64,000 bases of DNA from a virus, in IMG/VR virus record IMGVR_UViG_3300035183_000733, positions 26,496 through 90,495 of that record; one strand, given 5' to 3'. Within the stretch, counting starts at the first letter, position 1. Each line of letters opens with the position of its first letter. Positions 1 through 64,000 of this stretch are shown here, one piece after another. The position numbers and the translations under genes were made by a program. The notes below the pieces were generated by a model. That model did not search any database. It saw only the letters and a program-made list of their open reading frames with translations, and was not told the DNA's origin.

Positions 1-489
1 TCCAAGAACACACCACGCGCCATCGCCGAATTCACGGCGCTCGTTCTGCGCAAGTCGGTTAACACTGCCGACGTTGCCATGACCGCTGCCGGTGACAACT
101 CGGACATCGCGTCCGCGTTCCTTGAGTTGGTGGATTCGGATAAGAACTACGAGGCGATATTCATCATCTCGGACGGATACGAGAACAGCTATGACGGATT
201 GCTCAACGAGGTGATCAAGGCCTGGAGGGACATGACCGAATCGGCAACGCCGATCTACCACATCTCCCCTGTTGTCGGGGCGGAACTCAATGCCAAAGTT
301 CGCTCTATGGGCAACCAAATCTCCACCATCGCGGTCAACAGGCCGGAGGCGCTCAACGCTCAGATAAGCGCGAAGCTACTCGAGCAGGACACTAAGCGCT
401 GGCTGGAGAACCAGTTCCGCATGCTGTCCGAGCAGGTGTCTAAGAGGGCATCTAAATTAAACGCAAACAAAGAAACAGAAACAAGATAA
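1..489 (+). CDS. hypothetical protein, 5' partial; weak vWA-like IISDG motif
   Basis: ORF 79..489 stays open in frame back to nt 1; next gene starts 4 nt downstream. Confidence 0.5.
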   Translation, partial: SKNTPRAIAEFTALVLRKSVNTADVAMTAAGDNSDIASAFLELVDSDKNYEAIFIISDGYENSYDGLLNEVIKAWRDMTESATPIYHISPVVGAELNAKVRSMGNQISTIAVNRPEALNAQISAKLLEQDTKRWLENQFRMLSEQVSKRASKLNANKETETR

Positions 490-492
490 GTC

Positions 493-1581
493 ATGGTAAA
501 TTTCAAAGACCTACTAAAGGGATGCAGGCTGCACAAAGATGCGGACGGCAACATAATCGTTCAGTCAATCCTGAACATGCAGCTGGTTTGTCTGACCACC
601 GACAGTGAGTTCAGCCACAACAAGTTCGCTAACCCTATGGACGTGCTTGGTTCTAACCAAAGATACGGGCACCTCAACCTTACCAACCCCGAGAACAAGG
701 ACATGATAGTCCCTGCTCAGATAGCCGTTCTCACCAAGCAGAGCGCGCAGAACCACGGGATGGTGAAGGCCGCGTACATCCCGTCGAAGTCGAGATCCGA
801 CTTCTACGACGCTGGGTGTGTGCAGGGATCGCAGCCCGGTTACATCCGCGCTAACAAGAACGACCAGGAGATCCGTTTCCTTCCGTTTGGTGTGCGCGAG
901 TACATCTGGAACAAGGTGAACAAGACCGGTAGCCACGATAACATCTACGCAGCCATCGACAAGGTTGGTCGCGATACTGGAGCTAACTCCGGAACGTATA
1001 TCGACCAGTACTTCAAGAAGTTCGATAAGGAGATAAACGAGTTCATCGCGCACTTCGAGCGCCCGAAGAACACCATCGGCACCATCGTGCTCATCGACGG
1101 TGAGATAATCGCCATCGACAAGTTCCCGAGCTTCGAGTACTGCGAGCAGGTGTGGGACGCGCTGATACGCGACTGCTACGGTGCCATTGCCATTACGCAG
1201 GAAAGGCAGGGCAAGAAGGCCCAGTCACTGTTCACCGAGAACATGTCTAAGCAGAAGCGCAAGGCAAACGAATCGCCGGCAGCGTACCTGAAGAGGATCA
1301 TGACTTCCACCAAGAAGTCTATCGAGGACAACGTGCGCGCTAAGCTTGAGGAAATTCTCGAGCTCAGCTTCAGCGAGAGGCAGGACACCGACCTCAATGG
1401 CCAGAACGGGTACACATCTAAGATCCTCACCGCGGAGGGCTACATAGGACAGAAGATTTCCGAGTCCAACTACCACCACCTGGTGTCTGTTGTGCGCAAG
1501 GAGTCGTTCGACCCGGAGCGTTTCCGCAAGGCAAACGAGATGCGCTCGAAAGCGAGCAAGCAGAGGGGATTCGAGATTTAA
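493..1581 (+). CDS. hypothetical protein (362 aa)
   Basis: long ORF tightly packed with neighbours; no recognisable motif. Confidence 0.6.
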   Translation: MVNFKDLLKGCRLHKDADGNIIVQSILNMQLVCLTTDSEFSHNKFANPMDVLGSNQRYGHLNLTNPENKDMIVPAQIAVLTKQSAQNHGMVKAAYIPSKSRSDFYDAGCVQGSQPGYIRANKNDQEIRFLPFGVREYIWNKVNKTGSHDNIYAAIDKVGRDTGANSGTYIDQYFKKFDKEINEFIAHFERPKNTIGTIVLIDGEIIAIDKFPSFEYCEQVWDALIRDCYGAIAITQERQGKKAQSLFTENMSKQKRKANESPAAYLKRIMTSTKKSIEDNVRAKLEEILELSFSERQDTDLNGQNGYTSKILTAEGYIGQKISESNYHHLVSVVRKESFDPERFRKANEMRSKASKQRGFEI

Positions 1582-1886
1582 GAATAGGGTTGTAAGTCCG
1601 CACACCCACCAGGTAGTCTCGCGGAGTAGCTTGAGTTCCAACTGCGGAACGTGAGGCGGATGGAGCCTGGTAGTACACAAGAAGGTAACCGTGATAAAGG
1701 CGCGTGGCCGATACACCAGTCACGCATCGTGGAACAAAAGCGGTGAAGATATTGTTAGGACATCGGAACCGGAAAAACCGCCGGTCTAACTGAACCATCA
1801 TGTAGTGCGGAGAAGGTATTGGAGGCGACAGGAAACTGTCGCCTTCTTCATTTACAAAATACTCATTTTTCACTTATCTTCGGTAC

Positions 1887-3719
1887 ATGATCGCCGATAA
1901 TGATAATACGCAGATGGAAGAGCAACGCGATGTTGCCGAGGGCGAACAGACCAGGACGGAGGCTGTTGACAACGTGAGGCGACAGCTCGAGGAAATGGTA
2001 ATGTATGAGCCCATAACCGCCACCAACGTTGCGGCGGCGATAGAACTGGCCAGGATTAGCGGCAGCGATACATCCGAACTACGCGCCTTACAAACAACAT
2101 CATCGGCAACCTCCGAGTGGGTCTCTATGGAATCGTACGGGGGCGGATACGAATCCGGCCTCGACGATTGGAACAACATTGGCACCGCGGAACCGCAGCC
2201 GGTGCGAGAGGATACCGAGGAGGAGAAAGCGGCCAAGTTCGCCGAGCGGCTCCGACTCGCCGAGGAACTGAAGATTAAAGTATTAAAAACAAAATCGAGG
2301 AAAATGTCAAGAACACGCACCGTAATACTGGAAGAGATAGCCACCAGCGTCATCAACAACGTAGACAGCGCGCTTGCATCCATAACCGAGCAATCGACCC
2401 ACGAAAATTTCGTGAGCTACTTGAGCTACTTGTCCGAGTATATGGACCGGTGCGACACGCACATAGATAACCAGATAAGCAAGGAACAGCTGAAGAAGAA
2501 GAAGCTTGCCGAGTCTATGCTTAGGAATAAGCCGGACATGCGGTCGAAACTGTTCTGTCCGATGGGGATAGAGTACACGTACCATCCAAAGATCAGAAGA
2601 CCAAAAATAAAAGAATCTGCTATAAGCGAGAATTCCAGACTAAACAACATAGCCTACGCGGGCGGTAATATAAAGTTCAGGACCTACACAATGACTTTGG
2701 ATTTAGATGGATCTCCAAGATTTACTCCTAATCAAATAGAATCCACGGAACAGACCACACCAGAGAACACGGAACGTCAAGAAATACCTGATGACTTATT
2801 GTCTGCGAAGCTTGCTACAGAGGATCCAGTCGCGGAGGAACAACCACAGGAGCCAGAGCCGGTGGCACCTAACCCCAATTACGAGCCATCTGTATTCTCC
2901 CGCGGGAATAGACGAGATACATTGGACAAAATAGTGACGAGGATATTGACGAGGATAAATGAAGTCAAGCGGGCCACCGGTCTCTATCCGGAGGCAAGGG
3001 TATACGCGGACAACGGCGTCGTAGAGGTGTGCTCTCCGGTGCACCGAGACTGGAAGTCCATGCGAGAATGGTACAGGTGGATGGTGAACGAGCTCGGCTC
3101 CTCTGTGACTGTCATAAACAAGAAGAAGGGTAGCGGTGGCGGACACATCAACTGCGCCATGCCAAAAAAACTGAAGGAGAAGTTCATGTACAACCTGCTC
3201 GTGGACATCGGCAACAGGCCGTACCTCAACTGGATATTCAATGACCCGAGCGATAACCACACAGCCAACTGCATGTGGGACTCTAAGGATATGCAGCGCA
3301 TCTACGAGCACGTACACAAAAACAAAGAGAAGTGGGACGCCGACGACAGCGACTTCATAAGTACCTTGGGCGAACTGATAACTCTCACCAACTCAAGAGG
3401 CTTCGCCATCAGAGTGAAATCTGAATACCACTTCGAGTTCAGGTGTTTCGACGCCATAAGAAACGAGCGGGACCTCGAGGACATTGTCATATTCGTTAGT
3501 GAGTACATGCGCAGCATATACTCCATGACAGTAGCGGGTAACATGTTTGACAGCATCGGTGGGACCACGGATGACCTCCCGAATTTTGCGGCCACTGCCC
3601 GGACAGATTTCAACAGGCTGCTGCGGAAAATTGGGCTCGATCCGGAAAATTACCGCAGGTTCATCGACCGCAATTTCGAGGTTCGGCGGAAAGTTTATGG
3701 AAAAAATAACCTCATTTGA
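1887..3719 (+). CDS. hypothetical protein (610 aa); C-terminal half weakly amidoligase / carboxylate-amine-ligase-like
   Basis: long ORF; motifs GVVEVCSPV and GGGHINCAM recall the GS-like amidoligase fold; speculative. Confidence 0.55.
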   Translation: MIADNDNTQMEEQRDVAEGEQTRTEAVDNVRRQLEEMVMYEPITATNVAAAIELARISGSDTSELRALQTTSSATSEWVSMESYGGGYESGLDDWNNIGTAEPQPVREDTEEEKAAKFAERLRLAEELKIKVLKTKSRKMSRTRTVILEEIATSVINNVDSALASITEQSTHENFVSYLSYLSEYMDRCDTHIDNQISKEQLKKKKLAESMLRNKPDMRSKLFCPMGIEYTYHPKIRRPKIKESAISENSRLNNIAYAGGNIKFRTYTMTLDLDGSPRFTPNQIESTEQTTPENTERQEIPDDLLSAKLATEDPVAEEQPQEPEPVAPNPNYEPSVFSRGNRRDTLDKIVTRILTRINEVKRATGLYPEARVYADNGVVEVCSPVHRDWKSMREWYRWMVNELGSSVTVINKKKGSGGGHINCAMPKKLKEKFMYNLLVDIGNRPYLNWIFNDPSDNHTANCMWDSKDMQRIYEHVHKNKEKWDADDSDFISTLGELITLTNSRGFAIRVKSEYHFEFRCFDAIRNERDLEDIVIFVSEYMRSIYSMTVAGNMFDSIGGTTDDLPNFAATARTDFNRLLRKIGLDPENYRRFIDRNFEVRRKVYGKNNLI

Positions 3720-3803
3720 GGGAAAAATTTTCACAATTATGTTCACGATTCAAAAAAAGCTCGTACATTTGTATCGTTAAATAATAAACAAAGTTCAGAA
3801 ACT

Positions 3804-3980
3804 ATGGCAAAAACAGCTAAAAAGTCGACAGCAAAAAAAGCTAAGGCTACTAAAAAAGCAAAGCCTGCGGCTAAGAAAGCTGCGGTAAAGAAAACTGCTA
3901 AACCTGCGAAGAAGAGCACGCCGAAGGCGAAGGCTACTCCGAAGGCTGAGCCAGCGAAGAAGGAAACTTCACCTCGCTAA
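3804..3980 (+). CDS. small Lys/Ala-rich basic protein (58 aa), histone H1 / Hc1-like
   Basis: ATG 3804 to TAA 3978-3980; translation is AKKA/PAKK repeats; below the 60-aa cut-off of the ORF track. Confidence 0.5.
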   Translation: MAKTAKKSTAKKAKATKKAKPAAKKAAVKKTAKPAKKSTPKAKATPKAEPAKKETSPR

Positions 3981-4155
3981 GCTCAAAAAGGTTGTGTGAC
4001 GTCGCTGAGGGAACCCAGTGGACACAGAGGATTATCGTTCCATTCCAGATTGACCATCCTCAAGCAACACTCTCCTGAAAACTGGCGTACGCCCGGAGCA
4101 ATCCGGGCCGCGGCCAAGCTGAGTCTCTTAGCCCCCTAAGGCTCAGCGGAACATT

Positions 4156-4285
4156 TGTCGAGTACAACTGGAGGTCAAGCGCTGATCAAAGGTGGTCCTG
4201 ACGGGAAGCAGCAGTCTAATTAACTGCTGGAGCCCGATCAAACTCAGCAAAGGAAGTGCGGGTTCGAATCCCGCCTCGACGGCAG
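4156..4285 (+). ncRNA. tRNA-like 3' element (T-arm GCGGG-TTCGAAT-CCCGC plus 7-bp acceptor) without canonical cloverleaf; possible tmRNA-like or insertion-bearing tRNA
   Basis: perfect T-arm at 4258-4274; 3' acceptor ctcgacg pairs with tgtcgag at 4156-4162 which is 127 nt away; internal 7-bp hairpin 4211-4231; 5' boundary uncertain. Confidence 0.25.
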
Positions 4286-4360
4286 TGCAAGAACTACGGT
4301 GAACATGGGTTCGTCCCTCCGCCGTAGTTTTTAAAAATGAATTAAAAACCGAAACAATTC

Positions 4361-4390
4361 GGGATATATAGAGTATAAAGATAAGATTGT
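4361..4390 (+). promoter_or_regulatory. candidate phage promoter, motif GGATATATAgAgTATAAAgATAAG
   Basis: near-identical 30-nt motif recurs at 16148 and 20038 and partly at 25728, each upstream of a short ORF, a terminator and a tRNA cluster. Confidence 0.45.
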
Positions 4391-4463
4391 TCTACCTTAT
4401 TCCCAACAAATGGCAGATATACAAACAGGGACTTGCCAGGTAAAATAGTCGAACTAAAAAGAC

Positions 4464-4550
4464 ATGAAGAAGTATAACGCATATCAGCAGTATAATCAAA
4501 ATCAGAATCAAAGTTCTGGGCTGAGCGTTATTTCCCCATTTGAAAAGTAG
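4464..4550 (+). CDS. short leader ORF (28 aa, MKKYNAYQQ..), TAG stop
   Basis: start ATGAAGAAG resembles the leader ORFs at 16171, 20063 and 25742; sits between promoter motif and terminator. Confidence 0.25.
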   Translation: MKKYNAYQQYNQNQNQSSGLSVISPFEK

Positions 4551-4574
4551 TAACACACTATACAACGCGTAAAA

Positions 4575-4600
4575 GGCCCAGGACAAAATCCTGGGTCTTT
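4575..4600 (+). terminator. rho-independent terminator
   Basis: GGCCCAGGA-caaaa-TCCTGGGTC followed by TTTTT. Confidence 0.6.
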
Positions 4601-4606
4601 TTACTT

Positions 4607-4695
4607 GGGTGGATTACCGTAGAGGCCGAACGGTCCAGACTGTTAATCTGGTGTGACGACGAGTCCCATCGCAGGTTCGAATCCTGCTCCGCCCG
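4607..4695 (+). tRNA. tRNA with long variable arm (type-II-like), anticodon GTT (Asn-type)
   Basis: acceptor gggtgga/tccgccc; anticodon arm ccaga-ctgttaa-tctgg; 19-nt variable arm with gac/gtc hairpin; T-arm gcagg-ttcgaat-cctgc. Confidence 0.5.
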
Positions 4696-4731
4696 CAAAA
4701 ATAGGTCCGACACGGGTAGATAGTAAATTAT

Positions 4732-4805
4732 GGACATGTAGCTCAGCAGGTCAGAGCAGCTCACTGTTAATGAGAAGGCCGGGGGTTCGAATCCCTCCTT
4801 GTCCG
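4732..4805 (+). tRNA. tRNA-Asn (GTT)
   Basis: 74-nt cloverleaf; D-stem gctc/gagc; anticodon loop ctgttaa; T-arm ggggg-ttcgaat-ccctc. Confidence 0.8.
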
Positions 4806-4810
4806 CAAAT

Positions 4811-4885
4811 TTCTTGGGTGAGTCGGCTGTTTATTACGCGCGCAGCTGACGGTTGGAAGAAGAGGTTCGAGTCCTCCCTAAGGAG
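4811..4885 (+). ncRNA. tRNA-like element, atypical core (acceptor + T-arm with one long internal hairpin)
   Basis: acceptor ttcttgg/ctaagga and T-loop ttcgagt are present but no D or anticodon arm can be drawn; an 8-bp hairpin spans 4822-4850. Confidence 0.3.
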
Positions 4886-4895
4886 CAACAAATAT

Positions 4896-4985
4896 GGGTG
4901 TACGGTCGCGACGGTGGAGCGACCCCAGTCTGTAAAACTGGGACATTTAAAGAAACGCCGGGGGTTCGAAATCCCTCTACACCCA
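4896..4985 (+). tRNA. tRNA-Tyr (GTA)-like copy with 8-nt T-loop and A-rich variable region
   Basis: acceptor gggtgta/tacaccc perfect; anticodon arm ccagt-ctgtaaa-actgg identical to the neighbouring tRNA-Tyr; T-loop ttcgaaat. Confidence 0.5.
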
Positions 4986-4990
4986 CACAT

Positions 4991-5072
4991 TGAGGAGCGC
5001 TAACGTTGGAGAGTTAGACCAGTCTGTAAAACTGGTGCTTCGGCTGAGTGGGTTCGAATCCCATCTCCTCAA
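4991..5072 (+). tRNA. tRNA-Tyr (GTA)
   Basis: acceptor tgaggag/ctcctca; anticodon loop ctgtaaa; variable arm closed by a gc-ttcg-gc tetraloop. Confidence 0.8.
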
Positions 5073-5079
5073 CTTAAAT

Positions 5080-5163
5080 TGTCCGATCGCCTAATGGCAT
5101 GGCGCCGGGTTTTGGCCCCGGTGGGAAGTAATTCCTGTGTAGGTTCGACCCCTGCTCGGACAA
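5080..5163 (+). tRNA. tRNA with long variable arm, anticodon TTG (Gln-type)
   Basis: acceptor tgtccga/tcggaca; anticodon arm ccggg-ttttggc-cccgg is the same loop as tRNA-Gln(TTG) at 5282; 17-nt variable arm ggaa-gtaa-ttcc. Confidence 0.5.
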
Positions 5164-5281
5164 CAAGACATCGACAGAGGTACTCGTCCGCAGACGTGTG
5201 GAAAAGTGTGTGCTTGCGACCATTAAAGTCTCTGTGTATCCCAATAGGTAGGAAGTAATTACTCTGAATGATTGGGAATAC

Positions 5282-5354
5282 TGTCCTGTAGTGTAACTGG
5301 CAACACGTCGGGTTTTGGCCCCGAAGATTCCAGGTTCGAACCCTGGTGGGACAA
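5282..5354 (+). tRNA. tRNA-Gln (TTG)
   Basis: 73-nt cloverleaf; anticodon arm tcggg-ttttggc-cccga; T-arm ccagg-ttcgaac-cctgg. Confidence 0.8.
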
Positions 5355-5392
5355 CAAAACGAAATTTATTTCGTATCTTTGAAGTATTATAT

Positions 5393-5465
5393 TGTCCTGT
5401 AGTTCAACTGGCAGAGCGCCTGATTCTGGATCAGGATGTTGGAGGTTCGAACCCTCCCGGGACAA
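5393..5465 (+). tRNA. tRNA-Gln (CTG)
   Basis: 73-nt cloverleaf; anticodon arm cctga-ttctgga-tcagg; T-arm ggagg-ttcgaac-cctcc. Confidence 0.8.
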
Positions 5466-5529
5466 CATGGGAATTAAGAACAACAATTAGTAGATAGATG
5501 CTGTAATCCTAAATACACACAAAAGACTG

Positions 5530-7092
5530 GTGGCGGATATATTTGGAAATATGAGCATAATAACTAAAAAAGATTCGGGGAGGGTACGCGTACGTTTCGC
5601 GCCCTCCCCTACGGGACCCCTGCACTTAGGAGGGATCAGGACCGCATTATACAACTACCTGTTTGCTAAGAAGCACGGCGGCGATTTCATACTTCGCATC
5701 GAAGATACCGATGCGATGAGGTTCGTGCCAGGCGCCGAAGAGTATATCATCGAAGCGCTGAAGTGGTGCGGTATATCGCCCAACGAAGGCGTTGGATTTG
5801 GCGATGGTCCGCATGCACCATACAGGCAGTCGGAGAGAAAATCCATTTACAAGGAATACGCTATTAAGCTCGTGGAGCTCGGCCATGCATACTATGCGTT
5901 TGATACTGGGGTATCGCTCGAAGAGAGACGCGCTGTCAACAAGAATTTTATGTATAACGGGGTGACTCGCGAGTCGCTGAGAAATAGTTTGACGTTGTCT
6001 TCTGATGAGGTGAAATCGCTATTAGACTCGGAGACGCCGTACGTTATTCGGTTTAAGATACCGCGCAACACCGAGGTCGTGGTTAACGACATAGTTCGTG
6101 GTGCAATAAGGGTCAACACGAACACGCTCGACGACAAGGTATTGTTCAAGAGTGACGGCATGCCTACTTACCACCTGGCGAACATTGTGGATGACCATCT
6201 CATGGGGATCACCCATGTAATCCGAGGTGAGGAGTGGTTGCCGTCTGCCCCGCTGCACGTTCTTTTGTACGAGGCTCTCGAGTGGGACGCCCCAGAGTTC
6301 TGCCACCTTGCGTTGATACTTGGGCCTAACGGCAAGATGAGCAAGCGCGACATGGATTCTCTCGGGTTCCCAGTGTACCCGCTTGATTGGACAGATCCCA
6401 ACACGGGGGAAAAGGCATCCGGATACCGTGAGATGGGATTCCTACCGGAAGCGTTCATCAACATGCTTGCGTTCATCGGATGGAACCCCGGCAACGGCAA
6501 GGAGATAATGGGTCTCGACGAGATGGCAGAGGTGTTCGACCTCAGGAAGGTTCAGAGAGCTGGTGCCAAGTTCGACCCAAAGAAGGCGGAGTGGTACAGC
6601 AAGGAGTACATGAGGGTCGCTGACGACGCCGTGCTCGTCGAGAAGTGGATACCGGATCTGTGGGATAACGTTGATAAAAGCATTCCGCTTTCTCGCGTTT
6701 CTTCCGAGTACCGCACGAAGGTCGTCCACTTACTGAAGGAGAAGGTGGCATATCTCGGAAAGTTTTGGGAGAACGGCAGTTACTTCTTTATTGATCCAAC
6801 CGATATGTCGGTGCTCGATGAGTTGGCCGCGTCTAATGATAAGGTAACTCCGTTTATATTAAGCATGATGTCTAAGCTGATCGCCGATGATGTATTCGAT
6901 ATGACTACCACTAAGGCTTGCTTTGATTCTGCCATAGCAGAATCCGGCATTGAGCCGCGCGAGGCCGGTAAGGCATTGCGTGCTGCAGTTTGCGGCAACA
7001 AAGTGGGGCCGCCGATGTTCGACATATTGGTGGTGCTCGGAAAGAACACCACGTTGTCTCGTCTTAAGAACTGCGCAACTGCACGAAGCTAA
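5530..7092 (+). CDS. gltX: glutamyl-tRNA synthetase (class I, bacterial GltX type)
   Basis: PSPTGPLHLGG (HIGH), KMSKRD (KMSKS), LAFIGWNPG, YRQSER motifs; 520 aa. Confidence 0.9.
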   Translation: MADIFGNMSIITKKDSGRVRVRFAPSPTGPLHLGGIRTALYNYLFAKKHGGDFILRIEDTDAMRFVPGAEEYIIEALKWCGISPNEGVGFGDGPHAPYRQSERKSIYKEYAIKLVELGHAYYAFDTGVSLEERRAVNKNFMYNGVTRESLRNSLTLSSDEVKSLLDSETPYVIRFKIPRNTEVVVNDIVRGAIRVNTNTLDDKVLFKSDGMPTYHLANIVDDHLMGITHVIRGEEWLPSAPLHVLLYEALEWDAPEFCHLALILGPNGKMSKRDMDSLGFPVYPLDWTDPNTGEKASGYREMGFLPEAFINMLAFIGWNPGNGKEIMGLDEMAEVFDLRKVQRAGAKFDPKKAEWYSKEYMRVADDAVLVEKWIPDLWDNVDKSIPLSRVSSEYRTKVVHLLKEKVAYLGKFWENGSYFFIDPTDMSVLDELAASNDKVTPFILSMMSKLIADDVFDMTTTKACFDSAIAESGIEPREAGKALRAAVCGNKVGPPMFDILVVLGKNTTLSRLKNCATARS

Positions 7093-7110
7093 TGAGTACT
7101 ATGCCGTATA

Positions 7111-7776
7111 TCAAGCCGCGCTATTCTTGATTCTTCGAGTCCACTTCTTTCTGACCTTCTTTATGTTCAGTAAAAGATTTCTCTCTTTTTTAATCATGTT
7201 GTCGACCTTGCTTATTGTGGTACCCAGTTCCTTCGCGATGTCTTTCATTATCACGTCACCCCGATGCTTAAGTATTATGTTTAACGCCGGGTATTTGTTC
7301 GGACATTTACGTAGCACATGCTTGGCCTTGTCGAGCTTGTCGAGCTGTACATCGTACTTTTTTCGGACCATCTCCTTTACCTGAAAGTGTATGTTTGAGT
7401 CTATGCCGGCATACCTCCTATACACGGACATGGTCTCGTTGCCCGAGAGGTGTAACTTGACATCCTCACATCTGTCGTACTTTGAATCTTGTTTGATCCA
7501 TTGCAAGCACTCCATGTATGCTATATGATGCAGCCAAGTGGTGAATTTAGACTTGGTCTTGTCAAATTTTTTATGATACTGTAACAACCGCAAGAATGTC
7601 TGCGACACTATATCGTCAGCAACTATAGGCCCCACTTTATTTGCTGCAAAATGCCGAATTTTCGACCCGAACACCTCGAACGCCATACCGACGAGCTCGG
7701 GGTCCTCGGCAATGCCATCTTGTATTATCCTTACCTTGTCTTTGTCCATAAGCATTATATCGCGACCATGACGCAT
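7111..7776 (-). CDS. RNA polymerase sigma factor, sigma-70 / ECF-like
   Basis: region 2 DDIVSQTFLRLLQY..FTTWLHHIAYMECLQWIKQ and region 4 HTH DIAKELGTTISKVDNMIKKER. Confidence 0.7.
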   Translation of the reverse strand: MRHGRDIMLMDKDKVRIIQDGIAEDPELVGMAFEVFGSKIRHFAANKVGPIVADDIVSQTFLRLLQYHKKFDKTKSKFTTWLHHIAYMECLQWIKQDSKYDRCEDVKLHLSGNETMSVYRRYAGIDSNIHFQVKEMVRKKYDVQLDKLDKAKHVLRKCPNKYPALNIILKHRGDVIMKDIAKELGTTISKVDNMIKKERNLLLNIKKVRKKWTRRIKNSAA

Positions 7777-7845
7777 GTTTCGCGTATGAATATTGGTTAT
7801 ATTGGTAGATAAATATAGGGCGCTGATAAATTAAATACAAACAAC

Positions 7846-8160
7846 ATGGCAAAAGAGATTACAGATTCAAACTTCGCAGAGATTATAGGCCAGGACAAAT
7901 TGGTCGTGGTTGACTTCTGGGCGGAATGGTGCGGCCCCTGCCGCATAGTTGGGCCGGTAGTAGAGGACCTCGCCAACGATTACGAGGGACGGGCGGTGAT
8001 AGGCAAGGTTGACGTCGATACAAACCCGGAGACGTCTTTGAAGTATGGAATACGTAACATCCCTACGATCCTCTTCATCAAAGACGGACAGGTTGTCGAC
8101 AAACAAGTAGGCGTGGCTCCGAAGTCGGTGCTCGAAGAAAAAATAAAGCGGCACCTGTGA
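7846..8160 (+). CDS. trxA: thioredoxin
   Basis: WCGPC active site in a 104-aa thioredoxin fold. Confidence 0.9.
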   Translation: MAKEITDSNFAEIIGQDKLVVVDFWAEWCGPCRIVGPVVEDLANDYEGRAVIGKVDVDTNPETSLKYGIRNIPTILFIKDGQVVDKQVGVAPKSVLEEKIKRHL

Positions 8161-8400
8161 TGGTCTGGACTGAAGATAAGAAGGAGAAGGCTTAGCCGAA
8201 CTCATTAAGTACTTCGAGAAGCACGGCATCGGTGAGTGCATACAGCAGAGCGACTCTGCCATAATAGAGGCGCCCGATGTTCTAAGCCACATAGCCGATC
8301 GGATTCCCTCTCCCTCTTTCAGAATAAATTATCAGGAAACCGAGGAATATAAAGTCATAGAATCGTGTCGGTACGACCGAGTGCGCGCACGATGACATTA

Positions 8401-8428
8401 AAAAGCCCCAGATTGCTCTGGGCTTTTT
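8401..8428. terminator. rho-independent terminator (bidirectional)
   Basis: AAAAAGCCCCAGA-ttgc-TCTGGGCTTTTT between convergent genes. Confidence 0.6.
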
Positions 8429-8429
8429 G

Positions 8430-9314
8430 TTATTTAGTATCCTTGTTAAAATTCTCGAACATCTTCAGGTGCCTCATCTCGTACCTGTGTCCCTCGTGCG
8501 CGACCGGCTCCTTGAAATTTATCACACCGGCCTTCAGTAGGTCAGACCAGGATCCCGCGCTGTCTTCCGCGTCGTCGGTCTGAGGCATCACGCTCCGGTC
8601 TGGTGCGTCCTTAACCGGCTGAGAGGTCTTTTGCATGTTGCTTACGTTGCCCCAGATGTAATCGGCGGACTCGTCTTTGCCGCCATGCTCTATCTTTTTG
8701 TTGTCGTTCAGCACTTGCACCGTGGTGTCCGATATTTTTGAAATGACGTAAGTCTTGAGCTTGCGCTCGCTTATCTTTAGCAGGTTATCGCCCTCCACCC
8801 TTGCCACTGGGAGATCCTTTAATTTGGCGACTATCGCCATCTGCACGGCCTTCAATACGGTCAGCGGATCCTCGTCAATAGTCATGTTCAGCGCGATCAT
8901 AGTCGCATGGTCGTTCATGACGTAAACCCGTGACCACCTGTGGTGACCGTCTATGATATACTTGCCATTCAGTGTTATTATCGGAGCCTTGATGACTATC
9001 TCTTTGCCCTTGAGTATCTCTCCGAGCTGACCCGGGAATTTGCCCTCGAGCTGGAATTTGAGGGACTTGTCCACATCTATCTCGTTCTGCGTGGGGTGCA
9101 GTTTCCTCACCGGTATCTCTATCTTCGTGAACGATACCCTCTCGTCGCCGAGCTTCCCGTCGCGCCTCCCGGCCCTTATGGCGGCAACGATCTTATCGTC
9201 GTCGGCCATCTCGCCGAGCTCCTTTACGAACTCCTCGTAGCTGAGGTTTAGGAGGTTCTTAAGTTTGTGGAGCGCCTCCGGCTTGGCGGTGGCACCTGGT
9301 CCTTTTTCTGCCAT
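8430..9314 (-). CDS. ParB-like nuclease domain protein
   Basis: IIDGHHRW motif; start reset to internal Met 36 (MAEKGPG, ATG at 9314) next to an AT-rich divergent promoter region. Confidence 0.65.
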   Translation of the reverse strand: MAEKGPGATAKPEALHKLKNLLNLSYEEFVKELGEMADDDKIVAAIRAGRRDGKLGDERVSFTKIEIPVRKLHPTQNEIDVDKSLKFQLEGKFPGQLGEILKGKEIVIKAPIITLNGKYIIDGHHRWSRVYVMNDHATMIALNMTIDEDPLTVLKAVQMAIVAKLKDLPVARVEGDNLLKISERKLKTYVISKISDTTVQVLNDNKKIEHGGKDESADYIWGNVSNMQKTSQPVKDAPDRSVMPQTDDAEDSAGSWSDLLKAGVINFKEPVAHEGHRYEMRHLKMFENFNKDTK

Positions 9315-9376
9315 GTTTAACTGGTTCAATTTTATTATATATCCAGCGATATATACATAAATTAACTCAAGCAGAG

Positions 9377-9607
9377 ATGAAGAAACTTGGACAATTACTC
9401 GAGAATTTCGACCAGACAAGGGTGCTCGAACTCATAGCCCAGATAGAGGCTGCACAGCAGGCAATGCAAGGAGCAGTGGCTTCCGTGAAGCTCGTGGAGG
9501 AAGAGCTCAGGGCAAACGGTCTCGGGTCGGTGGCAGAGAAGCTATCCGCGCTCGACTGGAACACCATCGACAGCATCAAGGAAGAGCTGCGCAATCAAGT
9601 CGCTTAA
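9377..9607 (+). CDS. hypothetical small coiled-coil protein
   Basis: ORF diverging from the ParB-like gene. Confidence 0.4.
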   Translation: MKKLGQLLENFDQTRVLELIAQIEAAQQAMQGAVASVKLVEEELRANGLGSVAEKLSALDWNTIDSIKEELRNQVA

Positions 9608-9610
9608 ACC

Positions 9611-9934
9611 ATGAAGAACCTCAAGAAATACGAGGGCTTTGCCGGAGAGGATGACAACCTCAGCCACGGCAAGAACTACATGCTCATATCCAACCTCAAG
9701 AAGATTAAGAGGATGGCATCGTACCTGCTCGACCGTGTTGATGATGAAGCTGACGTGGACGAGTGGGCGAAGGACCACATAGCCACATCGGCGGACGACA
9801 TCGAGGAGGTGTACAATTTCATAAAGGGTAAGGAGGACGAGCCTGATGAACTGGTATCCGATTCGGAGAAACTGGATGACATTCCGGCCAGCATACCCGT
9901 GTCGAGCAGGCGAGGGAGACCGCGTATAAACTAA
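9611..9934 (+). CDS. hypothetical acidic protein with C-terminal RGRP (AT-hook-like) motif
   Basis: ORF begins 4 nt after the previous stop. Confidence 0.45.
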   Translation: MKNLKKYEGFAGEDDNLSHGKNYMLISNLKKIKRMASYLLDRVDDEADVDEWAKDHIATSADDIEEVYNFIKGKEDEPDELVSDSEKLDDIPASIPVSSRRGRPRIN

Positions 9935-10071
9935 TGGAAGTTGCAAACCATCCGTACAAGGGAACAAATGAAGCACCTAAAGGCACTCCGCGCACGTAGA
10001 CGAGATGGCGATGATTACCAAGAAAGGTAAGAACGTCTACGTCGATAGCAGGCTGATAAAGGGACTCCAAC

Positions 10072-10356
10072 GTGAAGGAGCTCGAGGACAACGTCGCTCT
10101 GTATCACGAGAAGACCGGTAATTGGATGGTGTCCAAGGGCAAGTTCTGGCTTTGGTTTGTCGACACAACAGAGTGGATAGAGAAGCTCAAGGCCGGGGAG
10201 TACGACATGCTCATGTTCCCGTGGCGCAGACGGTTCGACTTTACGGCGGCGCCGATAACTGACGTTTGGAAGAAGAGTATGCAGAAGAATACGAGAGGTG
10301 CTGAGCATGTGATAGGACTCGTGGAAGGATTCGCTGACGAGGATAAGACGAAGTGA
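10072..10356 (+). CDS. hypothetical protein
   Basis: ORF followed by a terminator. Confidence 0.45.
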   Translation: MKELEDNVALYHEKTGNWMVSKGKFWLWFVDTTEWIEKLKAGEYDMLMFPWRRRFDFTAAPITDVWKKSMQKNTRGAEHVIGLVEGFADEDKTK

Positions 10357-10368
10357 CCGATGGAAATA

Positions 10369-10398
10369 AGGAAGCCTGACAAAACGTCAGGCTTTTTC
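10369..10398 (+). terminator. rho-independent terminator
   Basis: AAGCCTGAC-aaaac-GTCAGGCTTTTTC. Confidence 0.6.
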
Positions 10399-10455
10399 AT
10401 TTGGCGCAGTTTGTGTATCTTGGTATAAAACTTTTAAAATAAAACTTTTACACAG

Positions 10456-10857
10456 ATGTTCGACGACAAATTTTTCGATGAGGTGTTTGCCAGTTTCGGC
10501 AAAACCATGAAGTCTATAGAAGACGAGGCCAGCAAGTTCCGGAAGAGAATGGAAGAGCGCATGAAGGAGGTCATGGACCTCCCGCAGATGTTCGGCAAGC
10601 CGTACAACTACAAGGTTGAGACCGGCGAGGACGCCAACAGCACCTGGAAGCAGGAGACCTGGACGGACAAGTCGGGCATGTTCAAGTACAGCCGCAAGAC
10701 GGTGACGGCCAAGACCGGCTCGAAGATGACCAAGGAGGACGAGGTGAAGGCGCCGACCGTCGACGAGCTTAAGGCCAAGATGGAGGAGCACGCGAAGAAC
10801 CACGAGTATGAGAAGGCGGCCGAGCTGAGGGACATCATAAAGGAGATGTCAAAATAA
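10456..10857 (+). CDS. UVR-domain-containing protein
   Basis: C-terminal EYEKAAELRDIIKEM matches the UvrB/UvrC UVR motif. Confidence 0.5.
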   Translation: MFDDKFFDEVFASFGKTMKSIEDEASKFRKRMEERMKEVMDLPQMFGKPYNYKVETGEDANSTWKQETWTDKSGMFKYSRKTVTAKTGSKMTKEDEVKAPTVDELKAKMEEHAKNHEYEKAAELRDIIKEMSK

Positions 10858-10860
10858 ATT

Positions 10861-10884
10861 AAGGGGCTTAACGCCCCTTTATTA
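10861..10884 (+). terminator. rho-independent terminator
   Basis: AAGGGGC-ttaa-CGCCCCTTTATT. Confidence 0.6.
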
Positions 10885-11228
10885 TTCTATAAGTATCTTG
10901 TATCATCCCGGATTCGTCCAACCCGAATGCGAGCATCATGGGGTTCTCCAGGTCCTGTGATTTTATCACCACGAGGTAATCCCCTGTGCGTTTGTATATT
11001 TCGGCCCCCCGCTTATCAGTATGACGTGATGGTGCAGCTTAGGCTTCAGGACAGTGAAGTCGCCGGTGCCGATGGCTTGGATTAGGCGCACGGAGTTGGA
11101 ATTTGGTGGTGTCCTCGGTCCCCGATTTGGCGACCATGGGGGGCAGCGCGAGTGCCAGTATAATGAACAATTTCTTCATCCCTTTTAATATATATATCGA
11201 AAGCATTTTAAAATAACCCAACCATGAG

Positions 11229-11375
11229 ATGGCAAAGAAGTCGTTAAGCGCGCCGGTGAGGACACACCTGGCAAAGCCTAAAAAGAAAAGGGCAGGAGTC
11301 CACGCCAAGAGCAAGAGCTCCAAGATTAAGCGCTCGAAAAACTACAAGAAGCCGTACAAGGGACAGGGTAGATAA
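11229..11375 (+). CDS. small basic protein (48 aa), ribosomal-protein-like composition
   Basis: ATG 11229; MAKKSLSAPVRTHLAKPKKKRAGVHAKSKSSKIKRSKNYKKPYKGQGR; stop 6 nt before the next gene; the listed minus ORF 11039..11323 is treated as its shadow. Confidence 0.35.
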   Translation: MAKKSLSAPVRTHLAKPKKKRAGVHAKSKSSKIKRSKNYKKPYKGQGR

Positions 11376-11381
11376 TACACC

Positions 11382-12491
11382 ATGAATAGGATTAAGAGAT
11401 ACAAGGACTTCGGTCAAGTGGATGAGAAGATGGGCGTGCCATCGGCCATAATGCCGATGGCCGACAAAGTTACTGAGGTGCTGCTCGACAAGTTACTCGC
11501 TCAGGTCAGGGGGATAGAGGACCTCGGCAATACGTTCGAGACAGAGGTCGAAATCGCAGGCAACGAGATAGGACACGCAACGTTCCCCGTGGACAAGATG
11601 AAGTTTTACGCGAGACTGGTACCACATCCAGGTGTCCTGAATTTTGACAGCACAGGTGCGTTCGATAATGAATCATTTAAGGTCAAAGATGGCAAGGCGA
11701 GCTTTGATATTTTGGTTAATATCGTAGTCAACATGCTTACGTTTTTCTTGCAACTCGACAACCCTAAGCTCTACAAGATAATGAGGGACAAGATGCACTC
11801 CACCATATCGCACGAGCTAACGCATGCGTATGAGTCGTACAAAAGGCAAACGTCGAAGAAGAAGGCGCCGAAGTTATCTGACACCAAGCAGTTCATTTAC
11901 GACATGGTTTCCAACCTTATCATGAACAAAGGACCTTTGCCGGAGGACATAAGCAACTTACTGTTCTTGATATACTGCTCCGCCTCATACGAGGTTAACG
12001 CGAGGATACCGCAGATGTGGTCGGAGATCAGAAACATAAAGGACCCACACGATAGGCTCGACGCAATAAAAGAATCATCTATATGGACCATGGCCAACAA
12101 GCTGGCGACGTTCGATGCCGATGAAACGTACGAGCGCATGCTCGGAAATGTTGTGGGAGATGATGGGGAAGCTGTATCAAGGGAAGAATCTATTAAGAGA
12201 CTCAATAATTTATTCGCGTCTCTCGAGGAACAATTCATCGTAGGAAACGAGCAGCACATAAAAGACGTGATGTCGAACATATTGTCTGACATCGGCATAT
12301 TCCCCGGCAACAGAGAAAACGAGGAGCTGATAAAAACTCTCAAAGCGCACGACAACGAATACAAGAAGGTCTCTAAACTCAGCGCCTACAGGTTCCTGAA
12401 ATTCTGGGAGAAGCGATTCAATAAGATAGGGCGCACGTTCAAGCACAAGCTCAGCAAACTAACCACCTATGAGGAATCGCCGGAAGAATAA
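11382..12491 (+). CDS. HExxH (HELTH) motif protein, putative metallopeptidase
   Basis: 369-aa ORF with HELTHAYE motif. Confidence 0.55.
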   Translation: MNRIKRYKDFGQVDEKMGVPSAIMPMADKVTEVLLDKLLAQVRGIEDLGNTFETEVEIAGNEIGHATFPVDKMKFYARLVPHPGVLNFDSTGAFDNESFKVKDGKASFDILVNIVVNMLTFFLQLDNPKLYKIMRDKMHSTISHELTHAYESYKRQTSKKKAPKLSDTKQFIYDMVSNLIMNKGPLPEDISNLLFLIYCSASYEVNARIPQMWSEIRNIKDPHDRLDAIKESSIWTMANKLATFDADETYERMLGNVVGDDGEAVSREESIKRLNNLFASLEEQFIVGNEQHIKDVMSNILSDIGIFPGNRENEELIKTLKAHDNEYKKVSKLSAYRFLKFWEKRFNKIGRTFKHKLSKLTTYEESPEE

Positions 12492-12706
12492 AGAGGAGAA
12501 CGCGCTCGACCTGCACGGGATAAGGCATAGGGACGTAGATCTCATGGGTGGAGAACCATGTGTTTCTGTCTAAACTTCCGGTCACCATAATCACCGGTCA
12601 CTCAGAGGAGATGAAGCGAATAGTTCGCGGAGTTCTCGATCGTAACAACTTCAAGTACATCGACGGACTGTCACACAATCACGGCTGCATAGTGGTATTA
12701 GAATAA
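12469..12706 (+). pseudogene. Smr-domain (MutS2 C-terminal-like) small protein interrupted by a +1 frameshift
   Basis: frame 1 reads MRNRRKNKEENALDLHGIRHRDVDLMGGEPCVSV*; the +1 frame continues VFLSKLPVTIITGHSEEMKRIVRGVLDRNNFKYIDGLSHNHGCIVVLE*; together they match Smr LDLHG and ...GhG...LL-V-IE motifs. Confidence 0.4.
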
Positions 12707-12840
12707 TGACTATATTTAAAGACAGTGACAGATCGCTTTGCGTGGTACGAAACTGAAACTTATTCCGGTCAATCGAAGTCTGACGTTAAAGACGGAGAGA
12801 TACGTTCGGATCATTCAGCTGTCAATTTTAAATTTAGAAT

Positions 12841-13185
12841 ATGAAAACAGTAATAACATTTGACTTCGACGGGACAATCGGTCACGTTGCATATATTCAA
12901 AAACTGGCGAAGTGCTTGGTTATAGACCAGGCTAACGAAGTCCACATAGTCACCAGGCGTTACAACTACATCCATCCGGAGCACGGCGATGAGATGACTC
13001 AAGTGTACCAGGTAGCTAAAGCAGTCGGCATAAAGATGGAGAACGTGCACTTCACAAACAGGGAGTACAAGCTCCTCAAGCTACAGGAACTGAATGCTGA
13101 CATACACTACGACGACGACCAAATGGAGATCGCGCTCATTCGCCAGCACTTTCCTAAGTGCAAGGGGTTCGTAATATTTATGTAA
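12841..13185 (+). CDS. HAD-like hydrolase, small
   Basis: ITFDFDGTI (DxDGT) motif I. Confidence 0.5.
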   Translation: MKTVITFDFDGTIGHVAYIQKLAKCLVIDQANEVHIVTRRYNYIHPEHGDEMTQVYQVAKAVGIKMENVHFTNREYKLLKLQELNADIHYDDDQMEIALIRQHFPKCKGFVIFM

Positions 13186-13268
13186 CTTATTGATAATCAA
13201 TATATTATCATATTATTTTCCAATTTGATAAAAACTTCGTATCTTTACATTGTTAATCAAAGTGGAAT

Positions 13269-14786
13269 ATGCAACCATCTTCGTTTCAGAGTAACATCTA
13301 CAGTGCCATCACGGACACTGACAATAACATTCTCATAAATGCCAAGGCCGGTTCGGGCAAGACGACCACTATCGTGAATGCGCTCTCGCTCATACCGTCA
13401 ACGGAGTCAGTTATTTTTCTCGCGTTCAACCGATCCATTGTCAAGGAGCTCCAGGCGAGAGTGCCAAAGCACGTTATCGTGCGTACTCTGCACGGGAACG
13501 GCGCTAACGAATTACGTTATCACTACGGCCGCGACATAGTTGTAGACGAGGCAAAAATATCCAAGATAATCAAGAAGGTCTGCACCACGTGGGACATAGC
13601 CGAGGAGGAGCTTGAGTCGTACTGTGGTCGCGTCGAGAAGCTGGTCGACATTCGCCGCTTCGCGCTGCCGCAATCCCTTCCGGAGCTGCTCGACTTGACC
13701 ATGAAGCACGGTGTTGAGATTATGGGCGAAGAGATAGAACACTCGCGACAAGTGCTGCAGCTCGCTATGAAGGACAAGAAGACTTTCGATTTCACGGACA
13801 TGATATTCGTACCGGCCACATTCGACAAGCGCGTGCGCAAGTTCAAGTACGTGTTCGTGGACGAGTCTCAGGACTTGAACAGGGCTCAGCAGACTATGCT
13901 GCGCAAGATAGTTGATTTCGAGAATGGCGGCCGCTTTATTGCGGTGGGAGATCCAGGTCAGGCCATCTATGGTTTCGCCGGCGCAGACATCGATGCGTTT
14001 GCTAACCTGAAAAAATTATTGCCCAACACGATAGAGCTGCCTCTCAGCGTATGCTACCGTTGCGGGTCTAACATCATATCGCACGCCCAAGGAGTGGTGC
14101 CAGAGATTCAGGCGAGAGAAGGTGCGCACGGCGGAGAAGTGAGGTCCGGTTCTTACAAGGAGATTGCGCCCGGGGACTATGTTCTGTGCCGCAACACTCG
14201 CCCGCTCGTTTCGCTATGCTTACAGTTTATTGCAGGCGGAAAGAAGGCAACCATCAAGGGCAGAGACATTGGGAAGAACCTCATCAACATGATTAAAAAG
14301 ACGAAGGCCAAGTCGCAGGACGTGCTTTTCACTAAGCTTGGTGTGGAGTACAAAAAATTGGTCGACAAGGCCAAAGCCACGTTCCCGTTCAAAGACCCAG
14401 AGAAGGTTTCGTTCGTAGTTAATTTCGGCGATAAAATCGAGGCACTGCGTGCGATAGGGATGGAGTGTAGGAACGGCCATACTGACGAGATGATTTCCAC
14501 TATTGAGAAGATATTCACAGACAACGTTGAGGGGATTGTGCTAAGCACCATGCACAAGTCGAAGGGCCTTGAGACGGATAACGTGTTCATAATCGAGCGC
14601 CAGTTGTTACCTGCGTCATACGCTACGCAGGAATGGGAGCGCATCCAGGAGAGCAATCTGGATTACGTTGCGCGCACGAGAGCTAAGAACAAACTTATTT
14701 ACGTAAACGACTGGGCCGTGGATTTCGACGATCTTCCGAGAGTAAGAGCGACCGTGAACGAATTATTGATGGAGGTAACAGCATGA
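13269..14786 (+). CDS. UvrD/Rep-family SF1 DNA helicase
   Basis: AKAGSGKTTT, FVDESQD, GDPGQAIYGFAGAD, CYRCGSN, TMHKSKGLETDNVFI helicase motifs. Confidence 0.8.
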   Translation: MQPSSFQSNIYSAITDTDNNILINAKAGSGKTTTIVNALSLIPSTESVIFLAFNRSIVKELQARVPKHVIVRTLHGNGANELRYHYGRDIVVDEAKISKIIKKVCTTWDIAEEELESYCGRVEKLVDIRRFALPQSLPELLDLTMKHGVEIMGEEIEHSRQVLQLAMKDKKTFDFTDMIFVPATFDKRVRKFKYVFVDESQDLNRAQQTMLRKIVDFENGGRFIAVGDPGQAIYGFAGADIDAFANLKKLLPNTIELPLSVCYRCGSNIISHAQGVVPEIQAREGAHGGEVRSGSYKEIAPGDYVLCRNTRPLVSLCLQFIAGGKKATIKGRDIGKNLINMIKKTKAKSQDVLFTKLGVEYKKLVDKAKATFPFKDPEKVSFVVNFGDKIEALRAIGMECRNGHTDEMISTIEKIFTDNVEGIVLSTMHKSKGLETDNVFIIERQLLPASYATQEWERIQESNLDYVARTRAKNKLIYVNDWAVDFDDLPRVRATVNELLMEVTA

Positions 14787-15097
14787 TGGTAAAAAATACA
14801 ATAGTAGAGATTACAAGAGCAGACGGCAAGCGCGTGGTCTATATCGCAATGCTTCGTAGACCCGAGATGTTGGCACCGATTCAACATAAGTTGAGGGTGA
14901 AGTCTGTAATTTACGGATGTGTGGTATCCACGTATTGCCCCGGTATGTGCTTCAATAAGTCTATCGAAGCCGGAGGCACTATGACTGTGGATAACAGGGC
15001 CGGATACGTGCATGACGTTAAAATAGTGCCGGTATACTCAAAAAAGGAAAAGAAAGATAAACGCTGCATGATGTGCGGTCAACCAATTAAAAAATGA
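14783..15097 (+). CDS. hypothetical Cys-rich protein
   Basis: ATGA overlap with the helicase stop; CPGMC..CMMCGQ. Confidence 0.45.
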   Translation: MMVKNTIVEITRADGKRVVYIAMLRRPEMLAPIQHKLRVKSVIYGCVVSTYCPGMCFNKSIEAGGTMTVDNRAGYVHDVKIVPVYSKKEKKDKRCMMCGQPIKK

Positions 15098-15149
15098 CCA
15101 AAGGTAAAAGACACTTAACAAATGGAATATTTCATCAAAAATAAATCAA

Positions 15150-15581
15150 ATGAACAAACAAAGTAACAGAATCATCGTACTTGAATATAGAATTGAGCGC
15201 GATCATACCGAAATTGATCTTGACCTACTTGAGAAGCAGTTTCCAGGATATAGTGACGACGACAAGAACTATCCACAGATAGTTCGCAAGAATAACAACA
15301 AAATGTCGTGGTCCGGTGAATGTGAGGTTATTGAGATTGGACATGTTGAGAAATTCATTGCCGATGCAAAAGCCAAGGGCTGCACACACATGGAAGTGAT
15401 GCACCATTCTGATCACAACGGATATTACTTTTACGGTGTGCATGTGTCGAGCGCGGATAAAAATGGAGCGAAGGAAATTAACGAGGAAATTAAAAATAAG
15501 CACGATGCCTTGTTGAGGAAGAAAAAGGCGGAGCTGGAGGCGGAACTAAAACAGGTAGAGGCGGAACTCGGTAAAAAATAA
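15150..15581 (+). CDS. hypothetical protein with coiled-coil C-terminus
   Basis: ORF ending just upstream of the tRNA pair. Confidence 0.5.
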   Translation: MNKQSNRIIVLEYRIERDHTEIDLDLLEKQFPGYSDDDKNYPQIVRKNNNKMSWSGECEVIEIGHVEKFIADAKAKGCTHMEVMHHSDHNGYYFYGVHVSSADKNGAKEINEEIKNKHDALLRKKKAELEAELKQVEAELGKK

Positions 15582-15604
15582 TAATTATATTTGTCGTATT
15601 GAAT

Positions 15605-15689
15605 GCCCAGGTGGTGGAATTGGTAGACACGCTACTTTGAGGGGGTAGTGTCGCAAGATGCACGAGTTCGAGTCTCGTCCTGGGTACCA
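15605..15689 (+). tRNA. tRNA-Leu (GAG), type II, CCA encoded
   Basis: GCCCAGG-TG-GTGGAATTGGTAGACAC..; anticodon arm ctact-ttgaggg-ggtag; T-arm acgag-ttcgagt-ctcgt; discriminator A then CCA. Confidence 0.8.
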
Positions 15690-15691
15690 TC

Positions 15692-15762
15692 GACCCTGTA
15701 GCTCAAGGGTAGAGCGCTGGTCTCTAAAACCGGGGTTGCGGGTTCGAATCCCGTCAGGGTCT
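15692..15762 (+). tRNA. suppressor tRNA, anticodon CTA (reads UAG amber)
   Basis: clean 71-nt cloverleaf: GACCCTG-TA-GCTC-AAGGGTA-GAGC-G-CTGGT-CTCTAAA-ACCGG-GGTT-GCGGG-TTCGAAT-CCCGT-CAGGGTC-T. Confidence 0.85.
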
Positions 15763-15788
15763 CATAAATAAAGTGAAGGAATAAGAAT

Positions 15789-16112
15789 ATGAATAAGAGT
15801 GATTTGACTGAGATCCAACTTAAGTGCCTCGGGTTTAGTAAGGGCATGAGTCGTTGGACCGGCAAGGAGGAGTGGCAGTGGGGGACGCAGACCATAATAG
15901 TGTCCGGCCAAACCGTATACGAACCGATACTCACGTACAACGATGAGACAGGGGTTTTGCGCGGCGACATAACGCACGAGTTTGGCACGATGAGCATGAA
16001 CAAGAAGGTGACTAACGCCAGACACCTGGAGCTCGCGATGGAGCTCGCCTCGGTGGTGATGTCAGGGATAGGACTGGAAAAATATCGCCCAGTATTGCCA
16101 GGATCAAAATAA
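15789..16112 (+). CDS. hypothetical protein
   Basis: ORF downstream of the tRNA pair. Confidence 0.45.
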   Translation: MNKSDLTEIQLKCLGFSKGMSRWTGKEEWQWGTQTIIVSGQTVYEPILTYNDETGVLRGDITHEFGTMSMNKKVTNARHLELAMELASVVMSGIGLEKYRPVLPGSK

Positions 16113-16147
16113 TCCCTATATTTATAGAACAATTCCGAAACAAAAAA

Positions 16148-16170
16148 GGATATATAGAATATAAGTTATA
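16148..16170 (+). promoter_or_regulatory. candidate promoter, GGATATATAGAATATAAGTTATA
   Basis: same motif as at 4361 and 20038; sits immediately before a leader ORF. Confidence 0.45.
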
Positions 16171-16248
16171 ATGAAGAAGATGATCAACATAGTGCTCGTG
16201 TTCCCAGTGTTCGTGTCGTTTAGCGGCTCCGGGCGTGTTCTTCGATGA
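16171..16248 (+). CDS. short leader ORF (25 aa, MKKMINIVLVF..)
   Basis: paralogous to the leader ORF at 25742 (MKQMINIV..); followed by a terminator then tRNAs. Confidence 0.3.
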   Translation: MKKMINIVLVFPVFVSFSGSGRVLR

Positions 16249-16282
16249 CTTCTAAGTAAAACATTCGAAAACATTATGAAAC

Positions 16283-16312
16283 GCCCGGACCGAAAGTTCG
16301 GGCGTTTTTTAT
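16283..16312 (+). terminator. rho-independent terminator / processing hairpin before the tRNA cluster
   Basis: AAACGCCCGGAC-cgaaa-GTTCGGGCGTTTTTTATTTTTT. Confidence 0.65.
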
Positions 16313-16317
16313 TTTTT

Positions 16318-16392
16318 GGGGCTTTAGCACAGATGGTCAGTTTGCGCTCGCCTGAAGAGCGAGATATTCGGGTTCGAGTCCCGAAGGTCCCA
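16318..16392 (+). tRNA. tRNA-Phe (GAA)
   Basis: anticodon arm ctcgc-ctgaaga-gcgag; T-arm tcggg-ttcgagt-cccga; acceptor ggggctt/aggtccc. Confidence 0.8.
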
Positions 16393-16505
16393 CGAGTGGT
16401 TTAAGCTGTTTTGTTTGCCTCGCAAATCAAAAATCGGCTATCCCGACCAAGTAGTTTATCGAGCCATGAAATGGTCTACTTAAAAAAAACATTGGAATGG
16501 CGCCA

Positions 16506-16579
16506 CGGGGTGTGGGAAAGTTGGTAATCCGCCTGGTTTGGGACCAGGAGTAGCGCAGGTTCGAGCCCTGTCACCCCGA
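16506..16579 (+). tRNA. tRNA-Pro (TGG)
   Basis: anticodon arm cctgg-tttggga-ccagg; T-arm gcagg-ttcgagc-cctgt; acceptor cggggtg/caccccg. Confidence 0.8.
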
Positions 16580-16592
16580 CAATAAGATTTAT

Positions 16593-16679
16593 GGTCCGAT
16601 AGCTCAGTTGGTTCAGAGCGCCTGTCTTACAAGCAGGAGGCGAAAGGTTCCGCAGGTTCGAATCCTGCTCGGACTACCA
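16593..16679 (+). tRNA. tRNA-Val (TAC) with enlarged 14-nt variable region, CCA encoded
   Basis: acceptor ggtccga/tcggact; anticodon arm cctgt-cttacaa-gcagg; T-arm gcagg-ttcgaat-cctgc; ACCA at 3' end. Confidence 0.6.
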
Positions 16680-16886
16680 AATTGTCCTTTGGATTCTTAC
16701 GAAGAACGTCGGCGCATTTTCTAAGGATGCTGTCCATCGCGGCGACTTATGCGGCTTGCAGGAGAACTTTACCGACACGGAGCACTTGGTAAAAAAACGT
16801 CCGTTTTGATAATCAAAATTTTCGAAGTGAACATTTTTTCTTAATCTTTGAACTAAATTGATCGTAGATGAAAATCCAGATCGGGA

Positions 16887-16963
16887 GTCCTCGTAGCTCA
16901 GTTGGTTAGAGTACCACCTTGACATGGTGGGGGTCACTGGTTCGAATCCAGTCGGGGGCACCA
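16887..16963 (+). tRNA. tRNA-Val (GAC), CCA encoded
   Basis: anticodon arm ccacc-ttgacat-ggtgg; T-arm actgg-ttcgaat-ccagt; ends GGGGGCACCA. Confidence 0.8.
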
Positions 16964-17096
16964 ACAAGTTTAACTAAATTTTTATAGCGTTATGAAGAAG
17001 TTCCTGTTATGGGTATTGGCGAAGCTATCTTCGCTGCTCGCCGGGAAGGACGTAGACCACTACGATCCCGGCAAAGACATAGGTATTTGATAATCG

Positions 17097-17648
17097 TCAG
17101 GAATTCACCTGAGCCGGCGACGCCGGCATCAGTACGGCTTTCGCTTGGTTTAAATATTTCCTTCGGTCCTCGAGGCCGTTCGTTCCACCGTTAATCCTCT
17201 TAGTCACTTTGATGAAATCGTCGGCATCTGCGGCGATGTTCAGCTTGCGCTTGTTCCAGAACCAGCCTGCTGATATTATCCCCCACTTCCTGCTCGCGAG
17301 CAGAGGAGGGTTGGCAACGAAGTCGACGCCGAGGTCCTTGGATATGGATGCGTAGTTTGCGCGCCCTGTTATCTGGATAGCACCTCGACCTTTGAACTTC
17401 ACACCGTCCCCTGGTTGGGTATTGCCGAGATCCGCACGTCCCTCGTACGCCTTACCGGATGCTATTTCCTCAAAATACTTGAACCTACCGGACTCGTGCA
17501 GAATCTGCGCAAGGAAGTGACATACCCTTATCGGGGTGTTTATCTCGTATTTAGCCATGCACTCGTTCAACCCCGATAGTATCTCGGATAGGAGTGTTGG
17601 GTTGTTCAGCTTAGTTATGTCGGTCAGTTGTTGGAGATTCAGTTCCAT
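17097..17648 (-). CDS. endolysin, glycoside hydrolase family 19 (chitinase-like lysozyme)
   Basis: FLAQILHESGRFKYFEE ... KFKGRGAIQITGRANY motifs; start reset to internal Met 49 (MELNLQQ) because the listed N-terminus has no protein-like sequence. Confidence 0.75.
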   Translation of the reverse strand: MELNLQQLTDITKLNNPTLLSEILSGLNECMAKYEINTPIRVCHFLAQILHESGRFKYFEEIASGKAYEGRADLGNTQPGDGVKFKGRGAIQITGRANYASISKDLGVDFVANPPLLASRKWGIISAGWFWNKRKLNIAADADDFIKVTKRINGGTNGLEDRRKYLNQAKAVLMPASPAQVNS

Positions 17649-17790
17649 ATAAGTTGGGTCGTGTTTTCTTTTTTTTATATATTCGTTCGTGTAGAAACCG
17701 ATTAAGATATTTGAGATACAGCCGCAGCAACTGACCGCCGACATAATACGGGGCAGCCTATCGAGCCGCGAGCTCCAGGCCTGTGCCGAC

Positions 17791-18009
17791 ATGCAGCGAT
17801 ACTACTGCATAGATGGTGAGGCCGAGGCCGCCAAACTCGCGATGCTGAGGAACACGGCCAGGTTCCACCAGTACGAGACATGGGTCGACATAGACGCTGG
17901 TTGTGGGGTCAACGTGATACTGCACTACGGAGCTCCTTCGGTGTGCTATCCGCTCGAGCTCAGGTACAGGGACATATTTGAGTTCGAGATGACGGCGGCA
18001 GTTACATAA
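17791..18009 (+). CDS. hypothetical protein
   Basis: ORF only. Confidence 0.3.
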   Translation: MQRYYCIDGEAEAAKLAMLRNTARFHQYETWVDIDAGCGVNVILHYGAPSVCYPLELRYRDIFEFEMTAAVT

Positions 18010-18389
18010 ACGTCAACTATACGGGCGGTTCCCAATAACGCAGTTCGAGTGGAGCGACCACCCGTACAAGAACCACAGGCCCCTGTGCGGCGCAAGGCTG
18101 ACCGGATCATTCCTTCTCGAGCGAGACGAGTTCGAGTTCGGCAAGTTCTTCCACGGATGGTACGACGAGCGCGACCCGGTCCGACTGGTACTGCCCGATA
18201 AAGCTGTGGGACCCTGTGGCTGATGCCGTTAGGGTGGAAAGAATTTGCGGGAACGATACCTTCATTTCTGAATTTGGGTATATTTGTAACATAAAGATGT
18301 ACGAGCTGATAACTGGCGAGGAATACACGCGCTGGAGATTAACAGCTACGGATTTTAAGTAGTAATTATAAACATAAAAATAGAAAACC

Positions 18390-18713
18390 ATGTCAAAAAT
18401 GCACATTCCTACATTCGACGCAGCTATGGAAGCGTTCGAAAATGGCGGTGATAAGGCCGCAAAACGTGACGAGGCAAAACTCGCGAAATTCAACCAACTG
18501 CAGACCCGCAAGAGCGACCTTGAGATCAAGGTGTTGAAGCAGGGACAGAAGCTGCAGAAATCATACTACGACCCGTCAATCGACAGCGTTCAGGTTCTTC
18601 TGGACCTGCATGTTCTGGAGAAGGAGCTTGAGGCCTGCAAGGTGCTCATGGAGGCGCTGTTCCCTAACGGGATCACCTTCAACAACACGCCCAAGGTTGC
18701 CGAGAAGGCTTAA
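18390..18713 (+). CDS. hypothetical protein
   Basis: ORF followed by a terminator. Confidence 0.45.
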   Translation: MSKMHIPTFDAAMEAFENGGDKAAKRDEAKLAKFNQLQTRKSDLEIKVLKQGQKLQKSYYDPSIDSVQVLLDLHVLEKELEACKVLMEALFPNGITFNNTPKVAEKA

Positions 18714-18844
18714 GAAATTGCACTCGGTAAATAGGGAGTACATCCCGTTCCCGTGAGACGTGTCTGAGCTGTACACCGGTCCTAAATTGCGTAGAGAACA
18801 GTTATCTCGGCAGGCTCGATACCTGCAGTACGATACCAATTGTA

Positions 18845-18870
18845 AAAAAGGCCCCCAGCGGGCCTTTTTA
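18845..18870 (+). terminator. rho-independent terminator
   Basis: AAAAAAGGCCCCCAGCGGGCCTTTTTAC. Confidence 0.65.
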
Positions 18871-18873
18871 CTT

Positions 18874-18890
18874 GATATATAAGAAAAGAA
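18874..18890 (+). promoter_or_regulatory. candidate promoter, GATATATAAGAAAAG
   Basis: the GATATATAAGAAAA variant also occurs at 23661 and 23726; ATG of the next gene is 14-20 nt downstream. Confidence 0.4.
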
Positions 18891-18903
18891 AAACAAGGAT
18901 ACA

Positions 18904-19809
18904 ATGAAGCTCAAAAGGTTCAATACGCTAAACGAAGGCAGGATGAAGGAATTACTGTACGATGTTGTCGATCAGGTAGTTCCGAAGATAGACACCAAGG
19001 AATATCACAAGGCCAAGGACAAGGTCGCGTTCCTGAACAAGGAACTCGATAATGCCATGAGGGACATGGAGCCGAAGACCGCCGAGTACACCGACAAGTT
19101 CCGCGACGGCATAATGGGCGCCATCATGCACCAGATGGAGGAGGCGGTAGAATCCGCCAACGTGGAGGAGGCATTCGACCGCGACGACACGTTCAAGAGC
19201 GACGAGGATTACAAGGAGGCGAGGAAGAAGCTCGACGCTTATCAGGCTGCCGTTGACGCATGGATGAAGGCGAACAAGACAAACGGCATACCGGTTGAGG
19301 TGACCAAGGATTTTCCGCACGCTGCCGAGATAACAAACGACCTCAGAAGCAAGATCGAGAAGTTTGAGTTCCTCTCGGAGGAGCCTGTCAAGTATTTCGT
19401 GTACATCAGCGAGAAGAACAAGACTGCAACCACGTGGACCGGTCAGAAGCTCGGAGACGTGACGTTCGGCAGGGAGTTCCGCAGCAACATGGGCGACAAG
19501 AGAGTACCGGTCAGCGTCAAGGCGTTGAACGGACTAAACTACTACGGCACGTTCTTCAAGAGCGCAGGTGATTACGCTGTGATAAAGAAATCTAAGAAGC
19601 AGACGGTACAGCAGGCACCAGCACCGCTTGAGGCCACCAATGAGGATCAGAGATATTACAGCAACGGGGTGAAACACGCGGATGGCAACGCCGTCACGAA
19701 GAGTGCCGGCACCGGGAAGATAAAGAGGTTCGCCGATATGTCGAAGGATCAGAAGAACAAAGCCGACGACAAGAAGACGAAACCGTCAAGTCCAAGGACT
19801 ACCTCGTGA
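18904..19809 (+). CDS. hypothetical protein (301 aa), Lys-rich C-terminus
   Basis: ORF downstream of the promoter motif. Confidence 0.55.
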   Translation: MKLKRFNTLNEGRMKELLYDVVDQVVPKIDTKEYHKAKDKVAFLNKELDNAMRDMEPKTAEYTDKFRDGIMGAIMHQMEEAVESANVEEAFDRDDTFKSDEDYKEARKKLDAYQAAVDAWMKANKTNGIPVEVTKDFPHAAEITNDLRSKIEKFEFLSEEPVKYFVYISEKNKTATTWTGQKLGDVTFGREFRSNMGDKRVPVSVKALNGLNYYGTFFKSAGDYAVIKKSKKQTVQQAPAPLEATNEDQRYYSNGVKHADGNAVTKSAGTGKIKRFADMSKDQKNKADDKKTKPSSPRTTS

Positions 19810-20037
19810 AGGGTTACAAGATGGACGAAAAGCTGGACCTTGCACAAATATCTGACGACCTGAAGTCCAACTTCAGGTCGTGGGAGCAGGATCACGACAA
19901 CCTGAAAGGTATCTTGCCACCGTGATGTTAGGCGACGTGAACGTCAACGATTGGCTCGTGGAAAATAAGCTGGCGGAAAAAAAACGTATTGATTCGCGGC
20001 ACTTTGATAAAAAGTTTGTACATTTGTGAAACAATTC

Positions 20038-20062
20038 GGATATATAAGATATAAACGATAAC
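20038..20062 (+). promoter_or_regulatory. candidate promoter, CGGATATATAAGATATAAACGATAAC
   Basis: near-identical to the 4361 motif including the preceding aacaattcgg. Confidence 0.45.
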
Positions 20063-20131
20063 ATGAAAAACTTGATACACATACACCATATATGGCAGCT
20101 CTCACAGGGCCCGGCGGTGTATTCTGTATAA
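20063..20131 (+). CDS. short leader ORF (22 aa, MKNLIHIHH..)
   Basis: same promoter / ORF / terminator / tRNA arrangement as at 4464, 16171 and 25742. Confidence 0.25.
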   Translation: MKNLIHIHHIWQLSQGPAVYSV

Positions 20132-20160
20132 AGATCCATGGTTTGATTGATTATACGAAA

Positions 20161-20192
20161 ATCCCCGAGGCCAGAAGTCTCGGGGATTTTTC
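20161..20192 (+). terminator. rho-independent terminator / processing hairpin
   Basis: ATCCCCGAGG-ccagaagt-CTCGGGGATTTTTC. Confidence 0.65.
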
Positions 20193-20196
20193 ATTT

Positions 20197-20267
20197 ACGG
20201 GCGTAGTTCAATGGTAGAATAGCGGTCTCCAAAACCGTTGATGGGGGTTCGAATCCCTCCACCCGTG
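20197..20267 (+). tRNA. tRNA-Trp (CCA)
   Basis: anticodon arm gcggt-ctccaaa-accgt; T-arm ggggg-ttcgaat-ccctc; 4-nt variable loop. Confidence 0.8.
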
Positions 20268-20313
20268 GGAATATTTAAGCTGATACCTCCACGTGGTATA
20301 TTCTGGTAACCCT

Positions 20314-20700
20314 TTATGGGGCTAAATTCAGCTTAGTGATTAGGATATTTTTGATAATATCAAAATACTTAGCACAGTTACGTTCTTTGAAGTATTTTAA
20401 TGAGGAAGTGTCTATTATGACTAATTCTATTCCGCGCTCTAAACAGGCCTGGAATTTATGATGGTCATTGTTACGTATCTGTTCCAATTTAGCTGAACCA
20501 TGGATTAGTTCATAATGGTATATGCCGTTAAGTTCGAACGCGAGTTTCATCGATGGAATATAGATGTCGAGCTCGGCATTGTTGCCAAGTTCGTTCGCGC
20601 GATTGCGGGAGTGCTCTACTACAAAGTGGAAGTCGATGGCGGAGCGTACGAATTCCCGGTAGACATGAACGACAAGGAAGATGTCGGCACTGCTACGTTC
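20314..20700 (-). CDS. DUF559 / Vsr-like endonuclease-fold protein (homing-endonuclease-like); start uncertain
   Basis: LDIYIPSMKLAFELNGIYHYE...KFQACLERGIELVII matches the D-x-Y-x-P..KLAIE-DG..H signature; the listed N-terminus runs into tRNA sequence and is not coding. Confidence 0.4.
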   Translation of the reverse strand, partial: ERSSADIFLVVHVYREFVRSAIDFHFVVEHSRNRANELGNNAELDIYIPSMKLAFELNGIYHYELIHGSAKLEQIRNNDHHKFQACLERGIELVIIDTSSLKYFKERNCAKYFDIIKNILITKLNLAP

Positions 20701-20820
20701 GACGCAGAGATCAAGGCGATAACGTTGATGCGTTACATACGCAAGGCCGACGTAAACACGACTTGCCCCCGGTGTTCCCACCGTGCTGCGGGCAGTCCAA
20801 AGCACTAACGGTGGGACATG

Positions 20821-20905
20821 GGGATTGTAGTCGGTAAGGGATGCCGGCCGGTTTGTGGAGCCGGAATGACAAAGTCTAATGCGGGTTCGAATCCCGTCTT
20901 TCCCC
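20821..20905 (+). ncRNA. tRNA-like element, atypical (good T-arm, weak acceptor, 5-bp stem with 11-nt loop)
   Basis: T-arm gcggg-ttcgaat-cccgt; acceptor gggattg/ctttccc pairs 5 of 7; ccggc/gccgg stem with oversized loop. Confidence 0.3.
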
Positions 20906-20918
20906 CAGGTTTTTTTAT

Positions 20919-20993
20919 GGTAGACGTAGCTCAATTGGTTAGAGCGCCAGATTGTGGTTCTGGAGGTTGTGAGTTCGATCCTCATCGTTTACC
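20919..20993 (+). tRNA. tRNA-His (GTG) with G-1
   Basis: extra 5' G pairs with discriminator C; anticodon arm ccaga-ttgtggt-tctgg; T-arm gtgag-ttcgatc-ctcat. Confidence 0.8.
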
Positions 20994-21065
20994 CAACGTT
21001 CCTCGGGCTATCGCAGCTACCGCGCTGTGTGTGGTCGCACGTGAGATAGGTCAAGGCTCACAAAT

Positions 21066-21134
21066 AGGCGGATACCGTTGGTTGGTAAGTTGCGATTGCA
21101 TCAAACGTGGGTTCGAGCCCCACTCCGCCTACCA
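21066..21134 (+). ncRNA. truncated tRNA-like element (66 nt + CCA): acceptor and T-arm present, no D or anticodon arms
   Basis: acceptor aggcgga/tccgcct perfect; T-arm gtggg-ttcgagc-cccac; ends ACCA. Confidence 0.35.
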
Positions 21135-21520
21135 TTTTTCCGTTTTATAAATTTGCATCATGCAAGAACGGATTGCCGAGATACGAGAACTGCTCTGGAT
21201 ATAGGTGCAGACTCGGTCGGCGCCTCGTCCGCGGCCGGCAGTTGCCATATACCGGTGACCGGGAATATTCGGACAGAATTGGTACCGTACCAGGAGTTTC
21301 TATTCAGGAGCTGCGCGGGTGGACGCCGAGCGTGCAAGCGCCGAACTGTCGTGGCCGATGGAAACATTGAATATCTCGGGACATATTTTTCAAGGCGTGG
21401 ATAACCAACTGGCTCCGTGACTTCGACAATTTCCTCCGTAGGAAGAGAATGTGCGAAATAACGTCTATCTTCGAGAAACGATTGTGGACGCGAACAGCGT
21501 GGAGAACGCGCAAGATATAA

Positions 21521-21590
21521 GGGCCCGTAGCTCAGTTGGTTAGGTTCAACGAGGACTGGAACGCGTTTAAGCCTCGAGTCATCCGGCCCC
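21521..21590 (+). ncRNA. degenerate tRNA-like element (canonical 5' half GGGCCCGTAGCTCAGTTGGTTAG, non-canonical 3' half)
   Basis: 5' acceptor gggcccg pairs with ccggccc at 21583-21589 in 6 of 7 positions; no standard T-loop. Confidence 0.3.
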
Positions 21591-21635
21591 AACCGTGGTG
21601 AGGCGCACGATGGATAGGTCAAGGCCATCAAATTT

Positions 21636-21726
21636 CGGCAGGTACCGTTGGTGTCTTATACACACTATACACGTAGCTGGTATGTTGAGATCACATCAAA
21701 CGTGGGTTCGAGTCCCACCCTGCCGA
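21636..21726 (+). ncRNA. tRNA-like element paralogous to 21066..21134 with a ~25-nt internal insertion
   Basis: acceptor cggcagg/cctgccg perfect; shares TACCGTTGGT...ATCAAACGTGGGTTCGAG(T/C)CCCA with 21066..21134. Confidence 0.35.
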
Positions 21727-22177
21727 CTTTTCTAATTCGTTCTTTTTATTTAATTTTGCCATTATGTGCAGGCTCGAAGAAATCAGATCATCGCTAATGG
21801 CTGAGGCCAGGGCCCAGGTGGACCGCATGCGTATAAACGTGAGCGTTCCTACGATGGACGGAAGGCCGACGAGCATGTCACGCAGCTGTGTATCGCGAAC
21901 GAGAAGAAGTACAAGCTGAACCAGACATTCGACTCCATAGCGCTTCCGAAGCTGACGGTGGACTCGGTTGTTAACCCGTTCGCAGAGGAGGCCAAGCAGA
22001 TAAATAATGCAGCAGGAGGGCGAGTTCTTCAAGGCGTGGATACACAGCTGGCTGCGGTTTCCTTACGCGAGTCAGGAATATCCGTGCAAAAATGAAGTGG
22101 TGGATATATTGGCGATCTTTTGCCCTAACACAAAATGGACAGAAGCAAAAAATAAAACGCGCAGATGATTATTTACC

Positions 22178-22252
22178 GGTCCCTTAGCTCAGGTGGTTTA
22201 GAGCAAATCACTCATAATGATAAGGTCGGGGGTTCAAGTCCCTCAGGGACCA
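22178..22252 (+). tRNA. tRNA-Met (CAT) (elongator Met or Ile-lysidine type)
   Basis: anticodon loop ctcataa; T-arm ggggg-ttcaagt-ccctc; acceptor ggtccct/agggacc. Confidence 0.75.
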
Positions 22253-22271
22253 CAATTAGAAAAGCAAAAGC

Positions 22272-22577
22272 ATGTCAGATTTTAAAGTAGAGCGGACTTA
22301 CAAAGAAGTCGGCGTCATTAAGAAGCAGGGCACAGACCTAACACACCTCGTAACAAAGTTCAATGGTCCCCTCGATGGTCTTAAAACAATGACCGTCAAA
22401 CCGGGCGTGGGCGAGTACTCGTGGGTGCAGAGCCTGATAGTCCCGCTCAAGAGCAACGAGACTATATACATTCACCCGGACCAGACCGGCGTCGGCGTCG
22501 GATTCGTCCGCATAATTCATTCCCATTTAAAGGCTATCGCCGTATTCCACAAGTCACATTTCGATACCATATTATGA
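22272..22577 (+). CDS. hypothetical protein
   Basis: stop overlaps the SET gene start (ATGA). Confidence 0.45.
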   Translation: MSDFKVERTYKEVGVIKKQGTDLTHLVTKFNGPLDGLKTMTVKPGVGEYSWVQSLIVPLKSNETIYIHPDQTGVGVGFVRIIHSHLKAIAVFHKSHFDTIL

Positions 22578-23092
22578 AGTGCGTGAGAGTCGGCAAGTCG
22601 GCGATTGTGGGCAAGGGACTGTTCGCGTGCGAGCCCATAAGACCAGGAGACGAAATCGCGGAATACGTCGGCCGCAAGCTAACCAACAAAGAATTCGACA
22701 TCTTGTTCTCCGCGGGCATGTGGCTCTATGCAGTTTCCGTGCCGAACGGCGTTATCGACGCCGCGGGGGCGGAGTGGGACGGTTATCCTGCAAAGTTCAG
22801 CAACGACGCCATGGGGCTAACAAGAACCGGCGCAAGGAACAACGCGACATTCAGGTACTCCGGCAAGAGGGGCAACTACCGGGTGCACATCGTGGCGACC
22901 AGGTACATAAAATCCGGCGACGAGATATTCACTTCATACGGCCGGAGCTATTGGAGCAATTTTAAAAATGAGCAAGAACTAAATAGAGCAGCCTGCATTA
23001 CTACGGTCTCGGTGAGGACCGGGAGAAGGATCCCCTCGACGACCCCCACTTCTACGACAGGATGCGGAGCATCGGATACACCAAGCGTGTGA
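22574..23092 (+). CDS. SET-domain protein lysine methyltransferase
   Basis: GKGLFACEPIRPGDEIAEYVG, FSNDAMG..NATF (NHSC-like), YIKSGDEIFTSYGRSYW; aligns along the viral vSET / SET core; start reset to ATG 22574. Confidence 0.8.
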   Translation: MKCVRVGKSAIVGKGLFACEPIRPGDEIAEYVGRKLTNKEFDILFSAGMWLYAVSVPNGVIDAAGAEWDGYPAKFSNDAMGLTRTGARNNATFRYSGKRGNYRVHIVATRYIKSGDEIFTSYGRSYWSNFKNEQELNRAACITTVSVRTGRRIPSTTPTSTTGCGASDTPSV

Positions 23093-23660
23093 TACCGTTG
23101 CCGATGAGGTGCGTCTGTATGTATATTACGAGCGACAAACCGGTTCGTCCATTGATGAATTGAAACCGGTATCCGGCCCGCGCAAGCATGAAATGAACGT
23201 GTATACTGCTCTCGAGTATGTGTTCACCAAGAAGGTGCTTAATCACGAGGAGCTTCGCATATCCATAAAAGAATGATAGGAGATATTTGTTTTTGGACGA
23301 CCAGAGACAGCCGGATGAAGTTGTAGGTTACGAAGGCATAGAATGGAGTCGTAAAAAAACGGTCACGAATTCGAAGATTACCTGAACCAGAACGGTATCC
23401 CCGACGTCATATCGTTTGACCACGACCACGACGACGAACATTACGACATAGACTGGGAGAAGGTATACTTCTTCGGGGAGCTATATTCGTACAAGGAGGA
23501 CACCGGTTTGGACTGCCTTAAGAAGCTCATCCGCAGGCTCACAATGAAGGAACCGCATCCGGACAACTGGCCGAGGTGCACGTCGCATTCACTCAATTCG
23601 GTAGGCCGGGCCGAAATAAACAAACTCCTCGAAACTTGGTCGTTTCCTCAATTTGGCCAG

Positions 23661-23735
23661 GATATATAAGAAAACAACGCCGGAATTCAAGTCAACGCCG
23701 GAAGCACTTTCTCCTATCCGGACAGGATATATAAG
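23661..23735 (+). promoter_or_regulatory. two tandem copies of candidate promoter motif GATATATAAGAAAA, 65 nt apart
   Basis: copies at 23661-23674 and 23726-23739; gene ATG at 23756. Confidence 0.4.
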
Positions 23736-23755
23736 AAAAATATCAATCCTTAAAA

Positions 23756-24235
23756 ATGAAAATATTCAGGTTCGAAGAGTTCTCGGTCAACGAGAAACTA
23801 ACCGACGCTGGTCAGGACTATGTGTCGAAAAAGATCGCGAAGCTCCGCGGTGAGGGTAAGGGCCCAAAGCAGGCGGCGGCCATAGCGTACAGCTACGCAA
23901 GGCGCAAGGGATACAAGGTACCCGCGAAGAAAAACGAGTCGGACAACCCGCTCAACGACGATAACTCTACGCTCGACATCAAGACGATGACGTCGCTCCA
24001 GTTCTACAAACTGATAGACCTGCTCGAGGCGGACATCACCGCATACGGGCAGGAGGATCTCCAGTACTACGAGGAGATGACTGGGCTCGACACAGGGACC
24101 CTGCTCGACCTCTACACAACATACGGTTACAACCTGCATAAATACGCAGAGACCGAGAAGCTCAAGAGGGCGTATATGAGTCACGCGGGTAAGACCTGGG
24201 AGCAAATTAAAAAAGAAGCCGAAGAGGCCGAGTAA
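23756..24235 (+). CDS. hypothetical protein
   Basis: ORF. Confidence 0.5.
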   Translation: MKIFRFEEFSVNEKLTDAGQDYVSKKIAKLRGEGKGPKQAAAIAYSYARRKGYKVPAKKNESDNPLNDDNSTLDIKTMTSLQFYKLIDLLEADITAYGQEDLQYYEEMTGLDTGTLLDLYTTYGYNLHKYAETEKLKRAYMSHAGKTWEQIKKEAEEAE

Positions 24236-24237
24236 TC

Positions 24238-25038
24238 ATGGCAACAAGAAAAGCATTCCAAGGGGAGAACTACAAGAGGTCCGGCGAGTACGTAGGCAAC
24301 TACAACGGCGGCAGATCCGAGGTTCAGGAAATGACGAGCACCCTCAAGAGAAGGAACGTAAGGTCCATGGCGGGCAACAGCTCATACATCGGCAAGCGCG
24401 TCCTGCTCATACACAACAACGACCTCGAGAAGGCGGTCAAGGTGCTGAAGGAGTTCTACCCGAAGCACTACGCCACAGAGCTCGCGGCAAATCTTAAGAG
24501 GGATGTTGATACAGACAAGAAGATGGGTGTGTTCGAGAGTGGGATGAAGAACCTCATGACCTTTGAGAATTACTCACATAAAAAGGCAGTATTCGGTGAT
24601 TTTTCCAAGAAGGACCAAGAGCAGATCGACTACTTTATAGAGAAGTTTGCGACCAAGATGGGTGGCACCACGAGACAATCAGCCGCATGGTGGGTCGATG
24701 GCATAACAGAGATCAGCGACGATATCAAGCGTGCGGTATGGGCCGGGATACAGGAGTACATACCCAAGAGGCCGTTCCCTCTTAATAAGGCAGACTTACC
24801 TGAGTGGACAAATGAGTCCGAGCTTAAGGATGACAAGGCAGACGAGACTCACATCTCATTGACCGAGGATGACTTCCGTGCACTCGTTGCCGGCGAAATA
24901 ATTACTCCTGAGGACTTCCCGCCGCACCTGGACAAGCTAAAGCTCGCGCTGCAGGACATCGGCCAGGATAACATGATCCGTATAATAACGGACGAGATGT
25001 ACAAGGCGCGCAAAGCCGGAGATAAAAATATGAACTAA
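24238..25038 (+). CDS. hypothetical protein
   Basis: ORF 3 nt after the previous stop. Confidence 0.55.
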   Translation: MATRKAFQGENYKRSGEYVGNYNGGRSEVQEMTSTLKRRNVRSMAGNSSYIGKRVLLIHNNDLEKAVKVLKEFYPKHYATELAANLKRDVDTDKKMGVFESGMKNLMTFENYSHKKAVFGDFSKKDQEQIDYFIEKFATKMGGTTRQSAAWWVDGITEISDDIKRAVWAGIQEYIPKRPFPLNKADLPEWTNESELKDDKADETHISLTEDDFRALVAGEIITPEDFPPHLDKLKLALQDIGQDNMIRIITDEMYKARKAGDKNMN

Positions 25039-25111
25039 CCGGGAATCCTGAACCACTCTCACGGCAGAACACGGATGGAAGCACAGGAGCTACTCATAAA
25101 ATAATCATTAC

Positions 25112-25360
25112 ATGAATAAGATAAAGGACGCGCTATACTGGATGACGCACACGAAGCTCGGGTGGCTTTTAATATCGTTCGTGTGGTTCGCCGTGTTCAT
25201 GGCCATAGACAATAACGTGGAAGGATCCTGGGCTTTCTGGACAGCGATGCCCGCCCTCGCATACATAACGGGGCTGACACTCGTGATGATTGCGTACGCC
25301 TGGGTGATAAACCCCATAAGAGAGCACAAGGAAAACAAGAGGCTGCGGGAGGGAAAATAG
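25112..25360 (+). CDS. small membrane protein (2 TM), TAG stop
   Basis: hydrophobic stretches; stop codon TAG at 25358. Confidence 0.5.
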   Translation: MNKIKDALYWMTHTKLGWLLISFVWFAVFMAIDNNVEGSWAFWTAMPALAYITGLTLVMIAYAWVINPIREHKENKRLREGK

Positions 25361-25433
25361 TTTTCTGACGGTAGCGTACGGTTAGAATAATTGTGTTATC
25401 TTTGTATCTGTAACTAATAAAACTGTAAGTAAA

Positions 25434-25682
25434 ATGAAAAACATCTTCGTAAGCAGCTTGCCTTTCAAGCTGACTGAGAGCGAGCTTCAGGCCGCTTTCG
25501 AAAAGCATGGTGAGGTAACCTCTGCCAAAATTATCAAGGACCGCGAAACCAACCGTAGCAAGGGATATGGGTTCGTAGAGATGTCTGACGATGAAGCCGC
25601 AACAAAGGCTATCGCAGCTCTTAACGGTTCTGAGTTTGGTGGTCGTTCCATCATCGTTAATGAGGCACGCCCGAAAGCATAA
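25434..25682 (+). CDS. RRM-type RNA-binding protein
   Basis: RNP-2 IFVSSLP and RNP-1 KGYGFVEM; overall like cyanobacterial Rbp proteins. Confidence 0.85.
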   Translation: MKNIFVSSLPFKLTESELQAAFEKHGEVTSAKIIKDRETNRSKGYGFVEMSDDEAATKAIAALNGSEFGGRSIIVNEARPKA

Positions 25683-25727
25683 TAAAGAAAAAACAAAGTA
25701 ATTGCAGCCGAAACAAAACGCGCCGCA

Positions 25728-25741
25728 GATATATAATGTAC
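25728..25741 (+). promoter_or_regulatory. candidate promoter, GATATATAATGTAC
   Basis: truncated version of the GATATATA motif ahead of a leader ORF. Confidence 0.35.
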
Positions 25742-25822
25742 GATGAAGCAAATGATTAACATAGTTCGAATTAGCAGAAGGCGCTCAGACGTCCTGTCCG
25801 GATTATGTCCAATCGTAAGCTG
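25742..25822 (+). CDS. short leader ORF (26 aa, MKQMINIVRIS..)
   Basis: nucleotide-level similarity to the 16171 leader (ATGAAGCAAATGATTAACATAGT vs ATGAAGAAGATGATCAACATAGT). Confidence 0.3.
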
Positions 25823-25844
25823 ATAACATCGCTTTTCTTTTGGG

Positions 25845-25880
25845 ACAAGAAACCCGGACCTAATCGTCCGGGTTTTTTAT
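25845..25880 (+). terminator. rho-independent terminator / processing hairpin
   Basis: AAACCCGGAC-ctaatc-GTCCGGGTTTTTTATTTT. Confidence 0.65.
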
Positions 25881-25887
25881 TTTACAC

Positions 25888-25961
25888 TGGTGTGTGACCA
25901 AGCTGGTTAAGGCACCTCCCTGATACGGAGGAAATCGTGGGTTCGACTCCCACCGCACCAA
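25888..25961 (+). tRNA. tRNA-Ile (GAT)
   Basis: anticodon arm cctcc-ctgatac-ggagg; T-arm gtggg-ttcgact-cccac. Confidence 0.75.
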
Positions 25962-25966
25962 CAAAT

Positions 25967-26019
25967 AGTCGCTTAGCTCAGTTGGTTGGTCCCCAGTTCG
26001 AGTCTGGAAGCGACTACCA
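25967..26019 (+). ncRNA. tRNA minihelix-like element (acceptor + D-region + T-arm + CCA, no anticodon arm)
   Basis: AGTCGCT-TA-GCTCAGTTGGTTGGT-CCCAG-TTCGAGT-CTGGA-AGCGACT-A-CCA; perfect 7-bp acceptor. Confidence 0.35.
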
Positions 26020-26085
26020 AGCCAGTCAATATGCGGGATGGCTTGCATTGTTACCGGACATTAAACCACCCGGGCGTTAGAGAAT

Positions 26086-26159
26086 GCACGCGTAGATCAA
26101 CTGGATAGATCACCTGACTACGGATCAGGAGGCTGGGGGTTCGAATCCTTTCGCGTGTA
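26086..26159 (+). tRNA. tRNA-Arg (ACG)
   Basis: D-stem gatc/gatc; anticodon arm cctga-ctacgga-tcagg; acceptor gcacgcg/cgcgtgt. Confidence 0.75.
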
Positions 26160-26221
26160 CAAAATGCCTCAGTAGTCCCGTCGGCTTCGGAACCGATAGG
26201 GCAGAATATGAATTAAGATAC

Positions 26222-26294
26222 GGTCCCGTAGCTCAGCGGATAGAGCATTTGCCTTCTAAGCAAAGGGTCACTGGTTCGAATCCAGTCGGGATCA
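26222..26294 (+). tRNA. tRNA-Arg (TCT)
   Basis: anticodon arm tttgc-cttctaa-gcaaa; T-arm actgg-ttcgaat-ccagt. Confidence 0.8.
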
Positions 26295-26369
26295 CAAAAA
26301 GTAAAGTTATGAAACTGAACATCAAAAAAAGTAAAACAGATCCCTAAGGAAGTCAATTCCAAGTTCGGA

Positions 26370-26714
26370 GTGTGCATATTCGGGGAACCGGATGCTGAGG
26401 TGTCCACATGGATTGCAGCGCACGGTTTCGAGGTAGAAAAAGTTGGTCCTTATACGAATGTGTACATCGACAAGGACATCGATGAGGTGTTCGAGCCGGC
26501 GGGGAAGTTCCAGTACATGGACGGGTTCAGCCCGAACATGAACAAGCACCTGCACGTTGGCCATCTGTCCAACCTGGTGCTCGCAAAGGCGTTCCTCGGC
26601 ATGGGTGTCACCAATGGCACGGTGGCCATACTTGGCGACACTCTCGAGGGCGATGTTTCCAAGGACGAGGCGCTCGATAAGTTCAAGTTGTACGAATGGT
26701 CGTCAACCGTGTAG
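26370..26714 (+). pseudogene. arginyl-tRNA synthetase remnant (part of N-terminal domain plus HIGH region only)
   Basis: YMDGFSPNMNKHLHVGHLSNLVLAKAF matches the ArgRS D-Y/F-S-A/S-P-N-x-A-K-E-M-HVGHLRS catalytic-core start; only 114 aa, no rest of the enzyme. Confidence 0.6.
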
Positions 26715-27157
26715 GTCACCCTCGTGCCGAATTGTATGCGCTTGGCGGCCCACTCTTTAAACAGTATCACCGAGTACACTATAGCTGCGGCAACTATGGC
26801 TCCGACAAACAGAGCTACCGTAACGGCTATCAGTCCGGGAAACCCGAGCGCCCAAGCGAACAACAGCTTGTCCCACCAACCAGCAAATGATGGTTCGGCA
26901 AAGAACACATCCCAGATGCAGACACCGGTGGCGCAAGCTATCGGCATGGCGAATATGGACAGCAGCAGTGGGAACGGCTTGCTCATTTCGTCTCTCCGGC
27001 TTTTCATGGTCAGGAAGTTTACGAGAACGCCGATCCACGATATTGGCAGTATTATCACGGCCGTTATACAGGCCATCACATACCAGAAGAGCGTTTCGGG
27101 TTTAACGCCGAACGTCGCCTGGACGAACAGCGGCCAAAATTTTGATTCTATTTTCAT
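26450..27157 (-). CDS. hypothetical membrane protein (about 4 TM); 3' end overlaps the ArgRS remnant so the true stop is uncertain
   Basis: N-terminal 150 aa strongly hydrophobic; the C-terminal Ser-rich tail is probably antisense shadow. Confidence 0.45.
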   Translation of the reverse strand: MKIESKFWPLFVQATFGVKPETLFWYVMACITAVIILPISWIGVLVNFLTMKSRRDEMSKPFPLLLSIFAMPIACATGVCIWDVFFAEPSFAGWWDKLLFAWALGFPGLIAVTVALFVGAIVAAAIVYSVILFKEWAAKRIQFGTRVTYTVDDHSYNLNLSSASSLETSPSRVSPSMATVPLVTPMPRNAFASTRLDRWPTCRCLFMFGLNPSMYWNFPAGSNTSSMSLSMYTFV

Positions 27158-27167
27158 TGTATTGTCA

Positions 27168-28595
27168 TTATGCGTACATCTCTTTCAAAGTTATGAATCG
27201 CCTGTGGTCGCCACAGGCGACGAGCAGGTCCTCCTTCTTGAACTCGGAAGGGTGGTGGTACCCGCAAGCGTTGGACATCTCGTGGATCTCTTTGCGCAGC
27301 TGCTTGATGTAGTTAGCTGCGCGGACGGATTTGAGCGTCGGGTCTATGCCGTTCTGCAGCCACTTGTTCTGTGTGGCCACGCCAGACGGACACCTGTTCG
27401 TGTGACAAACCTGTGCCTGGATACAACCGATGGACATCAGCGCTTCCCTACCGACGTTAACCATATCACAGCCGAGCGCAAATGCCTTTATGGCATTGGC
27501 TGGAAGCCCGAGCTTGCCAGACCCGATGAACACTACGTTGTCGAGCGCCGGGTAAACTCTGAATATTTTTATGATGCTGTGTATTGCCTCGTTGAACGGC
27601 AGAGACAGGTGGTCTGTGAATGATGGTGGTGCTGCACCAGTGCCGCCCTCGCCGCCGTCTATTGTGATGAAATCCGGGCCGAAACCGGACATGGCCATTT
27701 GCGTGGCGAGCTCCTCCCAGTCTTTTACGCTTCCAATCGCCGCCTTTATACCGACAGGCAGACCGGTTGCGTTTGCTATCTCTTCGATAAAGTTTATCAT
27801 GCTTGTCACGTCCTTGAACGCGCTGTGAGTGCTTGGCGACACGGCGGCCTTGCCCATTTCGATGCCCCTGGCGTCTGCGATCTCCTGTGTCATCTTCGCG
27901 GCCGGCAGAATTCCTCCCTTGCCGGGCTTCGCGCCCTGGGACAGCTTTATCTCGATTGCCTTTATGCAGGGATTATCTTGCACGAGTTTCTTCAGCTTCT
28001 CGAGCGAGAACTTACCCTTCTCGTCGCACACTCCGAAGTATCCAGTTCCGAACTGGAACACCACGTCAGCCCCTTGCTTGTGATACACTGACAATCCGCC
28101 CTCCCCAGTGTTGTGGTAACAACCAGCGAGCTTAGCTCCGCCGTTAAGTGACTCTACAGCCTTTGCCGATAACGCGCCGAAGCTCATGCCAGATATGTTC
28201 ACTATAGAGTTTGGTGTGTATGGTTTTGCACGCTTGCCTTTGCCGAGCTGTTTCTTGCATGGCAGGTGACCGATGTTGTCGGAGTGCACCGGCATCATCT
28301 TGTGCTTTATGATTATGTGACCGGGTTCGTTGAAGTCCATGTCTGTACCGAACCCTGTGAGGTTGTTCTCATCCTTCGCCGAGGCATATATCCAAGCTCT
28401 GTGTCGCCTCGAGAATGGAAGCTCCTCTCTATTGTTGGCGATGAAGTACTGCCGGATTTCTGGACCTATCTTCTCGAACAGATAACGGATGTGTCCTATC
28501 ACCGGGAAGTTGTGGGTTATTGCGTGTCTGTTTTGCATTATGTCGCGTATGGCAACTACGGCCAGGAAAGCGACGAACAATAATAAATATAACAT
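27168..28595 (-). CDS. glutamate-synthase (GltB) FMN-domain-like protein with N-terminal TM anchor
   Basis: ISGMSFGALS, KLSQGAKPGKGGILP, IDGGEGGTGAAP, FIGSGKLGLP motifs typical of GltS domain-2 family proteins. Confidence 0.8.
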   Translation of the reverse strand: MLYLLLFVAFLAVVAIRDIMQNRHAITHNFPVIGHIRYLFEKIGPEIRQYFIANNREELPFSRRHRAWIYASAKDENNLTGFGTDMDFNEPGHIIIKHKMMPVHSDNIGHLPCKKQLGKGKRAKPYTPNSIVNISGMSFGALSAKAVESLNGGAKLAGCYHNTGEGGLSVYHKQGADVVFQFGTGYFGVCDEKGKFSLEKLKKLVQDNPCIKAIEIKLSQGAKPGKGGILPAAKMTQEIADARGIEMGKAAVSPSTHSAFKDVTSMINFIEEIANATGLPVGIKAAIGSVKDWEELATQMAMSGFGPDFITIDGGEGGTGAAPPSFTDHLSLPFNEAIHSIIKIFRVYPALDNVVFIGSGKLGLPANAIKAFALGCDMVNVGREALMSIGCIQAQVCHTNRCPSGVATQNKWLQNGIDPTLKSVRAANYIKQLRKEIHEMSNACGYHHPSEFKKEDLLVACGDHRRFITLKEMYA

Positions 28596-28648
28596 AGGAC
28601 GAAACCTTATCTCATTTTAGAATACAAATATAATCAAAATACGTATCG

Positions 28649-29287
28649 ATGAAGTACTCGTTTGGAGTTCCCCCAAAGTGGGATGTGTCGGAAAATGAGC
28701 TCGAGTGCACGGTCAACTCGCGTGATCTCGACCTGCCGACACAGAATCTCCACGTGCCGTTCTGCAAGAAACAGTACCTCCGACAAGCGGTTGTGAGCGC
28801 CGGTCCGAAGGAGATGGGCAAGATAGCCGAGAAGATAGCCGAGAAGAAGTACGATCTCGACCCGGTCGAGTCCGACGAGTTCGACTACTACATGGACGGC
28901 ATCAGGCTGGAAGTTAAGAGCTCTCGGGCTTTCGTCAAGGACAAGAGAAAAGTTCTCGTAAACGCGAAGGACCTCCCGTTCGAGCGCACGTACAACTGCA
29001 ACATCCAGCAGATAAAGCGCGGCCTGTTCGACGAACTGATGTACATGATATTCGCGCACGACAAGATCCAGGTGTTCATAATAAAGTCTGACGACATAGA
29101 ATCCGCGGACATAGGATACTCGAACAAGCAGCACAGGAACAACGAGGGCGAGGGTCAGTTCCACATACACTCCGGGAATTACTCGATGCACATAGACATG
29201 CTGATAGGCGAACTCGACTACGCCGAGTGCTACGAGATGCTATCCACGGACAAGGAATCCATGGAATTGCTCGCGAGATTTAATTAG
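28649..29287 (+). CDS. hypothetical protein, possible PD-(D/E)xK nuclease fold; TAG stop
   Basis: D..E.K arrangement in DYYMDGIRLEVKSSR; weak. Confidence 0.4.
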   Translation: MKYSFGVPPKWDVSENELECTVNSRDLDLPTQNLHVPFCKKQYLRQAVVSAGPKEMGKIAEKIAEKKYDLDPVESDEFDYYMDGIRLEVKSSRAFVKDKRKVLVNAKDLPFERTYNCNIQQIKRGLFDELMYMIFAHDKIQVFIIKSDDIESADIGYSNKQHRNNEGEGQFHIHSGNYSMHIDMLIGELDYAECYEMLSTDKESMELLARFN

Positions 29288-29687
29288 ACCTCACCAGACC
29301 GCCGCTAACGATGTCCCTCACGAAGTAATCCTTGTACTTTGGACCGACCTCGAACGCGTCGCCGGCATCGCTCATGAACGCGTACGATCCCATGTTTGGC
29401 TTGGTCTCGTTTTCGAACCTCGCGTCCATCTCGTAAAGCACATAAAGCTCCATGTTCATCTCACTTGCTATCTCGCGCAAAGCGACCTCGTCCTTCGTGA
29501 TGTCAAGATCCCCATACCACACCTTCTCGAACTCCTTGAGTCCGCGCAGTGTCATAACGACGTTTGCGTTGAATATGACTGCGTTCTTTGGGTTCCTCTC
29601 CCTGTAACCTGATTTAGACATCGATATGATGCGCCCGGAGGCTCCGAGCTTCTCGATGAATAGGCTTCTGATTTTACCCTCGTCCAT
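29280..29687 (-). CDS. hypothetical protein (135 aa)
   Basis: start reset to internal Met 94 (MDEGKIRS) directly after the upstream NTase stop; the listed Arg-rich N-terminus is antisense shadow. Confidence 0.45.
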   Translation of the reverse strand: MDEGKIRSLFIEKLGASGRIISMSKSGYRERNPKNAVIFNANVVMTLRGLKEFEKVWYGDLDITKDEVALREIASEMNMELYVLYEMDARFENETKPNMGSYAFMSDAGDAFEVGPKYKDYFVRDIVSGGLVRSN

Positions 29688-29689
29688 TA

Positions 29690-31180
29690 TTATCTGTGTA
29701 TTGATAGACCAGCAATATAATTGTTTACGGCGAATACGGTATCGTTGTACAGCTCGGCAACCTTGTCGGAATCCGGCTCGTCCATCAGGTCGGCCTGCTC
29801 GAACGCGGTGCCGAGGTCCTTCAACTTCTGTGCTGCGTCGTCCATGAGCTTGTTCAGCTCCACCTTGCCGTACCGTATACTCTTCAGGTACTCGGCCTCC
29901 GGCCTCCTCACTATAATGCCGCGGCCGGCGGCGATGTCCTCGCTCATGTATATGAGGCGCATGCAATGCAGCATGTTCTTGCCGTCGATCTTCTGGTTGT
30001 GTCCCTCAACGTCGATCCACCTCGCCTCGTTACGCTCGCGCCTCCAGGTCATGTACCGGTTGTACAACTTGCAGTGGGACATGAAACCGTCCTTGTTGTA
30101 ACTCATGTAGCACATTGGTACTGCATCCTTAGGCGTCTTGCTTAGACGGATAGTATCCGAGTCGTCGAGCACGATGCCCTTGTACCCGAGCATCTTCAAT
30201 CCGTGTGATTTGACCCATTCAAGGGTCCGCTCCGGATCATCGGCGAAGTACGCACTGAACATGCCTCCGTTTAATTCCCCGAGATACCCACGGACTACAT
30301 CGTTGTCCTTTATATCTGTCGCAGGTCGAGCCCCCTCTATTATCTCTTTCAGGTACACGATGGTATGTGCGAGTCGGTCGTAATATACGCCATACATGTC
30401 GCGCATGTGCTCCACAGCGTTCAGCGCGCAGAACCTCTGTTCCATGCCTCTTTCGGAGAGCCACTGCTCTATGGGAACACTACCCTGACCAACGAACGTG
30501 TAGCAGAAGTCGAGTGGACCCTTGCGTTCCATCTTCTCCTTCTCCCAGTTGTTCAGCTTGTCCTGACCGTCGGCCTTGCGTATCTGACTCTCCCCGTAAC
30601 CGAGGAACGCCTTGTAACAAAGCTTCGACAGAAACACTTCCGGGCGTTTGAGCAATATGTCCATCTCTGGGTGTTTGTAAACGAGGCAGTCGTCCGGTAT
30701 GTCGAAAACCTCGAGCATGTTTGGGTTGTTCACCGCGAGCAGCGATATGAACTTGCGCATCGAGTAGTAAGTGGTCTCCTCGTTGGTTTCCATGTTCTTC
30801 TCCTTTATTTCCTCCCAGTCGGGGTTGAAATCGAACATGGAGTAGTACGAATCCGGGAATATGAACACGGCCTTGTAGTCGGTGTCGGACGTCGGCACGT
30901 TGGTGCCGTATGCCCTGCTGCCGGTTATGTACTTTAGCACGATGTACTGCTCGATGTCCTTTGACGTGAGGGCCTTCCGGAAGTTGTGCCTCGCGTGCCC
31001 GTACTCGAATCTGTACTTGTCGCCAAGGTAATCGACGTAGACGAACCCATCGAGTATGTCGGTAATGGGGAACGCGTAGTCCTTCTTCTCGAACACCCTC
31101 GTGCTGTCGTCGGTCACGCACAGTGCGGACATCTTATTCTCCACCTTGTAGAACTCTCCTATTTTGAGATTTATTAGCAT
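29690..31180 (-). CDS. nucleotidyltransferase (Pol-beta superfamily, GS...SDxD type), 496 aa
   Basis: YITGSRAYGTNVPTSDTDYKAVFIF is the minimal NTase signature (hGS-x9-13-SDhDh). Confidence 0.6.
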   Translation of the reverse strand: MLINLKIGEFYKVENKMSALCVTDDSTRVFEKKDYAFPITDILDGFVYVDYLGDKYRFEYGHARHNFRKALTSKDIEQYIVLKYITGSRAYGTNVPTSDTDYKAVFIFPDSYYSMFDFNPDWEEIKEKNMETNEETTYYSMRKFISLLAVNNPNMLEVFDIPDDCLVYKHPEMDILLKRPEVFLSKLCYKAFLGYGESQIRKADGQDKLNNWEKEKMERKGPLDFCYTFVGQGSVPIEQWLSERGMEQRFCALNAVEHMRDMYGVYYDRLAHTIVYLKEIIEGARPATDIKDNDVVRGYLGELNGGMFSAYFADDPERTLEWVKSHGLKMLGYKGIVLDDSDTIRLSKTPKDAVPMCYMSYNKDGFMSHCKLYNRYMTWRRERNEARWIDVEGHNQKIDGKNMLHCMRLIYMSEDIAAGRGIIVRRPEAEYLKSIRYGKVELNKLMDDAAQKLKDLGTAFEQADLMDEPDSDKVAELYNDTVFAVNNYIAGLSIHR

Positions 31181-31257
31181 ACGCGAATATATGAATAAAA
31201 AAAGAAACCCGCGGCCCTTTACGAACCACAGGTTTCCTCCGACTTAGTTGATGGTGA

Positions 31258-31446
31258 TTACTTTTTCTTTATGGTTATCTGGACCTTCTTGTTGGGGTCC
31301 GAAATGTCTTGCGCGATGAACACGATGTGCTCATCCTTGCTATCATTGGCGAATATCCTGCACTCCGACAGTTCCGCCTTGAAGTTTCCGAAGTCTATTA
31401 CTACTTCGGCAGTCGCGTCCTTATGGACTTTAAGTTGTTCTGACAT
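31258..31446 (-). CDS. hypothetical small protein
   Basis: ORF only. Confidence 0.35.
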   Translation of the reverse strand: MSEQLKVHKDATAEVVIDFGNFKAELSECRIFANDSKDEHIVFIAQDISDPNKKVQITIKKK

Positions 31447-31682
31447 TTGTTCTTTATTTTGTGTGCTGTCGTCTTTATGTGGCCGCCGACTGCCGCGACA
31501 GGATTAGTTCGGGAGAAGTAGAAATACAGACCAAAGAATAGCGCTGCCACAAAGTAGAATATTCCAGTAGTCACCCAATAGCTCCCAGTCAAGTCCAAAA
31601 TCATTTTGAACAAGACGTCGAAGCCCAGCGGGTTGAAGAACATCCCGAGCATTAAGCAAATTATGGCGATTCTGTTTCTCAC
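31401..31682 (-). CDS. hypothetical small membrane protein
   Basis: two hydrophobic helices. Confidence 0.35.
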   Translation of the reverse strand: MRNRIAIICLMLGMFFNPLGFDVLFKMILDLTGSYWVTTGIFYFVAALFFGLYFYFSRTNPVAAVGGHIKTTAHKIKNKCQNNLKSIRTRLPK

Positions 31683-31725
31683 CCTTTATACTGTCATCTT
31701 CCATTTTCATAAAACACCCAGGTGG

Positions 31726-31959
31726 TCACGCTACGTTTTTGAACACAATGTGATCCATCGGAATACCGCTCCTCACCAGCTCCACATAGTTAACGTCGTA
31801 GAACAACAGGATCTTGGCGAATCCGCTGTCCGGCAGGTAATCAACTATCTTGCCGATTTCCCCCCCCGATCCGTTTGCCGAGTACACCGGACCGCCGTTG
31901 ACTATGTTCCTATCCAGGCCAGTTCCGACCTGCAGATAGTATTGGTTTACCCTGAACAT
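31726..31959 (-). CDS. hypothetical protein
   Basis: ORF only. Confidence 0.35.
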   Translation of the reverse strand: MFRVNQYYLQVGTGLDRNIVNGGPVYSANGSGGEIGKIVDYLPDSGFAKILLFYDVNYVELVRSGIPMDHIVFKNVA

Positions 31960-31979
31960 TCTTATTATATATTCAGGAC

Positions 31980-32699
31980 TTACTGAGCAACAGCGTTAGA
32001 AACGAGATTGCTCAGCGTGTTCGAGAACTCGGTGCATAAATCCATGGTAGCAACAACGTCGCCCTCGCAGTATTTCTTTATGCCCTCGTGGTCTCCGGCA
32101 TAGTAGCTAAGGTGCACGCGGTTGGCCTGCATCTCAGCCTTAGGCGATGCGATGCCGAACACGGCCGACATTGTGTCGAGCGATGTGAAGCTCTCCTGCC
32201 ATGCGCCTCCGCTCCAGAACTTGGCGATGTCCATGAACTTTAGGTCCCAAGGCTTCTTGTCGTACACGGTGATTATGCCGGACGGCTTGATCTTGTTTAT
32301 GAGCATGCGCTTCCAAAGGAACGGAACGTCAAACCTCTCTATGGTGTGCCCACCGAGGGTGTGCCCGGTTGCGTAAGCGTTGTTTAATACGATGTTGGTC
32401 TTTTTGAGAATGTCGAGCTCGTCGCCCCCGTAGAACGAGTTGATCTTGTACTCGCCGGACGAATCCCACTGGCCGAACGTTACGCACACAACACGACCGA
32501 ACTCGGGATGCAACCCGGACTTCAACTTCCACATCTCGTCGACCCCGAGATCTTTGTTCTCGGGGTATCTTTCCCTCAGCCAATCTGTTCTTTTGTGCCA
32601 GAGCTCGGCGAGGCGGGGATGAGCGACCGTCAGGTCGTCGTAGGTAGAGACGATACCTGCTGTCTCAATATCTACAATTACGAGTTTCTTTAAATCCAT
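31980..32699 (-). CDS. DnaQ-like 3'-5' exonuclease (DEDDy)
   Basis: Exo I VIVDIETAG, Exo II HTIERFDVPFL, Exo III YCEGDVVATMDL. Confidence 0.75.
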   Translation of the reverse strand: MDLKKLVIVDIETAGIVSTYDDLTVAHPRLAELWHKRTDWLRERYPENKDLGVDEMWKLKSGLHPEFGRVVCVTFGQWDSSGEYKINSFYGGDELDILKKTNIVLNNAYATGHTLGGHTIERFDVPFLWKRMLINKIKPSGIITVYDKKPWDLKFMDIAKFWSGGAWQESFTSLDTMSAVFGIASPKAEMQANRVHLSYYAGDHEGIKKYCEGDVVATMDLCTEFSNTLSNLVSNAVAQ

Positions 32700-32716
32700 G
32701 CCCTTTATACGGCATG

Positions 32717-33004
32717 TCAGAAGAGAGGTCGCGCTTTTATTTCCTTGATGTCGCTGTGAATGTCGACGTAGAACTTGGACTTCTCCGTGTACACCTTAAC
32801 GTTCTTGAGTTTGGCACCCGGCGCAAGGCGCAGGAACTTCTTGGACTGGTTGTACCCGTCTATCACATAGAGCTGGTACTTATTGTGGTCGTCGCCGTTC
32901 ATGTTCTTGAATACGAGCCGACGGTACACGTTGCCGCGCACGCGCTCGGGCTTGCCGACCGTAACGAGCTCGGCACATATAATACCCATCTGCTGTTTCA
33001 TCAA
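32717..33004 (-). CDS. hypothetical protein
   Basis: ORF only. Confidence 0.4.
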   Translation of the reverse strand: MMKQQMGIICAELVTVGKPERVRGNVYRRLVFKNMNGDDHNKYQLYVIDGYNQSKKFLRLAPGAKLKNVKVYTEKSKFYVDIHSDIKEIKARPLF

Positions 33005-33083
33005 AACAAATATAAGATAAATAAAGTAATGGAAACGCGTATCGGCATATTCGTTTTCTTTTTGTAAATTTACCCATTAAGTT

Positions 33084-33311
33084 ATGTCAATGAAACAACT
33101 CATGAAGCGATTTACGCAAGGCAAAAAATCACCGGCTGTGTTGCCGACTAAGGCCATAGAGAAGGCCAAGGCCGTGATACGTAGCTGCGAGACATCACTG
33201 CAACTGAGCTCGGCACAGAACTACATCGAACTCGTAAACAAAAAAATAGGGTCTAAATGTAACGAACTGGAGGTACTGTACCAGGACCAGCTCCAAAATT
33301 TAAAAGGATGA
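33084..33311 (+). CDS. hypothetical protein
   Basis: ATGA overlap with the next ORF. Confidence 0.4.
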   Translation: MSMKQLMKRFTQGKKSPAVLPTKAIEKAKAVIRSCETSLQLSSAQNYIELVNKKIGSKCNELEVLYQDQLQNLKG

Positions 33312-33730
33312 AAATAATAAACGGGAAATCTTATATTGAGGTTATCGCCATGGAGTCGAAGCTCGGGAAGGTGAGCACGAACGAGGCGACCATGACGCAG
33401 TGGATGGCGCTCGGCCAGGTAAAAAAATGTGTGGACAAATCGGAGGCGAAGCTACTCGCTAAGCTCGACGAGAAGTGGAAGAAGCTGTCAGAATCTAAGG
33501 TAGTCATGTACTATTGCGAGGCGGATCGGACGTCCATCAGCGCGCTCGACATAGATTACTCGTATATGGTTGACAGTGCGCCGACGACTGCGTACGAACT
33601 CATCATGATGGCGCAGCGCAAGGTTGACCGCGAGATATTCGACACCAAGCTGGCTGCTCGGGCCCTCGCACAGAAAGGGTATTCTATATCGACCAACCCC
33701 ACACCAACAAAAAAGTACAGCCTACGATGA
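33308..33730 (+). CDS. hypothetical protein
   Basis: ORF. Confidence 0.45.
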   Translation: MKIINGKSYIEVIAMESKLGKVSTNEATMTQWMALGQVKKCVDKSEAKLLAKLDEKWKKLSESKVVMYYCEADRTSISALDIDYSYMVDSAPTTAYELIMMAQRKVDREIFDTKLAARALAQKGYSISTNPTPTKKYSLR

Positions 33731-33845
33731 ACATCATAATTTCGGACCTCTGGGTTCCGGTAAGGGCACACAGGCCAAGCGCATAGCCGCTCTGGGATTC
33801 AACCATATCTGCAGGGCGACGTGCTGGATGGAACAAACCCAATAG
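33727..33845 (+). pseudogene. adenylate kinase N-terminal remnant, frameshifted and truncated
   Basis: ATG 33727 gives MNIII.. then the other frame gives GPLGSGKGTQAKRIAALGFNHI (Adk P-loop start); one T missing in ATTT(T)CGG would fuse them; ORF ends after about 40 aa. Confidence 0.4.
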
Positions 33846-33873
33846 AAATAATATTCAAAAAAAATAAAACAGT

Positions 33874-34500
33874 ATGTCGATAACAAAAAGTAGAAGTTAC
33901 AGCAAAGAGCGCGAATCCCTAACGGAAGCTGCGATGAAGAGCATCGTGTTTAATAAAGAATACAGGTGCTTCAAAAAGGGAGAGCGATATGAGTTCAAGC
34001 CCGGACTGAACCTGCTCGTCGGAGACCAAGGGTGCGGCAAGAGCACGATAATATCCTGCATGCGCGATGACAAGAACGACCAGTGGACTATAGACGTAGA
34101 CCCGGTGGAGTTCAGGTTCCTCGACACCGAGAAGATGAACCCGCGCACGGTCGGAAACCTCAATTACGCGAGAGACGTTGGCTACACAATAGCTTCCAAC
34201 TTCATGTCGCACGGACAGATTCTTCTACCGATGGTCGGGGCGTGCAAGGACATGAAGGGATACATCCTGTTTCTCGACGAGCCAGAGGCGGCGTTGTCTA
34301 TCCGCAGTCAGATCAAGGTCGCGGACGCTATTGCCGAGTGCGCCAAGCACAACCAGGTGTTCGCGTGCACGCACAACCCATACATAATCCGCAAGGCCAA
34401 GGAAGTGCTCGACCTCGAGCGCAAGATGTGGACCGACGCGGAGGAATTCATAAAGCACCAAGAGAGTAGAAACCCAAGAAAGAAAAAAGTAAACAGGTAA
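33874..34500 (+). CDS. minimal ABC-type / AAA_21-like ATPase (208 aa)
   Basis: Walker A GDQGCGKST, signature-like MSHGQ, Walker B ILFLDEPEAALS. Confidence 0.6.
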   Translation: MSITKSRSYSKERESLTEAAMKSIVFNKEYRCFKKGERYEFKPGLNLLVGDQGCGKSTIISCMRDDKNDQWTIDVDPVEFRFLDTEKMNPRTVGNLNYARDVGYTIASNFMSHGQILLPMVGACKDMKGYILFLDEPEAALSIRSQIKVADAIAECAKHNQVFACTHNPYIIRKAKEVLDLERKMWTDAEEFIKHQESRNPRKKKVNR

Positions 34501-34641
34501 TCGTAATGCGGGCGTAATCGTCCGGATTGCCGTGCGCGCTGATACTCGACGCAGGACTCACAGAATTCGATAAGCCTACGTATACCTGCCATGTCGGTCG
34601 GTCCAGGATGGTCCGACGAAGTAGACGCCGTCACGGGCGGT

Positions 34642-35004
34642 TTATCTCTGCTTTAATGCCGGCGCGTTATCTATTATTCGCTGTATCCGCTCGAGCTGAA
34701 TGAGATTGTATTTGTTAAACCAGGTGTGCAGCAACTCCATCTTCATCTCGTCCTCGAGCGTTGGGATCGGAACAGAGTACTTCAAAACACCATCATCGTA
34801 ATCGGCATTCTCCTCGAGTTCTTCCGCTTCGTCCTTTATGGTCGTGATGTTGTCTTCAATCTCTTCAAGCTTGTCGAGCGCTTCGTCCATGAAGTCGTCT
34901 ATCTCGCCTTCCTCGTCCTCTCCGGTGAAGTTGTCTTTCAGATCGGTAACAAGTTCGCGCAGGTCTCTTACCGCGTCTTTGATGTCTTCGATTTCGTCTT
35001 CCAT
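34642..35004 (-). CDS. highly acidic hypothetical protein (120 aa)
   Basis: N-terminal 80 aa are mostly D/E; start codon abuts the downstream gene. Confidence 0.5.
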   Translation of the reverse strand: MEDEIEDIKDAVRDLRELVTDLKDNFTGEDEEGEIDDFMDEALDKLEEIEDNITTIKDEAEELEENADYDDGVLKYSVPIPTLEDEMKMELLHTWFNKYNLIQLERIQRIIDNAPALKQR

Positions 35005-35603
35005 TACTGCATATTTTGGAAATCGTCCAGGTGCATCTTAGGTATCATTATCTTAGAGACCGGACTCAGGTTGTAGAATCCAACGTTCTTGTTCGCGAGG
35101 GCCCTGTGCAGCTGCACGTACTCGTTGCTTATGGTCCCCGCCTTCTTAGACAGCGGGTGGTCACCAGTCTTCGCGAAGAAGTGGTTCGGCGTGAAATCAA
35201 CGCCGAGAAGCCCAATATTCTTTGCGCCCATCTTGTACGCGAGTATGACCGCTATGTATGGCGAATTGCTCGTGTAGTCGATAGCTGGTTTGTCGAGTTC
35301 ACACGCCCCGTACCTGCCGAGAGTTATCACGCACTTCCGGGCGTCGTCAACTTTCATGCCACGTAGGTGCGTGAATATGACCTGTGCTTGAGTGCTCTCT
35401 ATGAAAGACCACCTCTGCTGGCTGAAGCTCACCTTGTCGTTGACGACCACGAGGTAGTTCGGCGAAAATAATCGTTGAATATCATTAACACCAATAGTTA
35501 TATTTCTATGTGGTTCAACTAACAAAGTAGCGCTTTCACCACATCCACAAACTATTATGTTTGATCCTTTATGTTTGTTTAATATGCTACCTAACTCTAT
35601 CAT
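35004..35603 (-). CDS. hypothetical protein, possible Rossmann-like fold (GCGES)
   Basis: ORF; IIVCGCGESATLL motif. Confidence 0.5.
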   Translation of the reverse strand: MIELGSILNKHKGSNIIVCGCGESATLLVEPHRNITIGVNDIQRLFSPNYLVVVNDKVSFSQQRWSFIESTQAQVIFTHLRGMKVDDARKCVITLGRYGACELDKPAIDYTSNSPYIAVILAYKMGAKNIGLLGVDFTPNHFFAKTGDHPLSKKAGTISNEYVQLHRALANKNVGFYNLSPVSKIMIPKMHLDDFQNMQ

Positions 35604-35904
35604 TCAAATAGTTTATCATATTTTGAAGCATATTGCAGGAGTCACATAGTAATCCTCACCGCGCCTGTCATCCTCACACGTTGAACAAATCTTTTCATGG
35701 TTGCGGATCCAGAATTTCTACCTCCGTGAATGCAGCCAAATGGAGCACATGTTTTTTGTCCTTGTCCAGAACGAGTACATCCCGTCGATATGGTCGAAGA
35801 ATATAATCTCGCCGACCTTATCGGCGCGCATCCTACCGGTACGTGCACGTCTTCAAGCACTTTGATAGGTCTCCCTTGGTACGTCGTAAAGTTTCATGTG
35901 TATT

Positions 35905-37104
35905 TTATTTGAATCCTATGCCCTTCGTTGGTTTTGAGTCCCCAAGTAGTACAGTGTCGTCCTCGTCCTGCCTCAGCGAGAATATGTCGGCCAGACTCAT
36001 AGGCCCGGTTGCCGTATGCTTGATCTCATACTTGTCTATCACCCTCTGAGCATCCTCTTTAGACAGCTTGTTGAACTCCTTTATGGAGAGCATGCGCTGT
36101 TTTCTGAGTATCGCTTCGTCTATCATCTTTATGTCGGAGTTGAATGTGGCAAGCACCTGAATGTTCAGGAAGTCGTTGAGTATGCCATCGGACGAGTTGA
36201 GTATGTTGGACACGCCGTCTCCGCCGTACTGGTTTATGTCCCTCTTGATGAGCACGCGCTCGGCGTCCTCTATCACGAGCAGTATGCCTGGCTTCTTCTT
36301 GCCGCCCTCTTCGTCTATCCTGTCATCAGCCCAGTCGAGCAGGAAGTTGTTGAACACCGGGGTTCCTATCATGTCGACCATGTTGTTCGGCATGTACAGG
36401 ATATTCTTCTTCGTTTTCGCCAGGTCTCTTATCAGCCTGCGTATGTAGTACGACTTGCCAGTTCCTGGCGTGCCGTACAGGAGTATGATGCCCTTGTTCT
36501 TCTCGCTTATCCTCTTCAGGTTAAGCTCGTGGAACTTGGAAAACCCGTCTCCGTAGTGAATGTCGAGGTCGAACTTCAGGTCCGCGCTTATCATCGGCAG
36601 CTCCTTGGTGTACAATCCGGACTCTGAGTCCTGGCACAACAAGTGAATCCTGTTTATCTCGTCCGACGTCTCGAGCTTTATCTTGTGCAGCGCCTCGACA
36701 AGCTCATCGGGGACACCCACATACTGATTGTACATGATGTCAACCTCCTGACACACGAGCGTGCCGTGTTCCTTGTCCTTGAACTTCTTCTGCGCCGGCT
36801 TTATCTTGTAGTGATCGTCGTCGGCAGAGTGAGACCTCCTGTTGCGAACGTACACGATGCTGTCCTTGTACTTTATGCGCATGAGGACCTGCTGGTACTC
36901 GTCGTCCTGGTACTTCCAGTCCAGGCTGCAGTCCTCCTTGTAGATGTCCTGTATAACAGATATGAACTGGTTAAACAAGAACGGCCCGTTGATCCGCATC
37001 CATGACGGTACGACCGAGTTGTCCTTTACGAAGAAGTTTAGCGCGTCAGATTCCTCCTCGTGTATCCTGTGCCCGAGCTTGTCTATCTTTAGTTTATCCA
37101 TCAT
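35905..37104 (-). CDS. AAA+ ATPase (classic clade) with unknown N-terminal domain
   Basis: Walker A LYGTPGTGKS, Walker B LLVIEDAE, sensor-2-like region ATFNSDIKMIDEAILRKQR. Confidence 0.75.
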   Translation of the reverse strand: MMDKLKIDKLGHRIHEEESDALNFFVKDNSVVPSWMRINGPFLFNQFISVIQDIYKEDCSLDWKYQDDEYQQVLMRIKYKDSIVYVRNRRSHSADDDHYKIKPAQKKFKDKEHGTLVCQEVDIMYNQYVGVPDELVEALHKIKLETSDEINRIHLLCQDSESGLYTKELPMISADLKFDLDIHYGDGFSKFHELNLKRISEKNKGIILLYGTPGTGKSYYIRRLIRDLAKTKKNILYMPNNMVDMIGTPVFNNFLLDWADDRIDEEGGKKKPGILLVIEDAERVLIKRDINQYGGDGVSNILNSSDGILNDFLNIQVLATFNSDIKMIDEAILRKQRMLSIKEFNKLSKEDAQRVIDKYEIKHTATGPMSLADIFSLRQDEDDTVLLGDSKPTKGIGFK

Positions 37105-37164
37105 GTTGTTTTTATTTGATTTATCTGCAATGTTGCGCCTCCCTGTTTTATATATCGGAAAAAA

Positions 37165-37200
37165 TTAGGGGGCTTTTGTCGCCCCCCCTAATAAACTGGT
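37165..37200 (-). terminator. rho-independent terminator for minus-strand genes
   Basis: on minus strand: AGGGGGGGCGAC-aaaa-GCCCCCTAATTTTTTCC. Confidence 0.55.
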
Positions 37201-37201
37201 T

Positions 37202-37831
37202 TTAAATAGTGTAACCGCCACAGCGGATCTTCTTACCGCGGTGCGTGAAATCTGGAGCCGGCGCTTCATCGTACAGCACCACGAAATTCTGGTCTATGTA
37301 CCTCCTGAAGTCTTCGGGCGTTATCAGGTTGATGTTATCGTAAGTGTTCAGCCCGAGCAGGTTGACGTAGAACTGCGCGAACTCACTGCAGATGAACCGG
37401 TCGGACTTGCCGAGACCGGTAAGGTCTATTCCGGTCTTCTTTATTAAAGCGATGCGCAGCAGCAACGTGTTGTCGTACTTGACCTCCTTGCCGCCCCAAT
37501 AAGAGAGAATCTCCTTTATGGCAGCCTCCATCTTTGCCTCGCCAACGCGAGGACGCATGATGCAGAAGTCGCTGTACCCGTCCATCCTCCTTGACAGCGG
37601 GACGCAAACGAGACCTCCTGACCACATGTCCAGCGTGAGCACGCGGTCCATGTCATCAGCCTTCCAAACAACCCCTATGTGGTTGTAGTATGCGCGGTCG
37701 AAATACTGGATGGACCTCGATAGGAAGCTGCTTCCCCTATACAACACAAGGTCTCCAGTCTCAAAACTGTCCCTGTATTTTTTGTACTTCTCAGGTACGT
37801 CTTGGTTCTTGGAACCGATAAGCATTTGCAT
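37202..37831 (-). CDS. permuted papain-fold (YiiX-like) peptidase / amidase
   Basis: GDLVLYRGSSFLSRSIQYF.. and C-terminal Cys in RFICSEF. Confidence 0.5.
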   Translation of the reverse strand: MQMLIGSKNQDVPEKYKKYRDSFETGDLVLYRGSSFLSRSIQYFDRAYYNHIGVVWKADDMDRVLTLDMWSGGLVCVPLSRRMDGYSDFCIMRPRVGEAKMEAAIKEILSYWGGKEVKYDNTLLLRIALIKKTGIDLTGLGKSDRFICSEFAQFYVNLLGLNTYDNINLITPEDFRRYIDQNFVVLYDEAPAPDFTHRGKKIRCGGYTI

Positions 37832-37851
37832 TATTTCTTAGTTTTTATTTT

Positions 37852-38502
37852 TTATCTAAAACGCATCTCGTTGTCCACGTTCTCGTAATTACCGTTTACA
37901 AATATGTCGAGCAGCTCGTACATAAGCGAAGTGGTGTATCCGGGCATCTGAGCGAACCCGTTATTCGTGTAATTTATACCGAGCACTGGGTACGAACCGT
38001 TCTGCAGCCACAGGATAATGTGAGGAAGATTCGCATAGTAATAGTCATAGCACATCTCTTTGGTGACCATGTATATCATGGCCACATACGCCTCCGGAAG
38101 ACGGAATGATATTTTTTGGAACGCTGCGAATAGTCGCGATAGGCGAACCTCCCTTGTCCTCGCCGTTAGTATGTTCCAGTTGCGCTCATGCTCAGCTGGT
38201 GTGAAATAGGTGTCCCACTCACCCTGACTTATGTCTGCGGGGTAGCGGTAGTGTTGCACGCATTTCTTACGATCTTCATACATGAGAGCGCCCCAGTCGG
38301 TAACAAGTATGTCGCGCAACGAATCTCTGAACACGCCATAGTCAAACTTCCTACCGTTCGTCATCGTCAGCAGCGTATCCACCGATGTTACATCGTCTTC
38401 ATCCTGGGAAAAGACATGATTATTTGGAACCGTGTAATAGTAGTTCAAAATTCCTTGACTCGTGTCCTGGTGCGGTGTTGTTTTTAGTTTGGCTATCCTC
38501 AT
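37852..38502 (-). CDS. tail-fibre-cluster protein sharing its N-terminal module with 38520..39950
   Basis: MRIAKLKT..YYTVPNNH vs MRIAVLDS..YYIVPDNY; start reset to Met 12. Confidence 0.5.
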   Translation of the reverse strand: MRIAKLKTTPHQDTSQGILNYYYTVPNNHVFSQDEDDVTSVDTLLTMTNGRKFDYGVFRDSLRDILVTDWGALMYEDRKKCVQHYRYPADISQGEWDTYFTPAEHERNWNILTARTREVRLSRLFAAFQKISFRLPEAYVAMIYMVTKEMCYDYYYANLPHIILWLQNGSYPVLGINYTNNGFAQMPGYTTSLMYELLDIFVNGNYENVDNEMRFR

Positions 38503-38519
38503 TTTAATAACTCTATGAT

Positions 38520-39950
38520 TTATTGTGCTTCCCACATATACACCTGCGCTGTTGTCGTTCCAGTTTCAGTCCATGCAATATCGAATGATGTTGATGTGAC
38601 GTTCTGAATGACTCCCGAAATATAACTTCCCCCGCCTGTTGCTAAAAGTATTGCAAAGGTGGTTGAAGATAAACCCGCTTGAGTTGCGGTAATTGTTGCT
38701 CCGAATCGTTGATATACACACCTGTTTCCGCTTGAGTTCCATATACCAATAGATGATGTGGTTGCGGTTGCAGAGCTGTTTGCGGTAAATGTACCATAAC
38801 CATAAATTCTTATGATAGCTGGAACCTTTCCGAGACCATGTGTGATTGTTGTTGTTTGGGTAGCAGCTGGAGAAGTACCAACACCTGCTGTTGATAACGG
38901 GGCTCCAGAGTAACCAGAAACCCCAGATACTCCGCTGAACCCACTTCGACCGCTGAACCCAGATATTCCGGATGAGCCACTCGTACCGGAGAATCCTGAA
39001 GTACCTGCTGCACCGTTTGTTCCCGAGAATCCTGAAGTCCCGCTATAACCAGAAAACCCAGAGACCCCTGAGTAACCCGACATGCCGCTGAATCCAAAGA
39101 TCCCTGAGTAACCCGACAGCCCAGAAAAACCAGATGCGCCAGAGTATCCGGAGAACCCGCTTCGGCCGCTGGTACCAGAAACTCCGGAGTATCCGGAGAA
39201 CCCTGAGGAACCATTTGTACCGTCAGTACCACTGAATCCAGATACTCCAGAATAACCGGAGAAACCACTAATGCCGGAGAAACCGGACACGCCCGACACG
39301 CCCGAAAAACCTTGGGTCCCGCTGAAACCAGAAGTACCAGAAATACCGATATTTCCCGAATAACCCGACACGCCACTGAATCCGCTCACTCCAGAGACCC
39401 CCGACACGCCAGATGATCCACTCGTGCCGCTTATACCAGAATAACCGGATAAGCCGAGTCCTGAATAACCAGAGACCCCGCTAAATCCAGAAGCAGCTTG
39501 TGCATCCGCCAAATTTTGCGTTGTTATTAACTTTCCAGATGTACCAAGATCTGGTAGCTCTATCAGTACCGTCTGAGTCAAAGATCTTGGGTCGAATGAT
39601 ATTACGTCTGGACGCCATACAAGATCCTGCATGAACTCGTATATCTCGGCCCTTGTAAAGTAGTCGAGAATATTCTCAGAGTTCGGCATAACAAAATGCC
39701 TTCTGTACTCGTATTTCATCTCAGCGGAAACGCCAGACCAATTCGGAATAACGTGCGAATTTGCCGAGTCCTTCCAGTCAAAATACTCCATGCGCTTAAC
39801 TGAAAAGAACAAGTACAACGTCTCAGGCGAAGTGACGTCCGTGGCGCCATTGGTGGCAAAGTTATAGTTGTCCGGCACTATGTAATAGTTGCTCAACTGT
39901 CCGTCGACCGTAGATTGAATGCCGTTGCTATCTAATACTGCTATCCTCAT
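38520..39950 (-). CDS. collagen-like (Gly-X-Ser)n repeat fibre protein
   Basis: about 60 uninterrupted SG[FYVTIL] triplets; start reset to MRIAVLD so that it abuts the upstream stop. Confidence 0.7.
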   Translation of the reverse strand: MRIAVLDSNGIQSTVDGQLSNYYIVPDNYNFATNGATDVTSPETLYLFFSVKRMEYFDWKDSANSHVIPNWSGVSAEMKYEYRRHFVMPNSENILDYFTRAEIYEFMQDLVWRPDVISFDPRSLTQTVLIELPDLGTSGKLITTQNLADAQAASGFSGVSGYSGLGLSGYSGISGTSGSSGVSGVSGVSGFSGVSGYSGNIGISGTSGFSGTQGFSGVSGVSGFSGISGFSGYSGVSGFSGTDGTNGSSGFSGYSGVSGTSGRSGFSGYSGASGFSGLSGYSGIFGFSGMSGYSGVSGFSGYSGTSGFSGTNGAAGTSGFSGTSGSSGISGFSGRSGFSGVSGVSGYSGAPLSTAGVGTSPAATQTTTITHGLGKVPAIIRIYGYGTFTANSSATATTSSIGIWNSSGNRCVYQRFGATITATQAGLSSTTFAILLATGGGSYISGVIQNVTSTSFDIAWTETGTTTAQVYMWEAQ

Positions 39951-39952
39951 TT

Positions 39953-42046
39953 TTATATCCTTGTCATTGTAAAGTTCATGTACGATATAGTTATGTCCGC
40001 GGCGGATGTTATATTCTGCACCCACAACTCTACGTAATCGTTAGTTGCAAGAGATACCAAGCAATTGACTCCAGCTGCGTATTGATCAGTAGAAGTCCTG
40101 AAGAATGAATTTATCTGCGACTTTGTAACTCGCGCGCCGTTCTTGTAAACAAAGAAACTGAACGTCTCGTTGGCGGATGCAGATACAGACGACACGGACA
40201 CGTTTATTAAAAATTCTCTCGTTGCCGCACCAGTATAAGTCAGTCTTCCATTGGAATGCGTCACGTCTGCCGTAAGATCTCCGGCTGTAGTAGTTCCAGC
40301 CACTTTCAATGGAGTGGATGTTGCCGCGATTGCCGTTGCCGTTGCGTTGCCGTTTAAGTACATTTCTCCGTATGTCGATGCTGGCGAATTTCCAGAAAAA
40401 CCGCTCGTGCCAGAGTAACCAGAATATCCGCTAACTCCAGAATAGCCAGAAACGCCAGAGAACCCAGATACACCACTAAAACCACTCACTCCAGAGCGGC
40501 CAGAAACGCCAGAGAACCCAGATACACCACTAAAACCACTCACTCCAGAGTAACCTGAGGTTCCTGAGGTTCCGGAGTAACCCGAAAATCCCGACGTGCC
40601 GGAGTAACCCGAAAATCCCGACGTGCCGGAGTAACCCGAAAATCCCGACGTGCCGGAGTAACCCGATACGCCGGAGAATCCGCTCGTCCCAGAGTAACCA
40701 GATATGCCGGAGGTTCCTGAGTATCCGCTTGTTCCTGAGTATCCGCTGAATCCGCTTGTTCCTGAGTATCCAGAAACGCCCGAGTATCCGCTCACACCGG
40801 AGTATCCAGAAACGCCAGAGTATCCGCTCACACCGGAGTATCCAGAAACGCCCGAGAATCCTGATGTACCGCTGTAACCCGAAAATCCGGAAGTGCCGCT
40901 GTAACCCGAAAATCCGGAAGTGCCGGAGCCCGAAAATCCGGAGGTGCCAGAGTAACCCGAAGTACCAGAAAAACCAGACACGCCTGAGTAGCCCGATAAA
41001 CCTATGCCAGAGTAACCGGAGATTCCAGACTCACCCTGCACGCCCTGCACGCCGTCAAGATTGACGGTCCACGAAGAATAAGTTCCCGAACCCTCCTCTG
41101 TTATGACGAGGACTACGAGTTCTCCAGTGCCTGAGTTGTACGACTGCACCTCTCCTATGAAAAGATTTGTAGCGTTGTACGCGACGACAACTCCTTGTCC
41201 TACGGAATACGATAATCCCGACTCAACAAAAATTATTTGTATATTAGGAGACCCAACTGGTATTGTGAGCGAATCAGTTGATGATGTTAAATATCTGTCC
41301 GCTTTGCCAGAGAATCCCGAAAGCCCCGAGTAACCCGAGTAACCCGAGTAACCACTTACCCCAGAGTAGCCGGAGACCCCTGATACCCCGCTTGTACCTG
41401 AGTAACCAGACTCACCAGAAGTGCCAGAAATTCCAGAAATGCCAGAGTATCCACTGAAACCTGATATGCCCGAATAACCAGACTCGCCTGATGTGCCGCT
41501 CGTTCCAGAGTAACCGCTGAATCCCGAGGTTCCGGAGTATCCGGAGACTCCAGAGTAACCCGAATAGCCCGAGACTCCAGAGTAACCCGAGAACCCGCTC
41601 ACGCCAGAGGTTCCACTCGTTCCAGAGTAACCGCTAAAACCGCTCACTCCAGAGTGGCCAGAAACGCCAGAGTAACCCGAGAACCCACTAACGCCAGAGT
41701 AACCCGAGAACCCACTAACGCCAGAGTAACCCGAGATGCCAGAAAATCCAGATATTCCCGAGTGACCACTAACGCCAGAAAACCCACTAAAGCCCGACAC
41801 ACCTGTTACGAAATTGTAGAAATCGTCAGCTGAAGTAACAGAATATCCATTATAGTTGCCGGTCAATTTACCGTCATCTATAGCTGTTATTAGATCGCGT
41901 GAATTCTGTAATTCCGACAGCGAGTACTCCTCCAGCAGATCATGGTCGACGACTGGATGATAAAAAGTACGTTCACCGAGGTCATAAAGAACCACGATGT
42001 CCGGACTTCCAACTCCTGTTGTCGTTATTTTTAAAAATGGCACCAT
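39953..42046 (-). CDS. collagen-like (Gly-X-Ser)n repeat fibre protein, 697 aa
   Basis: two long GXS tracts flanking a globular segment. Confidence 0.7.
40380..41000. repeat. in-frame tandem nucleotide repeats encoding the GXS tracts (e.g. perfect 27-nt x3 at 40572-40652)
   Basis: ccggagtaacccgaaaatcccgacgtg repeated three times exactly; additional 36-nt and about 50-nt repeat units nearby. Confidence 0.8.
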
Positions 42047-42051
42047 TTATA

Positions 42052-43137
42052 TTACCTTCTCTTTATTACTATTGTTCCCTTCGGTCTGTCTATGGATGCC
42101 CCAGTCATATACAGTTGAAGTAAATCGCCGGCGTTCACATCCACGTTGTATGTATCTGAGTAATTGCTCGTTTGTGCACCAGTTAAATTTATCACAGCTC
42201 CGGTAAGAGTACCGTTGTTCCGCACCTCTATGCTCCACGCGTTGCCGTTAACCGAGTTGCATGATGCGGACATTGCCACTATAGTGCCATTGTAAGGCAT
42301 TACGACCGGCGCCAGGTTCATGGGCACACCGTCCTCGTCCCTTAGGTATTGATTCGTTGTGTTTGCCGAGTTGCGAGATGCGCTAATGGTAAGCAAGCCG
42401 TAGCTCGGATCACCACTGAGGCCTGAGAATCCGCTCACTCCCGAATAACCGGAAACTCCACTGAATCCAGATACTCCCGATCCGCTCACTCCCGAATAAC
42501 CACTTACGCCAGAAAACCCCGAAACTCCACTGAATCCGGATACTCCAGAAAAACCGGACACGCCACTGAATCCAGATACTCCCAAGTATCCGCTGAACCC
42601 TGAGGTTCCTGAGAATCCGATCACTCCTGAGAATCCACTCACTCCTGAGTATCCAGATATGCCAGAAGTTCCGCTAAATCCACTAACCCCGCTTGTACCG
42701 GAGTAGCCGGAGAACCCCGATGTGCCTGAATAACCGGAGAACCCCGATATACCTGTAACTTTTTTCTCGCCAAGAGTGGTGAGTACCATCCATCCAGCAC
42801 CGTCGTTGAATACGAGCTGCTCGTCCGGTTTAAGTATCACGCTTATCAATGTTCTGCTCGTACCCGTGTTGTAGAGCTCGACTGTTATCACCCTGTTGAC
42901 CGTGTCGTTGTTGAACACGTTCACGTATTTTATGTTCCTGTATATGGATGCAGCAGGAGGTGCCACAGCCGTTACCGGTGTGTTGCCAGTGAGCACACCG
43001 TCATTGCCACCGGGCGTCATAACTGGTGTTGTCGACTCTATGTCATCGTACGCCGTTACAAATATCGGCTCGCTCGTCGTCGCCGCAGCGTCCGAGTATA
43101 TCCTGAGAGATTTGTTTATGGTATCTAATCTTATCAT
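42052..43137 (-). CDS. collagen-like repeat fibre protein with conserved MIRLDT N-terminal module
   Basis: N-terminus MIRLDTINKSLRIYSDAAATTSEPIFVTAYDDI is paralogous to that of 45406..46173. Confidence 0.7.
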   Translation of the reverse strand: MIRLDTINKSLRIYSDAAATTSEPIFVTAYDDIESTTPVMTPGGNDGVLTGNTPVTAVAPPAASIYRNIKYVNVFNNDTVNRVITVELYNTGTSRTLISVILKPDEQLVFNDGAGWMVLTTLGEKKVTGISGFSGYSGTSGFSGYSGTSGVSGFSGTSGISGYSGVSGFSGVIGFSGTSGFSGYLGVSGFSGVSGFSGVSGFSGVSGFSGVSGYSGVSGSGVSGFSGVSGYSGVSGFSGLSGDPSYGLLTISASRNSANTTNQYLRDEDGVPMNLAPVVMPYNGTIVAMSASCNSVNGNAWSIEVRNNGTLTGAVINLTGAQTSNYSDTYNVDVNAGDLLQLYMTGASIDRPKGTIVIKRR

Positions 43138-43283
43138 CAGCCTACCTGTATTGTAACTATTTCGGCCACTTGGGTGAACGTGTACGCAGAGCCGTCGAGG
43201 CTTATGCCGACAATAGTGCCGGGGGTCGTGTCTGCGACCTCGAGCACAAATTCTGACGGATCAAAAACTATGTCGTTGATCAT
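43137..43283 (-). CDS. small ORF (48 aa) between fibre genes
   Basis: ATG at 43283; its TGA overlaps the ATG of the next gene; below the ORF-track cut-off. Confidence 0.25.
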   Translation of the reverse strand: MINDIVFDPSEFVLEVADTTPGTIVGISLDGSAYTFTQVAEIVTIQVG

Positions 43284-43289
43284 GTTCTA

Positions 43290-45404
43290 TTACGCCTGCG
43301 TAAGCAGCGCCCTCACTTTAATTGAACCCGGCAGCGACGTAGCGACGTAACGGATGTAGTTGCCCACGACATCTGCCGAAGAGCTCCATGCGTTCCATAC
43401 GTTGCCGTCGGTCGAGTACTGCCACGTTCCGAAGGCGGAAGCCGTCACTGTGTCGTCGACTATCGGCACGCCCGATACCGCGTTGTACAGCCTTATCCTC
43501 AGGTCAGGTATTGTGCCGCCCCATAGGGACGATTGCCTGTACCCGAAGGTGTTAGATGTCACGCTTGACTTGGCCACTGACGGCGTGTAATGAGAATCAG
43601 TTGTGTCGTCCTCGTAAACCACCGTAAGTCCCATTATCCTCGCGGGTATGCACGACTCGCCAAGCACTCTAAATTCGAACTTAAACTGTATAGACGTTGA
43701 CGGCGATATTGATGTTAGCGTGCCACTATCGTCAAGTAGAGTCCACGTACCAGAGTTATCAGATATTCCGGCAGTCCTGACGTAAGTCTTGAACGGCTCC
43801 GGATTCTTAACGAGATAATCATTACCCATCTTCTTAATCTCGTTCACGTAAACCCTATACAGCTTGGTGGCGTTCGACGTGTCCATGGCAGGTGTTATTA
43901 GGACCTGGTTAGTGGTTGACGTGTATGTCCAGTGTGCCTCTATCGGTATGGTGTATATCTGATTGGCCGTTGCTGCCGTACTGTGACGTGCCATATACAG
44001 TATTCCCCCCTCCGACCAAATAGAAAAAGTGGAAGCCTGTATTGAAGGGTGTGGTACTATAGTGGAATCCGCCGTAGACTGGTCGAGCTGTCTGTCGTCT
44101 GCGAGGAATATCAACTCGAACTGCGACGATATTGTGTTATATGTGGTGACGTAGCTGCGGGTACTTGTAGCACCAGTTGTCATTATCACGAGTCTGTCTA
44201 TCAAGCTCGAGATCTCTACAGAAGACAACGCGGATGTCGCTGCGAATGTTGCAGTCCCGCCCGGCGGGACCTCGACCATTACGTCCGAGGTCCAGGTTGT
44301 GCTACCGTTGGTTATGTTAGTCAACGCACACCTGTAAACCCTTGTGGTGGTTACAAAATATAAGCTCTCAACCCCACTTCCAGGACCGTGAGATAACGTA
44401 CCAATCCTGCCGTTATTGATCTGCGACATGGTTCCTGTCAGAACTTGGTTACCAGTCTTAATAATGTTAGTAGTAGTATCCTTGCCCGCGGCAAGCGTTA
44501 GCGCCATTCTTATGTTATACACGAAGCAGATAGATCCTGTCGCATTCAGTACGTATACATACTGAGATGTCCAAGAAGTCCTCTGTCCTATGGCGGATCC
44601 TGCAGCTGTAGTATTAGTGACCACCGCCGCGTCGGCGAGCCAGTACACAGCCCTTATATTATCGACTGTGGTCGCGGCCGGTATCGTGGTACCGGACGTC
44701 GTAAAATTTTCTATTCTCAATCCCTTTGTGACGAACAGACCACCATTGGTCGCAGTCGCATTAGTCGTAGACGTCACACACATCAAGTCTTGTATTACGT
44801 ATGCAGTTCCACCTGGTATAGTTCCCGCAGAGGTCGTTAACGTTATGGAAGTATCGCCGCCGATGGCCGAGATTTCGTACCACGTGGTTATCGCAGTCGG
44901 ATCGGTGGACCCGAATCCAATTCGGCATCCTACGCTCATCCTATCAGTTAGCCAGGCAGATCCGCTTCCGGTCACGGCCGTGCCTGATACAGATACTGTA
45001 CCAGTTGTATACGACTCGCATATCATCCTGAACCCCCTTATGGTATGCGCGGTCGCGGTTGGATATGTCAGAGTTATGAAACCCCTCCAGTTGAACATTG
45101 ACGTGACCTTGTTGTACTCATACATAATTATCCTTCTCGTTGCAGCGGCAGCGGCGTTATCGGCAAGGAACACGTAATCGGTATTCGTGTCACAGTTTAT
45201 TACGTGCGGGAACATCCCCGGTATCGCCGTGGATTGTTCCATTGGTCTTGCCACACCTATTATCGATGGACCTGCAAACTTGTCGGTAGGGTTGGATCCC
45301 GTGTATTGCCTGATCTGCGTACCAACGTTGGTCTTGGTGGAGTCGTACGACGTTATAGGCGTCGTGGCTCCGGTGAATAAATGTTCTACTGCTTTCTTTG
45401 ACAT
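43290..45404 (-). CDS. Thr/Ser-rich tail-fibre / receptor-binding-like protein, 704 aa
   Basis: long ORF, low-complexity beta-rich composition typical of fibre shafts. Confidence 0.6.
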   Translation of the reverse strand: MSKKAVEHLFTGATTPITSYDSTKTNVGTQIRQYTGSNPTDKFAGPSIIGVARPMEQSTAIPGMFPHVINCDTNTDYVFLADNAAAAATRRIIMYEYNKVTSMFNWRGFITLTYPTATAHTIRGFRMICESYTTGTVSVSGTAVTGSGSAWLTDRMSVGCRIGFGSTDPTAITTWYEISAIGGDTSITLTTSAGTIPGGTAYVIQDLMCVTSTTNATATNGGLFVTKGLRIENFTTSGTTIPAATTVDNIRAVYWLADAAVVTNTTAAGSAIGQRTSWTSQYVYVLNATGSICFVYNIRMALTLAAGKDTTTNIIKTGNQVLTGTMSQINNGRIGTLSHGPGSGVESLYFVTTTRVYRCALTNITNGSTTWTSDVMVEVPPGGTATFAATSALSSVEISSLIDRLVIMTTGATSTRSYVTTYNTISSQFELIFLADDRQLDQSTADSTIVPHPSIQASTFSIWSEGGILYMARHSTAATANQIYTIPIEAHWTYTSTTNQVLITPAMDTSNATKLYRVYVNEIKKMGNDYLVKNPEPFKTYVRTAGISDNSGTWTLLDDSGTLTSISPSTSIQFKFEFRVLGESCIPARIMGLTVVYEDDTTDSHYTPSVAKSSVTSNTFGYRQSSLWGGTIPDLRIRLYNAVSGVPIVDDTVTASAFGTWQYSTDGNVWNAWSSSADVVGNYIRYVATSLPGSIKVRALLTQA

Positions 45405-45405
45405 C

Positions 45406-46173
45406 TTAGTCTTTCATTATTTTGAGGTGCACAGTAACTCTCGTTATAGTTGATACTGAGTCGATGTTAAAGGCGAATATGTCGCCGGCATTGACCGTAG
45501 TATCCGTCCACCCCGTTAGGTTCGTGTTCCTGTTCTTTATCTGCGATACGAGGCGAGGCTTATCGCTGCCCGGTATAGAATCGGCGACAGTCGGCGGATA
45601 GTTGTCGTACGTGTCCTTCCACACGTCCACCTGGATGTCGCCTATTTGGTCGGCGAAAACTACCCACGCTACTATGGTACCAGAGAACGGCACGGTCACG
45701 TACGCTTTAGTTCCTATGGTCAGAGGGTTTGCTCCGTTGTCAAGACCGAACCCGATCGAACCGACCTTTATGTTCTGCCCAGATTCCCCGGTAACTCGTA
45801 TCTCACCAAGAGAGTTCATTACCATCCATCCGGCGGCGTCGCTGAACACGAGCTCTTCCCCTATCTCGAGGTAAACCTTCATCAGCGTACGTTGGTCGAC
45901 TCCATTGAGGAGCTCAATAGTTACCGTATGCGGTGCCGTATCGACATTAGCTACACTTATGTACTTTATGTTCCTGTAGAACGGCGACACAGGCGACGAA
46001 ACTGCAGTAACAGGCGTTGTACCATTCAACGATCCGTCCTGACTCCCTGGAGTGAACGCCGGATTGACCACGCGTATATCGTCATACGACGTTACGAATA
46101 CAGGCTCGCTCGTCGTCGCCGTAGCGTCCGAGTATATCCTAATGCTCTTCGAGGTCGTATCTAAACGGATCAT
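45406..46173 (-). CDS. fibre-cluster protein carrying the MIRLDT N-terminal module
   Basis: MIRLDTTSKSIRIYSDATATTSEPVFVTSYDDI. Confidence 0.55.
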   Translation of the reverse strand: MIRLDTTSKSIRIYSDATATTSEPVFVTSYDDIRVVNPAFTPGSQDGSLNGTTPVTAVSSPVSPFYRNIKYISVANVDTAPHTVTIELLNGVDQRTLMKVYLEIGEELVFSDAAGWMVMNSLGEIRVTGESGQNIKVGSIGFGLDNGANPLTIGTKAYVTVPFSGTIVAWVVFADQIGDIQVDVWKDTYDNYPPTVADSIPGSDKPRLVSQIKNRNTNLTGWTDTTVNAGDIFAFNIDSVSTITRVTVHLKIMKD

Positions 46174-46188
46174 ATTTTATATATTTTC

Positions 46189-47727
46189 TTATAGTCCGAG
46201 GCTGTTTATTATCATAGCGAGTATACCAGCATCAAATCCGCTGAAACCAGAGGCGCCGGAGAACCCGCTCACGCCGGAGAACCCGCTCACGCCGGAGAAC
46301 CCTGAGGCGCCGAAGTATCCGCTGAAACCAGAGGTGCCCGATAAACCGCTCGTCCCACTCTCTCCCGAGAAACCGCTCGTCCCACTCTCTCCCGAGAATC
46401 CTGAGGCTCCGCTGAATCCTGAGACTCCTGAGTAACCGCTCAAACCAGAGGTGCCCGAGAAACCAGAGGCGCCCGAGAAACCGCTCACCCCGCTGAAACC
46501 CGAAAATCCAGAGGCTCCAACGAAAGACACCGGCGAGTGAACGTGTGTAGCGTTTGTAAACCCTTCAACGTATAGACTCACCGTTATATTAGACACAGAA
46601 GTGGTCTTAGCATAATACTTGACGAGTATCCTATCCGTGAGGTCGAGGTCGAACTCGCCCTGTAATATCTCTTTAGAATAGAGTGCTACGACCGCGCCGT
46701 TTATCTCGGCAGTCTCAGCACTGAATAAAGGTGTCTCCGTTCCGACGAAATCCCTCTTGTACACGCGTATAACTATTCGCGTGTCTCCAACTGGGTTGTC
46801 GACCGAAGAGTAAGTATCGAATATCCACGAACCACCAGATATGTAAAGCTGGTCTGGGTTAGACGGTAAGGTCAAGAATTGCTGGATAAGAACCTCGCCT
46901 GTCGTATTATTACACACCGCGGTGAATGAACTCTCTGGATCTATAGAATCGGGATTGATATTCAATTGCCTGAAACCAACTATATCAGAGGCATCGTTCC
47001 TCAGGTAGTATAATGCACCACCGGCTACACCATTGACGCCGGAAAATCCGGAAGCGCCGTCAACACCAGAAAATCCAGAAAATCCAGAGACTCCGGACAT
47101 ACCATCCTGTCCATAGTAACCTGATGAACCTGATATTCCGCTGAACCCGGACGTCCCGCTCGCTCCGCTCACACCCGATATGCCACTTGCGCCGGACTCA
47201 CCAGAGAAACCCGACGTACCGGAGAATCCTGATACTCCGCTGAATCCGCTCACACCACTGAACCCTGATACGCCCGATGATCCACTCGTGCCGCTTAGAC
47301 CAGATGTGCCGGAAAACCCACTCGTTCCGGAAGTACCGCTGAATCCAGACGTGCCGGAGAATCCTGATACTCCGCTGAATCCGCTCACACCGCTGAACCC
47401 TGATACGCCCGAGAAACCACTCACGCCCGAAGTACCACTCAATCCGGACGTTCCGGAAATACCGGAAGTGCCGGAGAACCCGGAGGTTCCACTGAATCCT
47501 GAAGTTCCACTCGCGCCGACAAAACTGCCGCTATCGAGCCACTTGACCCCGTCGCCAGTGGTCATAAGTATTTGGCCGGATATACCGGACGAGCCGTCGC
47601 CGTCGACGAGCGTCGAATTAAGCGCCAGAGGTCCGGACATTGCATCACCCGCCTTGTTCAACTTTGAATCAAGATCGGCCTGCAGTCCATCTATCTGTCG
47701 AATGGGTATTTGACTTTTTGGTGTCAT
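46189..47727 (-). CDS. tail-fibre protein with collagen-like GXS tracts
   Basis: N-terminus ..[16 protein letters not shown].. then two GXS tracts around a globular domain. Confidence 0.7.
47180..47440. repeat. about 135-nt in-frame tandem duplication inside the fibre gene
   Basis: gtgccggagaatcctgatactccgctgaatccgctcacacc.ctgaaccctgatacgcccga occurs at 47213 and 47348. Confidence 0.7.
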
Positions 47728-47827
47728 TAAAATATCGTTGCATTCGAAACCTTTCGGCTCTTTTTATATATCTAAAACATAACGCTTCAGACAGGCGATA
47801 TATACTAAAACCAATAATCAGGAACGC

Positions 47828-48541
47828 ATGCTGAAAGTTCTCACACCTACGTGGTTTTTGAAACCTCCATTCGACTTCGAACACAAGCAATACGTCCTGC
47901 TCGCCTACATACGGGACGCCAATAAGGCATTCGAGACCAACAAGCTCGAACCGTACTTCGACGACGTAAGGGCGCAGCTAAAGAATATGGAGTGCTACAG
48001 CTCGATCCGAGGACTCCTGAAAAGGGAGGGCGACGAGTTCACCGAGGAGGATCTGAAGACCATAGATTACGTGTCCATGCTGCCGGATAACCACCCAGAT
48101 CGGATGGAGGTCGACAAGATAGTAAAGTGGTCGGTGCTGCAACTAAAGGACCTGCAGAGGCACGGATCAGACGTCTGGAAGCACATAGAGAACTGCCTGG
48201 CGATGTCGTTCATCGGCAACAAACCAAAGAAGGTGAGGGGTGGGTACATGTTCATACGGTACCCCGGCTCCTGGATAGTGGAGACGTACAAGTTTTGGGT
48301 GGATAAGGACCAAGTGAAGTCGGAGCTCATAGGGTTCGACGAGAACGAGTCGCCCAAGTACTCAGACGTCATGGCTAAGTACTCAGGCGTGCACGAGGAC
48401 TACGCATACATATCGGTTGAGCCCACCAAACCATTTGACACAAAAGACGGGCTGCTACCTGTGGTACACCAGGTGATCAAGTCCAAAGTAATAACCAAGA
48501 CGTCTTCTTCAAAGGAGGACAGCGAGAAGTGGAGAATGTAA
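47828..48541 (+). CDS. hypothetical protein
   Basis: ORF followed by a bidirectional terminator. Confidence 0.55.
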   Translation: MLKVLTPTWFLKPPFDFEHKQYVLLAYIRDANKAFETNKLEPYFDDVRAQLKNMECYSSIRGLLKREGDEFTEEDLKTIDYVSMLPDNHPDRMEVDKIVKWSVLQLKDLQRHGSDVWKHIENCLAMSFIGNKPKKVRGGYMFIRYPGSWIVETYKFWVDKDQVKSELIGFDENESPKYSDVMAKYSGVHEDYAYISVEPTKPFDTKDGLLPVVHQVIKSKVITKTSSSKEDSEKWRM

Positions 48542-48542
48542 A

Positions 48543-48566
48543 AAGCCGGCTAAAAACCGGCTTTTA
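48543..48566. terminator. bidirectional rho-independent terminator
   Basis: AAAAGCCGGCT-aaaa-ACCGGCTTTTAAA between convergent genes. Confidence 0.65.
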
Positions 48567-48568
48567 AA

Positions 48569-49522
48569 TTATTCTTGCTCCAGACCCGCAGGGTTATCCT
48601 TGCCGTATTCGTCCTTCAGTCCCGACCAGTAGTCGTCCCACTTTCTCGTGTAGTAGTCGTCCTTGTCCTTCATGAAGTTGATGAACTCATCGTTCACGTA
48701 CTTTTCTTTTTCCTTCTTGAAATCGTCAATGGTGATCTCGAGGTCGTTGTTGTCTATGTACTCCTGTATCTCCTCATCAACCTCATCCGCATCTATATCG
48801 TTCTCGAGAAGCTCATCCTTTATGTAAGCGTCGAAGTTCTCATTGACCATGTCAAACACATTGGTGTAGAACTCTACGAAAGTGGCCGTGGCCGTGAGCT
48901 GTGGCTTGACGTCATCTATCAATTTAGCAACCTGAGAATCAAAGTTCAACTCGAACTCCTCCGCACGCCCGCTGCCGGATGACAGCGTGATCGAGTCGTA
49001 GTGACCGTTATTGTACCTGGCAGCATCGCTGCCGATGATGAGATCACCCTTCTCGAACTCGCCGCGTATGTAACCGGCGAAGTGCACCTCCCTGTAGTTA
49101 TTGAAACTTATATTGAACGTTACGTTGAGTACGAGCTCCGGTTGCGCTATGAACAGGTCGCCCAGTTTCTTCACGTCTTCTCTCGCCGCTTCTTCTATAC
49201 CGAGATCGTCGAACAGTCCACTGTAGTCCGAGACGGACCCTATAGGTATCTGCCTTATCTTATTCTCGAGCTTGTCCAGCTTGAGGTCGAGTCCGCTCTT
49301 GAGCATCCAGGTGCCGACTTCGTCCATGCCGTCGTCGTATCCCTCCGCGTCGAACGTGTCCGCCATCTCAATTTTCTTGCTGACCTCTGTGAGTCCTGAT
49401 GCGGACAGCTCGAGAATTAGATTGACGTCGACATCCGTCCTGAAGTCGATGCCCGCCCCTCCGCCCTCGTTGAGACGGTAACTCTCGTTTACAAATTCGT
49501 TGAATCCGAATATCCTTTTCAT
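48569..49522 (-). CDS. acidic hypothetical protein (318 aa)
   Basis: start reset to Met 74 (MKRIFGFNEF); the listed N-terminus overlaps the upstream gene. Confidence 0.5.
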   Translation of the reverse strand: MKRIFGFNEFVNESYRLNEGGGAGIDFRTDVDVNLILELSASGLTEVSKKIEMADTFDAEGYDDGMDEVGTWMLKSGLDLKLDKLENKIRQIPIGSVSDYSGLFDDLGIEEAAREDVKKLGDLFIAQPELVLNVTFNISFNNYREVHFAGYIRGEFEKGDLIIGSDAARYNNGHYDSITLSSGSGRAEEFELNFDSQVAKLIDDVKPQLTATATFVEFYTNVFDMVNENFDAYIKDELLENDIDADEVDEEIQEYIDNNDLEITIDDFKKEKEKYVNDEFINFMKDKDDYYTRKWDDYWSGLKDEYGKDNPAGLEQE

Positions 49523-49539
49523 TTTTTGTCTTGTTTTTT

Positions 49540-49992
49540 TTATCGGCCGATGCCCTTCTTTAATTTTTTGTAGTCTTGTAGTAGCTTGTACGATATTAGC
49601 GCTGGGGCGAATACGCCGAAAAATCCACCAGCCGCCCAAGTTATCCAATCGGACTTGTCGCCGGTTATGAACGAGCCGAGGCCTATTGCCGCATTTAGGA
49701 ACAGACCTATTAGGTATGACAACCTCATGTAAATAAGCCACGGCCAGAACTCGTATCCGCCGGTATAGTCCTTCTGAACATCCACTGCGTAATCAATCTC
49801 TTCCTTGGTCCTCTTCTTGAAATTCATGGCACTATTCTTTTTCTTCAGGAGCTTCTCGACGTACCGTACCGATTCGACTGGTCCTATTATAGCGTCGGCC
49901 TTCATTATCCAGTTCAGTGTAGACTTCGGCTCCTGTTTGTATCTCTCCTTCATCTCCTTGACGTCGGGTAGAATAATCTTGTTGAATCCCAT
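49540..49992 (-). CDS. hypothetical membrane protein
   Basis: C-terminal hydrophobic helices. Confidence 0.45.
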   Translation of the reverse strand: MGFNKIILPDVKEMKERYKQEPKSTLNWIMKADAIIGPVESVRYVEKLLKKKNSAMNFKKRTKEEIDYAVDVQKDYTGGYEFWPWLIYMRLSYLIGLFLNAAIGLGSFITGDKSDWITWAAGGFFGVFAPALISYKLLQDYKKLKKGIGR

Positions 49993-49995
49993 TCT

Positions 49996-51072
49996 TTATT
50001 TTTTGTAAACTGAGCTGGAGTCGTCCTTGATCTTCATCATTATCTCCGTGCACACGACCGTCATGGCGAGCGCCTCAATTAAAGTTAGTATCTCTTTGTT
50101 CATAGGCAAGAACTTGAGCACACCTTCGGACTTCAGGATCTGGTCCTTCATGTCGCCTGGTATCGTATTGTTCCTGTACTTAACAACCTCCTCCATTACT
50201 ATGGGGAGCATTGCGTATTTCTTCGTGGATGGCCCGCCTGCGTCGGCAGTGTACTTGATGTACGCCTCGGCGAATTTCTCTGGTGTGGTGCCGTCAAAAC
50301 TCCTGACAGCACTTATGGATTTAAACGGCTCGGCGTCCTTCAGCTGGTCGGTTATGTCGTCCATGAACGCCCACAGAGCCTGGTTGTCCTCATTAAGCTT
50401 CGTAGGACTGAACTTCATTAGGGAAGTGTGAATATCTGCCGAAACCTCAAGTGACTCCTTCATAATAGCCTTTGAGTAGTTTTGAAGCAGTGCCTTGGAC
50501 ACAAGTCCTGGAAATACTTTTAGCCAGAACATGCTGACCTCCTTAAGTGCGGCGAGTTCTGCCGCTATGTTGTCGTTGAGATCGGTTCCCTCCTTGCGTA
50601 GTTGCTTTATGCGAGCGAACGCATCGGTCTTGGCCGGGTCGAGCTTTGTCTTGTAGAATCCGAGCGCGCGATCCCACGCTCTGAGAACAAGATCTGCAAG
50701 GTATTTGGAGAATGCACTTGCACTCTTCATTACCTTCTCGAGTTTGTCGATAGTTTCCTCCTTCACCTCAACTCCGTCCTCCTTCAACTTAGGGAGTACT
50801 TCGCGCATCCGGGTGAGGATGCTCTCGTTCAGCGCTTTGTTGTCGAGGCCGGCGGCCTTCATTGCGCTGTATATTCCCTTCTTGTCCGCCTCACTAAAGT
50901 ACGACGACTCCATCACGCCTTTCCAGACGAGTTTCTTCATCTTATCTTCTAATTTATTCATGGTCTGGTTGTTCTCGTGCACGGTTCTCACGGGTTGTAC
51001 GGCGACAGGAGAAACCTCTTCCGGCTTCTTCCTGTCGTTATTGAAATCGTCAAATTTTAGGAGTCTACTCAT
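49996..51072 (-). CDS. hypothetical protein (358 aa)
   Basis: ORF. Confidence 0.55.
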   Translation of the reverse strand: MSRLLKFDDFNNDRKKPEEVSPVAVQPVRTVHENNQTMNKLEDKMKKLVWKGVMESSYFSEADKKGIYSAMKAAGLDNKALNESILTRMREVLPKLKEDGVEVKEETIDKLEKVMKSASAFSKYLADLVLRAWDRALGFYKTKLDPAKTDAFARIKQLRKEGTDLNDNIAAELAALKEVSMFWLKVFPGLVSKALLQNYSKAIMKESLEVSADIHTSLMKFSPTKLNEDNQALWAFMDDITDQLKDAEPFKSISAVRSFDGTTPEKFAEAYIKYTADAGGPSTKKYAMLPIVMEEVVKYRNNTIPGDMKDQILKSEGVLKFLPMNKEILTLIEALAMTVVCTEIMMKIKDDSSSVYKK

Positions 51073-51481
51073 TACTTCTCTGTTTCTTCGTCCTATCCTC
51101 AGGCTTCACCGACTCGTCGATGTCCGAACCAACGATAGTGGCCGTGTTAACTATAACTTCGTTTGGCGTAGCGCCCTTACCGAGACCCTTACCCTGTGTG
51201 ATGACCTCGACCCTGTTGTTCTTGGTCTGGTCGAACAGATGCACGCGGTTGGCGTTCATGCGGTCGTTAACGTTGGCTTCCTGCGCATTGTGCGGAATAC
51301 CAAAAGCCTTGTAGGGGTTAGCGTCATTCCTGACATAAGACCCCTCGGCCTTTATCTTGTGGGTTCCGGGGTGAGCGTCCTCGCCGTTCTTCAGCATGAC
51401 GGTTTTCCTCGCCTGGTCGTATGCTTCGACAAACTCGTCGAATGACCACACGTCCCTTTTCTTGATGTTCTTCTGATCCAT
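51065..51481 (-). CDS. hypothetical protein
   Basis: ORF. Confidence 0.45.
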   Translation of the reverse strand: MDQKNIKKRDVWSFDEFVEAYDQARKTVMLKNGEDAHPGTHKIKAEGSYVRNDANPYKAFGIPHNAQEANVNDRMNANRVHLFDQTKNNRVEVITQGKGLGKGATPNEVIVNTATIVGSDIDESVKPEDRTKKQRSNE

Positions 51482-51591
51482 TTACAAATGGGGTTCTTTT
51501 ACTTTTTATATATATCCAGTCATTTAGTTTCGTTCTGAGCTTTTATCCGAGGGGGCTTCCAAATGTCAAGTATTTTCGCTTTCTTTACAGC

Positions 51592-52167
51592 ATGAATGAA
51601 GCAAGTAAAATAATCATCGTGGAGGGGGCCAAAAACGTAGGAAAGACCTACCTAATGGAAACCTCGGGCATCCCGAGCTACAAATTTCCCTTCGCCGGTT
51701 ACTTCAACACGTTCCTCAAGGACAACACGGACAGCATGGGCACCGGGGACAAAACAACCTATCATTTCACCACATCGTTCGACGTGACAATCATGTCGAT
51801 GGCCAAGCAGGGTCTCATCTGGGGACCGAGACTGCTCGTGGACCGAGGGTTCCTGTCTAATATCGTGCTGGGTGTCGTCCAAAAAAGGATAACCGACGAG
51901 GATGCGTACGCATACATGGACTTCCTGCGCAGAGAGGGATATATTGGCAGCAACGTCAGAGTCTTGTACATCAAGCGTGGAAATTCACCTGGCGGGCGTG
52001 ATATGCCGAAAGACCAGTGGGAATACCTGACGTACGAGGACGTTCACAACAAATACTTGTTGTACATTGAATACCTGAGGGAGAAGTTTAGCTTTGATGT
52101 CGAGATATTCGAGAACACTTTTGACGGCGAGGCCGTCGTAAAATTCGCAGAGCTATGTCTAAAATAA
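51592..52167 (+). CDS. P-loop nucleotide kinase (dNMP / thymidylate-kinase-like)
   Basis: IIVEGAKNVGKTY Walker A and DRGFLSN motif. Confidence 0.5.
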   Translation: MNEASKIIIVEGAKNVGKTYLMETSGIPSYKFPFAGYFNTFLKDNTDSMGTGDKTTYHFTTSFDVTIMSMAKQGLIWGPRLLVDRGFLSNIVLGVVQKRITDEDAYAYMDFLRREGYIGSNVRVLYIKRGNSPGGRDMPKDQWEYLTYEDVHNKYLLYIEYLREKFSFDVEIFENTFDGEAVVKFAELCLK

Positions 52168-52196
52168 GAAAACCGGCTTCTGGCCGGTCTCCTCAC

Positions 52197-52505
52197 TCAC
52201 ACGAACGGGTTTCGCCCGTCCGCAATCTTGTACCAAGTCTTACCGCCGGATTCACGAGTCTTCTCAAAGGTCCCGTCCGACAGCATCTCGTTTATGTGCT
52301 TCTCGTGCTTGGTTCCCTTCCAGCTTGCAACGCCGGCAGCGTCACACCATATCCCGTTGAACGTCTGCTCTGAGAACTCTTGCGCCTTCATGTTCTTGAG
52401 AACATAGACGTAGAGTTCATACATCACATCCATCTTGGTCGGGTAACCCCGACGAGTCTTCCACATTCCGAGTAGGTACTTGAATGGTACTTTGTCAGTA
52501 TTCAT
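52197..52505 (-). CDS. hypothetical protein
   Basis: ORF abutting uvsX. Confidence 0.4.
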   Translation of the reverse strand: MNTDKVPFKYLLGMWKTRRGYPTKMDVMYELYVYVLKNMKAQEFSEQTFNGIWCDAAGVASWKGTKHEKHINEMLSDGTFEKTRESGGKTWYKIADGRNPFV

Positions 52506-53782
52506 TACTCAGTGTCGATTTGTTTGTCAAACTCCGTTAGGTCCTCACTGTCAACGTGGTCTGGGAACTTGAACTCGTTCTGAATTACGTTCTCGTCGAG
52601 CTGTTTGATCACCTCATGAGTGAATACGAGCTTGTTGAACAGCTGGCTACCGCTTGATAGCGATTTGCCGAGGTGCTTCACACACCAGCGCCCTGTGTCC
52701 TTTTGCACGAACACGAGCTCCTCCGTGATAGTCTTCTTGATCTCCCCGGTCTCCTTGTCTACGTCGTCGTACGTGTATGTGAACGGATGGCCGTTCTTTA
52801 CGCCTTCCTTCTCCGCCTCCTTCTTAGTGTAGATCTTGCCCCTGTCGATTCCGCACGCCTCCCAGTTCACGTACTCCTCAAGTCCAACATAAGGGTTCAT
52901 ACCGCCAACGAAACTGACGTGCATGCTTATGTTCTTCGGGATCACGTTCCTGCTCTTGCGCGGACGGACGTTAAGGATTACTCCGGTCTTAACCTTGTCC
53001 ACTCCCTCGGTCTCGAACTTCTTAGACATAAATAGGAGCGAAGACATTGCGAATATCGGACCATCGCCACCGGCAGACTCTTTAGTAGGGCCTGTGTAAG
53101 AACCGATACCACCTATGGTCGTGTGGTTGGTGCAAATCAATGGGATCTTGTTAGCGGCGAGGTCGAGCGTTATGGCGCGGAACATCGCGCGGAGCTGCTT
53201 GGCTTTGAGACCCATATCCATCGCGGTCTTGCCTTCGAGCGCGTCGTTAATCTCCTTCTCAGTGCTCAACATACCGAGAGAGTCGAGGAACAGCGCGATC
53301 TTCGGGTTGTGGCCGGCCTCGCGAGCCTCCTGTACACCCTTGATCACCTGCATGGTGAATATCTTGAACTCGTTAACGGTCTTGATAGGCTGGTACCTCA
53401 TGCGCATCGTGTCGATGCCGAACTTCTTAACAGTCACGCGATCAACAGCAGCCTCCGTCTCGCAGTAGATGCAATCGTAGTTTGCTTTCTGAAACTCACG
53501 AACGAAGTTCAAGCACAAGTAGGTCTTGCCCGTCTCGGGATCCCCAACAAGACCGAGACTCCTGCTGTTCGGTATACCGCCGAGCAGCGAGCCCGACAGA
53601 ACCGCATTGAGTAGGTAGTTGCCCGTGTTTATGTACTCAGAAACCTCCGAAAAGGTGTTGTGCTCTATGACCGAACCAAGCTCGAAACCTGGTATCTTAC
53701 TGAGCTTCTTGTCAAAATCGAGGAAAGAAAATCCTCCACCTGAATTTGCCGCCGAAGCAGCTTCTGTTTTCTTCTTAGCCAT
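52505..53782 (-). CDS. uvsX: UvsX-like RecA-family recombinase
   Basis: Walker A GDPETGKT; FLDSLGMLSTEKE closely matches T4 UvsX FIDSLGNLASKKE; ICTNHT. Confidence 0.85.
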   Translation of the reverse strand: MAKKKTEAASAANSGGGFSFLDFDKKLSKIPGFELGSVIEHNTFSEVSEYINTGNYLLNAVLSGSLLGGIPNSRSLGLVGDPETGKTYLCLNFVREFQKANYDCIYCETEAAVDRVTVKKFGIDTMRMRYQPIKTVNEFKIFTMQVIKGVQEAREAGHNPKIALFLDSLGMLSTEKEINDALEGKTAMDMGLKAKQLRAMFRAITLDLAANKIPLICTNHTTIGGIGSYTGPTKESAGGDGPIFAMSSLLFMSKKFETEGVDKVKTGVILNVRPRKSRNVIPKNISMHVSFVGGMNPYVGLEEYVNWEACGIDRGKIYTKKEAEKEGVKNGHPFTYTYDDVDKETGEIKKTITEELVFVQKDTGRWCVKHLGKSLSSGSQLFNKLVFTHEVIKQLDENVIQNEFKFPDHVDSEDLTEFDKQIDTE

Positions 53783-53801
53783 CTTTGATAAACTTTGATT
53801 C

Positions 53802-54413
53802 TTATTTATTTGTGCTTGGGTTGTCTTTCTTTATTATTACGTGTCCTTGCTGCTTTGTTTCGGCAGGTTTATCGCCTTTAAAATCAAGGAAGAACTCGAT
53901 AGATTGCGGGGCACTCATCGGCTGCACAGGCACGATGTCGAGCCCTATGGTTTGCGCCTGGACGCGCCTGGACGCGCCTGACCATTGCAGCTTCACCTTG
54001 CGTGGGAATACCTGGCGCCATGCCTTCATGAACCGCAACACGTACTTGTTGGTGTACCACGAGTTGTTAACGTGAAGAACGAACGCGCCCCAGTTTGTCT
54101 TCGGCACCGGAACGTACTCGGTGTTGGTGCTGAATATGCCCCACGAGCTGTCAAAAATCTTTACGACCATCCTCGTCCAAGTGCTGTCGTCCTGGTTCCA
54201 CCTGTAAATCCTCGCGGACTTGCACATTTCGACGAACACGTGTTCCCTGTACTTGTACTCCCAGCGCTTGCCGGTTTTAGTCACGTACACGAAGTTGTCA
54301 GAATCCGCGTCTGCGTCCAGTGTCATAGGATTACTCGTCATCGGGCAATACAGACCTGTCGGCAGTATTACTCTGCGGTGGAACTTTAGGTATTTCTCTG
54401 CGATGTTGCTCAT
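53802..54413 (-). CDS. hypothetical protein
   Basis: ORF; contains a short gacgcgcctg x2.5 tandem. Confidence 0.5.
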   Translation of the reverse strand: MSNIAEKYLKFHRRVILPTGLYCPMTSNPMTLDADADSDNFVYVTKTGKRWEYKYREHVFVEMCKSARIYRWNQDDSTWTRMVVKIFDSSWGIFSTNTEYVPVPKTNWGAFVLHVNNSWYTNKYVLRFMKAWRQVFPRKVKLQWSGASRRVQAQTIGLDIVPVQPMSAPQSIEFFLDFKGDKPAETKQQGHVIIKKDNPSTNK

Positions 54414-55714
54414 GCGAATGGGTCGTAATCATTTAGGTTGTCCTCCGACTTATCGTCATCCGACTTCTTCAAGTCGGTGACGTCCGTCAAACGCTGAAGT
54501 CCAACCGGTATCTCGGTGTGTCCCATGGCCACCATGATCCTATTTATCGGGTCAAGAATAGTTTTAGAGAACTGCTCGTCGTAATCTATGGCAGGCGCGA
54601 ACTCGTACGGATACATACCCGGTATGTAAGCGAACACGTTCTCCTCCGCGTTCTTGTGCTTGGTTTTTGCGTAGTAGAACTTGACCTTGTCGCCAGCCCT
54701 GATGAGCTGGTACTTAGACTTGTACTTGGACTGATTAAGGGTGAAGTTGTAGTAACCAGAAGCGCGGACGTGAATAGGTGTCTGCTTGCCAGTCTCGAAT
54801 GCAGTTGTGTCATTCAGGATGTACTTCCCGTAGTCGTTGATGCTCCGGCCCATCGAGATCTTCTCAGGGTCCGCCATCTTGAACTCCTCCTTTATTTTTC
54901 GGAGAATCGTCACCATCTCGTTCTTGTTCAAAGACTTCTTCTTAGTGAACACATATTTCACCAGCTCCTTGAGCTTCTCGCGAGCGAACGCCGGTGTCGA
55001 ACTCTGCGCCAACTCAACTCCCTTAAATATAATGTGAGACAGAGACTCCATGGCTATGCCGGACTCCCACACCTCGTTTATCAGGTATTTCTTCTTAGCG
55101 AGCCATATACCGGACTCGGAGATGTTTTCAAGCTCAAAGTCCATGTGGTTCTTGGTGTTCCACTTCTCAGCGTACTTATCGAAGCACTTGTTGAGATAGG
55201 AGGCGAGCCTGTGCTCGTTGATTTCGAGTATGAGTTGCTTTGGGTCCCCGGTCCAATTACACGACTCCACAACCTCCTCAAACGACACGTAGCAAGAATC
55301 CGTATCCGAATAGATGTTCACTGGGCGCTTCACCTGCCTAACCTCGTAGTCTATGCCAAGCTTCGCGTGAAGCTCCGTATCCTTATGCCAAAATTCGTTG
55401 AAGTACTGGTTGAGCCTCTCCTCAGCGTACTTGATGAGGTTTTGACCCTGCAACGTGATGGTCTCCGCAACCTCAGGGTTGAAGCACACCAGCCACTTGT
55501 TACCGAGCGCCCCGTATATGGAGTTGATGGTTAGCTTGATGGCCTGTTCCTCGTTTTTCCATTCGTTGGAGAGCTGCTTCATGCGCTCTATCTCCGCCTT
55601 GATTTCTTCTACGGTGGCGGTGGAAGGATCTATAGTAGTGTATGTAAACATCGAGAATATTTTGTTAATTTTATGGTGTTCAAATTGATTTGTTTCTCGT
55701 GGATTTCCAACCAA
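54410..55714 (-). CDS. family-B DNA polymerase, C-terminal portion only (motif B, motif C, thumb)
   Basis: KLTINSIYGALGNK (motif B) and IYSDTDSCYV (motif C); ORF opens with TTG 75 aa before motif B with TAA just upstream; no exonuclease or motif A. Confidence 0.8.
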   Translation of the reverse strand: MVGNPRETNQFEHHKINKIFSMFTYTTIDPSTATVEEIKAEIERMKQLSNEWKNEEQAIKLTINSIYGALGNKWLVCFNPEVAETITLQGQNLIKYAEERLNQYFNEFWHKDTELHAKLGIDYEVRQVKRPVNIYSDTDSCYVSFEEVVESCNWTGDPKQLILEINEHRLASYLNKCFDKYAEKWNTKNHMDFELENISESGIWLAKKKYLINEVWESGIAMESLSHIIFKGVELAQSSTPAFAREKLKELVKYVFTKKKSLNKNEMVTILRKIKEEFKMADPEKISMGRSINDYGKYILNDTTAFETGKQTPIHVRASGYYNFTLNQSKYKSKYQLIRAGDKVKFYYAKTKHKNAEENVFAYIPGMYPYEFAPAIDYDEQFSKTILDPINRIMVAMGHTEIPVGLQRLTDVTDLKKSDDDKSEDNLNDYDPFA

Positions 55715-56097
55715 CAGAAGATGAAAACTATCTTACGCACCGGATGACGTCAGGTCGCGTTGAGATAGGTGTGTACCGCGTAATTTTCGGGTACAGGGTC
55801 AGAGCCGGCTACGTCGGCTCAGGGTTTTACCACATAGACTACTGTTGCGGGGCAGACCAAGATTGGATTAGACGGGTGTATGCTGCCGTGCTTACCGTGC
55901 TTACTGCACGCGAAGAGCAAGATGCCTTCAAGGGGTTCCCGTCACAGACATACAAGCCAATGTCAGAGGATTATGTCTGTTTCGTAAGCCTGTGCCAAAT
56001 GATGAAGGGCGTCCCACCGGTGAAAGTCGAAATTAACGTCCCGCCTGTGGATAAGAACAAAATATTCAGCATTGAGTCGATGTTCAATGTTCAATGA
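55690..56097 (+). CDS. hypothetical ORF in the polymerase-proximal gap (low confidence)
   Basis: ORF only. Confidence 0.25.
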   Translation: MFLVDFQPTEDENYLTHRMTSGRVEIGVYRVIFGYRVRAGYVGSGFYHIDYCCGADQDWIRRVYAAVLTVLTAREEQDAFKGFPSQTYKPMSEDYVCFVSLCQMMKGVPPVKVEINVPPVDKNKIFSIESMFNVQ

Positions 56098-56354
56098 ATA
56101 AATCGGTGAAGATACAGATACTCGAGTATTTGGGGCATTTCATGTTGTGTTGTGGACACAGACTTGTCCGGTGGAGAAGAAGACACTAAATATAGTGAAA
56201 CAAAAGTTAGGTGTGTAAACGTATCAGACGAGCCTTAAGGTATCCTAAGTGAGGTGTCCGTTGGACTGCGGCTAAGCGTAGCTAAAATATCTTAGATTTC
56301 CGGGAATCTGAGACTATTTTCTTACGTTCGAAAATGGAAAATGTATAAATTAAG

Positions 56355-56380
56355 AAGCCGACAAATAAGTCGGCTTTTTC
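56355..56380. terminator. rho-independent terminator
   Basis: AAGCCGAC-aaataa-GTCGGCTTTTTC. Confidence 0.55.
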
Positions 56381-56381
56381 T

Positions 56382-57041
56382 TTAATGATGGTTGTCTATA
56401 GCAGTTGGGACCCGCTTGTCCATTATCTTCTTCAGTTCATCGAAGCTATACGGATAAAGATTGTTAGTATCAACTCCTACGTCCATGGTCCTTGCATTTG
56501 GTATCTCTGCAAGAGATCCGTGACTGTGTCCATAAAGGAACCACGAGCCCCTGTGTGACTGGTCCCACACCCTTGCCGAGTAGTGGAACATGCAGACCAT
56601 CTGCCCGTCTATTAGGACCTCCATGTACGAGTCGCACCTCTTGAAATATCTTCTGAGGTTCTCGTCCCTACGGATGTTGTGGTCATGATTACCGTATATC
56701 AGGTACACGTTCTTGCACACGAGCCTGTCCATAAATATCCCGACGTTCTCGCGTCCGCCGAACGCCACGTCGCCGAGAATGAACAGCACGTCCGTCTGTC
56801 TCACCGTCTCATTATACCTGCTCACGAGTGCCTCGTTCATGTCCTCGAGCGTCGCGAAATCTCTCAGTCCATTCTCTTTACAAAACGCGCTACGCGCATC
56901 TCTGTCAGTCCATTTGTTGTATGGTGTAGGCCAGTCCTCTGGCTTAATCCATGAACTAACCCCAGCCGTGATGTTTTTGTGTCCGTAATGACTATCGGCC
57001 GAGAAATATACTTGGCATTCGTCAGTTTGTTGTATTTTCAT
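56382..57041 (-). CDS. calcineurin-like metallophosphoesterase
   Basis: FSADSHYGH, ILGDVAFGG, GNHDHN, GHSHG motifs. Confidence 0.75.
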   Translation of the reverse strand: MKIQQTDECQVYFSADSHYGHKNITAGVSSWIKPEDWPTPYNKWTDRDARSAFCKENGLRDFATLEDMNEALVSRYNETVRQTDVLFILGDVAFGGRENVGIFMDRLVCKNVYLIYGNHDHNIRRDENLRRYFKRCDSYMEVLIDGQMVCMFHYSARVWDQSHRGSWFLYGHSHGSLAEIPNARTMDVGVDTNNLYPYSFDELKKIMDKRVPTAIDNHH

Positions 57042-57137
57042 TATTCAATTTTTTAATATTTACCGGCGCACAAGCCGGTGAAATTCCTAACAAAGATACT
57101 ATTTGTTTTTGTGTTAATCCTTGTTCGAAATATAATT

Positions 57138-57767
57138 TTAAATTAGCACTTTTTTACCCGGAGGCAGCTTGAGCGAGAACGATCTCCGGTGGTGCACCGT
57201 GTAACCGTAGTCCGCTATTGCTTGGAGATGGGCCTCCGTTCCATACCCCTTGTTATTTTCCCACAGATACTGGGGGAACTGTTCGCCGAGCTTCGTCATC
57301 AACCTGTCTCTGTACACCTTCGCAATAACCGAGGCTGCCGCTATGTGGAGATACTTGTCGTCGCCTTTGACCACAGTGACGTGAGGTATGTTTCCATACG
57401 GCTTGAACTGATTGCCATCCGACACGATGAGGCTCACGCTATCGTGCCACATAGATAGGCTGTCTATGGCAAGGTGCATCGCCTTTATAGAAGCGTTCAG
57501 GATGTTCATCTCGTCTATCTTGGACGGCGAAACGACCCCGATGCCATACCCAATCACCATGTCATTATCCTCGGCGGTCAAGAACTCGTACGCCTTGTCC
57601 CGCGCCTTCTCGGTCATCTTCTTGGAATCGCGGATGCCATCGTACTTGAAGTTATCGCCGAGTATGACGGCAGCGGCCACTACCGGACCTGCGCAGCATC
57701 CTCGCCCAACCTCATCGGTGCCTATCTCGGTGCCGGAATCGTATTTAAGTTTAAGTTCCATTTCCAT
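57138..57767 (-). CDS. rnhB: ribonuclease HII
   Basis: GTDEVGRG ... DSKKMT ... HHRRSF; aligns along the whole of E. coli RnhB; start reset to Met 78 because upstream residues are not protein-like. Confidence 0.85.
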   Translation of the reverse strand: MEMELKLKYDSGTEIGTDEVGRGCCAGPVVAAAVILGDNFKYDGIRDSKKMTEKARDKAYEFLTAEDNDMVIGYGIGVVSPSKIDEMNILNASIKAMHLAIDSLSMWHDSVSLIVSDGNQFKPYGNIPHVTVVKGDDKYLHIAAASVIAKVYRDRLMTKLGEQFPQYLWENNKGYGTEAHLQAIADYGYTVHHRRSFSLKLPPGKKVLI

Positions 57768-57834
57768 TAAATGAAAAAAGGCCCTAAGTATTTTACCCAA
57801 GCCTCTTGAATTATCAATACAAATATACACATTT

Positions 57835-58548
57835 TTAGAACGGCAGTTCCGGTTCTGCCTCAATAACGCGGAAATAAGAATTGTTATCCCAGTACACATC
57901 CTCTCCGGAATCGAGGTCAAAACTGTCCCTGGAAACACGCACATACACCTTTCCAAATCTGTGCACATCCGAATCTGACGTATCAGCAAACTGTTCAAGA
58001 TCCATCTTTAGAATCCTATCGAGCTTCTGCTCGAACTCGCGCATCAAGGTTGCCTTTAGGTCCGCAACCCTCAGGTCGCTTCTTTCCCACTTGCCCACCA
58101 TCACTCCTGCAGGCTCTATGATAGAGTCCCTGTCGAATCTCGCATCGGCAATGCGATCCAGCTCAATCTTAGTCAGTATCGTCCTCGTCAGTTTGAAGTT
58201 CACCTCGGACGTCGTAGGCGGCAGCAAATAAACACCATGGTTCATGTTCTGCATGTTCTCCTTGAACACCCCAGGTGTGAATGCGATGGAGTATATGCGT
58301 ACCTTACTTCTCGGCTTGAACATGTTGTTAAGCTGAACGGTCACGCACAGGTTACCGTCATCGACCGAACCGTAGACCGAATCGTAGAATGGACTGTCGA
58401 GCACTTCGATCTCGCATCCCGAGAAAAGAGGCATTCTCTCGAGCGCGTCAACAACCCCCCTCAGCTGGTCGCCCTGGTACGTGAATGTGTCGGCGATTGC
58501 CGGACGCATATCCTCATACAGCTTCTGTATTTCGTTATCCTTGAGCAT
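57835..58548 (-). CDS. hypothetical replication-module protein
   Basis: ORF. Confidence 0.45.
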   Translation of the reverse strand: MLKDNEIQKLYEDMRPAIADTFTYQGDQLRGVVDALERMPLFSGCEIEVLDSPFYDSVYGSVDDGNLCVTVQLNNMFKPRSKVRIYSIAFTPGVFKENMQNMNHGVYLLPPTTSEVNFKLTRTILTKIELDRIADARFDRDSIIEPAGVMVGKWERSDLRVADLKATLMREFEQKLDRILKMDLEQFADTSDSDVHRFGKVYVRVSRDSFDLDSGEDVYWDNNSYFRVIEAEPELPF

Positions 58549-59315
58549 CAGTCAACCCTCCCTATTACGATTAAAGTGTCAGACTCCTGTGACTTCACGA
58601 CGAGCTTCGAGTTACCTACCACAAAGGTCGAAATCTCTGGCTCCACCATAGAGAAGTGCTCGTTGAGGATAGCGAAATCTATGTTCGCGTCCTTTGGAAC
58701 ATTGCCGACCTCGTACTCGAACGACTTGCCCTTGAATACCACCTTGCCATCATTTATCTTGATGTTAAGAAAGTCCTTCACTGAGTCGATCTTACACAGT
58801 GAGTTGATCTTGGCGAAAGACTCCTTAGGAAACGGGAAATCAATGACCTTGTCGTCCATGGCAGCCTTCACGATGCGCTTAATCATCTCACTGCTAATGT
58901 ATGTCAACAGCGACAAGTCTGCGCACTCAACCCTGATCCTTAGTGAGTCTGTGTGGAATAGAATCTCAGTGCCAACGTACTCTTCGGATATTACCTCGTA
59001 CTTGATGTCGACGAAAATTTCGTCCGCCTCGGAGAAGTGGTTGAACACATTGATTATTTTGCCGATGTCGAACACCGCAACCTTCATTAGGTCAGCGGGC
59101 ACTTTGCCCTCCAAAACGTCACCTATCGCGAGCTTGGAGTACTTGACTATACACTTGTCGCCGGTGTACGACTTCGCCTGTATAGTATCCGGTGTTATCT
59201 CTATCAGCAGGTTCTTGTCAATGGTGGAGAACCTCTTGAGGAACGATATTAAGTTCGACGAGCTCTTGAGCTTGAACTTGGCGACGTTCGTCTTTGTTTT
59301 TGTAGCGGTAGCCAT
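58548..59315 (-). CDS. sliding-clamp-like protein (gp45-like), tentative
   Basis: size, position next to the topo/pol genes and N-terminal LKSSSNLISFLKRFSTI pattern reminiscent of T4 gp45. Confidence 0.4.
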   Translation of the reverse strand: MATATKTKTNVAKFKLKSSSNLISFLKRFSTIDKNLLIEITPDTIQAKSYTGDKCIVKYSKLAIGDVLEGKVPADLMKVAVFDIGKIINVFNHFSEADEIFVDIKYEVISEEYVGTEILFHTDSLRIRVECADLSLLTYISSEMIKRIVKAAMDDKVIDFPFPKESFAKINSLCKIDSVKDFLNIKINDGKVVFKGKSFEYEVGNVPKDANIDFAILNEHFSMVEPEISTFVVGNSKLVVKSQESDTLIVIGRVD

Positions 59316-59385
59316 GCCTTTCTTATTTGTCTTATTGTTTATACGGTAAACTGATTGTTTGTTTCATCGCGTGCGGCGGAAATTA

Positions 59386-60783
59386 TTAGTCCTCGTCCTC
59401 CTCGATTTCGTCCCCAGTCTCATCCTCGTCTTCACCGTTATACACCTCCACGCCGTCAATGCTCATAGGCTGGTCGTCGAAGAGCGGCACGGACTTCATG
59501 TTGATCTTACCCTTTGACACAAATGTCTTCTCGAGAGCCTTGCACTTCTTGAGCTGTTCCTCTATGGTTTTCTTCTGGTCGCGTATTTGCTTCTCGAGCT
59601 CCTTGATTTCCTCCTCCGTCTTCTTAACCGTCTCCGGTGACAGGGCGGTGAGCTTTATGTTATCGAGGCGTGCCGCTATTTTCTTGTTGTATTTTGATAT
59701 GAATACTTTGATCTCCTCGTTCTTGCGCTTCTTCTCCATCATGAACAACAAGAATTCCCTCTTGGCCCTCAAGTAGTCGAGCTCCTCATTGTACACGTGA
59801 AGGTCGTACACCATCCGGTTGTGTATGACGCGCTCCCTGTGCACCTTGAACTCGTCAAGGTAATCACTTATGCTCTCGTACTCTATGACGGAACCGTCCT
59901 TAACGAATATCAGACCCTCAACCACGACAAGCTTCGTCAGTTTCTCTATATCCTCGCACACCGCGGCAAACGTGGATTTATCCCTCCACCTGATGGTGAT
60001 GTCGACTTCCTTCTTGGAGTTGTTCTCTATCTTGATATAGTTGTCGCCGTGCTTCGCAAGCTTCTCGTGCATCCTTACTATGAACGAATCGTACTTCATG
60101 AGCGGCGGGAGATCACCAATGTGCATGGTCATCTTGGCGTCGTCTTTCTCGAACTGCCCCTCTATGAGCCAGGCCTTGTCGAGACCGTTGTGCTTCTTGA
60201 TGTTGCCCTTGAACCCAACGAAGTATGGTTTAAGCTGCTTGTTCTCGCCGTTCAAGTATTTTATTACGTCATCCATCTTACGAGGCAGGATGTTGGACCT
60301 GTACCCAACCGCGATACCGACGATGTGCGTGTACAACCCTATTGGCACATCGAGATTCAAGAACTCGAAATTACCTTCCATGTTCCTTACGTTTAACGGC
60401 GCGTACTTGTCCAGTATCTCTTTGATATGCGGGTCGCTCTTAACCTTTGTGTACCTGGTGGATGCCGGTCTCGGCCGCACCGGGCTTCCGAAGAATCCGT
60501 CACCTATTATCATGGAGCGCGAGCATCCGAATGGTCGAGCCAGTTTGTTTATAGCCTTCGACAAGCTCATATCGCCGTGGTGATACAGGCCCGTGGCCAT
60601 TACCGACCCAACGAGCGCGACTGTGGTCTGAAACCTCTCGGGCACGTGCAGCAGTATCAATCGCTGAACCGGAGTTATCGAATCGTAGAAGTTCGGGATG
60701 CCGCGACTCTGAATAACGTACATCGAGTACGTGCGGTAGTCCGTATTTATCTGCTCCTTAATTCCTATTGTAGTTATATCCAT
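59386..60783 (-). CDS. DNA topoisomerase II medium subunit (GyrA-like, T4 gp52-type)
   Basis: YSMYVIQSRGIPNFYDSITPVQRLIL matches the GyrA/ParC N-terminal signature with active-site Tyr region. Confidence 0.8.
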   Translation of the reverse strand: MDITTIGIKEQINTDYRTYSMYVIQSRGIPNFYDSITPVQRLILLHVPERFQTTVALVGSVMATGLYHHGDMSLSKAINKLARPFGCSRSMIIGDGFFGSPVRPRPASTRYTKVKSDPHIKEILDKYAPLNVRNMEGNFEFLNLDVPIGLYTHIVGIAVGYRSNILPRKMDDVIKYLNGENKQLKPYFVGFKGNIKKHNGLDKAWLIEGQFEKDDAKMTMHIGDLPPLMKYDSFIVRMHEKLAKHGDNYIKIENNSKKEVDITIRWRDKSTFAAVCEDIEKLTKLVVVEGLIFVKDGSVIEYESISDYLDEFKVHRERVIHNRMVYDLHVYNEELDYLRAKREFLLFMMEKKRKNEEIKVFISKYNKKIAARLDNIKLTALSPETVKKTEEEIKELEKQIRDQKKTIEEQLKKCKALEKTFVSKGKINMKSVPLFDDQPMSIDGVEVYNGEDEDETGDEIEEDED

Positions 60784-60853
60784 TTCTCTCTCTTATTACT
60801 TGTACAATTTGTTCGAAGAAGTACCTTCTTGACCTCCATCGATGTATTCCATG

Positions 60854-62662
60854 TTATTCAAATTCGTTTGACAACCATTTCTTTCTCGGTGCCGAGTCCA
60901 TACCGAATGCCATGTCCAGGAACTTCTTAGCATCCTCTCCACGCTGGATCTGTAACAATTGCTTGTTCGCCATTATGTGCTCCCAATCCTCCTCAGCAAG
61001 AGACCCGAGACCCTTGAGGAACCTAAGACCCTTGTACGATTTCTTCTTGCGCTGAAACTCCTCGAACTCTTTCTTGTCGAAGAAGTACTGCCTGCTTTTG
61101 CCCTCGTCTATAGACATGAGTGGAATCTTAAGCCTGTACAACTTGCCCTCGTCGATTATGTATGGGAACCACCTGTAGAACAAATTGACGAGCAGCGAGC
61201 AGATGTGCCCTCCGTCCTCGTCGGAATCGGACGCTATTATTATTCGCTTGTATGTGAAGTGGTTGCGCTTATTAGGGTCGAGGTCGAGGTCGAGTATCTG
61301 CATCAGTGCTACGATCTCCTCGTTGCCAGACAGGTCCGATACGGAGCGCACGTTGTTTATCTTACCCTTTAGCGAGTACACACCGTCAGTCTTCGTATCA
61401 CGCTTCTGCAGGATAGAACCCATAGCGGACTCGCCCTCGACTATGAACAGGTTCTCTATCCTCCCAGAGGGCGGGAAGTACTTGGAAGACTTCTTCATGT
61501 TTGTCTTCTTCTTAACGTTCCTGAGCTTGTTGACCTCGGTGGACATCTTACGGTCCTCAACCCTCTTCAGGATTTTCTGGAACAAGTCGGTTGTGTAGAA
61601 CTGCTGGAGCCCCCTTCTGAAGTTTTCTAATATGGTTCCCTCAACGTCGTCTCTCGTGGACGCGAGCCTGGTCTTGTTCTGGTCCTGGAACCTCACCAAT
61701 TTCGGCGGGAGGTTGAGCACGAAGAACGTCTCGTAGAAGTGGTGACCAAGCGTGTCGTCGAGCTCCTTGTTGATGTTCTCGTTTATGATCCTCTGATGTA
61801 TACCAGTACACATAGCAGAGTTCACGAACGACAAGGACCCAGACGAGTCATAGCTCTCGTACAGTATCAAGTGTCCGAGCTTTGATTTGTAGACAAATGC
61901 CGATGACGGGTAGAACGGCACGTCGAGCGCAAGCTTCTCGCCATCAAAGAACACCTCGAACTTAAGTGACGCAAGGAACTCGTCCTGCTTGAGGAGAAAA
62001 TTCTTGAATATCATCTGTGTCCTTATTATGTCCTTGTTCCATCTCGCCTTCTTGAATATATCCTTGCGCGGTATGAAACCAACCTTCGTGCCGGTAGTCA
62101 CCTGTATGCCCTTCGACACGGTTGTATTGTTGGACTTGAAGTTATTCCACTCCTTGTGAAAGTATGATTCTTTGTTACGCGTCTCAATGTAGAACTTGCT
62201 CGACAGCATGTTAACGAGCGCAGCACCAACTCCATTAGTACCTATAAGCGCGTCATTTATGTTGTCGTTGTTGAAGTTGGAACCGGCCCTCAGCTGGCTT
62301 ATCGCGGTCTCGATGTTGGTCAGGCCCGACTTCTTGTTTATCGCGGTCCCGTTATGGAATCCTTCTCCGCCGTCGATAATCTCCACGAGGTTGTTCGTCG
62401 AATCGATGGTAACCTTTATGGACTTCATCTTTCCCTTCAGTCGCTTTGCCTCGTCCACCGCGTTGTCGAGTATCTCGTGAAACAGCTTGTAAAAACCAAC
62501 TGATATGTCGTGTTGCTCCATGACTATCCTGCCATCGCGGACGATTGGTATCTTCTCCTCGGTTAGCTCCACTGCACCGACATACATAGTCGGTCTCTGT
62601 AATACGTGCTCGTGCTCGTCGAGTACTACTATTTCCTTATTATTAGACTGTTTGCTTGACAT
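60854..62662 (-). CDS. DNA topoisomerase II large subunit (GyrB-like, gp39+gp60 fused type)
   Basis: GHKL ATPase motifs (LHEILDNAVDE, DGGEGFH), GTKVGFIP, Toprim IIASDSDEDGGHI. Confidence 0.85.
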   Translation of the reverse strand: MSSKQSNNKEIVVLDEHEHVLQRPTMYVGAVELTEEKIPIVRDGRIVMEQHDISVGFYKLFHEILDNAVDEAKRLKGKMKSIKVTIDSTNNLVEIIDGGEGFHNGTAINKKSGLTNIETAISQLRAGSNFNNDNINDALIGTNGVGAALVNMLSSKFYIETRNKESYFHKEWNNFKSNNTTVSKGIQVTTGTKVGFIPRKDIFKKARWNKDIIRTQMIFKNFLLKQDEFLASLKFEVFFDGEKLALDVPFYPSSAFVYKSKLGHLILYESYDSSGSLSFVNSAMCTGIHQRIINENINKELDDTLGHHFYETFFVLNLPPKLVRFQDQNKTRLASTRDDVEGTILENFRRGLQQFYTTDLFQKILKRVEDRKMSTEVNKLRNVKKKTNMKKSSKYFPPSGRIENLFIVEGESAMGSILQKRDTKTDGVYSLKGKINNVRSVSDLSGNEEIVALMQILDLDLDPNKRNHFTYKRIIIASDSDEDGGHICSLLVNLFYRWFPYIIDEGKLYRLKIPLMSIDEGKSRQYFFDKKEFEEFQRKKKSYKGLRFLKGLGSLAEEDWEHIMANKQLLQIQRGEDAKKFLDMAFGMDSAPRKKWLSNEFE

Positions 62663-62975
62663 GATAAAATTCGAGTACGTTTTTGATTGTGTCCATCAGT
62701 ATATTGTTGTCGACCGACATCCCGGAATGTACCGCCTTACCATCGAAGAACAACGGCGACCTGTTACCGGAGGACATGCAGTAAAAATATGATTTTCTTT
62801 CGGAATTAGAAACTACGAGGTGGATCCTCTCGTCCAACCACTCACAATTGAATGTCGGGTAAATGACGTAATGATCCTTACCTGGCAAGTCGTTGCCAGG
62901 CGGGACGCGCCATAACTTATACGCAAGACCTTCAGATACAAGGTCCATGACGTTTTCAATGTGTATATCAACCAT
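62643..62975 (-). CDS. hypothetical protein
   Basis: ORF overlapping the topo gene start by 20 nt. Confidence 0.4.
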   Translation of the reverse strand: MVDIHIENVMDLVSEGLAYKLWRVPPGNDLPGKDHYVIYPTFNCEWLDERIHLVVSNSERKSYFYCMSSGNRSPLFFDGKAVHSGMSVDNNILMDTIKNVLEFYHVKQTV

Positions 62976-63005
62976 GGTAATTTTAGGTCAATATACGAAA
63001 AAGTT

Positions 63006-63392
63006 TCAGATTAAAATCCGCATGTGGCGCTTGAAGAAGCGTTTCCACTCTATAAAAGTTTCCTTGTGGTTCATCGTGCCACCAACGTATAGGTACTGAT
63101 ATTGGTGAACCATCTCGTGCGCAAGTGTGGATATGAAGAGCTCCCGGTTGTCGATTGTCTCGTTGATGCTTATCACTATCTCGTTACCATTGTCGCCCTC
63201 ACAGAGACCCCATGCGCCGCGTAAACGGCGGATCTTGAATACCGGCATTGGGAGCTTGTTCCTGAATGCGGCCCTGTTGATCACCCCAAACCAGTACACG
63301 ATGTGACGATCGGTGAACTGGAAGTCATTCCCGTTCTTGTATCGCGTCACGTGCGACTTAACCTTCTTCTTCGCTGCCGATGAGCTAAGCAT
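63006..63392 (-). CDS. SprT-like zinc metalloprotease domain protein
   Basis: LAHEMVHQYQ (HExxH) preceded by RRLRGAWGLC, typical of the SprT domain. Confidence 0.6.
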   Translation of the reverse strand: MLSSSAAKKKVKSHVTRYKNGNDFQFTDRHIVYWFGVINRAAFRNKLPMPVFKIRRLRGAWGLCEGDNGNEIVISINETIDNRELFISTLAHEMVHQYQYLYVGGTMNHKETFIEWKRFFKRHMRILI

Positions 63393-63457
63393 AGTTCCTT
63401 GAGATGGTTAGTTTTGCTGGGTTTGGGTCTTTATCCCATATCTTATATATCAAATAA

Positions 63458-63482
63458 AAAACCGGCCCTAAGCCGGTTTTCC
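63458..63482. terminator. rho-independent terminator
   Basis: AAAAAACCGGCCC-taa-GCCGGTTTTCC. Confidence 0.6.
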
Positions 63483-63525
63483 ATATTTTTACAAATTTTA
63501 TTTACTTAGTAACTTTAAGCCTTCT

Positions 63526-63849
63526 TTAATCCAGAAAACCATTTTTCAACCATCGGTGTAGCCATTTTCCGAGTCCGGGTATTTCGGATCCTGGGAAATT
63601 TTTCTCGCCGCTGTGCAACGAATACCTGGACCGGACGAGTACTGCGCACTGATGCTGCCGCAAAAGAGGTAAAACGTTTTTTTCGCAGCGCCAAAGAAAG
63701 AAATCTGCGCCACGGTTTTTGTCATCGTCTAAATGGACAATTCTTACCCACCCTATCCGTCCATTATCATAAACTTTCTGCTCTGCTTGTTCTTGATTTT
63801 CTGCTCCACATATACCATATTCGTGTATTAACCGTAGTGCCTTTTGCAA
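63526..63849 (-). CDS. hypothetical protein
   Basis: ORF. Confidence 0.35.
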   Translation of the reverse strand: MQKALRLIHEYGICGAENQEQAEQKVYDNGRIGWVRIVHLDDDKNRGADFFLWRCEKNVLPLLRQHQCAVLVRSRYSLHSGEKNFPGSEIPGLGKWLHRWLKNGFLD

Positions 63850-63852
63850 TTA

Positions 63853-64000
63853 CACTTATCAATTCATTTTGAAGTGCTTTTCCAGCGGCTCGTGCGGCTC
63901 AGGAGTAGCATCGTCGCTGCGACACCCTTCATTTTGAAGTGCTTTTCCTGGTTGTAGTTTATATGAAAAAGGCTGCGACACCCTTCATTTTGAAGTGCTT
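63853..64000 (+). repeat. three direct repeats with core TTCATTTTGAAGTGCTTTTCC running off the window edge
   Basis: cores at 63864, 63928 and 63984; copies 2 and 3 share a 32-nt unit gctgcgacacccttcattttgaagtgcttttcc. Confidence 0.6.

What the first reader, a model, noticed from the sequence alone, without database searches (positions are those of the whole stretch)
20821..21726. Family of degenerate tRNA-like elements (acceptor + T-arm minihelices, some ending in CCA) interleaved with real tRNAs
Besides 16 canonical tRNAs there are at least six elements (4811..4885, 20821..20905, 21066..21134, 21521..21590, 21636..21726, 25967..26019) with a perfect 7-bp acceptor stem, a canonical GTTCGA T-arm and a discriminator base, sometimes with encoded CCA. 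None has a usable D or anticodon arm. 21066..21134 and 21636..21726 are clear paralogs (shared TACCGTTGGT...ATCAAACGTGGGTTCGAG-CCCA) that differ by a roughly 25-nt internal insertion. 25967..26019 is a 50-nt minihelix plus CCA. They could be decaying tRNA genes. They could equally be functional tRNA mimics: CCA-adding or RNase P/Z substrates, primers, or decoys for host anticodon nucleases such as PrrC, RloC or VapC. A Pol-beta-type nucleotidyltransferase is encoded at 29690..31180.
Basis: seen in the sequence. Interest (0 to 1): 0.65.

Follow-up and report, generated by a model that had tools for sequence, protein, structure and literature searches.

The report
Phage tRNAs with a rewired core
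The six "degenerate tRNA-like elements" in this huge-phage tRNA cluster are a mixture: three are decayed gene copies and three are conserved unusual RNAs, one of which belongs to a phage-wide family of tRNAs that I could not find described, in which half of the D arm sits after the anticodon arm.

Summary
All six elements exist, but they are not one family of anticodon-less minihelices.

- **21636-21726** has a normal anticodon stem-loop (UAU, Ile). It has orthologs in at least 14 other phage contigs. It belongs to a family of 61 distinct sequences with Ile, Arg and CAU anticodons.
  - Architecture: acceptor, U8-A9, 3-4 nt strand X, anticodon arm, strand Y, D-loop consensus (U-A-R-Y-N-G-G), T arm.
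  - X pairs with Y and the pairs covary. R15 covaries with the base before the T stem (Levitt pair: 36 of 38 and 22 of 23). All 13 Arg members carry A20.
  - I read it as a tRNA with a permuted core that probably decodes AUA, which makes up 57% of Ile codons here.
- **20821-20905** is a conserved tRNA-His(GUG) with a long variable arm.
- **4811-4885** is a conserved 8/4 tRNA-like RNA with an invariant 13-nt loop. Its function is unknown.
- **21066-21134** is the 21636 type minus 25 nt, a deletion and not an insertion.
- **21521-21590** is a decayed tRNA-Met copy.
- **25967-26019** is an internally deleted tRNA.

The first two of these three lie in a decaying tandem duplicate. No paper describing the permuted architecture was found. 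Expression and charging are untested.

The parts
21636..21726 (+). Core-permuted tRNA-Ile(UAU) gene. Acceptor 5' strand 21636-21642; U8 A9 21643-21644; strand X (CCGU) 21645-21648; position-26 equivalent 21649; anticodon stem 21650-21654 with 21662-21666; loop CUUAUAC 21655-21661 (anticodon UAU 21657-21659); linker 21667-21670; strand Y (ACGU) 21671-21674; D-loop-like AGCUGGUA followed by a small extra hairpin and the linker 21675-21701; T arm 21702-21718; acceptor 3' strand 21719-21725; A73 21726. No CCA is encoded.
   Evidence: Rfam tRNA model scores 33.1 bits by skipping the D arm. My model R1 scores 84.4 bits against 33 bits or less for canonical tRNAs. There are 14 orthologous contigs. 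Covariation is shown.
21066..21134 (+). Truncated paralog of the permuted tRNA. A 25-nt deletion between TGGT repeats removes most of the anticodon arm, strand Y and the start of the D loop. The 7-bp acceptor stem and 5-bp T stem are perfect, followed by A73 and an encoded CCA (21132-21134).
   Evidence: Alignment A1. R1 scores it 36.6 bits and Rfam 27.6 bits, below the gathering score. The acceptor stem differs from that of 21636 by three compensatory pairs (read).
21521..21590 (+). Decayed paralog of tRNA-Met(CAU) at 22178-22253. The D-arm 5' half and D loop are intact. The anticodon arm and T arm are lost, and only 5 acceptor pairs remain.
   Evidence: Alignment with three tRNA-Met genes. 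It occupies the same position in duplicate A that tRNA-Met occupies in duplicate B. It was not detected by ARAGORN, Rfam or my T-arm scan.
20995..21590 (+). Tandem duplicate A, decaying. It holds a conserved upstream box, the truncated permuted tRNA, a remnant of a 179-aa ORF and the decayed tRNA-Met.
   Evidence: only residues 106-129 of the L002 ORF are recognisable, at 21371-21442.
21585..22253 (+). Tandem duplicate B. It holds the upstream box, the intact permuted tRNA-Ile(UAU), the 179-aa ORF broken into at least three frames, and an intact tRNA-Met(CAU) at 22178-22253.
   Evidence: L002 carries the same unit once, with an intact ORF.
20821..20906 (+). Non-canonical tRNA-His(GUG) with a long variable arm (GAC-AAA-GUC hairpin), G-1:C73, tandem U.U mismatches in the acceptor stem and a 3-4 bp D stem. 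It lies next to the canonical tRNA-His at 20920-20994.
   Evidence: ARAGORN. Rfam 30.4 bits. Orthologs in L007, L047, L075 and L050 have variable-arm stems of different sequence and a 5-bp anticodon stem.
4811..4885 (+). Conserved tRNA-like RNA with an 8-bp acceptor stem (4811-4818 with 4877-4884), a 4-bp T stem (4862-4865 with 4873-4876), an 8-bp hairpin (4822-4829 with 4843-4850), an invariant 13-nt loop UUUAUUACGCGCG, a GGUUGGAAGAA segment and discriminator G 4885. It has no 7-nt anticodon loop.
   Evidence: Orthologs lie in L141 (1935-2012) and L139 (7983-8076, with a 16-nt extra hairpin). All 60 cells are paired, 3 pairs changed on both sides and 4 on one side.
25967..26019 (+). Internally deleted tRNA. 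It keeps the acceptor stem (7/7), the D-stem 5' strand and D loop joined directly to GGUC and the T arm (4 bp plus C.A), then A73 and an encoded CCA. It starts 5 nt after tRNA-Ile(GAU).
   Evidence: Read. Only an identical copy was found, in L001. Relatives L002 and L004 carry a 93-95 aa ORF at this position instead.

Best explanation
The window comes from a 374-kb phage contig with tRNA arrays. The six flagged elements fall into two groups.

**Conserved, probably functional non-canonical RNAs**

- **21636-21726** is a gene for a tRNA-Ile(UAU) with a permuted core.
  - Shown: the RNA forms a three-way junction of acceptor stem, T arm, and an anticodon arm extended by a 3-bp helix X-Y.
  - Inferred: X, just after U8-A9, plays the role of the D-stem 3' strand. 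Y, after the anticodon arm, plays the role of the D-stem 5' strand.
  - Y is followed by a normal D-loop sequence (U13 A14 R15 Y16 N G18 G19) and a linker that ends in the Levitt partner, position 48.
  - Inferred: these pieces can rebuild the usual L shape through U8-A14, R15-Y48 and G18G19 with the T loop.
  - Inferred: the RNA is charged with isoleucine and reads AUA, the phage's main Ile codon.
  - More weakly inferred: phages keep such rewired copies beside canonical isoacceptors because the altered core escapes a tRNA-targeting nuclease or another tRNA-directed attack.
- **20821-20905** is a conserved tRNA-His(GUG) with a long variable arm.
- **4811-4885** is a conserved 8/4 tRNA-like RNA of unknown role.

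**Decay products of local duplication and microhomology deletion**

- These are 21066, 21521 and 25967.
For: **Orthologs.** The inner 55 nt are nearly identical in L002, L007 and 12 metagenome contigs, while the acceptor and T stems are fully replaced by compensatory changes.

**Family.** Model R1 separates 28 members (43 bits or more) from canonical tRNAs (33 bits or less). It finds 42 more in IMG/VR contigs of up to 508 kb. That gives 61 distinct sequences with anticodons GAU, UAU, UCU, UCG, ACG and CAU.

**Covariation on the independent IMG/VR set**:
- 94.5% of cells are paired against 58% in shuffles.
- X-Y pair types are CG35/AU1/UA1, GC18/AU11/CG8 and AU13/GC11/CG4/UA3.
- The Levitt position shows AU24/GC13/other1.
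- The same holds on the first set (AU12/GC10/other1).
- RNAalifold predicts the X-Y helix de novo.

**Identity signal.** The base after G18G19 is A in 13 of 13 Arg-anticodon members and U in about 27 of 29 Ile(GAU) members. That A20 is the ArgRS identity element comes from my own knowledge.

**Anticodon loops.** All loops have U33 (a search requirement; not imposed on the hits), and position 37 is a purine: A in all but one member, which has G.

**Codon demand.** AUA is 366 of 647 Ile codons in 22 window genes. 21636 is the only UAU anticodon in the window.

**Distribution.** Across 185,579 species genomes the Ile(GAU)-type pattern found only 2 true members, both in tRNA arrays on short MAG contigs.

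**Decay.** Frameshifted ORF copies and the decayed tRNA-Met lie in the same duplicate as 21066.
Against: - There are no expression, processing, CCA-addition or aminoacylation data.
- The L-shape and the assignment of X and Y to D-stem strands are inferred from sequence signatures, not from a 3D model.
- The proposed fold is not the single-sequence minimum free energy structure. It lies a median 4.3 kcal/mol above it, and only 6 of 61 sequences recover 90% or more of the model pairs.
- The X-Y helix has only 3 reliable pairs, and the fourth position is mostly mismatched.
- The alignments used for counting were partly fitted to the model. However, MAFFT alignment A3 gives the same picture, and the Levitt pair was not part of the model.
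- Permuted copies usually sit beside a canonical tRNA with the same anticodon (L002 10143 and 10230; L002 11024 and 11104; L031 3931 and 4010). They could therefore have a non-decoding role.
- L006 carries a canonical tRNA-Ile(UAU) at the syntenic site.
- The other 310 kb of this phage were not seen and may encode a canonical tRNA-Ile(UAU).
- 21066 keeps a perfect acceptor stem through three compensatory differences and has a CCA, so calling it a pseudogene is not certain.
Confidence: 0.62

Rival explanations
1. All six elements are simply decaying tRNA pseudogenes left by duplication in a fast-evolving tRNA array. None has a function.
For: The region does contain decay. The tandem duplicates have frameshifted ORFs. 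There is a decayed tRNA-Met copy, two internal deletions, and a truncated, frameshifted ArgRS-like gene at 26310-26714. L006 has a canonical tRNA-Ile(UAU) at the syntenic position.
Against: 21636, 20821 and 4811 are conserved in other phages, and every stem is maintained by compensatory changes. The 21636 type occurs as 61 distinct sequences with six anticodons and shows tertiary-pair covariation. Neutral decay does not produce that pattern.
Confidence: 0.04
2. The permuted RNAs are tRNA mimics that are not used in translation. They would be decoys or inhibitors that soak up host tRNA-targeting nucleases, synthetases or modification enzymes. Alternatively they could be regulators, made beside the canonical phage tRNA that does the decoding.
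For: They usually sit next to a canonical tRNA with the same anticodon. The topology is unprecedented for a ribosomal substrate. An abstract in the library states that all known bacterial tRNAs are canonical cloverleaves (PMC11551756). Phage tRNAs are known to counter tRNA-cleaving defence systems (PMC11464382 and PMC13056530, listed). An RlaP RNA-repair-type enzyme is encoded at 29690-31180.
Against: A decoy for an anticodon nuclease needs only the anticodon stem-loop. These RNAs also conserve the 7-bp acceptor stem, the discriminator, U8, A14, the 15-48 pair, G18G19 and the isoacceptor-specific A20, which is the full set needed for charging and L-shape. In this window the permuted gene is the only UAU anticodon, although AUA is 57% of Ile codons.
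Confidence: 0.22
3. The elements act as RNA-processing punctuation. In this reading they are RNase P and RNase Z or CCA-enzyme substrates that cut polycistronic transcripts or stabilise 3' ends. This applies mainly to the anticodon-less minihelices 21066 and 25967.
For: Both minihelices keep perfect acceptor stems and carry an encoded CCA, which only 3 of 20 called tRNAs have (read). 21066 differs from its paralog by three compensatory acceptor pairs. The elements lie between genes in the same orientation.
Against: No ortholog of 21066 or 25967 was found in any relative. 21066 lies in a segment where everything else is decaying. The idea does not explain the conserved anticodon loops, the D-loop consensus or A20 of the 21636 family.
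Confidence: 0.08
4. The 'permuted' structure is an artefact. Under this view the RNA is a D-armless tRNA with a long unstructured variable region, and the X-Y and 15-48 signals come from alignment fitting and shared ancestry.
For: The counts were partly made on model-fitted alignments. The sequences are related. The helix is only 3 bp. The single-sequence minimum free energy fold prefers other structures.
Against: A MAFFT alignment made before any model gives the same covariation. Sliding the partner by 1-3 columns drops pairing from 94% to 30-47%. The 15-48 pair was not in the model and still shows AU24/GC13/other1. Changes occur within ortholog groups, for example L007_4368 against the other UAU members and L092 against L086. 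The IMG/VR search pattern did not constrain X, Y or position 48.
Confidence: 0.04

Closest known systems
Canonical bacterial and phage tRNA (Rfam RF00005)
   Same: It shares the 7-bp acceptor stem, discriminator, 5-bp T stem with a TTCRA loop, and a 5-bp anticodon stem with a 7-nt loop holding U33 and R37. It also shares U8, A14, R15, G18G19, the 15-48 covariation and its location in a phage tRNA array.
   Different: No D hairpin lies between positions 9 and 26, and there is no variable loop between the anticodon and T arms. The strand that pairs with the D-stem 5' strand lies upstream of the anticodon arm, and the D loop lies downstream. The result is a three-way junction instead of a four-way junction. 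ARAGORN did not call 21636, and Rfam aligns it only by skipping the D arm.
Allo-tRNAs and (8/4) tRNA-Ser / tRNA-His of bacteria and phages (Mukai et al. 2017, PMC5389517)
   Same: These are also non-canonical tRNAs found in metagenomes and phage tRNA clusters. The 8-bp acceptor stem with a 4-bp T stem matches element 4811. The long variable arm on a class I anticodon matches 20821 and the long Asn, Gln and Val tRNAs here.
   Different: Allo-tRNAs keep the normal order of arms. The (8/4) tRNA-His described there lacks G-1 and has A73 or U73, whereas 20821 has a 7-bp acceptor stem with G-1:C73. Element 4811 has a 13-nt loop and no recognisable anticodon arm.
D-armless mitochondrial tRNAs (reviewed in PMC7609411)
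   Same: There is no D hairpin in the usual place, and the RNA is still presumed to work as a tRNA.
   Different: Mitochondrial D-armless tRNAs are shortened and lose the D loop to T loop contact. The phage family is longer (76-91 nt) and keeps a full D-loop consensus, G18G19 and the Levitt pair at a new position.
Circularly permuted tRNA genes of the red alga Cyanidioschyzon merolae (own knowledge; the term also appears in papers listed)
   Same: The gene order of tRNA segments differs from the canonical order.
   Different: There the 3' half precedes the 5' half in the gene, and processing through a circular intermediate restores a normal tRNA. Here the acceptor strands are at the ends as usual and only the inner blocks are swapped. 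No circular permutation or known processing step could restore the canonical order, so the mature RNA itself would be rewired.
Phage tRNAs that neutralise tRNA-cleaving defence systems (for example T5 tRNA-Lys against PARIS, PMC11464382)
   Same: These are extra phage-encoded isoacceptors that differ from the host tRNA. They offer a plausible reason for keeping structurally divergent duplicates.
   Different: The known cases differ by point changes in an otherwise canonical tRNA. No nuclease, target or resistance has been shown for the family described here.

Membership tests
tRNA (functional decoder; Rfam RF00005) | 7-bp acceptor stem plus discriminator, directly stacked on a 5-bp T stem with a T-psi-C-type loop | tested here: met
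   21636: 7/7 and 5/5 pairs, loop TTCGAGT, A73. Across the family the acceptor stem is 99.6-100% paired and the T stem 95-97%.
tRNA (functional decoder; Rfam RF00005) | 5-bp anticodon stem with a 7-nt loop, U33 and purine 37 | tested here: met
   GGUGU / CUUAUAC / ACACU. All 61 family members have a 7-nt loop with U33 and a purine at 37 (A in all but one, G in that one).
tRNA (functional decoder; Rfam RF00005) | D stem-loop hairpin between positions 9 and 26, and a variable region between the anticodon and T arms (cloverleaf order) | tested here: not met
   Only 5 nt separate A9 from the anticodon stem. The Rfam alignment deletes the D arm and inserts 31 nt before the T arm.
tRNA (functional decoder; Rfam RF00005) | Core tertiary signature: U8, A14, R15 paired with Y48, and G18G19 | tested here: met
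   U8, A9 and A14 are invariant. The 15-48 position shows AU24/GC13/other1 and AU12/GC10/other1. GG is present in all members, at a permuted position.
tRNA (functional decoder; Rfam RF00005) | Score at or above the curated threshold, or a call by tRNA finders | tested here: inconclusive
   33.1 bits against a gathering score of 29 when a small region is searched. It is not reported in the whole-window gathering run and not called by ARAGORN. ARAGORN does call some family members elsewhere.
tRNA (functional decoder; Rfam RF00005) | Transcribed, processed, CCA-tailed, aminoacylated and used on the ribosome | not testable with these tools
   No expression or biochemical data are available. The indirect support is A20 in 13 of 13 Arg members and AUA at 57% of Ile codons.
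tRNA pseudogene | Loss of essential parts, no conservation in relatives, and surrounding decay | tested here: met
   Met for three elements. 21066 has lost its anticodon loop, has no ortholog and sits in a decaying duplicate. 21521 has lost its T arm. 25967 has lost its anticodon arm and was found only in an identical contig. The feature is NOT met for 21636, 20821 and 4811.
Class II-like tRNA (long variable arm) | Extra stem-loop between the anticodon arm and T arm, with the other arms in normal order | tested here: met
   20821 has a 16-nt variable region with a GAC/GUC stem. Orthologs have GAU/AUC, GGCA/UGCC and AUCU/AGAU stems. The anticodon is His, which is normally class I.
Allo-tRNA / (8/4) tRNA (Mukai 2017) | 8-bp acceptor stem plus 4-bp T stem | tested here: met
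   4811: 8 + 4 pairs, all paired in three orthologs, and the eighth pair changes G-C to U-A.
Allo-tRNA / (8/4) tRNA (Mukai 2017) | Anticodon arm with a 7-nt loop, and a long variable arm | tested here: not met
   4811 has an 8-bp hairpin with an invariant 13-nt loop and no variable-arm hairpin. L139 alone has a 16-nt insert.
tmRNA / Y-RNA-like (YrlA) tRNA mimics | Score at or above the Rfam gathering threshold | tested here: not met
   YrlA scores 25.4 bits against 69, and tmRNA 9.7 bits against 47. Both are only partial matches to T arms.

The most novel reading that the evidence does not exclude
Large phages, here probably one infecting Bacteroidota, encode a whole class of translationally active tRNAs whose mature form has a rewired core. 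The D-stem strands are swapped around the anticodon arm, giving a three-way junction that still builds the L shape. These tRNAs are kept beside canonical isoacceptors because the new topology makes them invisible to a tRNA-targeting nuclease or modifier. At least the Arg members would be served by a dedicated phage mini-ArgRS encoded directly downstream.
Probability: 0.35. Interest if true: 0.9.

Novelty: new variant of a known kind. Interest (0 to 1): 0.78.

Why it matters
tRNA architecture is one of the most conserved structures in biology. [quoted passage not shown]

A natural, widespread family that keeps every tertiary signature but changes the strand connectivity of the core would have three consequences:
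- It would show that the L shape can be reached by a different topology.
- It would give tRNA engineers a new orthogonal scaffold.
- It would explain why standard tRNA finders undercount phage tRNAs.

It also offers a concrete, testable case for how phages diversify tRNA structure, possibly in the arms race around tRNA-cleaving defence systems. For annotation, the practical lesson is that 'degenerate' tRNA-like hits in phage arrays should not be dismissed as pseudogenes without comparative analysis.

Tried and rejected
**Searches that found nothing useful**
- BLASTN of 20000-26400 against GenBank phages returned only generic tRNA matches and no relative.
- An exact 24-mer of the T-arm region found nothing in IMG/VR.
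- Single-protein locus searches with the 266-aa protein and with GluRS found nothing in IMG/VR. Relatives came instead from the protein database plus contig look-up.
- The 22-mer of the UAU type found nothing in 185,579 species genomes.
- The loop of 4811 (TTTATTACGCGCGCA) found 13 IMG/VR hits, all unrelated coding sequence.
- A search for targets complementary to the 4811 loop in the window gave no more hits than chance.
- Rfam found no family for the large conserved non-coding region upstream of the first tRNA array.
- A sigma-70 promoter and terminator scan around 19.9-22.4 kb gave no more sites than shuffles.
- Six literature searches and two full-text look-ups found no description of this architecture. 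Subscription-only papers are not covered.

**Tests that were uninformative or unsupportive**
- Single-sequence folding is not significant against shuffles and does not recover the model fold.
- Reading TAG, TGA or TAA as sense gave no clear sign of stop-codon recoding in this window.

**Ideas considered and rejected**
- A tRNA with an intron or a circularly permuted gene: no excision or circularisation restores the canonical order.
- Y-RNA or tmRNA mimics: the scores are far below threshold.
- An attP-type tRNA fragment: the elements have both acceptor strands and lie in arrays of a large, apparently lytic phage.
Full report
**Context**

The window is part of a 373,759-bp JGI metagenome contig. 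It encodes:
- collagen-like tail fibres, topoisomerase II and a UvrD-type helicase;
- a GluRS;
- a glutamate-synthase-domain protein;
- an RlaP-type nucleotidyltransferase.

It is therefore a huge phage. Its GluRS is closest (54-57% identity) to GluRS of Bacteroidia and Flavobacteriales, which suggests a Bacteroidota host.

ARAGORN finds 20 tRNA genes, all on the + strand between 4.6 and 26.3 kb. Rfam finds 18 at the gathering threshold. The T-arm motif GGTTCGAR occurs 24 times against 5.8 expected.

**Check of the six elements**

- 21066-21131 and 21636-21726 have 7/7 acceptor pairs and 5/5 T-stem pairs.
- 25967-26019 has a 7/7 acceptor stem, a 4-bp T stem and an encoded CCA.
- 20821-20905 is called tRNA-His(GUG) by ARAGORN and scores 30.4 bits with Rfam. 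It has a D arm, a 5-bp anticodon stem and two U.U mismatches in the acceptor stem.
- 21636-21726 scores 33.1 bits. The Rfam alignment shows a normal anticodon stem-loop (GGUGU / CUUAUAC / ACACU, anticodon UAU), no D arm and 31 extra nucleotides before the T arm.
- 21521-21590 has neither a T stem nor a full acceptor stem.
- 4811-4885 has an 8-bp acceptor stem and a 4-bp T stem.

Single-sequence folding energies are not distinguishable from shuffles.

**A decaying tandem duplication**

Segments 20995-21590 and 21585-22253 are paralogous units (72% column identity; repeats D11, D14 and D17). Each unit has an upstream box, a tRNA-like element, an ORF and a tRNA-Met-type gene.

The relative L002 is 70% identical in a neighbouring protein. 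It has the unit once, with an intact 179-aa ORF.

In the window:
- That ORF is split over at least three frames in copy B, and is reduced to residues 106-129 in copy A.
- The tRNA-Met of copy A (21521-21590) has lost its anticodon and T arms.
- The tRNA-like element of copy A (21066-21134) equals that of copy B minus 25 nt lying between two TGGT repeats.

The long form is the one conserved elsewhere. The difference is therefore a deletion that removed the anticodon loop, not an insertion.

25967-26019 is likewise a canonical tRNA with an internal deletion from the D loop to the variable loop. It was found only in an identical contig, and L002 and L004 have a small ORF at that place.

One caveat applies to 21066. 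Its acceptor stem differs from that of 21636 by three compensatory pairs and is still perfect, and it ends in CCA. It was therefore under selection until recently, or still has some minihelix function.

**The 21636 element is a member of a conserved family**

Orthologs occur in L002 (1066-1156), in the IMG/VR contig L007, and in 12 metagenome contigs. The inner part is almost invariant. The acceptor and T stems are replaced by fully compensatory sequences, for example CGGCAGG/CCUGCCG against UGUGUAG/CUACACA.

The same contigs carry similar genes with other anticodons. All share this order:
1. acceptor 5' strand (7 nt);
2. U-A;
3. a 4-nt strand X;
4. one nucleotide;
5. anticodon stem-loop;
6. 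3-5 nt;
7. a 4-nt strand Y;
8. A-R-Y-N-G-G;
9. a linker of 4 to about 20 nt;
10. T arm;
11. acceptor 3' strand;
12. discriminator.

A covariance model built from 15 sequences scores 28 members at 43-98 bits and canonical tRNAs at 33 bits or less. The window's 21636 scores 84.4 bits and 21066 scores 36.6.

An IMG/VR scan used a pattern that fixed only the GAU loop, 'TAR', 'GG' and the T loop. Together with the model it gave 42 more members (38 distinct), from contigs of up to 508 kb. In all there are 61 distinct sequences: GAU 29, UAU 14, UCU 8, CAU 5, UCG 3 and ACG 2.

In one genome for each of 185,579 bacterial and archaeal species, a related but stricter pattern found 28 sites. Only two were true members, both in tRNA arrays on short MAG contigs. 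As far as these searches show, the family is phage-associated.

**Structure**

On the independent IMG/VR set:
- 94.5% of cells are standard pairs, against 58% after shuffling and 31-44% after sliding the partner.
- The X-Y helix has three good pairs: CG35/AU1/UA1, GC18/AU11/CG8, and AU13/GC11/CG4/UA3 with 6 unpaired.
- The fourth position is mostly mismatched, as 13:22 often is in tRNAs (own knowledge).

The first set gives the same result, both on a MAFFT alignment made before any model and on the model alignment. RNAalifold predicts the X-Y helix on its own.

After Y comes an almost invariant U-A-R-Y-N-G-G, which is the D-loop consensus 13-19. The R covaries with the base immediately before the T stem. 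The counts are A/U 24, G/C 13, other 1, and A/U 12, G/C 10, other 1. Switches occur inside ortholog groups. This is the behaviour of the Levitt pair 15-48 (own knowledge), and that pair was not part of the model.

The base after GG is A in 13 of 13 members with Arg anticodons, and U in nearly all Ile(GAU) and all CAU members. A20 is the major ArgRS identity element (own knowledge).

**My reading (inference)**

- X is the functional equivalent of D-stem strand 22-25.
- Y is the equivalent of strand 10-13.
- The block [D 5' strand + D loop] has been moved behind the block [D 3' strand + anticodon arm].

In a canonical tRNA, A9 lies against 12-23, positions 44 and 45 lie against 26 and 10-25, and A21 and 48 lie against 8-14 and 15 (own knowledge). 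Each new connection therefore joins residues that are already neighbours in space, and an L shape is plausible.

A route by internal tandem duplication followed by loss of the outer halves is plausible in arrays full of tandem isoacceptors.

**Function**

I think decoding is the most likely role, for three reasons:
- The full aminoacylation and L-shape signature is conserved.
- Anticodon loops are regular.
- AUA is 57% of Ile codons in 22 genes of the window, while 21636 is the only UAU anticodon seen in the window.

Why a rewired copy is kept beside canonical isoacceptors is open. Examples are L002 10143 beside 10230, L002 11104 beside 11024, and L031 4010 beside 3931. Escape from a tRNA-directed nuclease or modifier is the obvious hypothesis, given the recent literature on tRNA-cleaving defence systems and phage counter-tRNAs (papers listed). 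Nothing here tests it.

In L002 and L004 the permuted tRNA-Arg(UCU) is followed by a 389-aa class I synthetase core with HVGH and KMSSR motifs and weak ArgRS similarity. In the window that tRNA is absent, and the gene is frameshifted and truncated.

Evidence against or missing:
- There are no expression or charging data.
- The model fold lies a median 4.3 kcal/mol above the single-sequence minimum.
- L006 has a canonical tRNA-Ile(UAU) at the syntenic position.

**The other two conserved elements**

20821-20905 has orthologs in four IMG/VR contigs. They have 5-bp anticodon stems, GUG anticodons and a 3-4 bp variable-arm hairpin whose sequence differs in each. The tandem U.U in the acceptor stem is shared with L047. 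It is a class-II-like tRNA-His beside a canonical one.

Similar long versions of Asn, Gln and Val tRNAs occur in the window and in relatives.

4811-4885 has orthologs in L139 and L141 (GluRS 77-79% identical). All 20 pairs are kept, three through double changes and four through single changes. The 13-nt loop UUUAUUACGCGCG is invariant. With only two independent lineages this is modest evidence. I have no mechanism for it.

**Comparison with what is known**

The closest known things are:
- canonical tRNAs;
- allo-tRNAs and (8/4) phage tRNAs (PMC5389517);
- D-armless mitochondrial tRNAs (PMC7609411);
- the circularly permuted tRNA genes of a red alga (own knowledge).

None has the inner blocks swapped in the mature RNA. 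Six full-text searches and two paper look-ups found no description of this architecture. The library lacks most subscription journals, so prior description cannot be excluded.

**Verdict**

- The permuted-core family is, as far as I can tell, a new variant of tRNA.
- I rate the structural family at about 0.9 probability and its use in translation at about 0.6.

Noticed in passing
window 3975-4290 (+); also L139 6965-7280 and L141 945-1260: A conserved non-coding region of at least 300 nt lies between a Lys/Ala-rich small ORF and the first tRNA array. RNAalifold gives 79 pairs, 8 of them with compensatory changes. The 3' part forms a tRNA-like module: GUCGAG pairs with CUCGAC around a T arm at 4257-4273, and there is a 6-7 bp hairpin with a conserved loop UCUAAUUAA. 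ARAGORN calls no tmRNA and no Rfam family matches it.
   Followed up: partly
window 4607-4696, 5080-5164, 16593-16679: tRNAs with the class I anticodons Asn(GUU), Gln(UUG) and Val(UAC) carry long variable regions (84-90 nt in total), each next to a normal-length isoacceptor. The same pairs recur in relatives (L139, L141, L011) and in many IMG/VR arrays, which also have long Cys, Thr, Met, Glu, Asp and Trp tRNAs.
   Followed up: partly
window 26310-26714 (+); L002 11104-12363; L004 8002-9264: Relatives encode a permuted tRNA-Arg(UCU) followed by a 389-aa minimal class I synthetase with HVGH and KMSSR motifs and weak ArgRS similarity. In the window the tRNA is missing. The gene has a frameshift in an A7 run and stops matching after residue 128.
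   Followed up: partly
window 15692-15763 (+): A tRNA with anticodon CUA (amber suppressor type; ARAGORN labels it Pyl) scores 67.7 bits. TAG is the rarest stop (9 of 81 long ORFs). Reading TAG as sense does not clearly lengthen ORFs in this window, so recoding is unresolved. L085 carries a similar tRNA.
   Followed up: partly
window 4362, 9335(-), 16148, 20038, 23660, 23725: The motif GGATATATAR occurs 6 times against 0.18 expected, mostly shortly upstream of genes. Variants appear in L004 and L139. It may be a phage promoter or another regulatory box.
   Followed up: partly
window, 22 long genes: Codon usage is strongly skewed. AUA is 57% of Ile codons and AGG + AGA are 53% of Arg codons. 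These match anticodons that the phage tRNA arrays and the permuted family supply (UAU, UCU).
   Followed up: partly
window 29690-31180 (-): The 496-aa nucleotidyltransferase matches RlaP (an RNA repair pathway family) and phrog_388, not a CCA-adding enzyme model. No RNA ligase or kinase-phosphatase partner was looked for.
   Followed up: no
window tRNA genes generally (for example 4696-4700, 5164-5168, 26160-26164, 26295-26299) and most loci: The discriminator is very often followed by CAA(A) and not by CCA. Only 3 of 20 tRNAs encode CCA. This conserved trailer may be a processing signal.
   Followed up: no
window 22579-22965, 25435-25683, 27168-28595(-): A SET-like protein (Pfam SET is recorded on the L002 and L004 homologs, not on the window ORF), an RRM-type RNA-binding protein and a glutamate-synthase-domain protein are encoded around the tRNA arrays. 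The SET and RRM genes are syntenic in L002, L004 and L006.
   Followed up: no
L008-L019, just upstream of the permuted tRNA-Ile(UAU): In the 12 metagenome contigs a terminator-like hairpin (CAGUC...GACUGGGUUUUUUU) sits 4-14 nt before the gene. In the window and in L002 it is replaced by a conserved box, ATAGGTCAAGGC..CAAAT, which is also present before the truncated copy at 21046-21065.
   Followed up: no

Follow-up and report, generated by a model that had tools for sequence, protein, structure and literature searches.

A putative SET-domain lysine methyltransferase gene and its translationally coupled companion in a megaphage genome

Lysine methylation of proteins by SET enzymes is characteristic of chromatin control in eukaryotes, and in bacteria it is known chiefly from effectors that intracellular pathogens secrete. 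The viral SET protein vSET (A612L) of PBCV-1, a eukaryote-infecting virus, carries the canonical NHS motif and methylates H3K27 of nucleosomal H3. MLL-type SETs require partner subunits for full activity, and the yeast SET enzymes Rkm1-4 and Efm1 methylate ribosomal proteins and eEF1A. To our knowledge, the small SETs of free-living Bacteroidota are a functionally uncharacterized family with no known substrate, and we know of no assays of any member of the N-D SET subfamily described below. Prokaryotic SETs have been reported to act on basic nucleoid proteins: cpnSET of Chlamydia pneumoniae binds and methylates Hc1 and Go1-SET of Methanosarcina methylates MC1-alpha; a further published case is BaSET, which methylates H1 (PMC10117894, PMC3980110). 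Within the literature library searched, no paper linked SET domains with jumbo, huge or mega phages.

A small ORF with a SET domain was located in the window, the name used here for the whole 64,000-nt stretch of viral DNA that was analyzed (IMG/VR record IMGVR_UViG_3300035183_000733, positions 26,496 to 90,495). Like PBCV-1 vSET (~120 aa), its product is predicted to be a viral minimal SET protein with a C-terminal YW-containing segment and no flanking Zn domains, and the fold matches in BFVD included M1IDW8, a 116-aa unnamed viral protein. Sequence similarity to vSET was marginal (1n3j, E 0.58 with a single sequence), and the phage SET, unlike vSET, is of the bacterial type and belongs to a phage whose host has no histone H3. 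The SET domains of LegAS4/RomA (Legionella), KMT2 (MLL) and EZH2 were the best structural and profile matches, but those proteins are large and multidomain, have a canonical NH and a post-SET, and are eukaryote-directed effectors or chromatin enzymes. With the small SETs of Bacteroidota ("SET domain-containing protein-lysine N-methyltransferase", Flavobacterium sp.; P0219, P0220, P0226) the ORF shares the 130-155 aa class, the motifs GxG, YxG, (Y/F)ANDAxG..NNA and GxEIFxxYGxxYW, 33-46% identity and the absence of both pre-SET and post-SET, except that it is carried by a phage and has a phage-specific 101-aa gene coupled to it.

The SET ORF, its motifs and its family

The SET ORF (Table 1) matched Pfam SET (PF00856) with E 1.3e-10 and 42.1 bits over profile positions 1-105 of 105, the curated cut-off being 22.4 bits. 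A profile built from 60 family members matched KMT2D (2.5e-19), EZH2 (4e-16) and LegAS4 (5e-15) in PDB. The AlphaFold AF2 model (pLDDT 85.3, pTM 0.77) was compared with PDB using Foldseek, giving TM 0.65-0.72 to MLL1, EZH2, SETD2 and LegAS4 with probability 1.00, and the predicted structure appears to have the SET beta-fold. The score for NCBIfam T4SS_AnkI (33 bits) did not reach the 550-bit cut-off of that family.

Table 1. Features of the SET locus and of the Lys/Ala-rich (KAAK) ORF, in window coordinates
Feature	Position	Strand	Details
tRNA-Met gene	22178..22253	+	ARAGORN and Rfam; 18 nt upstream of partner ORF
Partner ORF, basic protein	22272..22577	+	101 aa; TGA overlaps SET ATG (ATGA)
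SET ORF	22574..23092	+	172 aa
SET domain core, residues 1 to ~133-134	22574..22975	+	Pfam SET, PDB profile, AF2/Foldseek, dN/dS
Non-conserved C-terminal extension of SET ORF	22976..23092	+	Homolog lengths, DNA alignment, coding score
Remnant of 112-aa gene	22987..23276	+	tblastn pieces 22987-23145 and 23148-23270; deletions of 4, 19 and 7 nt
KAAK ORF	3804..3980	+	58 aa, 21 Lys, 16 Ala, pI 11
Strongly structured region	3981..4335		Directly after KAAK; z -4.1

The GxG lies at G13-K-G15 and is followed by a further motif, Y31-x-G33. The NH-type block reads K-F-S-N77-D78-A, with Asp in place of His, and N89-N90 stands where PN is expected. The catalytic-Tyr position falls within E117-I-F-T-S-Y122-G, a segment that aligned to the catalytic-Tyr motif of KMT2 and EHMT1 and is followed by Y126-W127. 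Among 147 relatives, the positions of the AdoMet and catalytic motifs were kept in 141 (G13), 146 (G15), 147 (N77), 146 (N90), 147 (E117), 146 (Y122) and 141 (W127). The change from His to Asp is common to 135 of the 147 closest relatives, which argues that D78 is a family trait rather than a sign of decay. Across the phage clade, the window copy included, dN/dS was 0.05-0.07, pointing to a functional gene under strong purifying selection. There is no pre-SET, the ORF beginning 12 residues ahead of the GxG, and no Cys-rich Zn-binding post-SET (CxCxxxxC), the stretch after Y122 reading GRSYWSNFKNE... with no Cys cluster. The pre-SET/post-SET/AWS features of canonical eukaryotic KMTs (SUV39, EHMT, KMT2) were not found in the ORF.

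The profile match, the predicted fold, strong purifying selection and the conserved positions of the AdoMet and catalytic motifs, with Asp for the canonical His, agree, and they support the claim, made in a preliminary description of this DNA, that the phage gene encodes a putative SET-domain lysine methyltransferase; the profile search, which covered the whole of the Pfam SET domain, bore out the proposed fold. The motifs named in that description fared unevenly: the GxG was found (G13, G15), the block called "NHSC-like" reads SNDA, and the segment called "post-SET GDEIFTSYG..YW" belongs to the SET-C core, with no Cys-rich post-SET. The motif-by-motif alignment with vSET and eukaryotic SET domains that it reported holds for the fold only, the gene belonging otherwise to a bacterial family dominated by Bacteroidota.

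By its sequence, the gene is a member of a large "ANDA" family of small stand-alone SETs, overwhelmingly chromosomal in Bacteroidota. Alignments and column counts placed it there as a single domain of the 130-155 aa class with (Y/F)ANDAxG..NNA and GxEIFxxYGxxYW. A profile search collected 2290 family proteins at E<=1e-5, and all named members giving a taxon were from Flavobacterium, Bacteroidia or Bacteroidota. A genome scan found the family in at least 549 species genomes, with Bacteroidota accounting for 77 of the best 80. The one family member examined for its surroundings lies in a chromosomal bacterial context, with a GNAT acetyltransferase gene and an amidohydrolase gene downstream of it at the three places looked up (L010-12). 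Identity of the window SET to any member outside its own clade was 46% at most.

The preliminary description called SET proteins rare in phages. A sequence scan of IMG/VR found no SET relatives. A family member was found in 1 of 50,697 GenBank phage records (the 642-kb LR756502), and no PHROG matched the SET ORF, both in agreement with rarity. Against this, BFVD contains several phage SETs that match the fold: four entries named "SET domain containing protein" from uncultured Caudovirales phage, and one unnamed uncultured Myoviridae protein. The uncultured Caudovirales phage entries A0A6J5L8Y2, A0A6J5P3I3, A0A6J5PTS6 and A0A6J5SSB1 have predicted SET folds (Foldseek E 2e-6 to 1.4e-2) but are uncharacterized, are just 9-23% identical to the window SET over the aligned region, and were not recovered by the family sequence search of GenBank phages or IMG/VR. 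Phage SETs are already present in UniProt as a few uncultured-phage entries. SET genes were also found on phage contigs of 99 kb (L008) and with a T4 portal and gp2 (L013), in addition to LR756502. The phage SETs were not grouped in a single clade; the copy in LR756502 was 58% identical to Flavobacterium-type proteins.

Genomic setting, the coupled 101-aa ORF and the altered 3' end

Judged by its T4-type PolB, which was closest to those of the 460-735 kb uncultured megaphages LR756504, LR756502 and LR745206 and to that of Lak-A2, the window is part of a megaphage related to 460-735 kb phages. Phage origin was also evident from a T4-type split topoisomerase II and from PolB PHROGs in the window. 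An origin from a giant eukaryotic virus, considered for the collagen repeats, SET and aaRS, was ruled out, megaphages being the best matches. The SET gene and the ORF that overlaps it lie in a part of the genome given over to tRNAs, aminoacyl-tRNA synthetases and replication and, from their position, are probably carried on one transcript with the tRNA cluster.

The overlapping ORF, referred to as the partner, adjoins and overlaps SET in the window and in related phage loci (L001, L005-7, L008-9 and L015, where it is frameshifted). In L008 the partner was 56% identical, whereas the SETs there were just 43-46% identical to the window SET. A distant partner homolog was found in L013, 8 kb away from SET, and the partner does not adjoin SET in L013 or LR756502, so that a phage SET can occur with no partner next door. 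The dN/dS of the partner was 0.16-0.18. Searches of Pfam, PHROGs and NCBIfam with it were negative, a profile search of PDB gave nothing beyond a match at chance level (E 1.3), and GenBank phages, IMG/VR and JGI yielded no relatives. The AF2 single-sequence model (pLDDT 33) was useless, and hhalign against the SET profile was negative for the partner as a split SET half. On conserved gene order, the closest genomic companion of SET is this ORF and not the KAAK ORF; the evidence of linkage, which the preliminary description overlooked, is far better for the partner than for KAAK.

Close SET homologs end at 137-139 aa, and the remainder of the window ORF is not conserved. The extension takes its first ~8 codons, in frame, from the beginning of the downstream gene, continues for ~33 codons out of frame and ends at a TGA. 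In DNA alignments to L001, L015 and L005 the window carries deletions of 4, 19 and 7 nt, so the last ~33 aa are a read-through, out of frame, into what remains of a decayed 112-aa gene; this tail scored -0.24 for coding in the frame of SET and +0.28 in a different frame. The 112-aa gene is intact in related phages; the window copy is broken by the deletions across reading frames and lacks a usable start, by which it is judged a pseudogene. An assembly error was ruled out as the source of the tail, the identical SET ORF being found on a contig (L004) for which two sequencing samples are on record. TAG recoding was likewise rejected as the cause of the ORF boundaries, since neither SET nor the partner nor KAAK contains an in-frame TAG; no convincing TAG-containing genes were seen in the window, though an amber-suppressor-type tRNA is present. 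The indel lies past the start of the conserved YW helix and leaves SET residues 1 to ~133 unharmed. The 3' indel and junk tail may nonetheless cause some functional impairment of SET in this lineage, since in other SETs the C-terminal helix region is near the substrate site.

The Lys/Ala-rich ORF

The preliminary description paired the SET gene with a histone-H1-like protein encoded by the KAAK ORF. The KAAK product is rich in Lys, Ala, Pro and Thr (36% K, 28% A) and is predicted to be a disordered polycation; no other ORF of this composition was found in the six frames of the window. Its coding score was +15 bits in its own frame and -3.5 to -66 in the other five. The ORF lies on the strand of its neighboring genes, starts with ATG and ends with TAA, is preceded by an A-rich leader in the manner of other genes in the window, and was called as a gene on 3 contigs in the public collection, where the copies found were identical only. 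Codon choice is atypical (AAA 43% vs 21% and GCT 50% vs 16% in long genes), and mixed synonymous codons, with no more than a weak repeat in the DNA (15 nt x 2.8), indicate that the composition is selected at the protein level. KAAK is, on these coding features, probably a separate, real gene for a polycationic disordered protein, and as such a candidate nucleic-acid-binding protein. That the ORF is instead untranslated, either an ORF arisen by chance in an A/G-rich spacer or part of a non-coding RNA leader of the structured RNA and tRNA array downstream, appears unlikely: it has few codons, lacks homologs, makes atypical codon choices and is followed directly by a strongly structured region, but the frame-specific coding score, the mixed synonymous codons, the ordinary start, stop and leader, the shared strand and the absence of any second such ORF in the window speak against it. 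ARAGORN and Rfam gave no support to the structured region as a tmRNA.

Searches with KAAK gave nothing in Pfam (E<=1), PHROGs or NCBIfam and a chance-level match in PDB (E 4.1), and of 1289 word-index candidates from 5.8 billion proteins none was significant. A tblastn search of GenBank phages also returned no match, owing to its low-complexity filter. It did not match the profiles of chlamydial Hc1 (PF07432) or HC2 (PF07382), and it lacks the globular domain and the Pfam match of linker histone H1/H5, being all low-complexity. Relatives of the upstream 610-aa gene, used as a test of KAAK synteny, were absent from IMG/VR, JGI metagenomes and GenBank phages. With no detectable homology, the resemblance of KAAK to H1 and Hc1 tails is compositional only; the comparison drawn in the preliminary description is apt for tail-like composition and fails for family and globular domain, no Pfam family having been found at E<=1.

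Candidate targets of the SET protein

We favor, with moderate confidence, a reading in which the gene encodes a functional minimal SET methyltransferase that, with its coupled partner, acts on basic nucleic-acid-associated proteins in infection. The SET product would be a minimal (~135 aa) AdoMet-dependent protein-lysine N-methyltransferase from a family that is chromosomal in Bacteroidota and may have been captured more than once by large T4-like phages and megaphages. It would be expressed together with the upstream, translationally coupled 101-aa protein as a two-gene module, in which the partner would most likely be a specificity or activating subunit of SET, or else its substrate; the partner dependence of MLL-type SETs is a possible analogy. 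During infection the module would methylate lysines in one basic protein, or a few, associated with nucleic acids; these might be nucleoid or ribosome-associated proteins of host or phage, as K/A-rich tails fused to bacterial relatives and the published precedents suggest. For the class of substrate this is a guess, drawn by analogy and from fusions that just ~2-3% of the family carry. Since the canonical NHxC His is missing, we infer the activity of SET rather than take it as shown.

The same missing residue, ND where NH is canonical, could mean that SET is a catalytically dead or decaying passenger from a Bacteroidota host, a view to which the 4-nt deletion that altered the 3' end, the fused junk and the neighboring 112-aa pseudogene would add. 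We regard this as very improbable: N-D is the norm of the family, the remaining motif residues are kept, the low dN/dS over the phage clade includes the window copy, the indel comes after the start of the conserved YW helix with the core residues before it intact, and this allele is found again on a contig on record for two samples. If SET is active, its targets with the partner might lie in the translation apparatus, that is, ribosomal proteins or elongation factors of the host or translation factors encoded by the phage, as one element of a seizure of protein synthesis by the megaphage. SET stands amid translation-related genes in every related phage locus, with tRNA-Met just upstream of the module in the window and with TyrRS/TrpRS-like, HisRS-like and ArgRS-like fragments, an RRM protein, a cold-shock domain protein and peptide deformylase near SET in L001, L005-9 and L013; at two loci a K/A-tailed bS20 is encoded 3 kb from the bacterial SET, and eukaryotic SET enzymes act on ribosomal proteins and eEF1A. 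Proximity is weak evidence, however, given that translation islands of megaphages are large and heterogeneous, and a conserved bacterial neighborhood with ribosomal genes is lacking, the member described above (L010-12) lying beside GNAT/amidohydrolase genes. We rate this possibility as rather low but not negligible.

Lower still stands the pairing put forward in the preliminary description, in which SET and KAAK would be writer and substrate and SET would methylate an H1-like polycation that coats phage or host DNA, tuning its compaction in a chromatin-like form of control. KAAK is apparently a real gene with the composition of an H1 tail, and the methylation of Hc1 by cpnSET, of H1 by BaSET and of MC1-alpha by Go1-SET offers precedents; prokaryotic SETs reported to methylate their own basic nucleoid proteins (cpnSET with Hc1/Hc2, Go1-SET with MC1-alpha) provide the analogy, except that KAAK has no match to Pfam Hc1/HC2 and that neither linkage nor co-conservation was seen here. 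Fused C-terminal K/A-rich, H1-like tails occur in ~2-3% of bacterial family members, polycationic tails being carried by L038, L094, P0082, P0055, P0177 and P0186, and those of P0082, L094 and L038 may be taken as a hint of the Rosetta-stone type; the tail of P0082, AKAKKAAKKKTPVKKAAPKKAAAKK, closely resembles KAAK. Such fusions are rare, and K/A tails are also found on unrelated Bacteroidota proteins, e.g., bS20. Likewise, the SET-positive LR756502 has 3-4 proteins with K/A/P-rich tails and the SET-negative LR756500 has none such, but this compares one genome with one genome and is confounded by GC (31.5% vs 24.3%). The two genes are 18.6 kb apart, with more than 12 tRNA genes and many ORFs between them, and no K/A-rich ORF was found within ~0.8-10 kb per side of SET in L001, L002, L004-L009 and L013-L015. 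Co-conservation cannot be shown for a protein with no detectable homologs, and the tight linkage belongs to the partner instead of KAAK. Genomic support for the pairing, in distance, synteny and co-conservation, was thus absent. The bacterial K/A-tail fusions keep the idea weakly alive, and KAAK is one possible SET substrate among several. A wider version, in which the megaphage SET with a dedicated 101-aa subunit would methylate KAAK and/or host nucleoid proteins and so control compaction or accessibility of phage or host DNA, strikes us as a long shot, slightly less probable again than the pairing itself. The phage genome in that version would be one of more than 0.2 Mb.

The finding, a functional minimal SET with a coupled partner as the favored reading, is a solid annotation with a testable hypothesis and not a new mechanism. 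If KAAK were the target, it would be a phage analog of histone modification, and with a methylating SET/KAAK/nucleoid system, if true, a bacteriophage would for the first time be seen to encode nucleoid control based on lysine methylation. A phage SET under strong purifying selection, together with its conserved companion, offers a compact and tractable entry to the function of the whole bacterial family, and the targets of SET and its partner would reveal whether large phages seize the host nucleoid or translation machinery by lysine methylation.

The SET domain and its boundaries

The 172-aa ORF that the preliminary description had read as a SET-domain lysine methyltransferase matched Pfam SET (PF00856) over profile positions 1–105 of 105 (E 1.3e-10, 42.1 bits, cut-off 22.4); a PHROG search gave no match. 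Searched as a single sequence against the PDB, it weakly matched EHMT1 and EZH2 (~2e-3), and vSET was returned at E 0.58, while a profile of 60 relatives retrieved KMT2D (2.5e-19), EZH2 (~4e-16) and LegAS4 (5e-15). An AlphaFold2 model with 51 homologues as input (pLDDT 85.3, pTM 0.77) was superposed on MLL1, EZH2, SETD2 and LegAS4 with TM 0.65–0.72 and probability 1.00. The Pfam match, the profile comparison and the model together confirm the predicted SET fold, beyond chance by a wide margin, and bear out the original assignment.

The GxG motif was found as described (G13-K-G15), together with Y31-x-G33, E117-I-F-T-S-Y122-G and Y126-W127. The block called NHSC-like retains its Asn but has Asp in place of His (K-F-S-N77-D78-A, thus SNDA), with N89-N90 further on. 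When 1.84 billion representatives were scanned exhaustively, the 147 closest relatives kept N77 and E117 in all 147 proteins, N90 and Y122 in 146 each and W127 in 141. Because position 78 is Asp in 135 of these proteins and His in 2, the substitution appears to be a family trait and no lesion. The residues 'GDEIFTSYG..YW' are present, but their reading as a post-SET region was rejected, as the segment is part of the SET-C core; the ORF contains no Cys-rich pre-SET or post-SET.

Three close homologues (77%–94% identity) are 137–139 aa long and end right past ...YWSNFKNE. DNA alignment with three related phage contigs (L001, L005 and L015) placed deletions in the window of 4 nt at ~22966, 19 nt at 22992/22993 and 7 nt at 23146/23147. 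The 4-nt deletion joins SET in frame with the opening codons of a downstream 112-aa gene, and the 19-nt deletion takes the reading out of frame as far as a TGA at 23090. The downstream gene, which overlaps SET in relatives and is intact in the same three contigs (88%–93% mutual identity), is reduced in the window to two out-of-frame pieces (22987–23145 and 23148–23270). The SET tail scored −0.24 per codon for coding in the SET frame and +0.28 in another frame. The last ~33 residues are thus junk, which leaves residues 1 to ~133 as the functional unit. An identical 172-aa ORF with the decayed 112-aa allele lies on contig L004, for which two sequencing samples are on record, so an artefact of a single assembly was rejected as the source of this allele.

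An overlapping 101-aa partner

The SET gene is preceded by an overlapping 101-aa ORF, and the same overlapping pair is present in the related contigs L001, L005–7 and L008–9; in L008–9 the partner is 56% identical to that of the window, versus 43%–46% for SET. L015 has the pair too, with a frameshift in the partner. L013, a T4-like contig (T4 portal, gp2), has a partner homologue (34% identical) 8 kb from SET, and in LR756502, a 642-kb uncultured megaphage with SET, the gene upstream of SET differs. The partner is basic (pI 9.3), with E63, H68, Q71, R80, H83 and H96 invariant. It gave no match in Pfam, PHROG, NCBIfam, GenBank phages, IMG/VR or JGI, and only a chance-level one in the PDB (E 1.3); its single-sequence structure model reached a pLDDT of 33 only. 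Comparison with SET rejected the possibility that it is a SET fragment. A tRNA-Met gene lies 18 nt upstream.

Within the phage clade, dN/dS was 0.05–0.07 for SET and 0.16–0.18 for the partner; these low values argue that both genes are maintained by selection, and it is very improbable that SET is a dead passenger gene. The partner, overlooked in the preliminary description, is the real companion of SET and a better lead than the Lys/Ala-rich KAAK ORF proposed there.

Features of the window and of related phage and bacterial loci (window unless another record is named)
Feature	Position	Strand	Remarks
101-aa partner	22272..22577	+	TGA overlaps SET ATG (ATGA)
SET ORF	22574..23092	+	172 aa
112-aa gene remnant (pseudogene)	22987..23276	+	broken by 4-, 19- and 7-nt deletions
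KAAK ORF	3804..3980	+	58 aa, 21 Lys, 16 Ala, pI 11
Stretch between KAAK and tRNA array	3981..4335	+	355 nt
tRNA clusters (four, 20 genes)	4607..5466, 15605..16963, 20196..20994, 25888..26295
tRNA, anticodon CUA	15692..15763	+	ARAGORN label 'Pyl'; 67.7 bits vs Rfam tRNA
Collagen triple-helix repeat genes (four, large)	38520..47727	-	Pfam Collagen, E 1e-16 to 1e-54
T4-type family B DNA polymerase, apparently split	53802..55651	-	412-aa C-terminal part beside 203-aa upstream ORF
Host-like auxiliary genes	27168..28595, 29690..31180, 493..1581, 7111..7776	-, -, +, -
LR756502.1 K/A/P-rich-tail proteins	529986..530522, 111243..111599, 337850..338071	-, +, -
L001 topoisomerase I domain	10556..11187		PF01028
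L013 adenosine deaminase	9030..10001		immediately upstream of SET
bS20, bacterial locus L027	1959..2291	-	KAAK-type C-terminal extension
bS20, bacterial locus L069	1979..2317	-	KAAK-type C-terminal extension
Tail-fused SET, bacterial locus L094	3611..4141
Tail-fused SET, bacterial locus L038	4947..5618

A bacterial-type SET gene in a megaphage

The window comes from a megaphage. It carries 20 tRNA genes, a class I Glu/Gln-type tRNA synthetase, UvrD helicase, T4-type two-subunit topoisomerase II, a RecA/UvsX-like ATPase, four collagen-repeat proteins and a split family B polymerase that matched phage PHROGs at 2e-74. The closest polymerase matches by tblastn (39%–53% identity) were the uncultured 460–735 kb megaphages LR756504, LR756502, LR745206 and LR756500 and Prevotella phage Lak-A2. 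The matches in other megaphages are likewise in two pieces, which points to an intron, an intein or a gene that is truly split in these phages. Start codons follow A-rich leaders without Shine-Dalgarno motifs, and the dominant stop is TAA. TAG is the stop in only 2 of 62 window ORFs, a tRNA of amber-suppressor type is encoded, and LR756500 gains ~45% more ORFs once TAG is read as sense; no convincing gene with in-frame TAG was found in the window. These observations suggest that stop codons are recoded partially, or in late genes, in these phages.

Several isoacceptors occur as long and short copies (Asn 90/75, Tyr 91/83, His 86/75, Val 87/77 and Gln 85/74 nt); two long copies score poorly against Rfam, and the long copies may contain introns or insertions. 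The collagen-repeat genes, which flank a 703-aa ORF without family and the gene of a 254-aa protein with a virion-structural PHROG match, probably form a fibre or structural cluster. The auxiliary genes encode a glutamate-synthase-domain protein (E 1.8e-76), an RlaP RNA-repair-associated nucleotidyltransferase, an ARPP-1 domain protein and a sigma-70 region 2 protein.

In the scan of 1.84 billion representatives, only the 50%-identity cluster of SET itself fell below 1e-30; all further relatives were ≤46% identical and mostly small stand-alone SETs of ~120–160 aa. Searching 5.8 billion proteins with a profile gave 2290 members at E≤1e-5, and the named members giving a taxon were all Flavobacterium, Bacteroidia or Bacteroidota, labeled 'SET domain-containing protein-lysine N-methyltransferase'. 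With one genome scanned for each prokaryotic species, at least 549 loci were found, of which the best 80 included 77 from Bacteroidota (Chitinophagaceae, Flavobacteriales, Sphingobacteriaceae, Cytophagaceae and others) and 2 from Geobacteraceae; the one bacterial member examined had an ordinary chromosomal context. This membership indicates a SET gene of bacterial type, and from the same affinity we infer a probable Bacteroidota host. The likeness to vSET and eukaryotic SETs noted earlier holds for the fold and nothing beyond. The SET annotation is right, with subfamily, motif and C-terminus in need of correction.

SET was also found in the same-clade contigs L001, L005–7 and L015, the related 99-kb contig L008, L013 (41%–45% identical, beside an adenosine deaminase gene) and LR756502, whose 147-aa copy contains 'YANDAEGL' and 'GDEIFTGYGKEYW' and is 58% identical to Flavobacterium-type proteins. 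In a crude NJ tree the window clade had 100% bootstrap and phage SETs formed no single clade, for which several independent captures from hosts would be the simplest reading. The topoisomerase I domain of L001 (eukaryote/poxvirus-type) and the adenosine deaminase are unusual phage cargo. The stated rarity of SET in phages stands in GenBank (1 of 50,697 phage records, LR756502), and an IMG/VR pattern scan found nothing, but BFVD lists four entries 'SET domain containing protein [uncultured Caudovirales phage]' and one unnamed SET-fold protein of an uncultured Myoviridae; its other named matches are, with few exceptions, from giant viruses that infect eukaryotes. Among the papers searched, none treats SET domains of jumbo, huge or mega phages. 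The window gene is a SET of bacterial type carried by a megaphage, and databases already list a few phage SETs, all uncharacterised.

The KAAK ORF and candidate targets

The 58-aa Lys/Ala-rich ORF exists as reported and is the sole one of such composition across all frames of the window. It lies 84 nt past a 610-aa gene with which it shares the strand, starts with ATG behind an A-rich leader and stops with TAA, scores +15 bits in frame with the other five frames negative, and is called on three contigs in public gene sets; its codon choice is somewhat atypical. A simple DNA repeat was rejected (weak 15-nt x 2.8 array only). These features suggest a real gene, and it is quite unlikely that the ORF is untranslated. 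Pfam, PHROG, NCBIfam, the PDB, GenBank phages and 5.8 billion proteins held no detectable homologue or family, and membership of Hc1, HC2 or linker histones failed, which argues that the proposed resemblance to tails of H1 and Hc1 is one of composition alone. The stretch that follows folds far better than shuffled sequence (z −4.1) and has, near 4262, a T-arm-like GGTTCGAATCC. Neither ARAGORN nor Rfam returned a tmRNA or other family there, and the stretch may represent a structured RNA of no assigned class or a degenerate tmRNA-like element.

Writer-substrate pairs are published: cpnSET is reported to bind Hc1 and to methylate it, and methylation of MC1-alpha by Go1-SET and of H1 by BaSET is reported as well (PMC10117894, PMC3980110). 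We also observed bacterial SET family members with a fused C-terminal polycationic tail of KAAK type (P0082, '...AKAKKAAKKKTPVKKAAPKKAAAKKKAAVKPAVKKKAAAPKK'; L094, L038, P0055, P0177 and P0186), a new observation suggesting that these enzymes may act on or near polyanions, in the nucleoid or ribosome. Such fusions are rare, however (2 of the best 80 of at least 549 genomic loci; ~5 of ~270 retrieved proteins), and unrelated Bacteroidota proteins, bS20 among them, have K/A tails too. LR756502 encodes 3–4 proteins with K/A/P-rich tails, one with an H1-like layout (N-terminal globular part and C-terminal 'KKPAKKVAAKKAAPKKVAAKK' tail), and SET-negative LR756500 none of that type, but this compares one genome each, GC confounds it (31.5% vs 24.3%), and the tailed proteins are far from the LR756502 SET gene, which is located at 208.3 kb. 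In the window SET and KAAK are 18.6 kb apart, and no related phage locus has a K/A-rich ORF within ~0.8–10 kb per side of SET. Relatives of KAAK's neighbor genes were absent from every collection searched, and the copies of KAAK that were found are identical ones. That SET writes on KAAK is decidedly improbable; the chromatin interpretation is a legitimate hypothesis, weakly supported.

The translation apparatus is an unlikely target of SET, although the SET neighborhood in related phage loci is consistently rich in translation genes. In the two bacterial loci L027 and L069, of which one is labeled Chitinophaga pinensis and one is a Bacteroidia MAG, a bS20 gene lies ~3 kb from SET; this bears on the translation reading and may be coincidence.

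Our preferred reading takes SET, whose family, fold, motifs, selection and linkage are shown, to be a minimal lysine methyltransferase that derives from Bacteroidota and would be functional. It would be made together with a dedicated 101-aa partner, putatively a subunit or substrate, and would modify basic nucleic-acid-associated proteins in infection. To our knowledge, no phage SET enzyme and no Bacteroidota small-SET family member has a known substrate. The two-gene partner-SET module offers an accessible route to such a substrate.

Follow-up and report, generated by a model that had tools for sequence, protein, structure and literature searches.

Huge phages, with genomes of more than 200 kb, carry as many as 67 tRNAs and 15 synthetases in one genome, and these synthetases were confirmed with TIGRFAM models (Al-Shayeb et al. 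2020, PMC7162821). Neither "arginyl" nor "ArgRS" is mentioned in the main text of that article. The locus described here lies in a 64-kb stretch of viral DNA (the window; 64,000 nucleotides, to whose first letter all positions refer), which is part of a 373,759-bp contig. It resembles the huge phages of that survey in its genome of several hundred kb, its many tRNA genes (20 in the window, as called by ARAGORN), and the presence of its own synthetase, namely, a glutamyl-tRNA synthetase (GluRS). This gene, at positions 5530 to 7092, had been reported as intact in an earlier note made from the sequence, and it is indeed so, with a match to PF00749 (E value of 1e-90) and an anticodon domain.

The second point of comparison is canonical arginyl-tRNA synthetase (ArgRS), a class Ia enzyme of 550 to 630 aa (PF03485, PF00750, and PF05746; TIGR00456; yeast 1F7U and Escherichia coli 5B63) that needs tRNA even for the activation of arginine. 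The window contains an ArgRS-like stub next to two tRNA-Arg genes. We consider this stub, with a probability of roughly 85%, to be a recently inactivated pseudogene of a phage miniature ArgRS homologue of ~390 aa.

The truncated ORF and its tRNA neighbors

The locus begins with tRNA-Ile(GAT) (25888 to 25962, plus strand; Rfam score of 58.1 bits), the first gene of a conserved block of tRNA-Ile, tRNA-Arg, and ArgRS-like genes. It is followed on the same strand by two intact genes, tRNA-Arg(ACG) at 26086 to 26160 (58.9 bits) and tRNA-Arg(TCT) at 26222 to 26295 (72.2 bits). All three were called by ARAGORN, and the Rfam gathering score for these calls is 29. Downstream, also on the plus strand, the list of open reading frames (ORFs) contains an ORF of 114 aa with a GTG start (26370 to 26714), which includes FSPNMNKHLHVGHLS. 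The two tRNA-Arg genes and the ORF noted earlier are therefore real, and the quoted spacing is right, with the ORF separated by 74 nt from tRNA-Arg(TCT) and by 210 nt from tRNA-Arg(ACG). The HIGH signature, read from the sequence as His-Val-Gly-His (HVGH; 26553 to 26564, plus strand), aligns to the HVGH/HAGH of ArgRS structures. A scan of positions 25600 to 27400 for promoters and terminators revealed nothing over shuffled background.

The earlier note had proposed that this ORF matches ArgRS. In direct comparisons, the stub stays below the curated thresholds, with 11.1 bits (E value of 0.18; cut-off of 23.3) for PF00750 (tRNA-synt_1d) and 13.7 bits (E value of 0.015; cut-off of 261.65) for NCBIfam argS (TIGR00456), and it matches the Thermus thermophilus ArgRS structure 1iq0 with an E value of 0.74. 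ArgRS was the sole synthetase that the stub matched in the Pfam, NCBIfam, and PDB lists, and a three-sequence profile matched Plasmodium falciparum ArgRS with an E value of 0.002. In a word-indexed protein search, the only matches to the stub were an identical JGI gene call of 104 aa, located on the 373,759-bp contig, and two partial relatives. An exhaustive HMMER search retrieved 112 proteins, mostly with 390 to 420 aa, the range of the full-length members; their first ~125 residues match the stub with E values down to 4e-48. A family hidden Markov model (HMM) was built from 23 full-length members (391 positions); its positions 5 to 128 match the window from 26322 to 26693 with an E value of 2e-47, and all of the invariant family columns within this range are kept in the stub. 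Because the stub matches the family HMM and the family members are themselves ArgRS homologues (see below), its resemblance to ArgRS is decisive. The proposed match consequently holds through the family HMM and not at the level of direct comparison.

The part of the ArgRS-like gene that is kept, codons 8 to 126, occupies positions 26331 to 26688 (plus strand) in the frame of the 26370-to-26714 ORF. As transferred from the AlphaFold model of a relative (P0017), it comprises the small N-terminal domain, the first two strands of the Rossmann fold with the HIGH helix between them, and half of the helix that comes next. The HIGH signature of the first Rossmann half is thus present. In none of the six frames of the window is there a second signature loop (at the KMSKS position) or a complete Rossmann fold, nor, according to the family HMM, a DALR-type anticodon-binding domain. 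Other pieces of the gene were found in no frame of the 64 kb, either with the family HMM or with tblastn using 67 members. Across these searches and one with an approximate sequence of E. coli ArgRS, the window matched only at 26322 to 26693, and a weak echo of 12 aa at 12641 to 12685, considered as a further piece of the gene, was rejected as a chance match. The stub, covering only positions 5 to 128 of the family and having a frameshifted start, is the complete first third of a compact ArgRS-like gene and not an enzyme.

The compact ArgRS-like family

Judged by sequence profiles and a predicted fold, the ~390-aa family is a miniature ArgRS homologue of about two-thirds the usual length. Its members score over the gathering threshold of PF00750 (24 to 37 bits, best 36.7), and one of them (P0013) also passes DALR_1 (PF05746; 24.5 bits, cut-off of 22.3). 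Their top match in NCBIfam is argS, with 44 to 65 bits against an equivalog cut-off of 261.65. A 24-sequence family profile matched only ArgRS chains in the PDB (best, yeast 1bs2; E value of 1.4e-10), in an alignment that continues across the catalytic second half and through the anticodon-binding domain as far as the final residues. An AlphaFold2 model based on the family alignment reached a pLDDT of 93.5 and a pTM of 0.92, and the best 20 Foldseek matches of this model in the PDB were all ArgRS (1f7u, E value of 1e-16, TM score of 0.71), followed by CysRS. Furthermore, the full-length relatives carry KMSSRxGN as the second signature, and their conserved residues D72, N77, Y185, D189, and the Q of EQxxHF align to yeast Glu148, Asn153, Tyr347, Asp351, and Gln375, which reportedly bind arginine (Cavarelli et al. 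1998). The family shares with canonical ArgRS the overall fold, the SPN-x-x-K-x-x-H-x-G-H block, a second signature of the MSSR type, and a helical C-terminal domain that ends in the same manner. It differs from it in length (~390 aa versus 550 to 630 aa), with an identity of ~15%, in an N-terminal domain that is roughly halved (~65 aa), in much shorter insertions of the catalytic domain, and in a trimmed anticodon-binding domain.

From these features we infer that the compact family is an active ArgRS. It may be the smallest natural ArgRS and may be co-inherited with up to five tRNA-Arg isoacceptors of its own. If active, it would represent a natural minimal ArgRS that bears on the parts needed for tRNA-Arg recognition, as well as an example of a phage-borne module in which synthetase and tRNAs come and go together. 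A literature search retrieved no description of the family, and PHROGs contains no family of its own for these proteins, which are present in more than 100 phage and metagenome loci. Because the family scores far under the argS cut-off, a TIGRFAM-type screen such as that of PMC7162821 would probably miss it.

The family was detected in 44 IMG/VR contigs of 11 to 676 kb, and metagenomes contributed another 57 loci. A search of 185,579 species-representative genomes found it in just 7 contigs, all from metagenome bins, and in none of the isolate cellular genomes of this set. The family hence appears to be phage-borne. Genes for tRNA-Arg are enriched in its vicinity, accounting for 18 of the 30 tRNA genes within 500 nt of family genes versus 14 of the 167 located farther away (Fisher P value of 1e-9, calculated over loci that are not phylogenetically independent). 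The window copy, with two tRNA-Arg genes immediately upstream, fits this linkage.

Wherever the contig permits, nearly all copies in the ~100 other loci are full length. Forty-two of the 44 viral loci span the family HMM to within its last few positions, and all metagenome loci that are not cut by a contig end reach HMM position 348 or beyond. Shorter copies end at HMM position 121 between tRNA-Ile and tRNA-Pro (L050), at position ~125 at the edge of a MAG contig (L002), and at position 239 (L035). Of the partial proteins, P0002 looks like a short-contig partial, judged from its read-derived accession, and the divergent tail of P0011 corresponds to a GC-rich chimeric scaffold of 932 bp. The clustering of truncations near positions 121 to 128 comprises too few cases to be interpreted. 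An intron or homing-element hotspot at the break was considered and ruled out, since the break in the window is a recombination joint for which both partners are identified (see below). Rfam detected no introns in the window region, L049, L050, or L002.

Two lesions and the unbroken relatives

A nucleotide search of phage records (INPHARED) for close relatives matched only tRNAs, and single-protein IMG/VR scans with the stub, a glutamate-synthase-like protein, and the membrane protein described below returned nothing. Relatives were obtained only by profile-based scans and exact-protein look-ups. The look-ups led to two contigs of sample SRR23592399, L118 and L051, each of which shows one side of the locus in its unbroken form. 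L118, found via the 390-aa protein P0128 in the 90% cluster of the stub, is collinear with the window from 22272 to 26693 and contains, in this order, tRNA-Ile, tRNA-Arg(ACG), tRNA-Arg(GCG), tRNA-Arg(TCT), the intact 390-aa gene, tRNA-Arg(CCG), and tRNA-Arg(CCT). L051 matches the window with ~95% identity over a stretch that starts at 33825 and ends exactly at 26689, and its version of the membrane protein has 181 aa. In a more distant relative, the 482-kb contig L037, a gene for an 82-aa membrane protein is followed by tRNA-Ile(GAT), tRNA-Arg(ACG), tRNA-Arg(CCT), tRNA-Arg(TCG), and a full-length 387-aa gene. The order of tRNA-Ile, tRNA-Arg, and ArgRS-like genes in the window is repeated in L037 and L118, and its tRNA-Arg(ACG) is 85% and 87% identical to the respective copies.

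Full-length ArgRS-like genes at the syntenic position, which the earlier note had suggested looking for, were thus found in L037 and L118 (P0128), and its reading of a decayed ArgRS-type gene beside cognate tRNAs is borne out. The stub is truncated and frameshifted with respect to these intact orthologues at the same position, which is one mark of a pseudogene. Two parts of that reading have to be refined. The remnant is truncated as described, and its parent belongs to the compact ~390-aa family rather than to canonical ArgRS of 580 aa and has suffered two lesions, not one. In addition, the locus had been taken for a decayed acquisition. Because L037 also has the syntenic cassette, the combination of ArgRS-like and tRNA-Arg genes is ancestral to the group and not recently acquired; it recurs in this phage group, and the lineage of the window is losing it.

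The upstream lesion is a frameshift behind the ancestral start. The homologues all start with MK[IL]xxxKxKQIPK. In the window, the homologue starts and the DNA alignment with L118 (ATGAAG...AAAGTCAAGCAGATTCCC) place the ancestral ATG at 26309, 13 nt after tRNA-Arg(TCT). This ATG and the first 7 codons (MKLNIKK) now belong to a dead-end ORF of 12 codons (26309 to 26347, plus strand) with the stop TAA at 26345 to 26347. A run of seven A residues (A7; 26324 to 26330, plus strand) contains one extra A, as judged from the family spacing and the L118 DNA; L118 reads ATA AAT AAA GTC and the window ATC AAA AAA A GTA, and the invariant Pro codon follows the ATG at a distance of 34 nt in the window and of 33 nt in the family. 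Past the run, VKQIPKE continues in the next frame, and the frame of ATG 26309 runs to the stop. Because of this additional nucleotide, the ancestral ATG is cut off from the stub ORF. The stub ORF itself begins with the GTG at 26370; the ancestral start of the gene is the ATG at 26309.

The downstream lesion is a rearrangement junction at 26689 to 26693. In a three-way alignment with L118 and L051, the window is L118-like through 26688 and L051-like from 26689 onward, and the microhomology GTAC at 26690 to 26693 is common to both; accordingly, the blastn matches end at 26693 with L118 and at 26689 with L051. The junction joins the ArgRS-like gene tail to tail with a gene on the minus strand for a multi-pass membrane protein, whose conserved codons 1 to 156 occupy 26690 to 27157. 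The relatives' version of this protein has 181 to 188 aa, and two of these proteins, 93% (P0117) and 59% (P0118) identical to that of the window, both diverge from it after ...TYTVDDHSY. In the window, the native last 25 codons and the stop are gone, and a chimeric tail of 79 codons (26450 to 26689, minus strand) runs antisense through the stub. The resulting minus-strand ORF of 235 codons (27157 to 26450) shares 265 nt with the stub ORF, and its chimeric 235-aa product was chosen by gene callers in the Logan contig described below. The stub ORF in turn has a foreign end (...EWSSTV and stop; 26694 to 26714, plus strand) that is the antisense of the membrane-protein gene. With both ORFs that cross it ending in foreign tails, the joint has the pattern expected of illegitimate recombination.

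A topoisomerase I gene and a gene for a CYTH protein lie downstream of the ArgRS-like gene in L118. Their orthologues, of at least 90% identity, survive elsewhere on the 373,759-bp source contig, which rules out a simple deletion; the 187-aa gene that adjoins the membrane-protein gene in L051 has no such orthologue on this contig. The relocated block (L119; 14.5 kb) matches L118 only from position 10287 on, and neither a family HMM match nor a tRNA is present in it. Positions 8476 to 10286 of L118 are found at neither joint; this segment holds the 3' two-thirds of the ArgRS-like gene, tRNA-Arg(CCG), tRNA-Arg(CCT), a 173-aa gene, and half of a 185-aa gene. The event is thus a rearrangement with an apparent loss of about 1.8 kb, seen at both joints, which lie in the 64-kb window and in L119 of the 374-kb genome. 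That L118 and L051 might be overlapping neighbors was ruled out, as the ends of both contigs lie at a repeated promoter-like element and have the same orientation.

Probable inactivation, age, and alternative readings of the stub

We propose the following course of events. In this huge-phage group, the ArgRS-like gene travels with a set of tRNA-Arg genes, and the ancestor would have resembled the L118 locus, with three tRNA-Arg genes upstream and two downstream of the gene. Through illegitimate recombination at the 4-nt GTAC, codon 126/127 of the gene would have come to adjoin codon 156 of the membrane-protein gene, and ~264 codons would have disappeared from the locus, among them those for the KMSSR loop, the anticodon-binding domain, and the part of the Rossmann fold that follows its first half. 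Both downstream tRNA-Arg genes would have been lost along with the 3' part of the gene. The extra A in the homopolymer also detaches the ancestral start, the order of the two lesions being presumed. Such a remnant could not aminoacylate tRNA, and the two surviving tRNA-Arg species would need to be charged by a host enzyme. In all likelihood the stub has no function.

As to its age, the frame-corrected stub is 87% identical to its intact ortholog P0128, and 99% identical over codons 43 to 126. The Nei-Gojobori dN/dS ratio between the two is 0.12 overall and 0.013 for codons 43 to 126 (at a dS of 0.40), that of intact neighboring genes ranges from 0.02 to 0.16, and the stub ORF has no internal stop. 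The low ratio speaks against prolonged neutral decay, which means that the stub was inactivated recently or continues to be constrained. Together with the retention of the invariant residues, it counts against the pseudogene reading, although it fits a very recent loss and continued selection equally. With L037 as the outgroup, 10 of 10 polarizable replacements fell on the window lineage (binomial P value of 0.002), including one from Tyr to Phe in the conserved CVYG motif. Nine of them are located in codons 3 to 42. Synonymous divergence is also much higher in this replacement-rich stretch (pS of 0.74 versus 0.31), which makes a recombination mosaic and relaxed selection equally likely accounts of it.

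Continued selection would be expected if the N-terminal third had been kept as a functional polypeptide. The small N-terminal domain of ArgRS contacts the tRNA D-loop, and on this account the stub could bind or regulate tRNA-Arg; its translation would start at GTG 26370 or, with +1 slippage on the A7 run, at ATG 26309. Such a role, which we regard as unlikely, would explain the near-zero dN/dS of codons 43 to 126, the conservation of all family-invariant residues, an ORF that stays open for 114 codons, and the copies in L050 and L002 that end close to the same point (position 121 and ~125). However, the stub breaks off halfway through a Rossmann-fold helix and is short of three strands of the fold, so that independent folding is unlikely; its end point was set by a rearrangement junction that damaged the other partner too; its native start is out of frame; and the polarizable changes all lie on the window lineage, one of them in CVYG. 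Moreover, ~100 other loci retain the whole gene, and truncated copies elsewhere are rare, their break points lying at different codons, with P0002 probably a short-contig partial and P0011 derived from a chimeric scaffold. That the family is a minimal ArgRS is, in our ranking, more likely than that the stub is functional. Even less probable is a split gene, the 3' two-thirds of which would have moved elsewhere in the 374-kb genome, with the two halves predicted to assemble into an active enzyme. The presence of topoisomerase I and the CYTH protein elsewhere on the 373,759-bp contig shows that the event was a rearrangement rather than a simple deletion, which would suit this idea, but the segment of L118 with the missing part is at neither junction, the relocated block lacks both a family HMM match and tRNAs, and the 5' piece has a frameshifted start.

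An artefact of assembly or sequencing that created the truncation, the frameshift, or both in a gene that is really intact seems very improbable. Arrays of tRNA genes do break assemblies, as illustrated by a Logan contig of SRR11727984 that starts inside tRNA-Arg(TCT) at 26240, and homopolymer runs are error-prone on some sequencing platforms. However, this contig is the product of an independent assembler and has been recorded in 2 samples. It covers both the A7 run and the joint, and from 26240 to 38595 it equals the window with 100% identity and 0 mismatches; in addition, the 104-aa stub product is present on 2 JGI contigs. Both lesions are thus reproduced by a second, independent assembly, and the microhomology with read-through tails on both flanking ORFs is the pattern of a real recombination joint. 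The chance that the likeness to ArgRS is no more than a HIGH-like motif in an unrelated small ORF is negligible. Direct matches of the stub do lie under all curated thresholds, but such an ORF would match neither the family HMM at 2e-47 nor, with 87% identity, an intact 390-aa ortholog that belongs to the ArgRS family by profile and fold.

The recently inactivated pseudogene that we favor is an ordinary, young one and a case of routine gene decay; the modest interest of the locus lies in the family. The locus resembles deletion-derived pseudogenes of phage accessory genes in its microhomology joint, the chimeric read-through tails, the homopolymer frameshift, and companion deletions in the genes for adenylate kinase (ADK) and PTH2. 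It differs from the usual ones in that both parental arrangements were recovered from public assemblies and is otherwise in no way unusual. It provides a clean, datable case of a huge phage shedding translation-related accessory genes, given that, with respect to close relatives, the ArgRS-like gene, three of five tRNA-Arg genes, ADK, and PTH2 are damaged or gone.

Two further gene stubs had been listed in the earlier note. A frameshifted Smr gene at 12469 to 12706 could not be substantiated, as neither piece nor the frame-corrected fusion has a Pfam match. The adenylate kinase stub is real; L051 encodes an intact ADK of 171 aa (PF00406; E value of 9e-34), in comparison with which the window copy lacks 341 nt and has further frame breaks. 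Separately, L051 encodes a PTH2 peptidyl-tRNA hydrolase of 135 aa, and 259 nt of this gene are lost in the window.

tRNA-Arg genes and truncated copies of the ArgRS-like family

In the close relative L118, a cluster at 7288-9420 consists of the intact ArgRS-like gene and five tRNA-Arg isoacceptors that enclose it (ACG, GCG, TCT, CCG, and CCT), only two of which, ACG and TCT, remain in the window. A tRNA-like stub was seen at 25967-26019, between tRNA-Ile and tRNA-Arg(ACG). Its acceptor stem of 7 bp (AGTCGCT/AGCGACT) is perfect, its ACCA end is encoded, and it retains the 5' half of the D arm and the T arm (CCAG-TTCGAGT-CTGG), but an anticodon arm is missing. This stub, which was called by neither ARAGORN nor Rfam, resembles a tRNA gene that has lost an internal segment.

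Truncated copies of the compact ArgRS-like family were also found at three other loci, namely, L050 (775-1203), L002 (1-130), and L035 (5992-6711), where the last HMM position matched is 121, about 125, and 239, respectively. In L002, which is a Campylobacteraceae MAG contig and possibly chimeric, the stub shares its reading frame with an AraC-type HTH gene.

Remnants of adenylate kinase and PTH2 genes and a proposed Smr ORF

The adenylate kinase stub proposed in the earlier note (33727-33845) was confirmed by comparison with the 95% identical relative L051, which has an intact adenylate kinase of 171 aa. Relative to L051, 341 nt of this gene are missing in the window, with the joint near 33819-33825. 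By eye, the L051 sequences on either side of the deleted segment look partly alike (CTGCAC...TGCT). At about 34514-34703, only part of a gene for a PTH2-type peptidyl-tRNA hydrolase remains. The corresponding gene (135 aa) is intact in L051, and the window lacks 259 nt of it; what is left is ATG CGG GCG TAA and an out-of-context C-terminal piece (...PCALILDAGLTEFDKPTYTC). For the frameshifted Smr ORF that had been suggested at 12469-12706, a Pfam Smr match was absent for either piece and for their frame-corrected fusion. LDLHG and ITGHS motifs are visible by eye in this segment.

Other tRNA genes and a short TrpRS-like protein

ARAGORN identified a tRNA with the anticodon CTA (putative amber suppressor; labelled tRNA-Pyl) at 15692-15763, and a CTA-anticodon tRNA is also present in the relative L017. 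The window furthermore contains several tRNA genes of 85-91 nt for Asn, Tyr, Gln, Val, and His (4607-4696, 4896-4986, 5080-5164, 16593-16679, and 20821-20906), each of which adjoins a copy that is of normal length and has an identical anticodon. These genes may be intron-bearing or degenerate duplicates.

In the more distant relative L037, GKIHIGN and KMSKS motifs were observed in a TrpRS-like protein encoded at 2841-3572. At 243 aa, this protein is well under the usual ~330 aa and could represent a second class I synthetase of this phage group that is miniaturised.

Large ORFs and a recurrent promoter-like element

Three large ORFs with collagen triple-helix repeats (Pfam E values of 3e-28 to 3e-54) are located on the minus strand at 38520-40025, 39953-42046, and 46189-47727 and probably encode fibre or decoration proteins. 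The membrane protein gene joined to the ArgRS-like stub is adjoined by a gene (27168-28595) whose product, of 475 aa, contains a glutamate-synthase FMN-type domain (PF01645, E value of 2e-76). Conservation of this protein extends to all three relatives (L051-L053).

An intergenic element that is promoter-like and conserved (TTTGATAAAAACTTCGTATCTTTACAT) was seen repeatedly in relatives, both where contigs end and at a rearrangement joint. It was located in L052 (11629-11687), at the ends of L051 and L118, and, inverted, in the relocated block L119 (9476-9543). The window harbors a single copy (13207-13251), directly upstream of a UvrD-like helicase gene.
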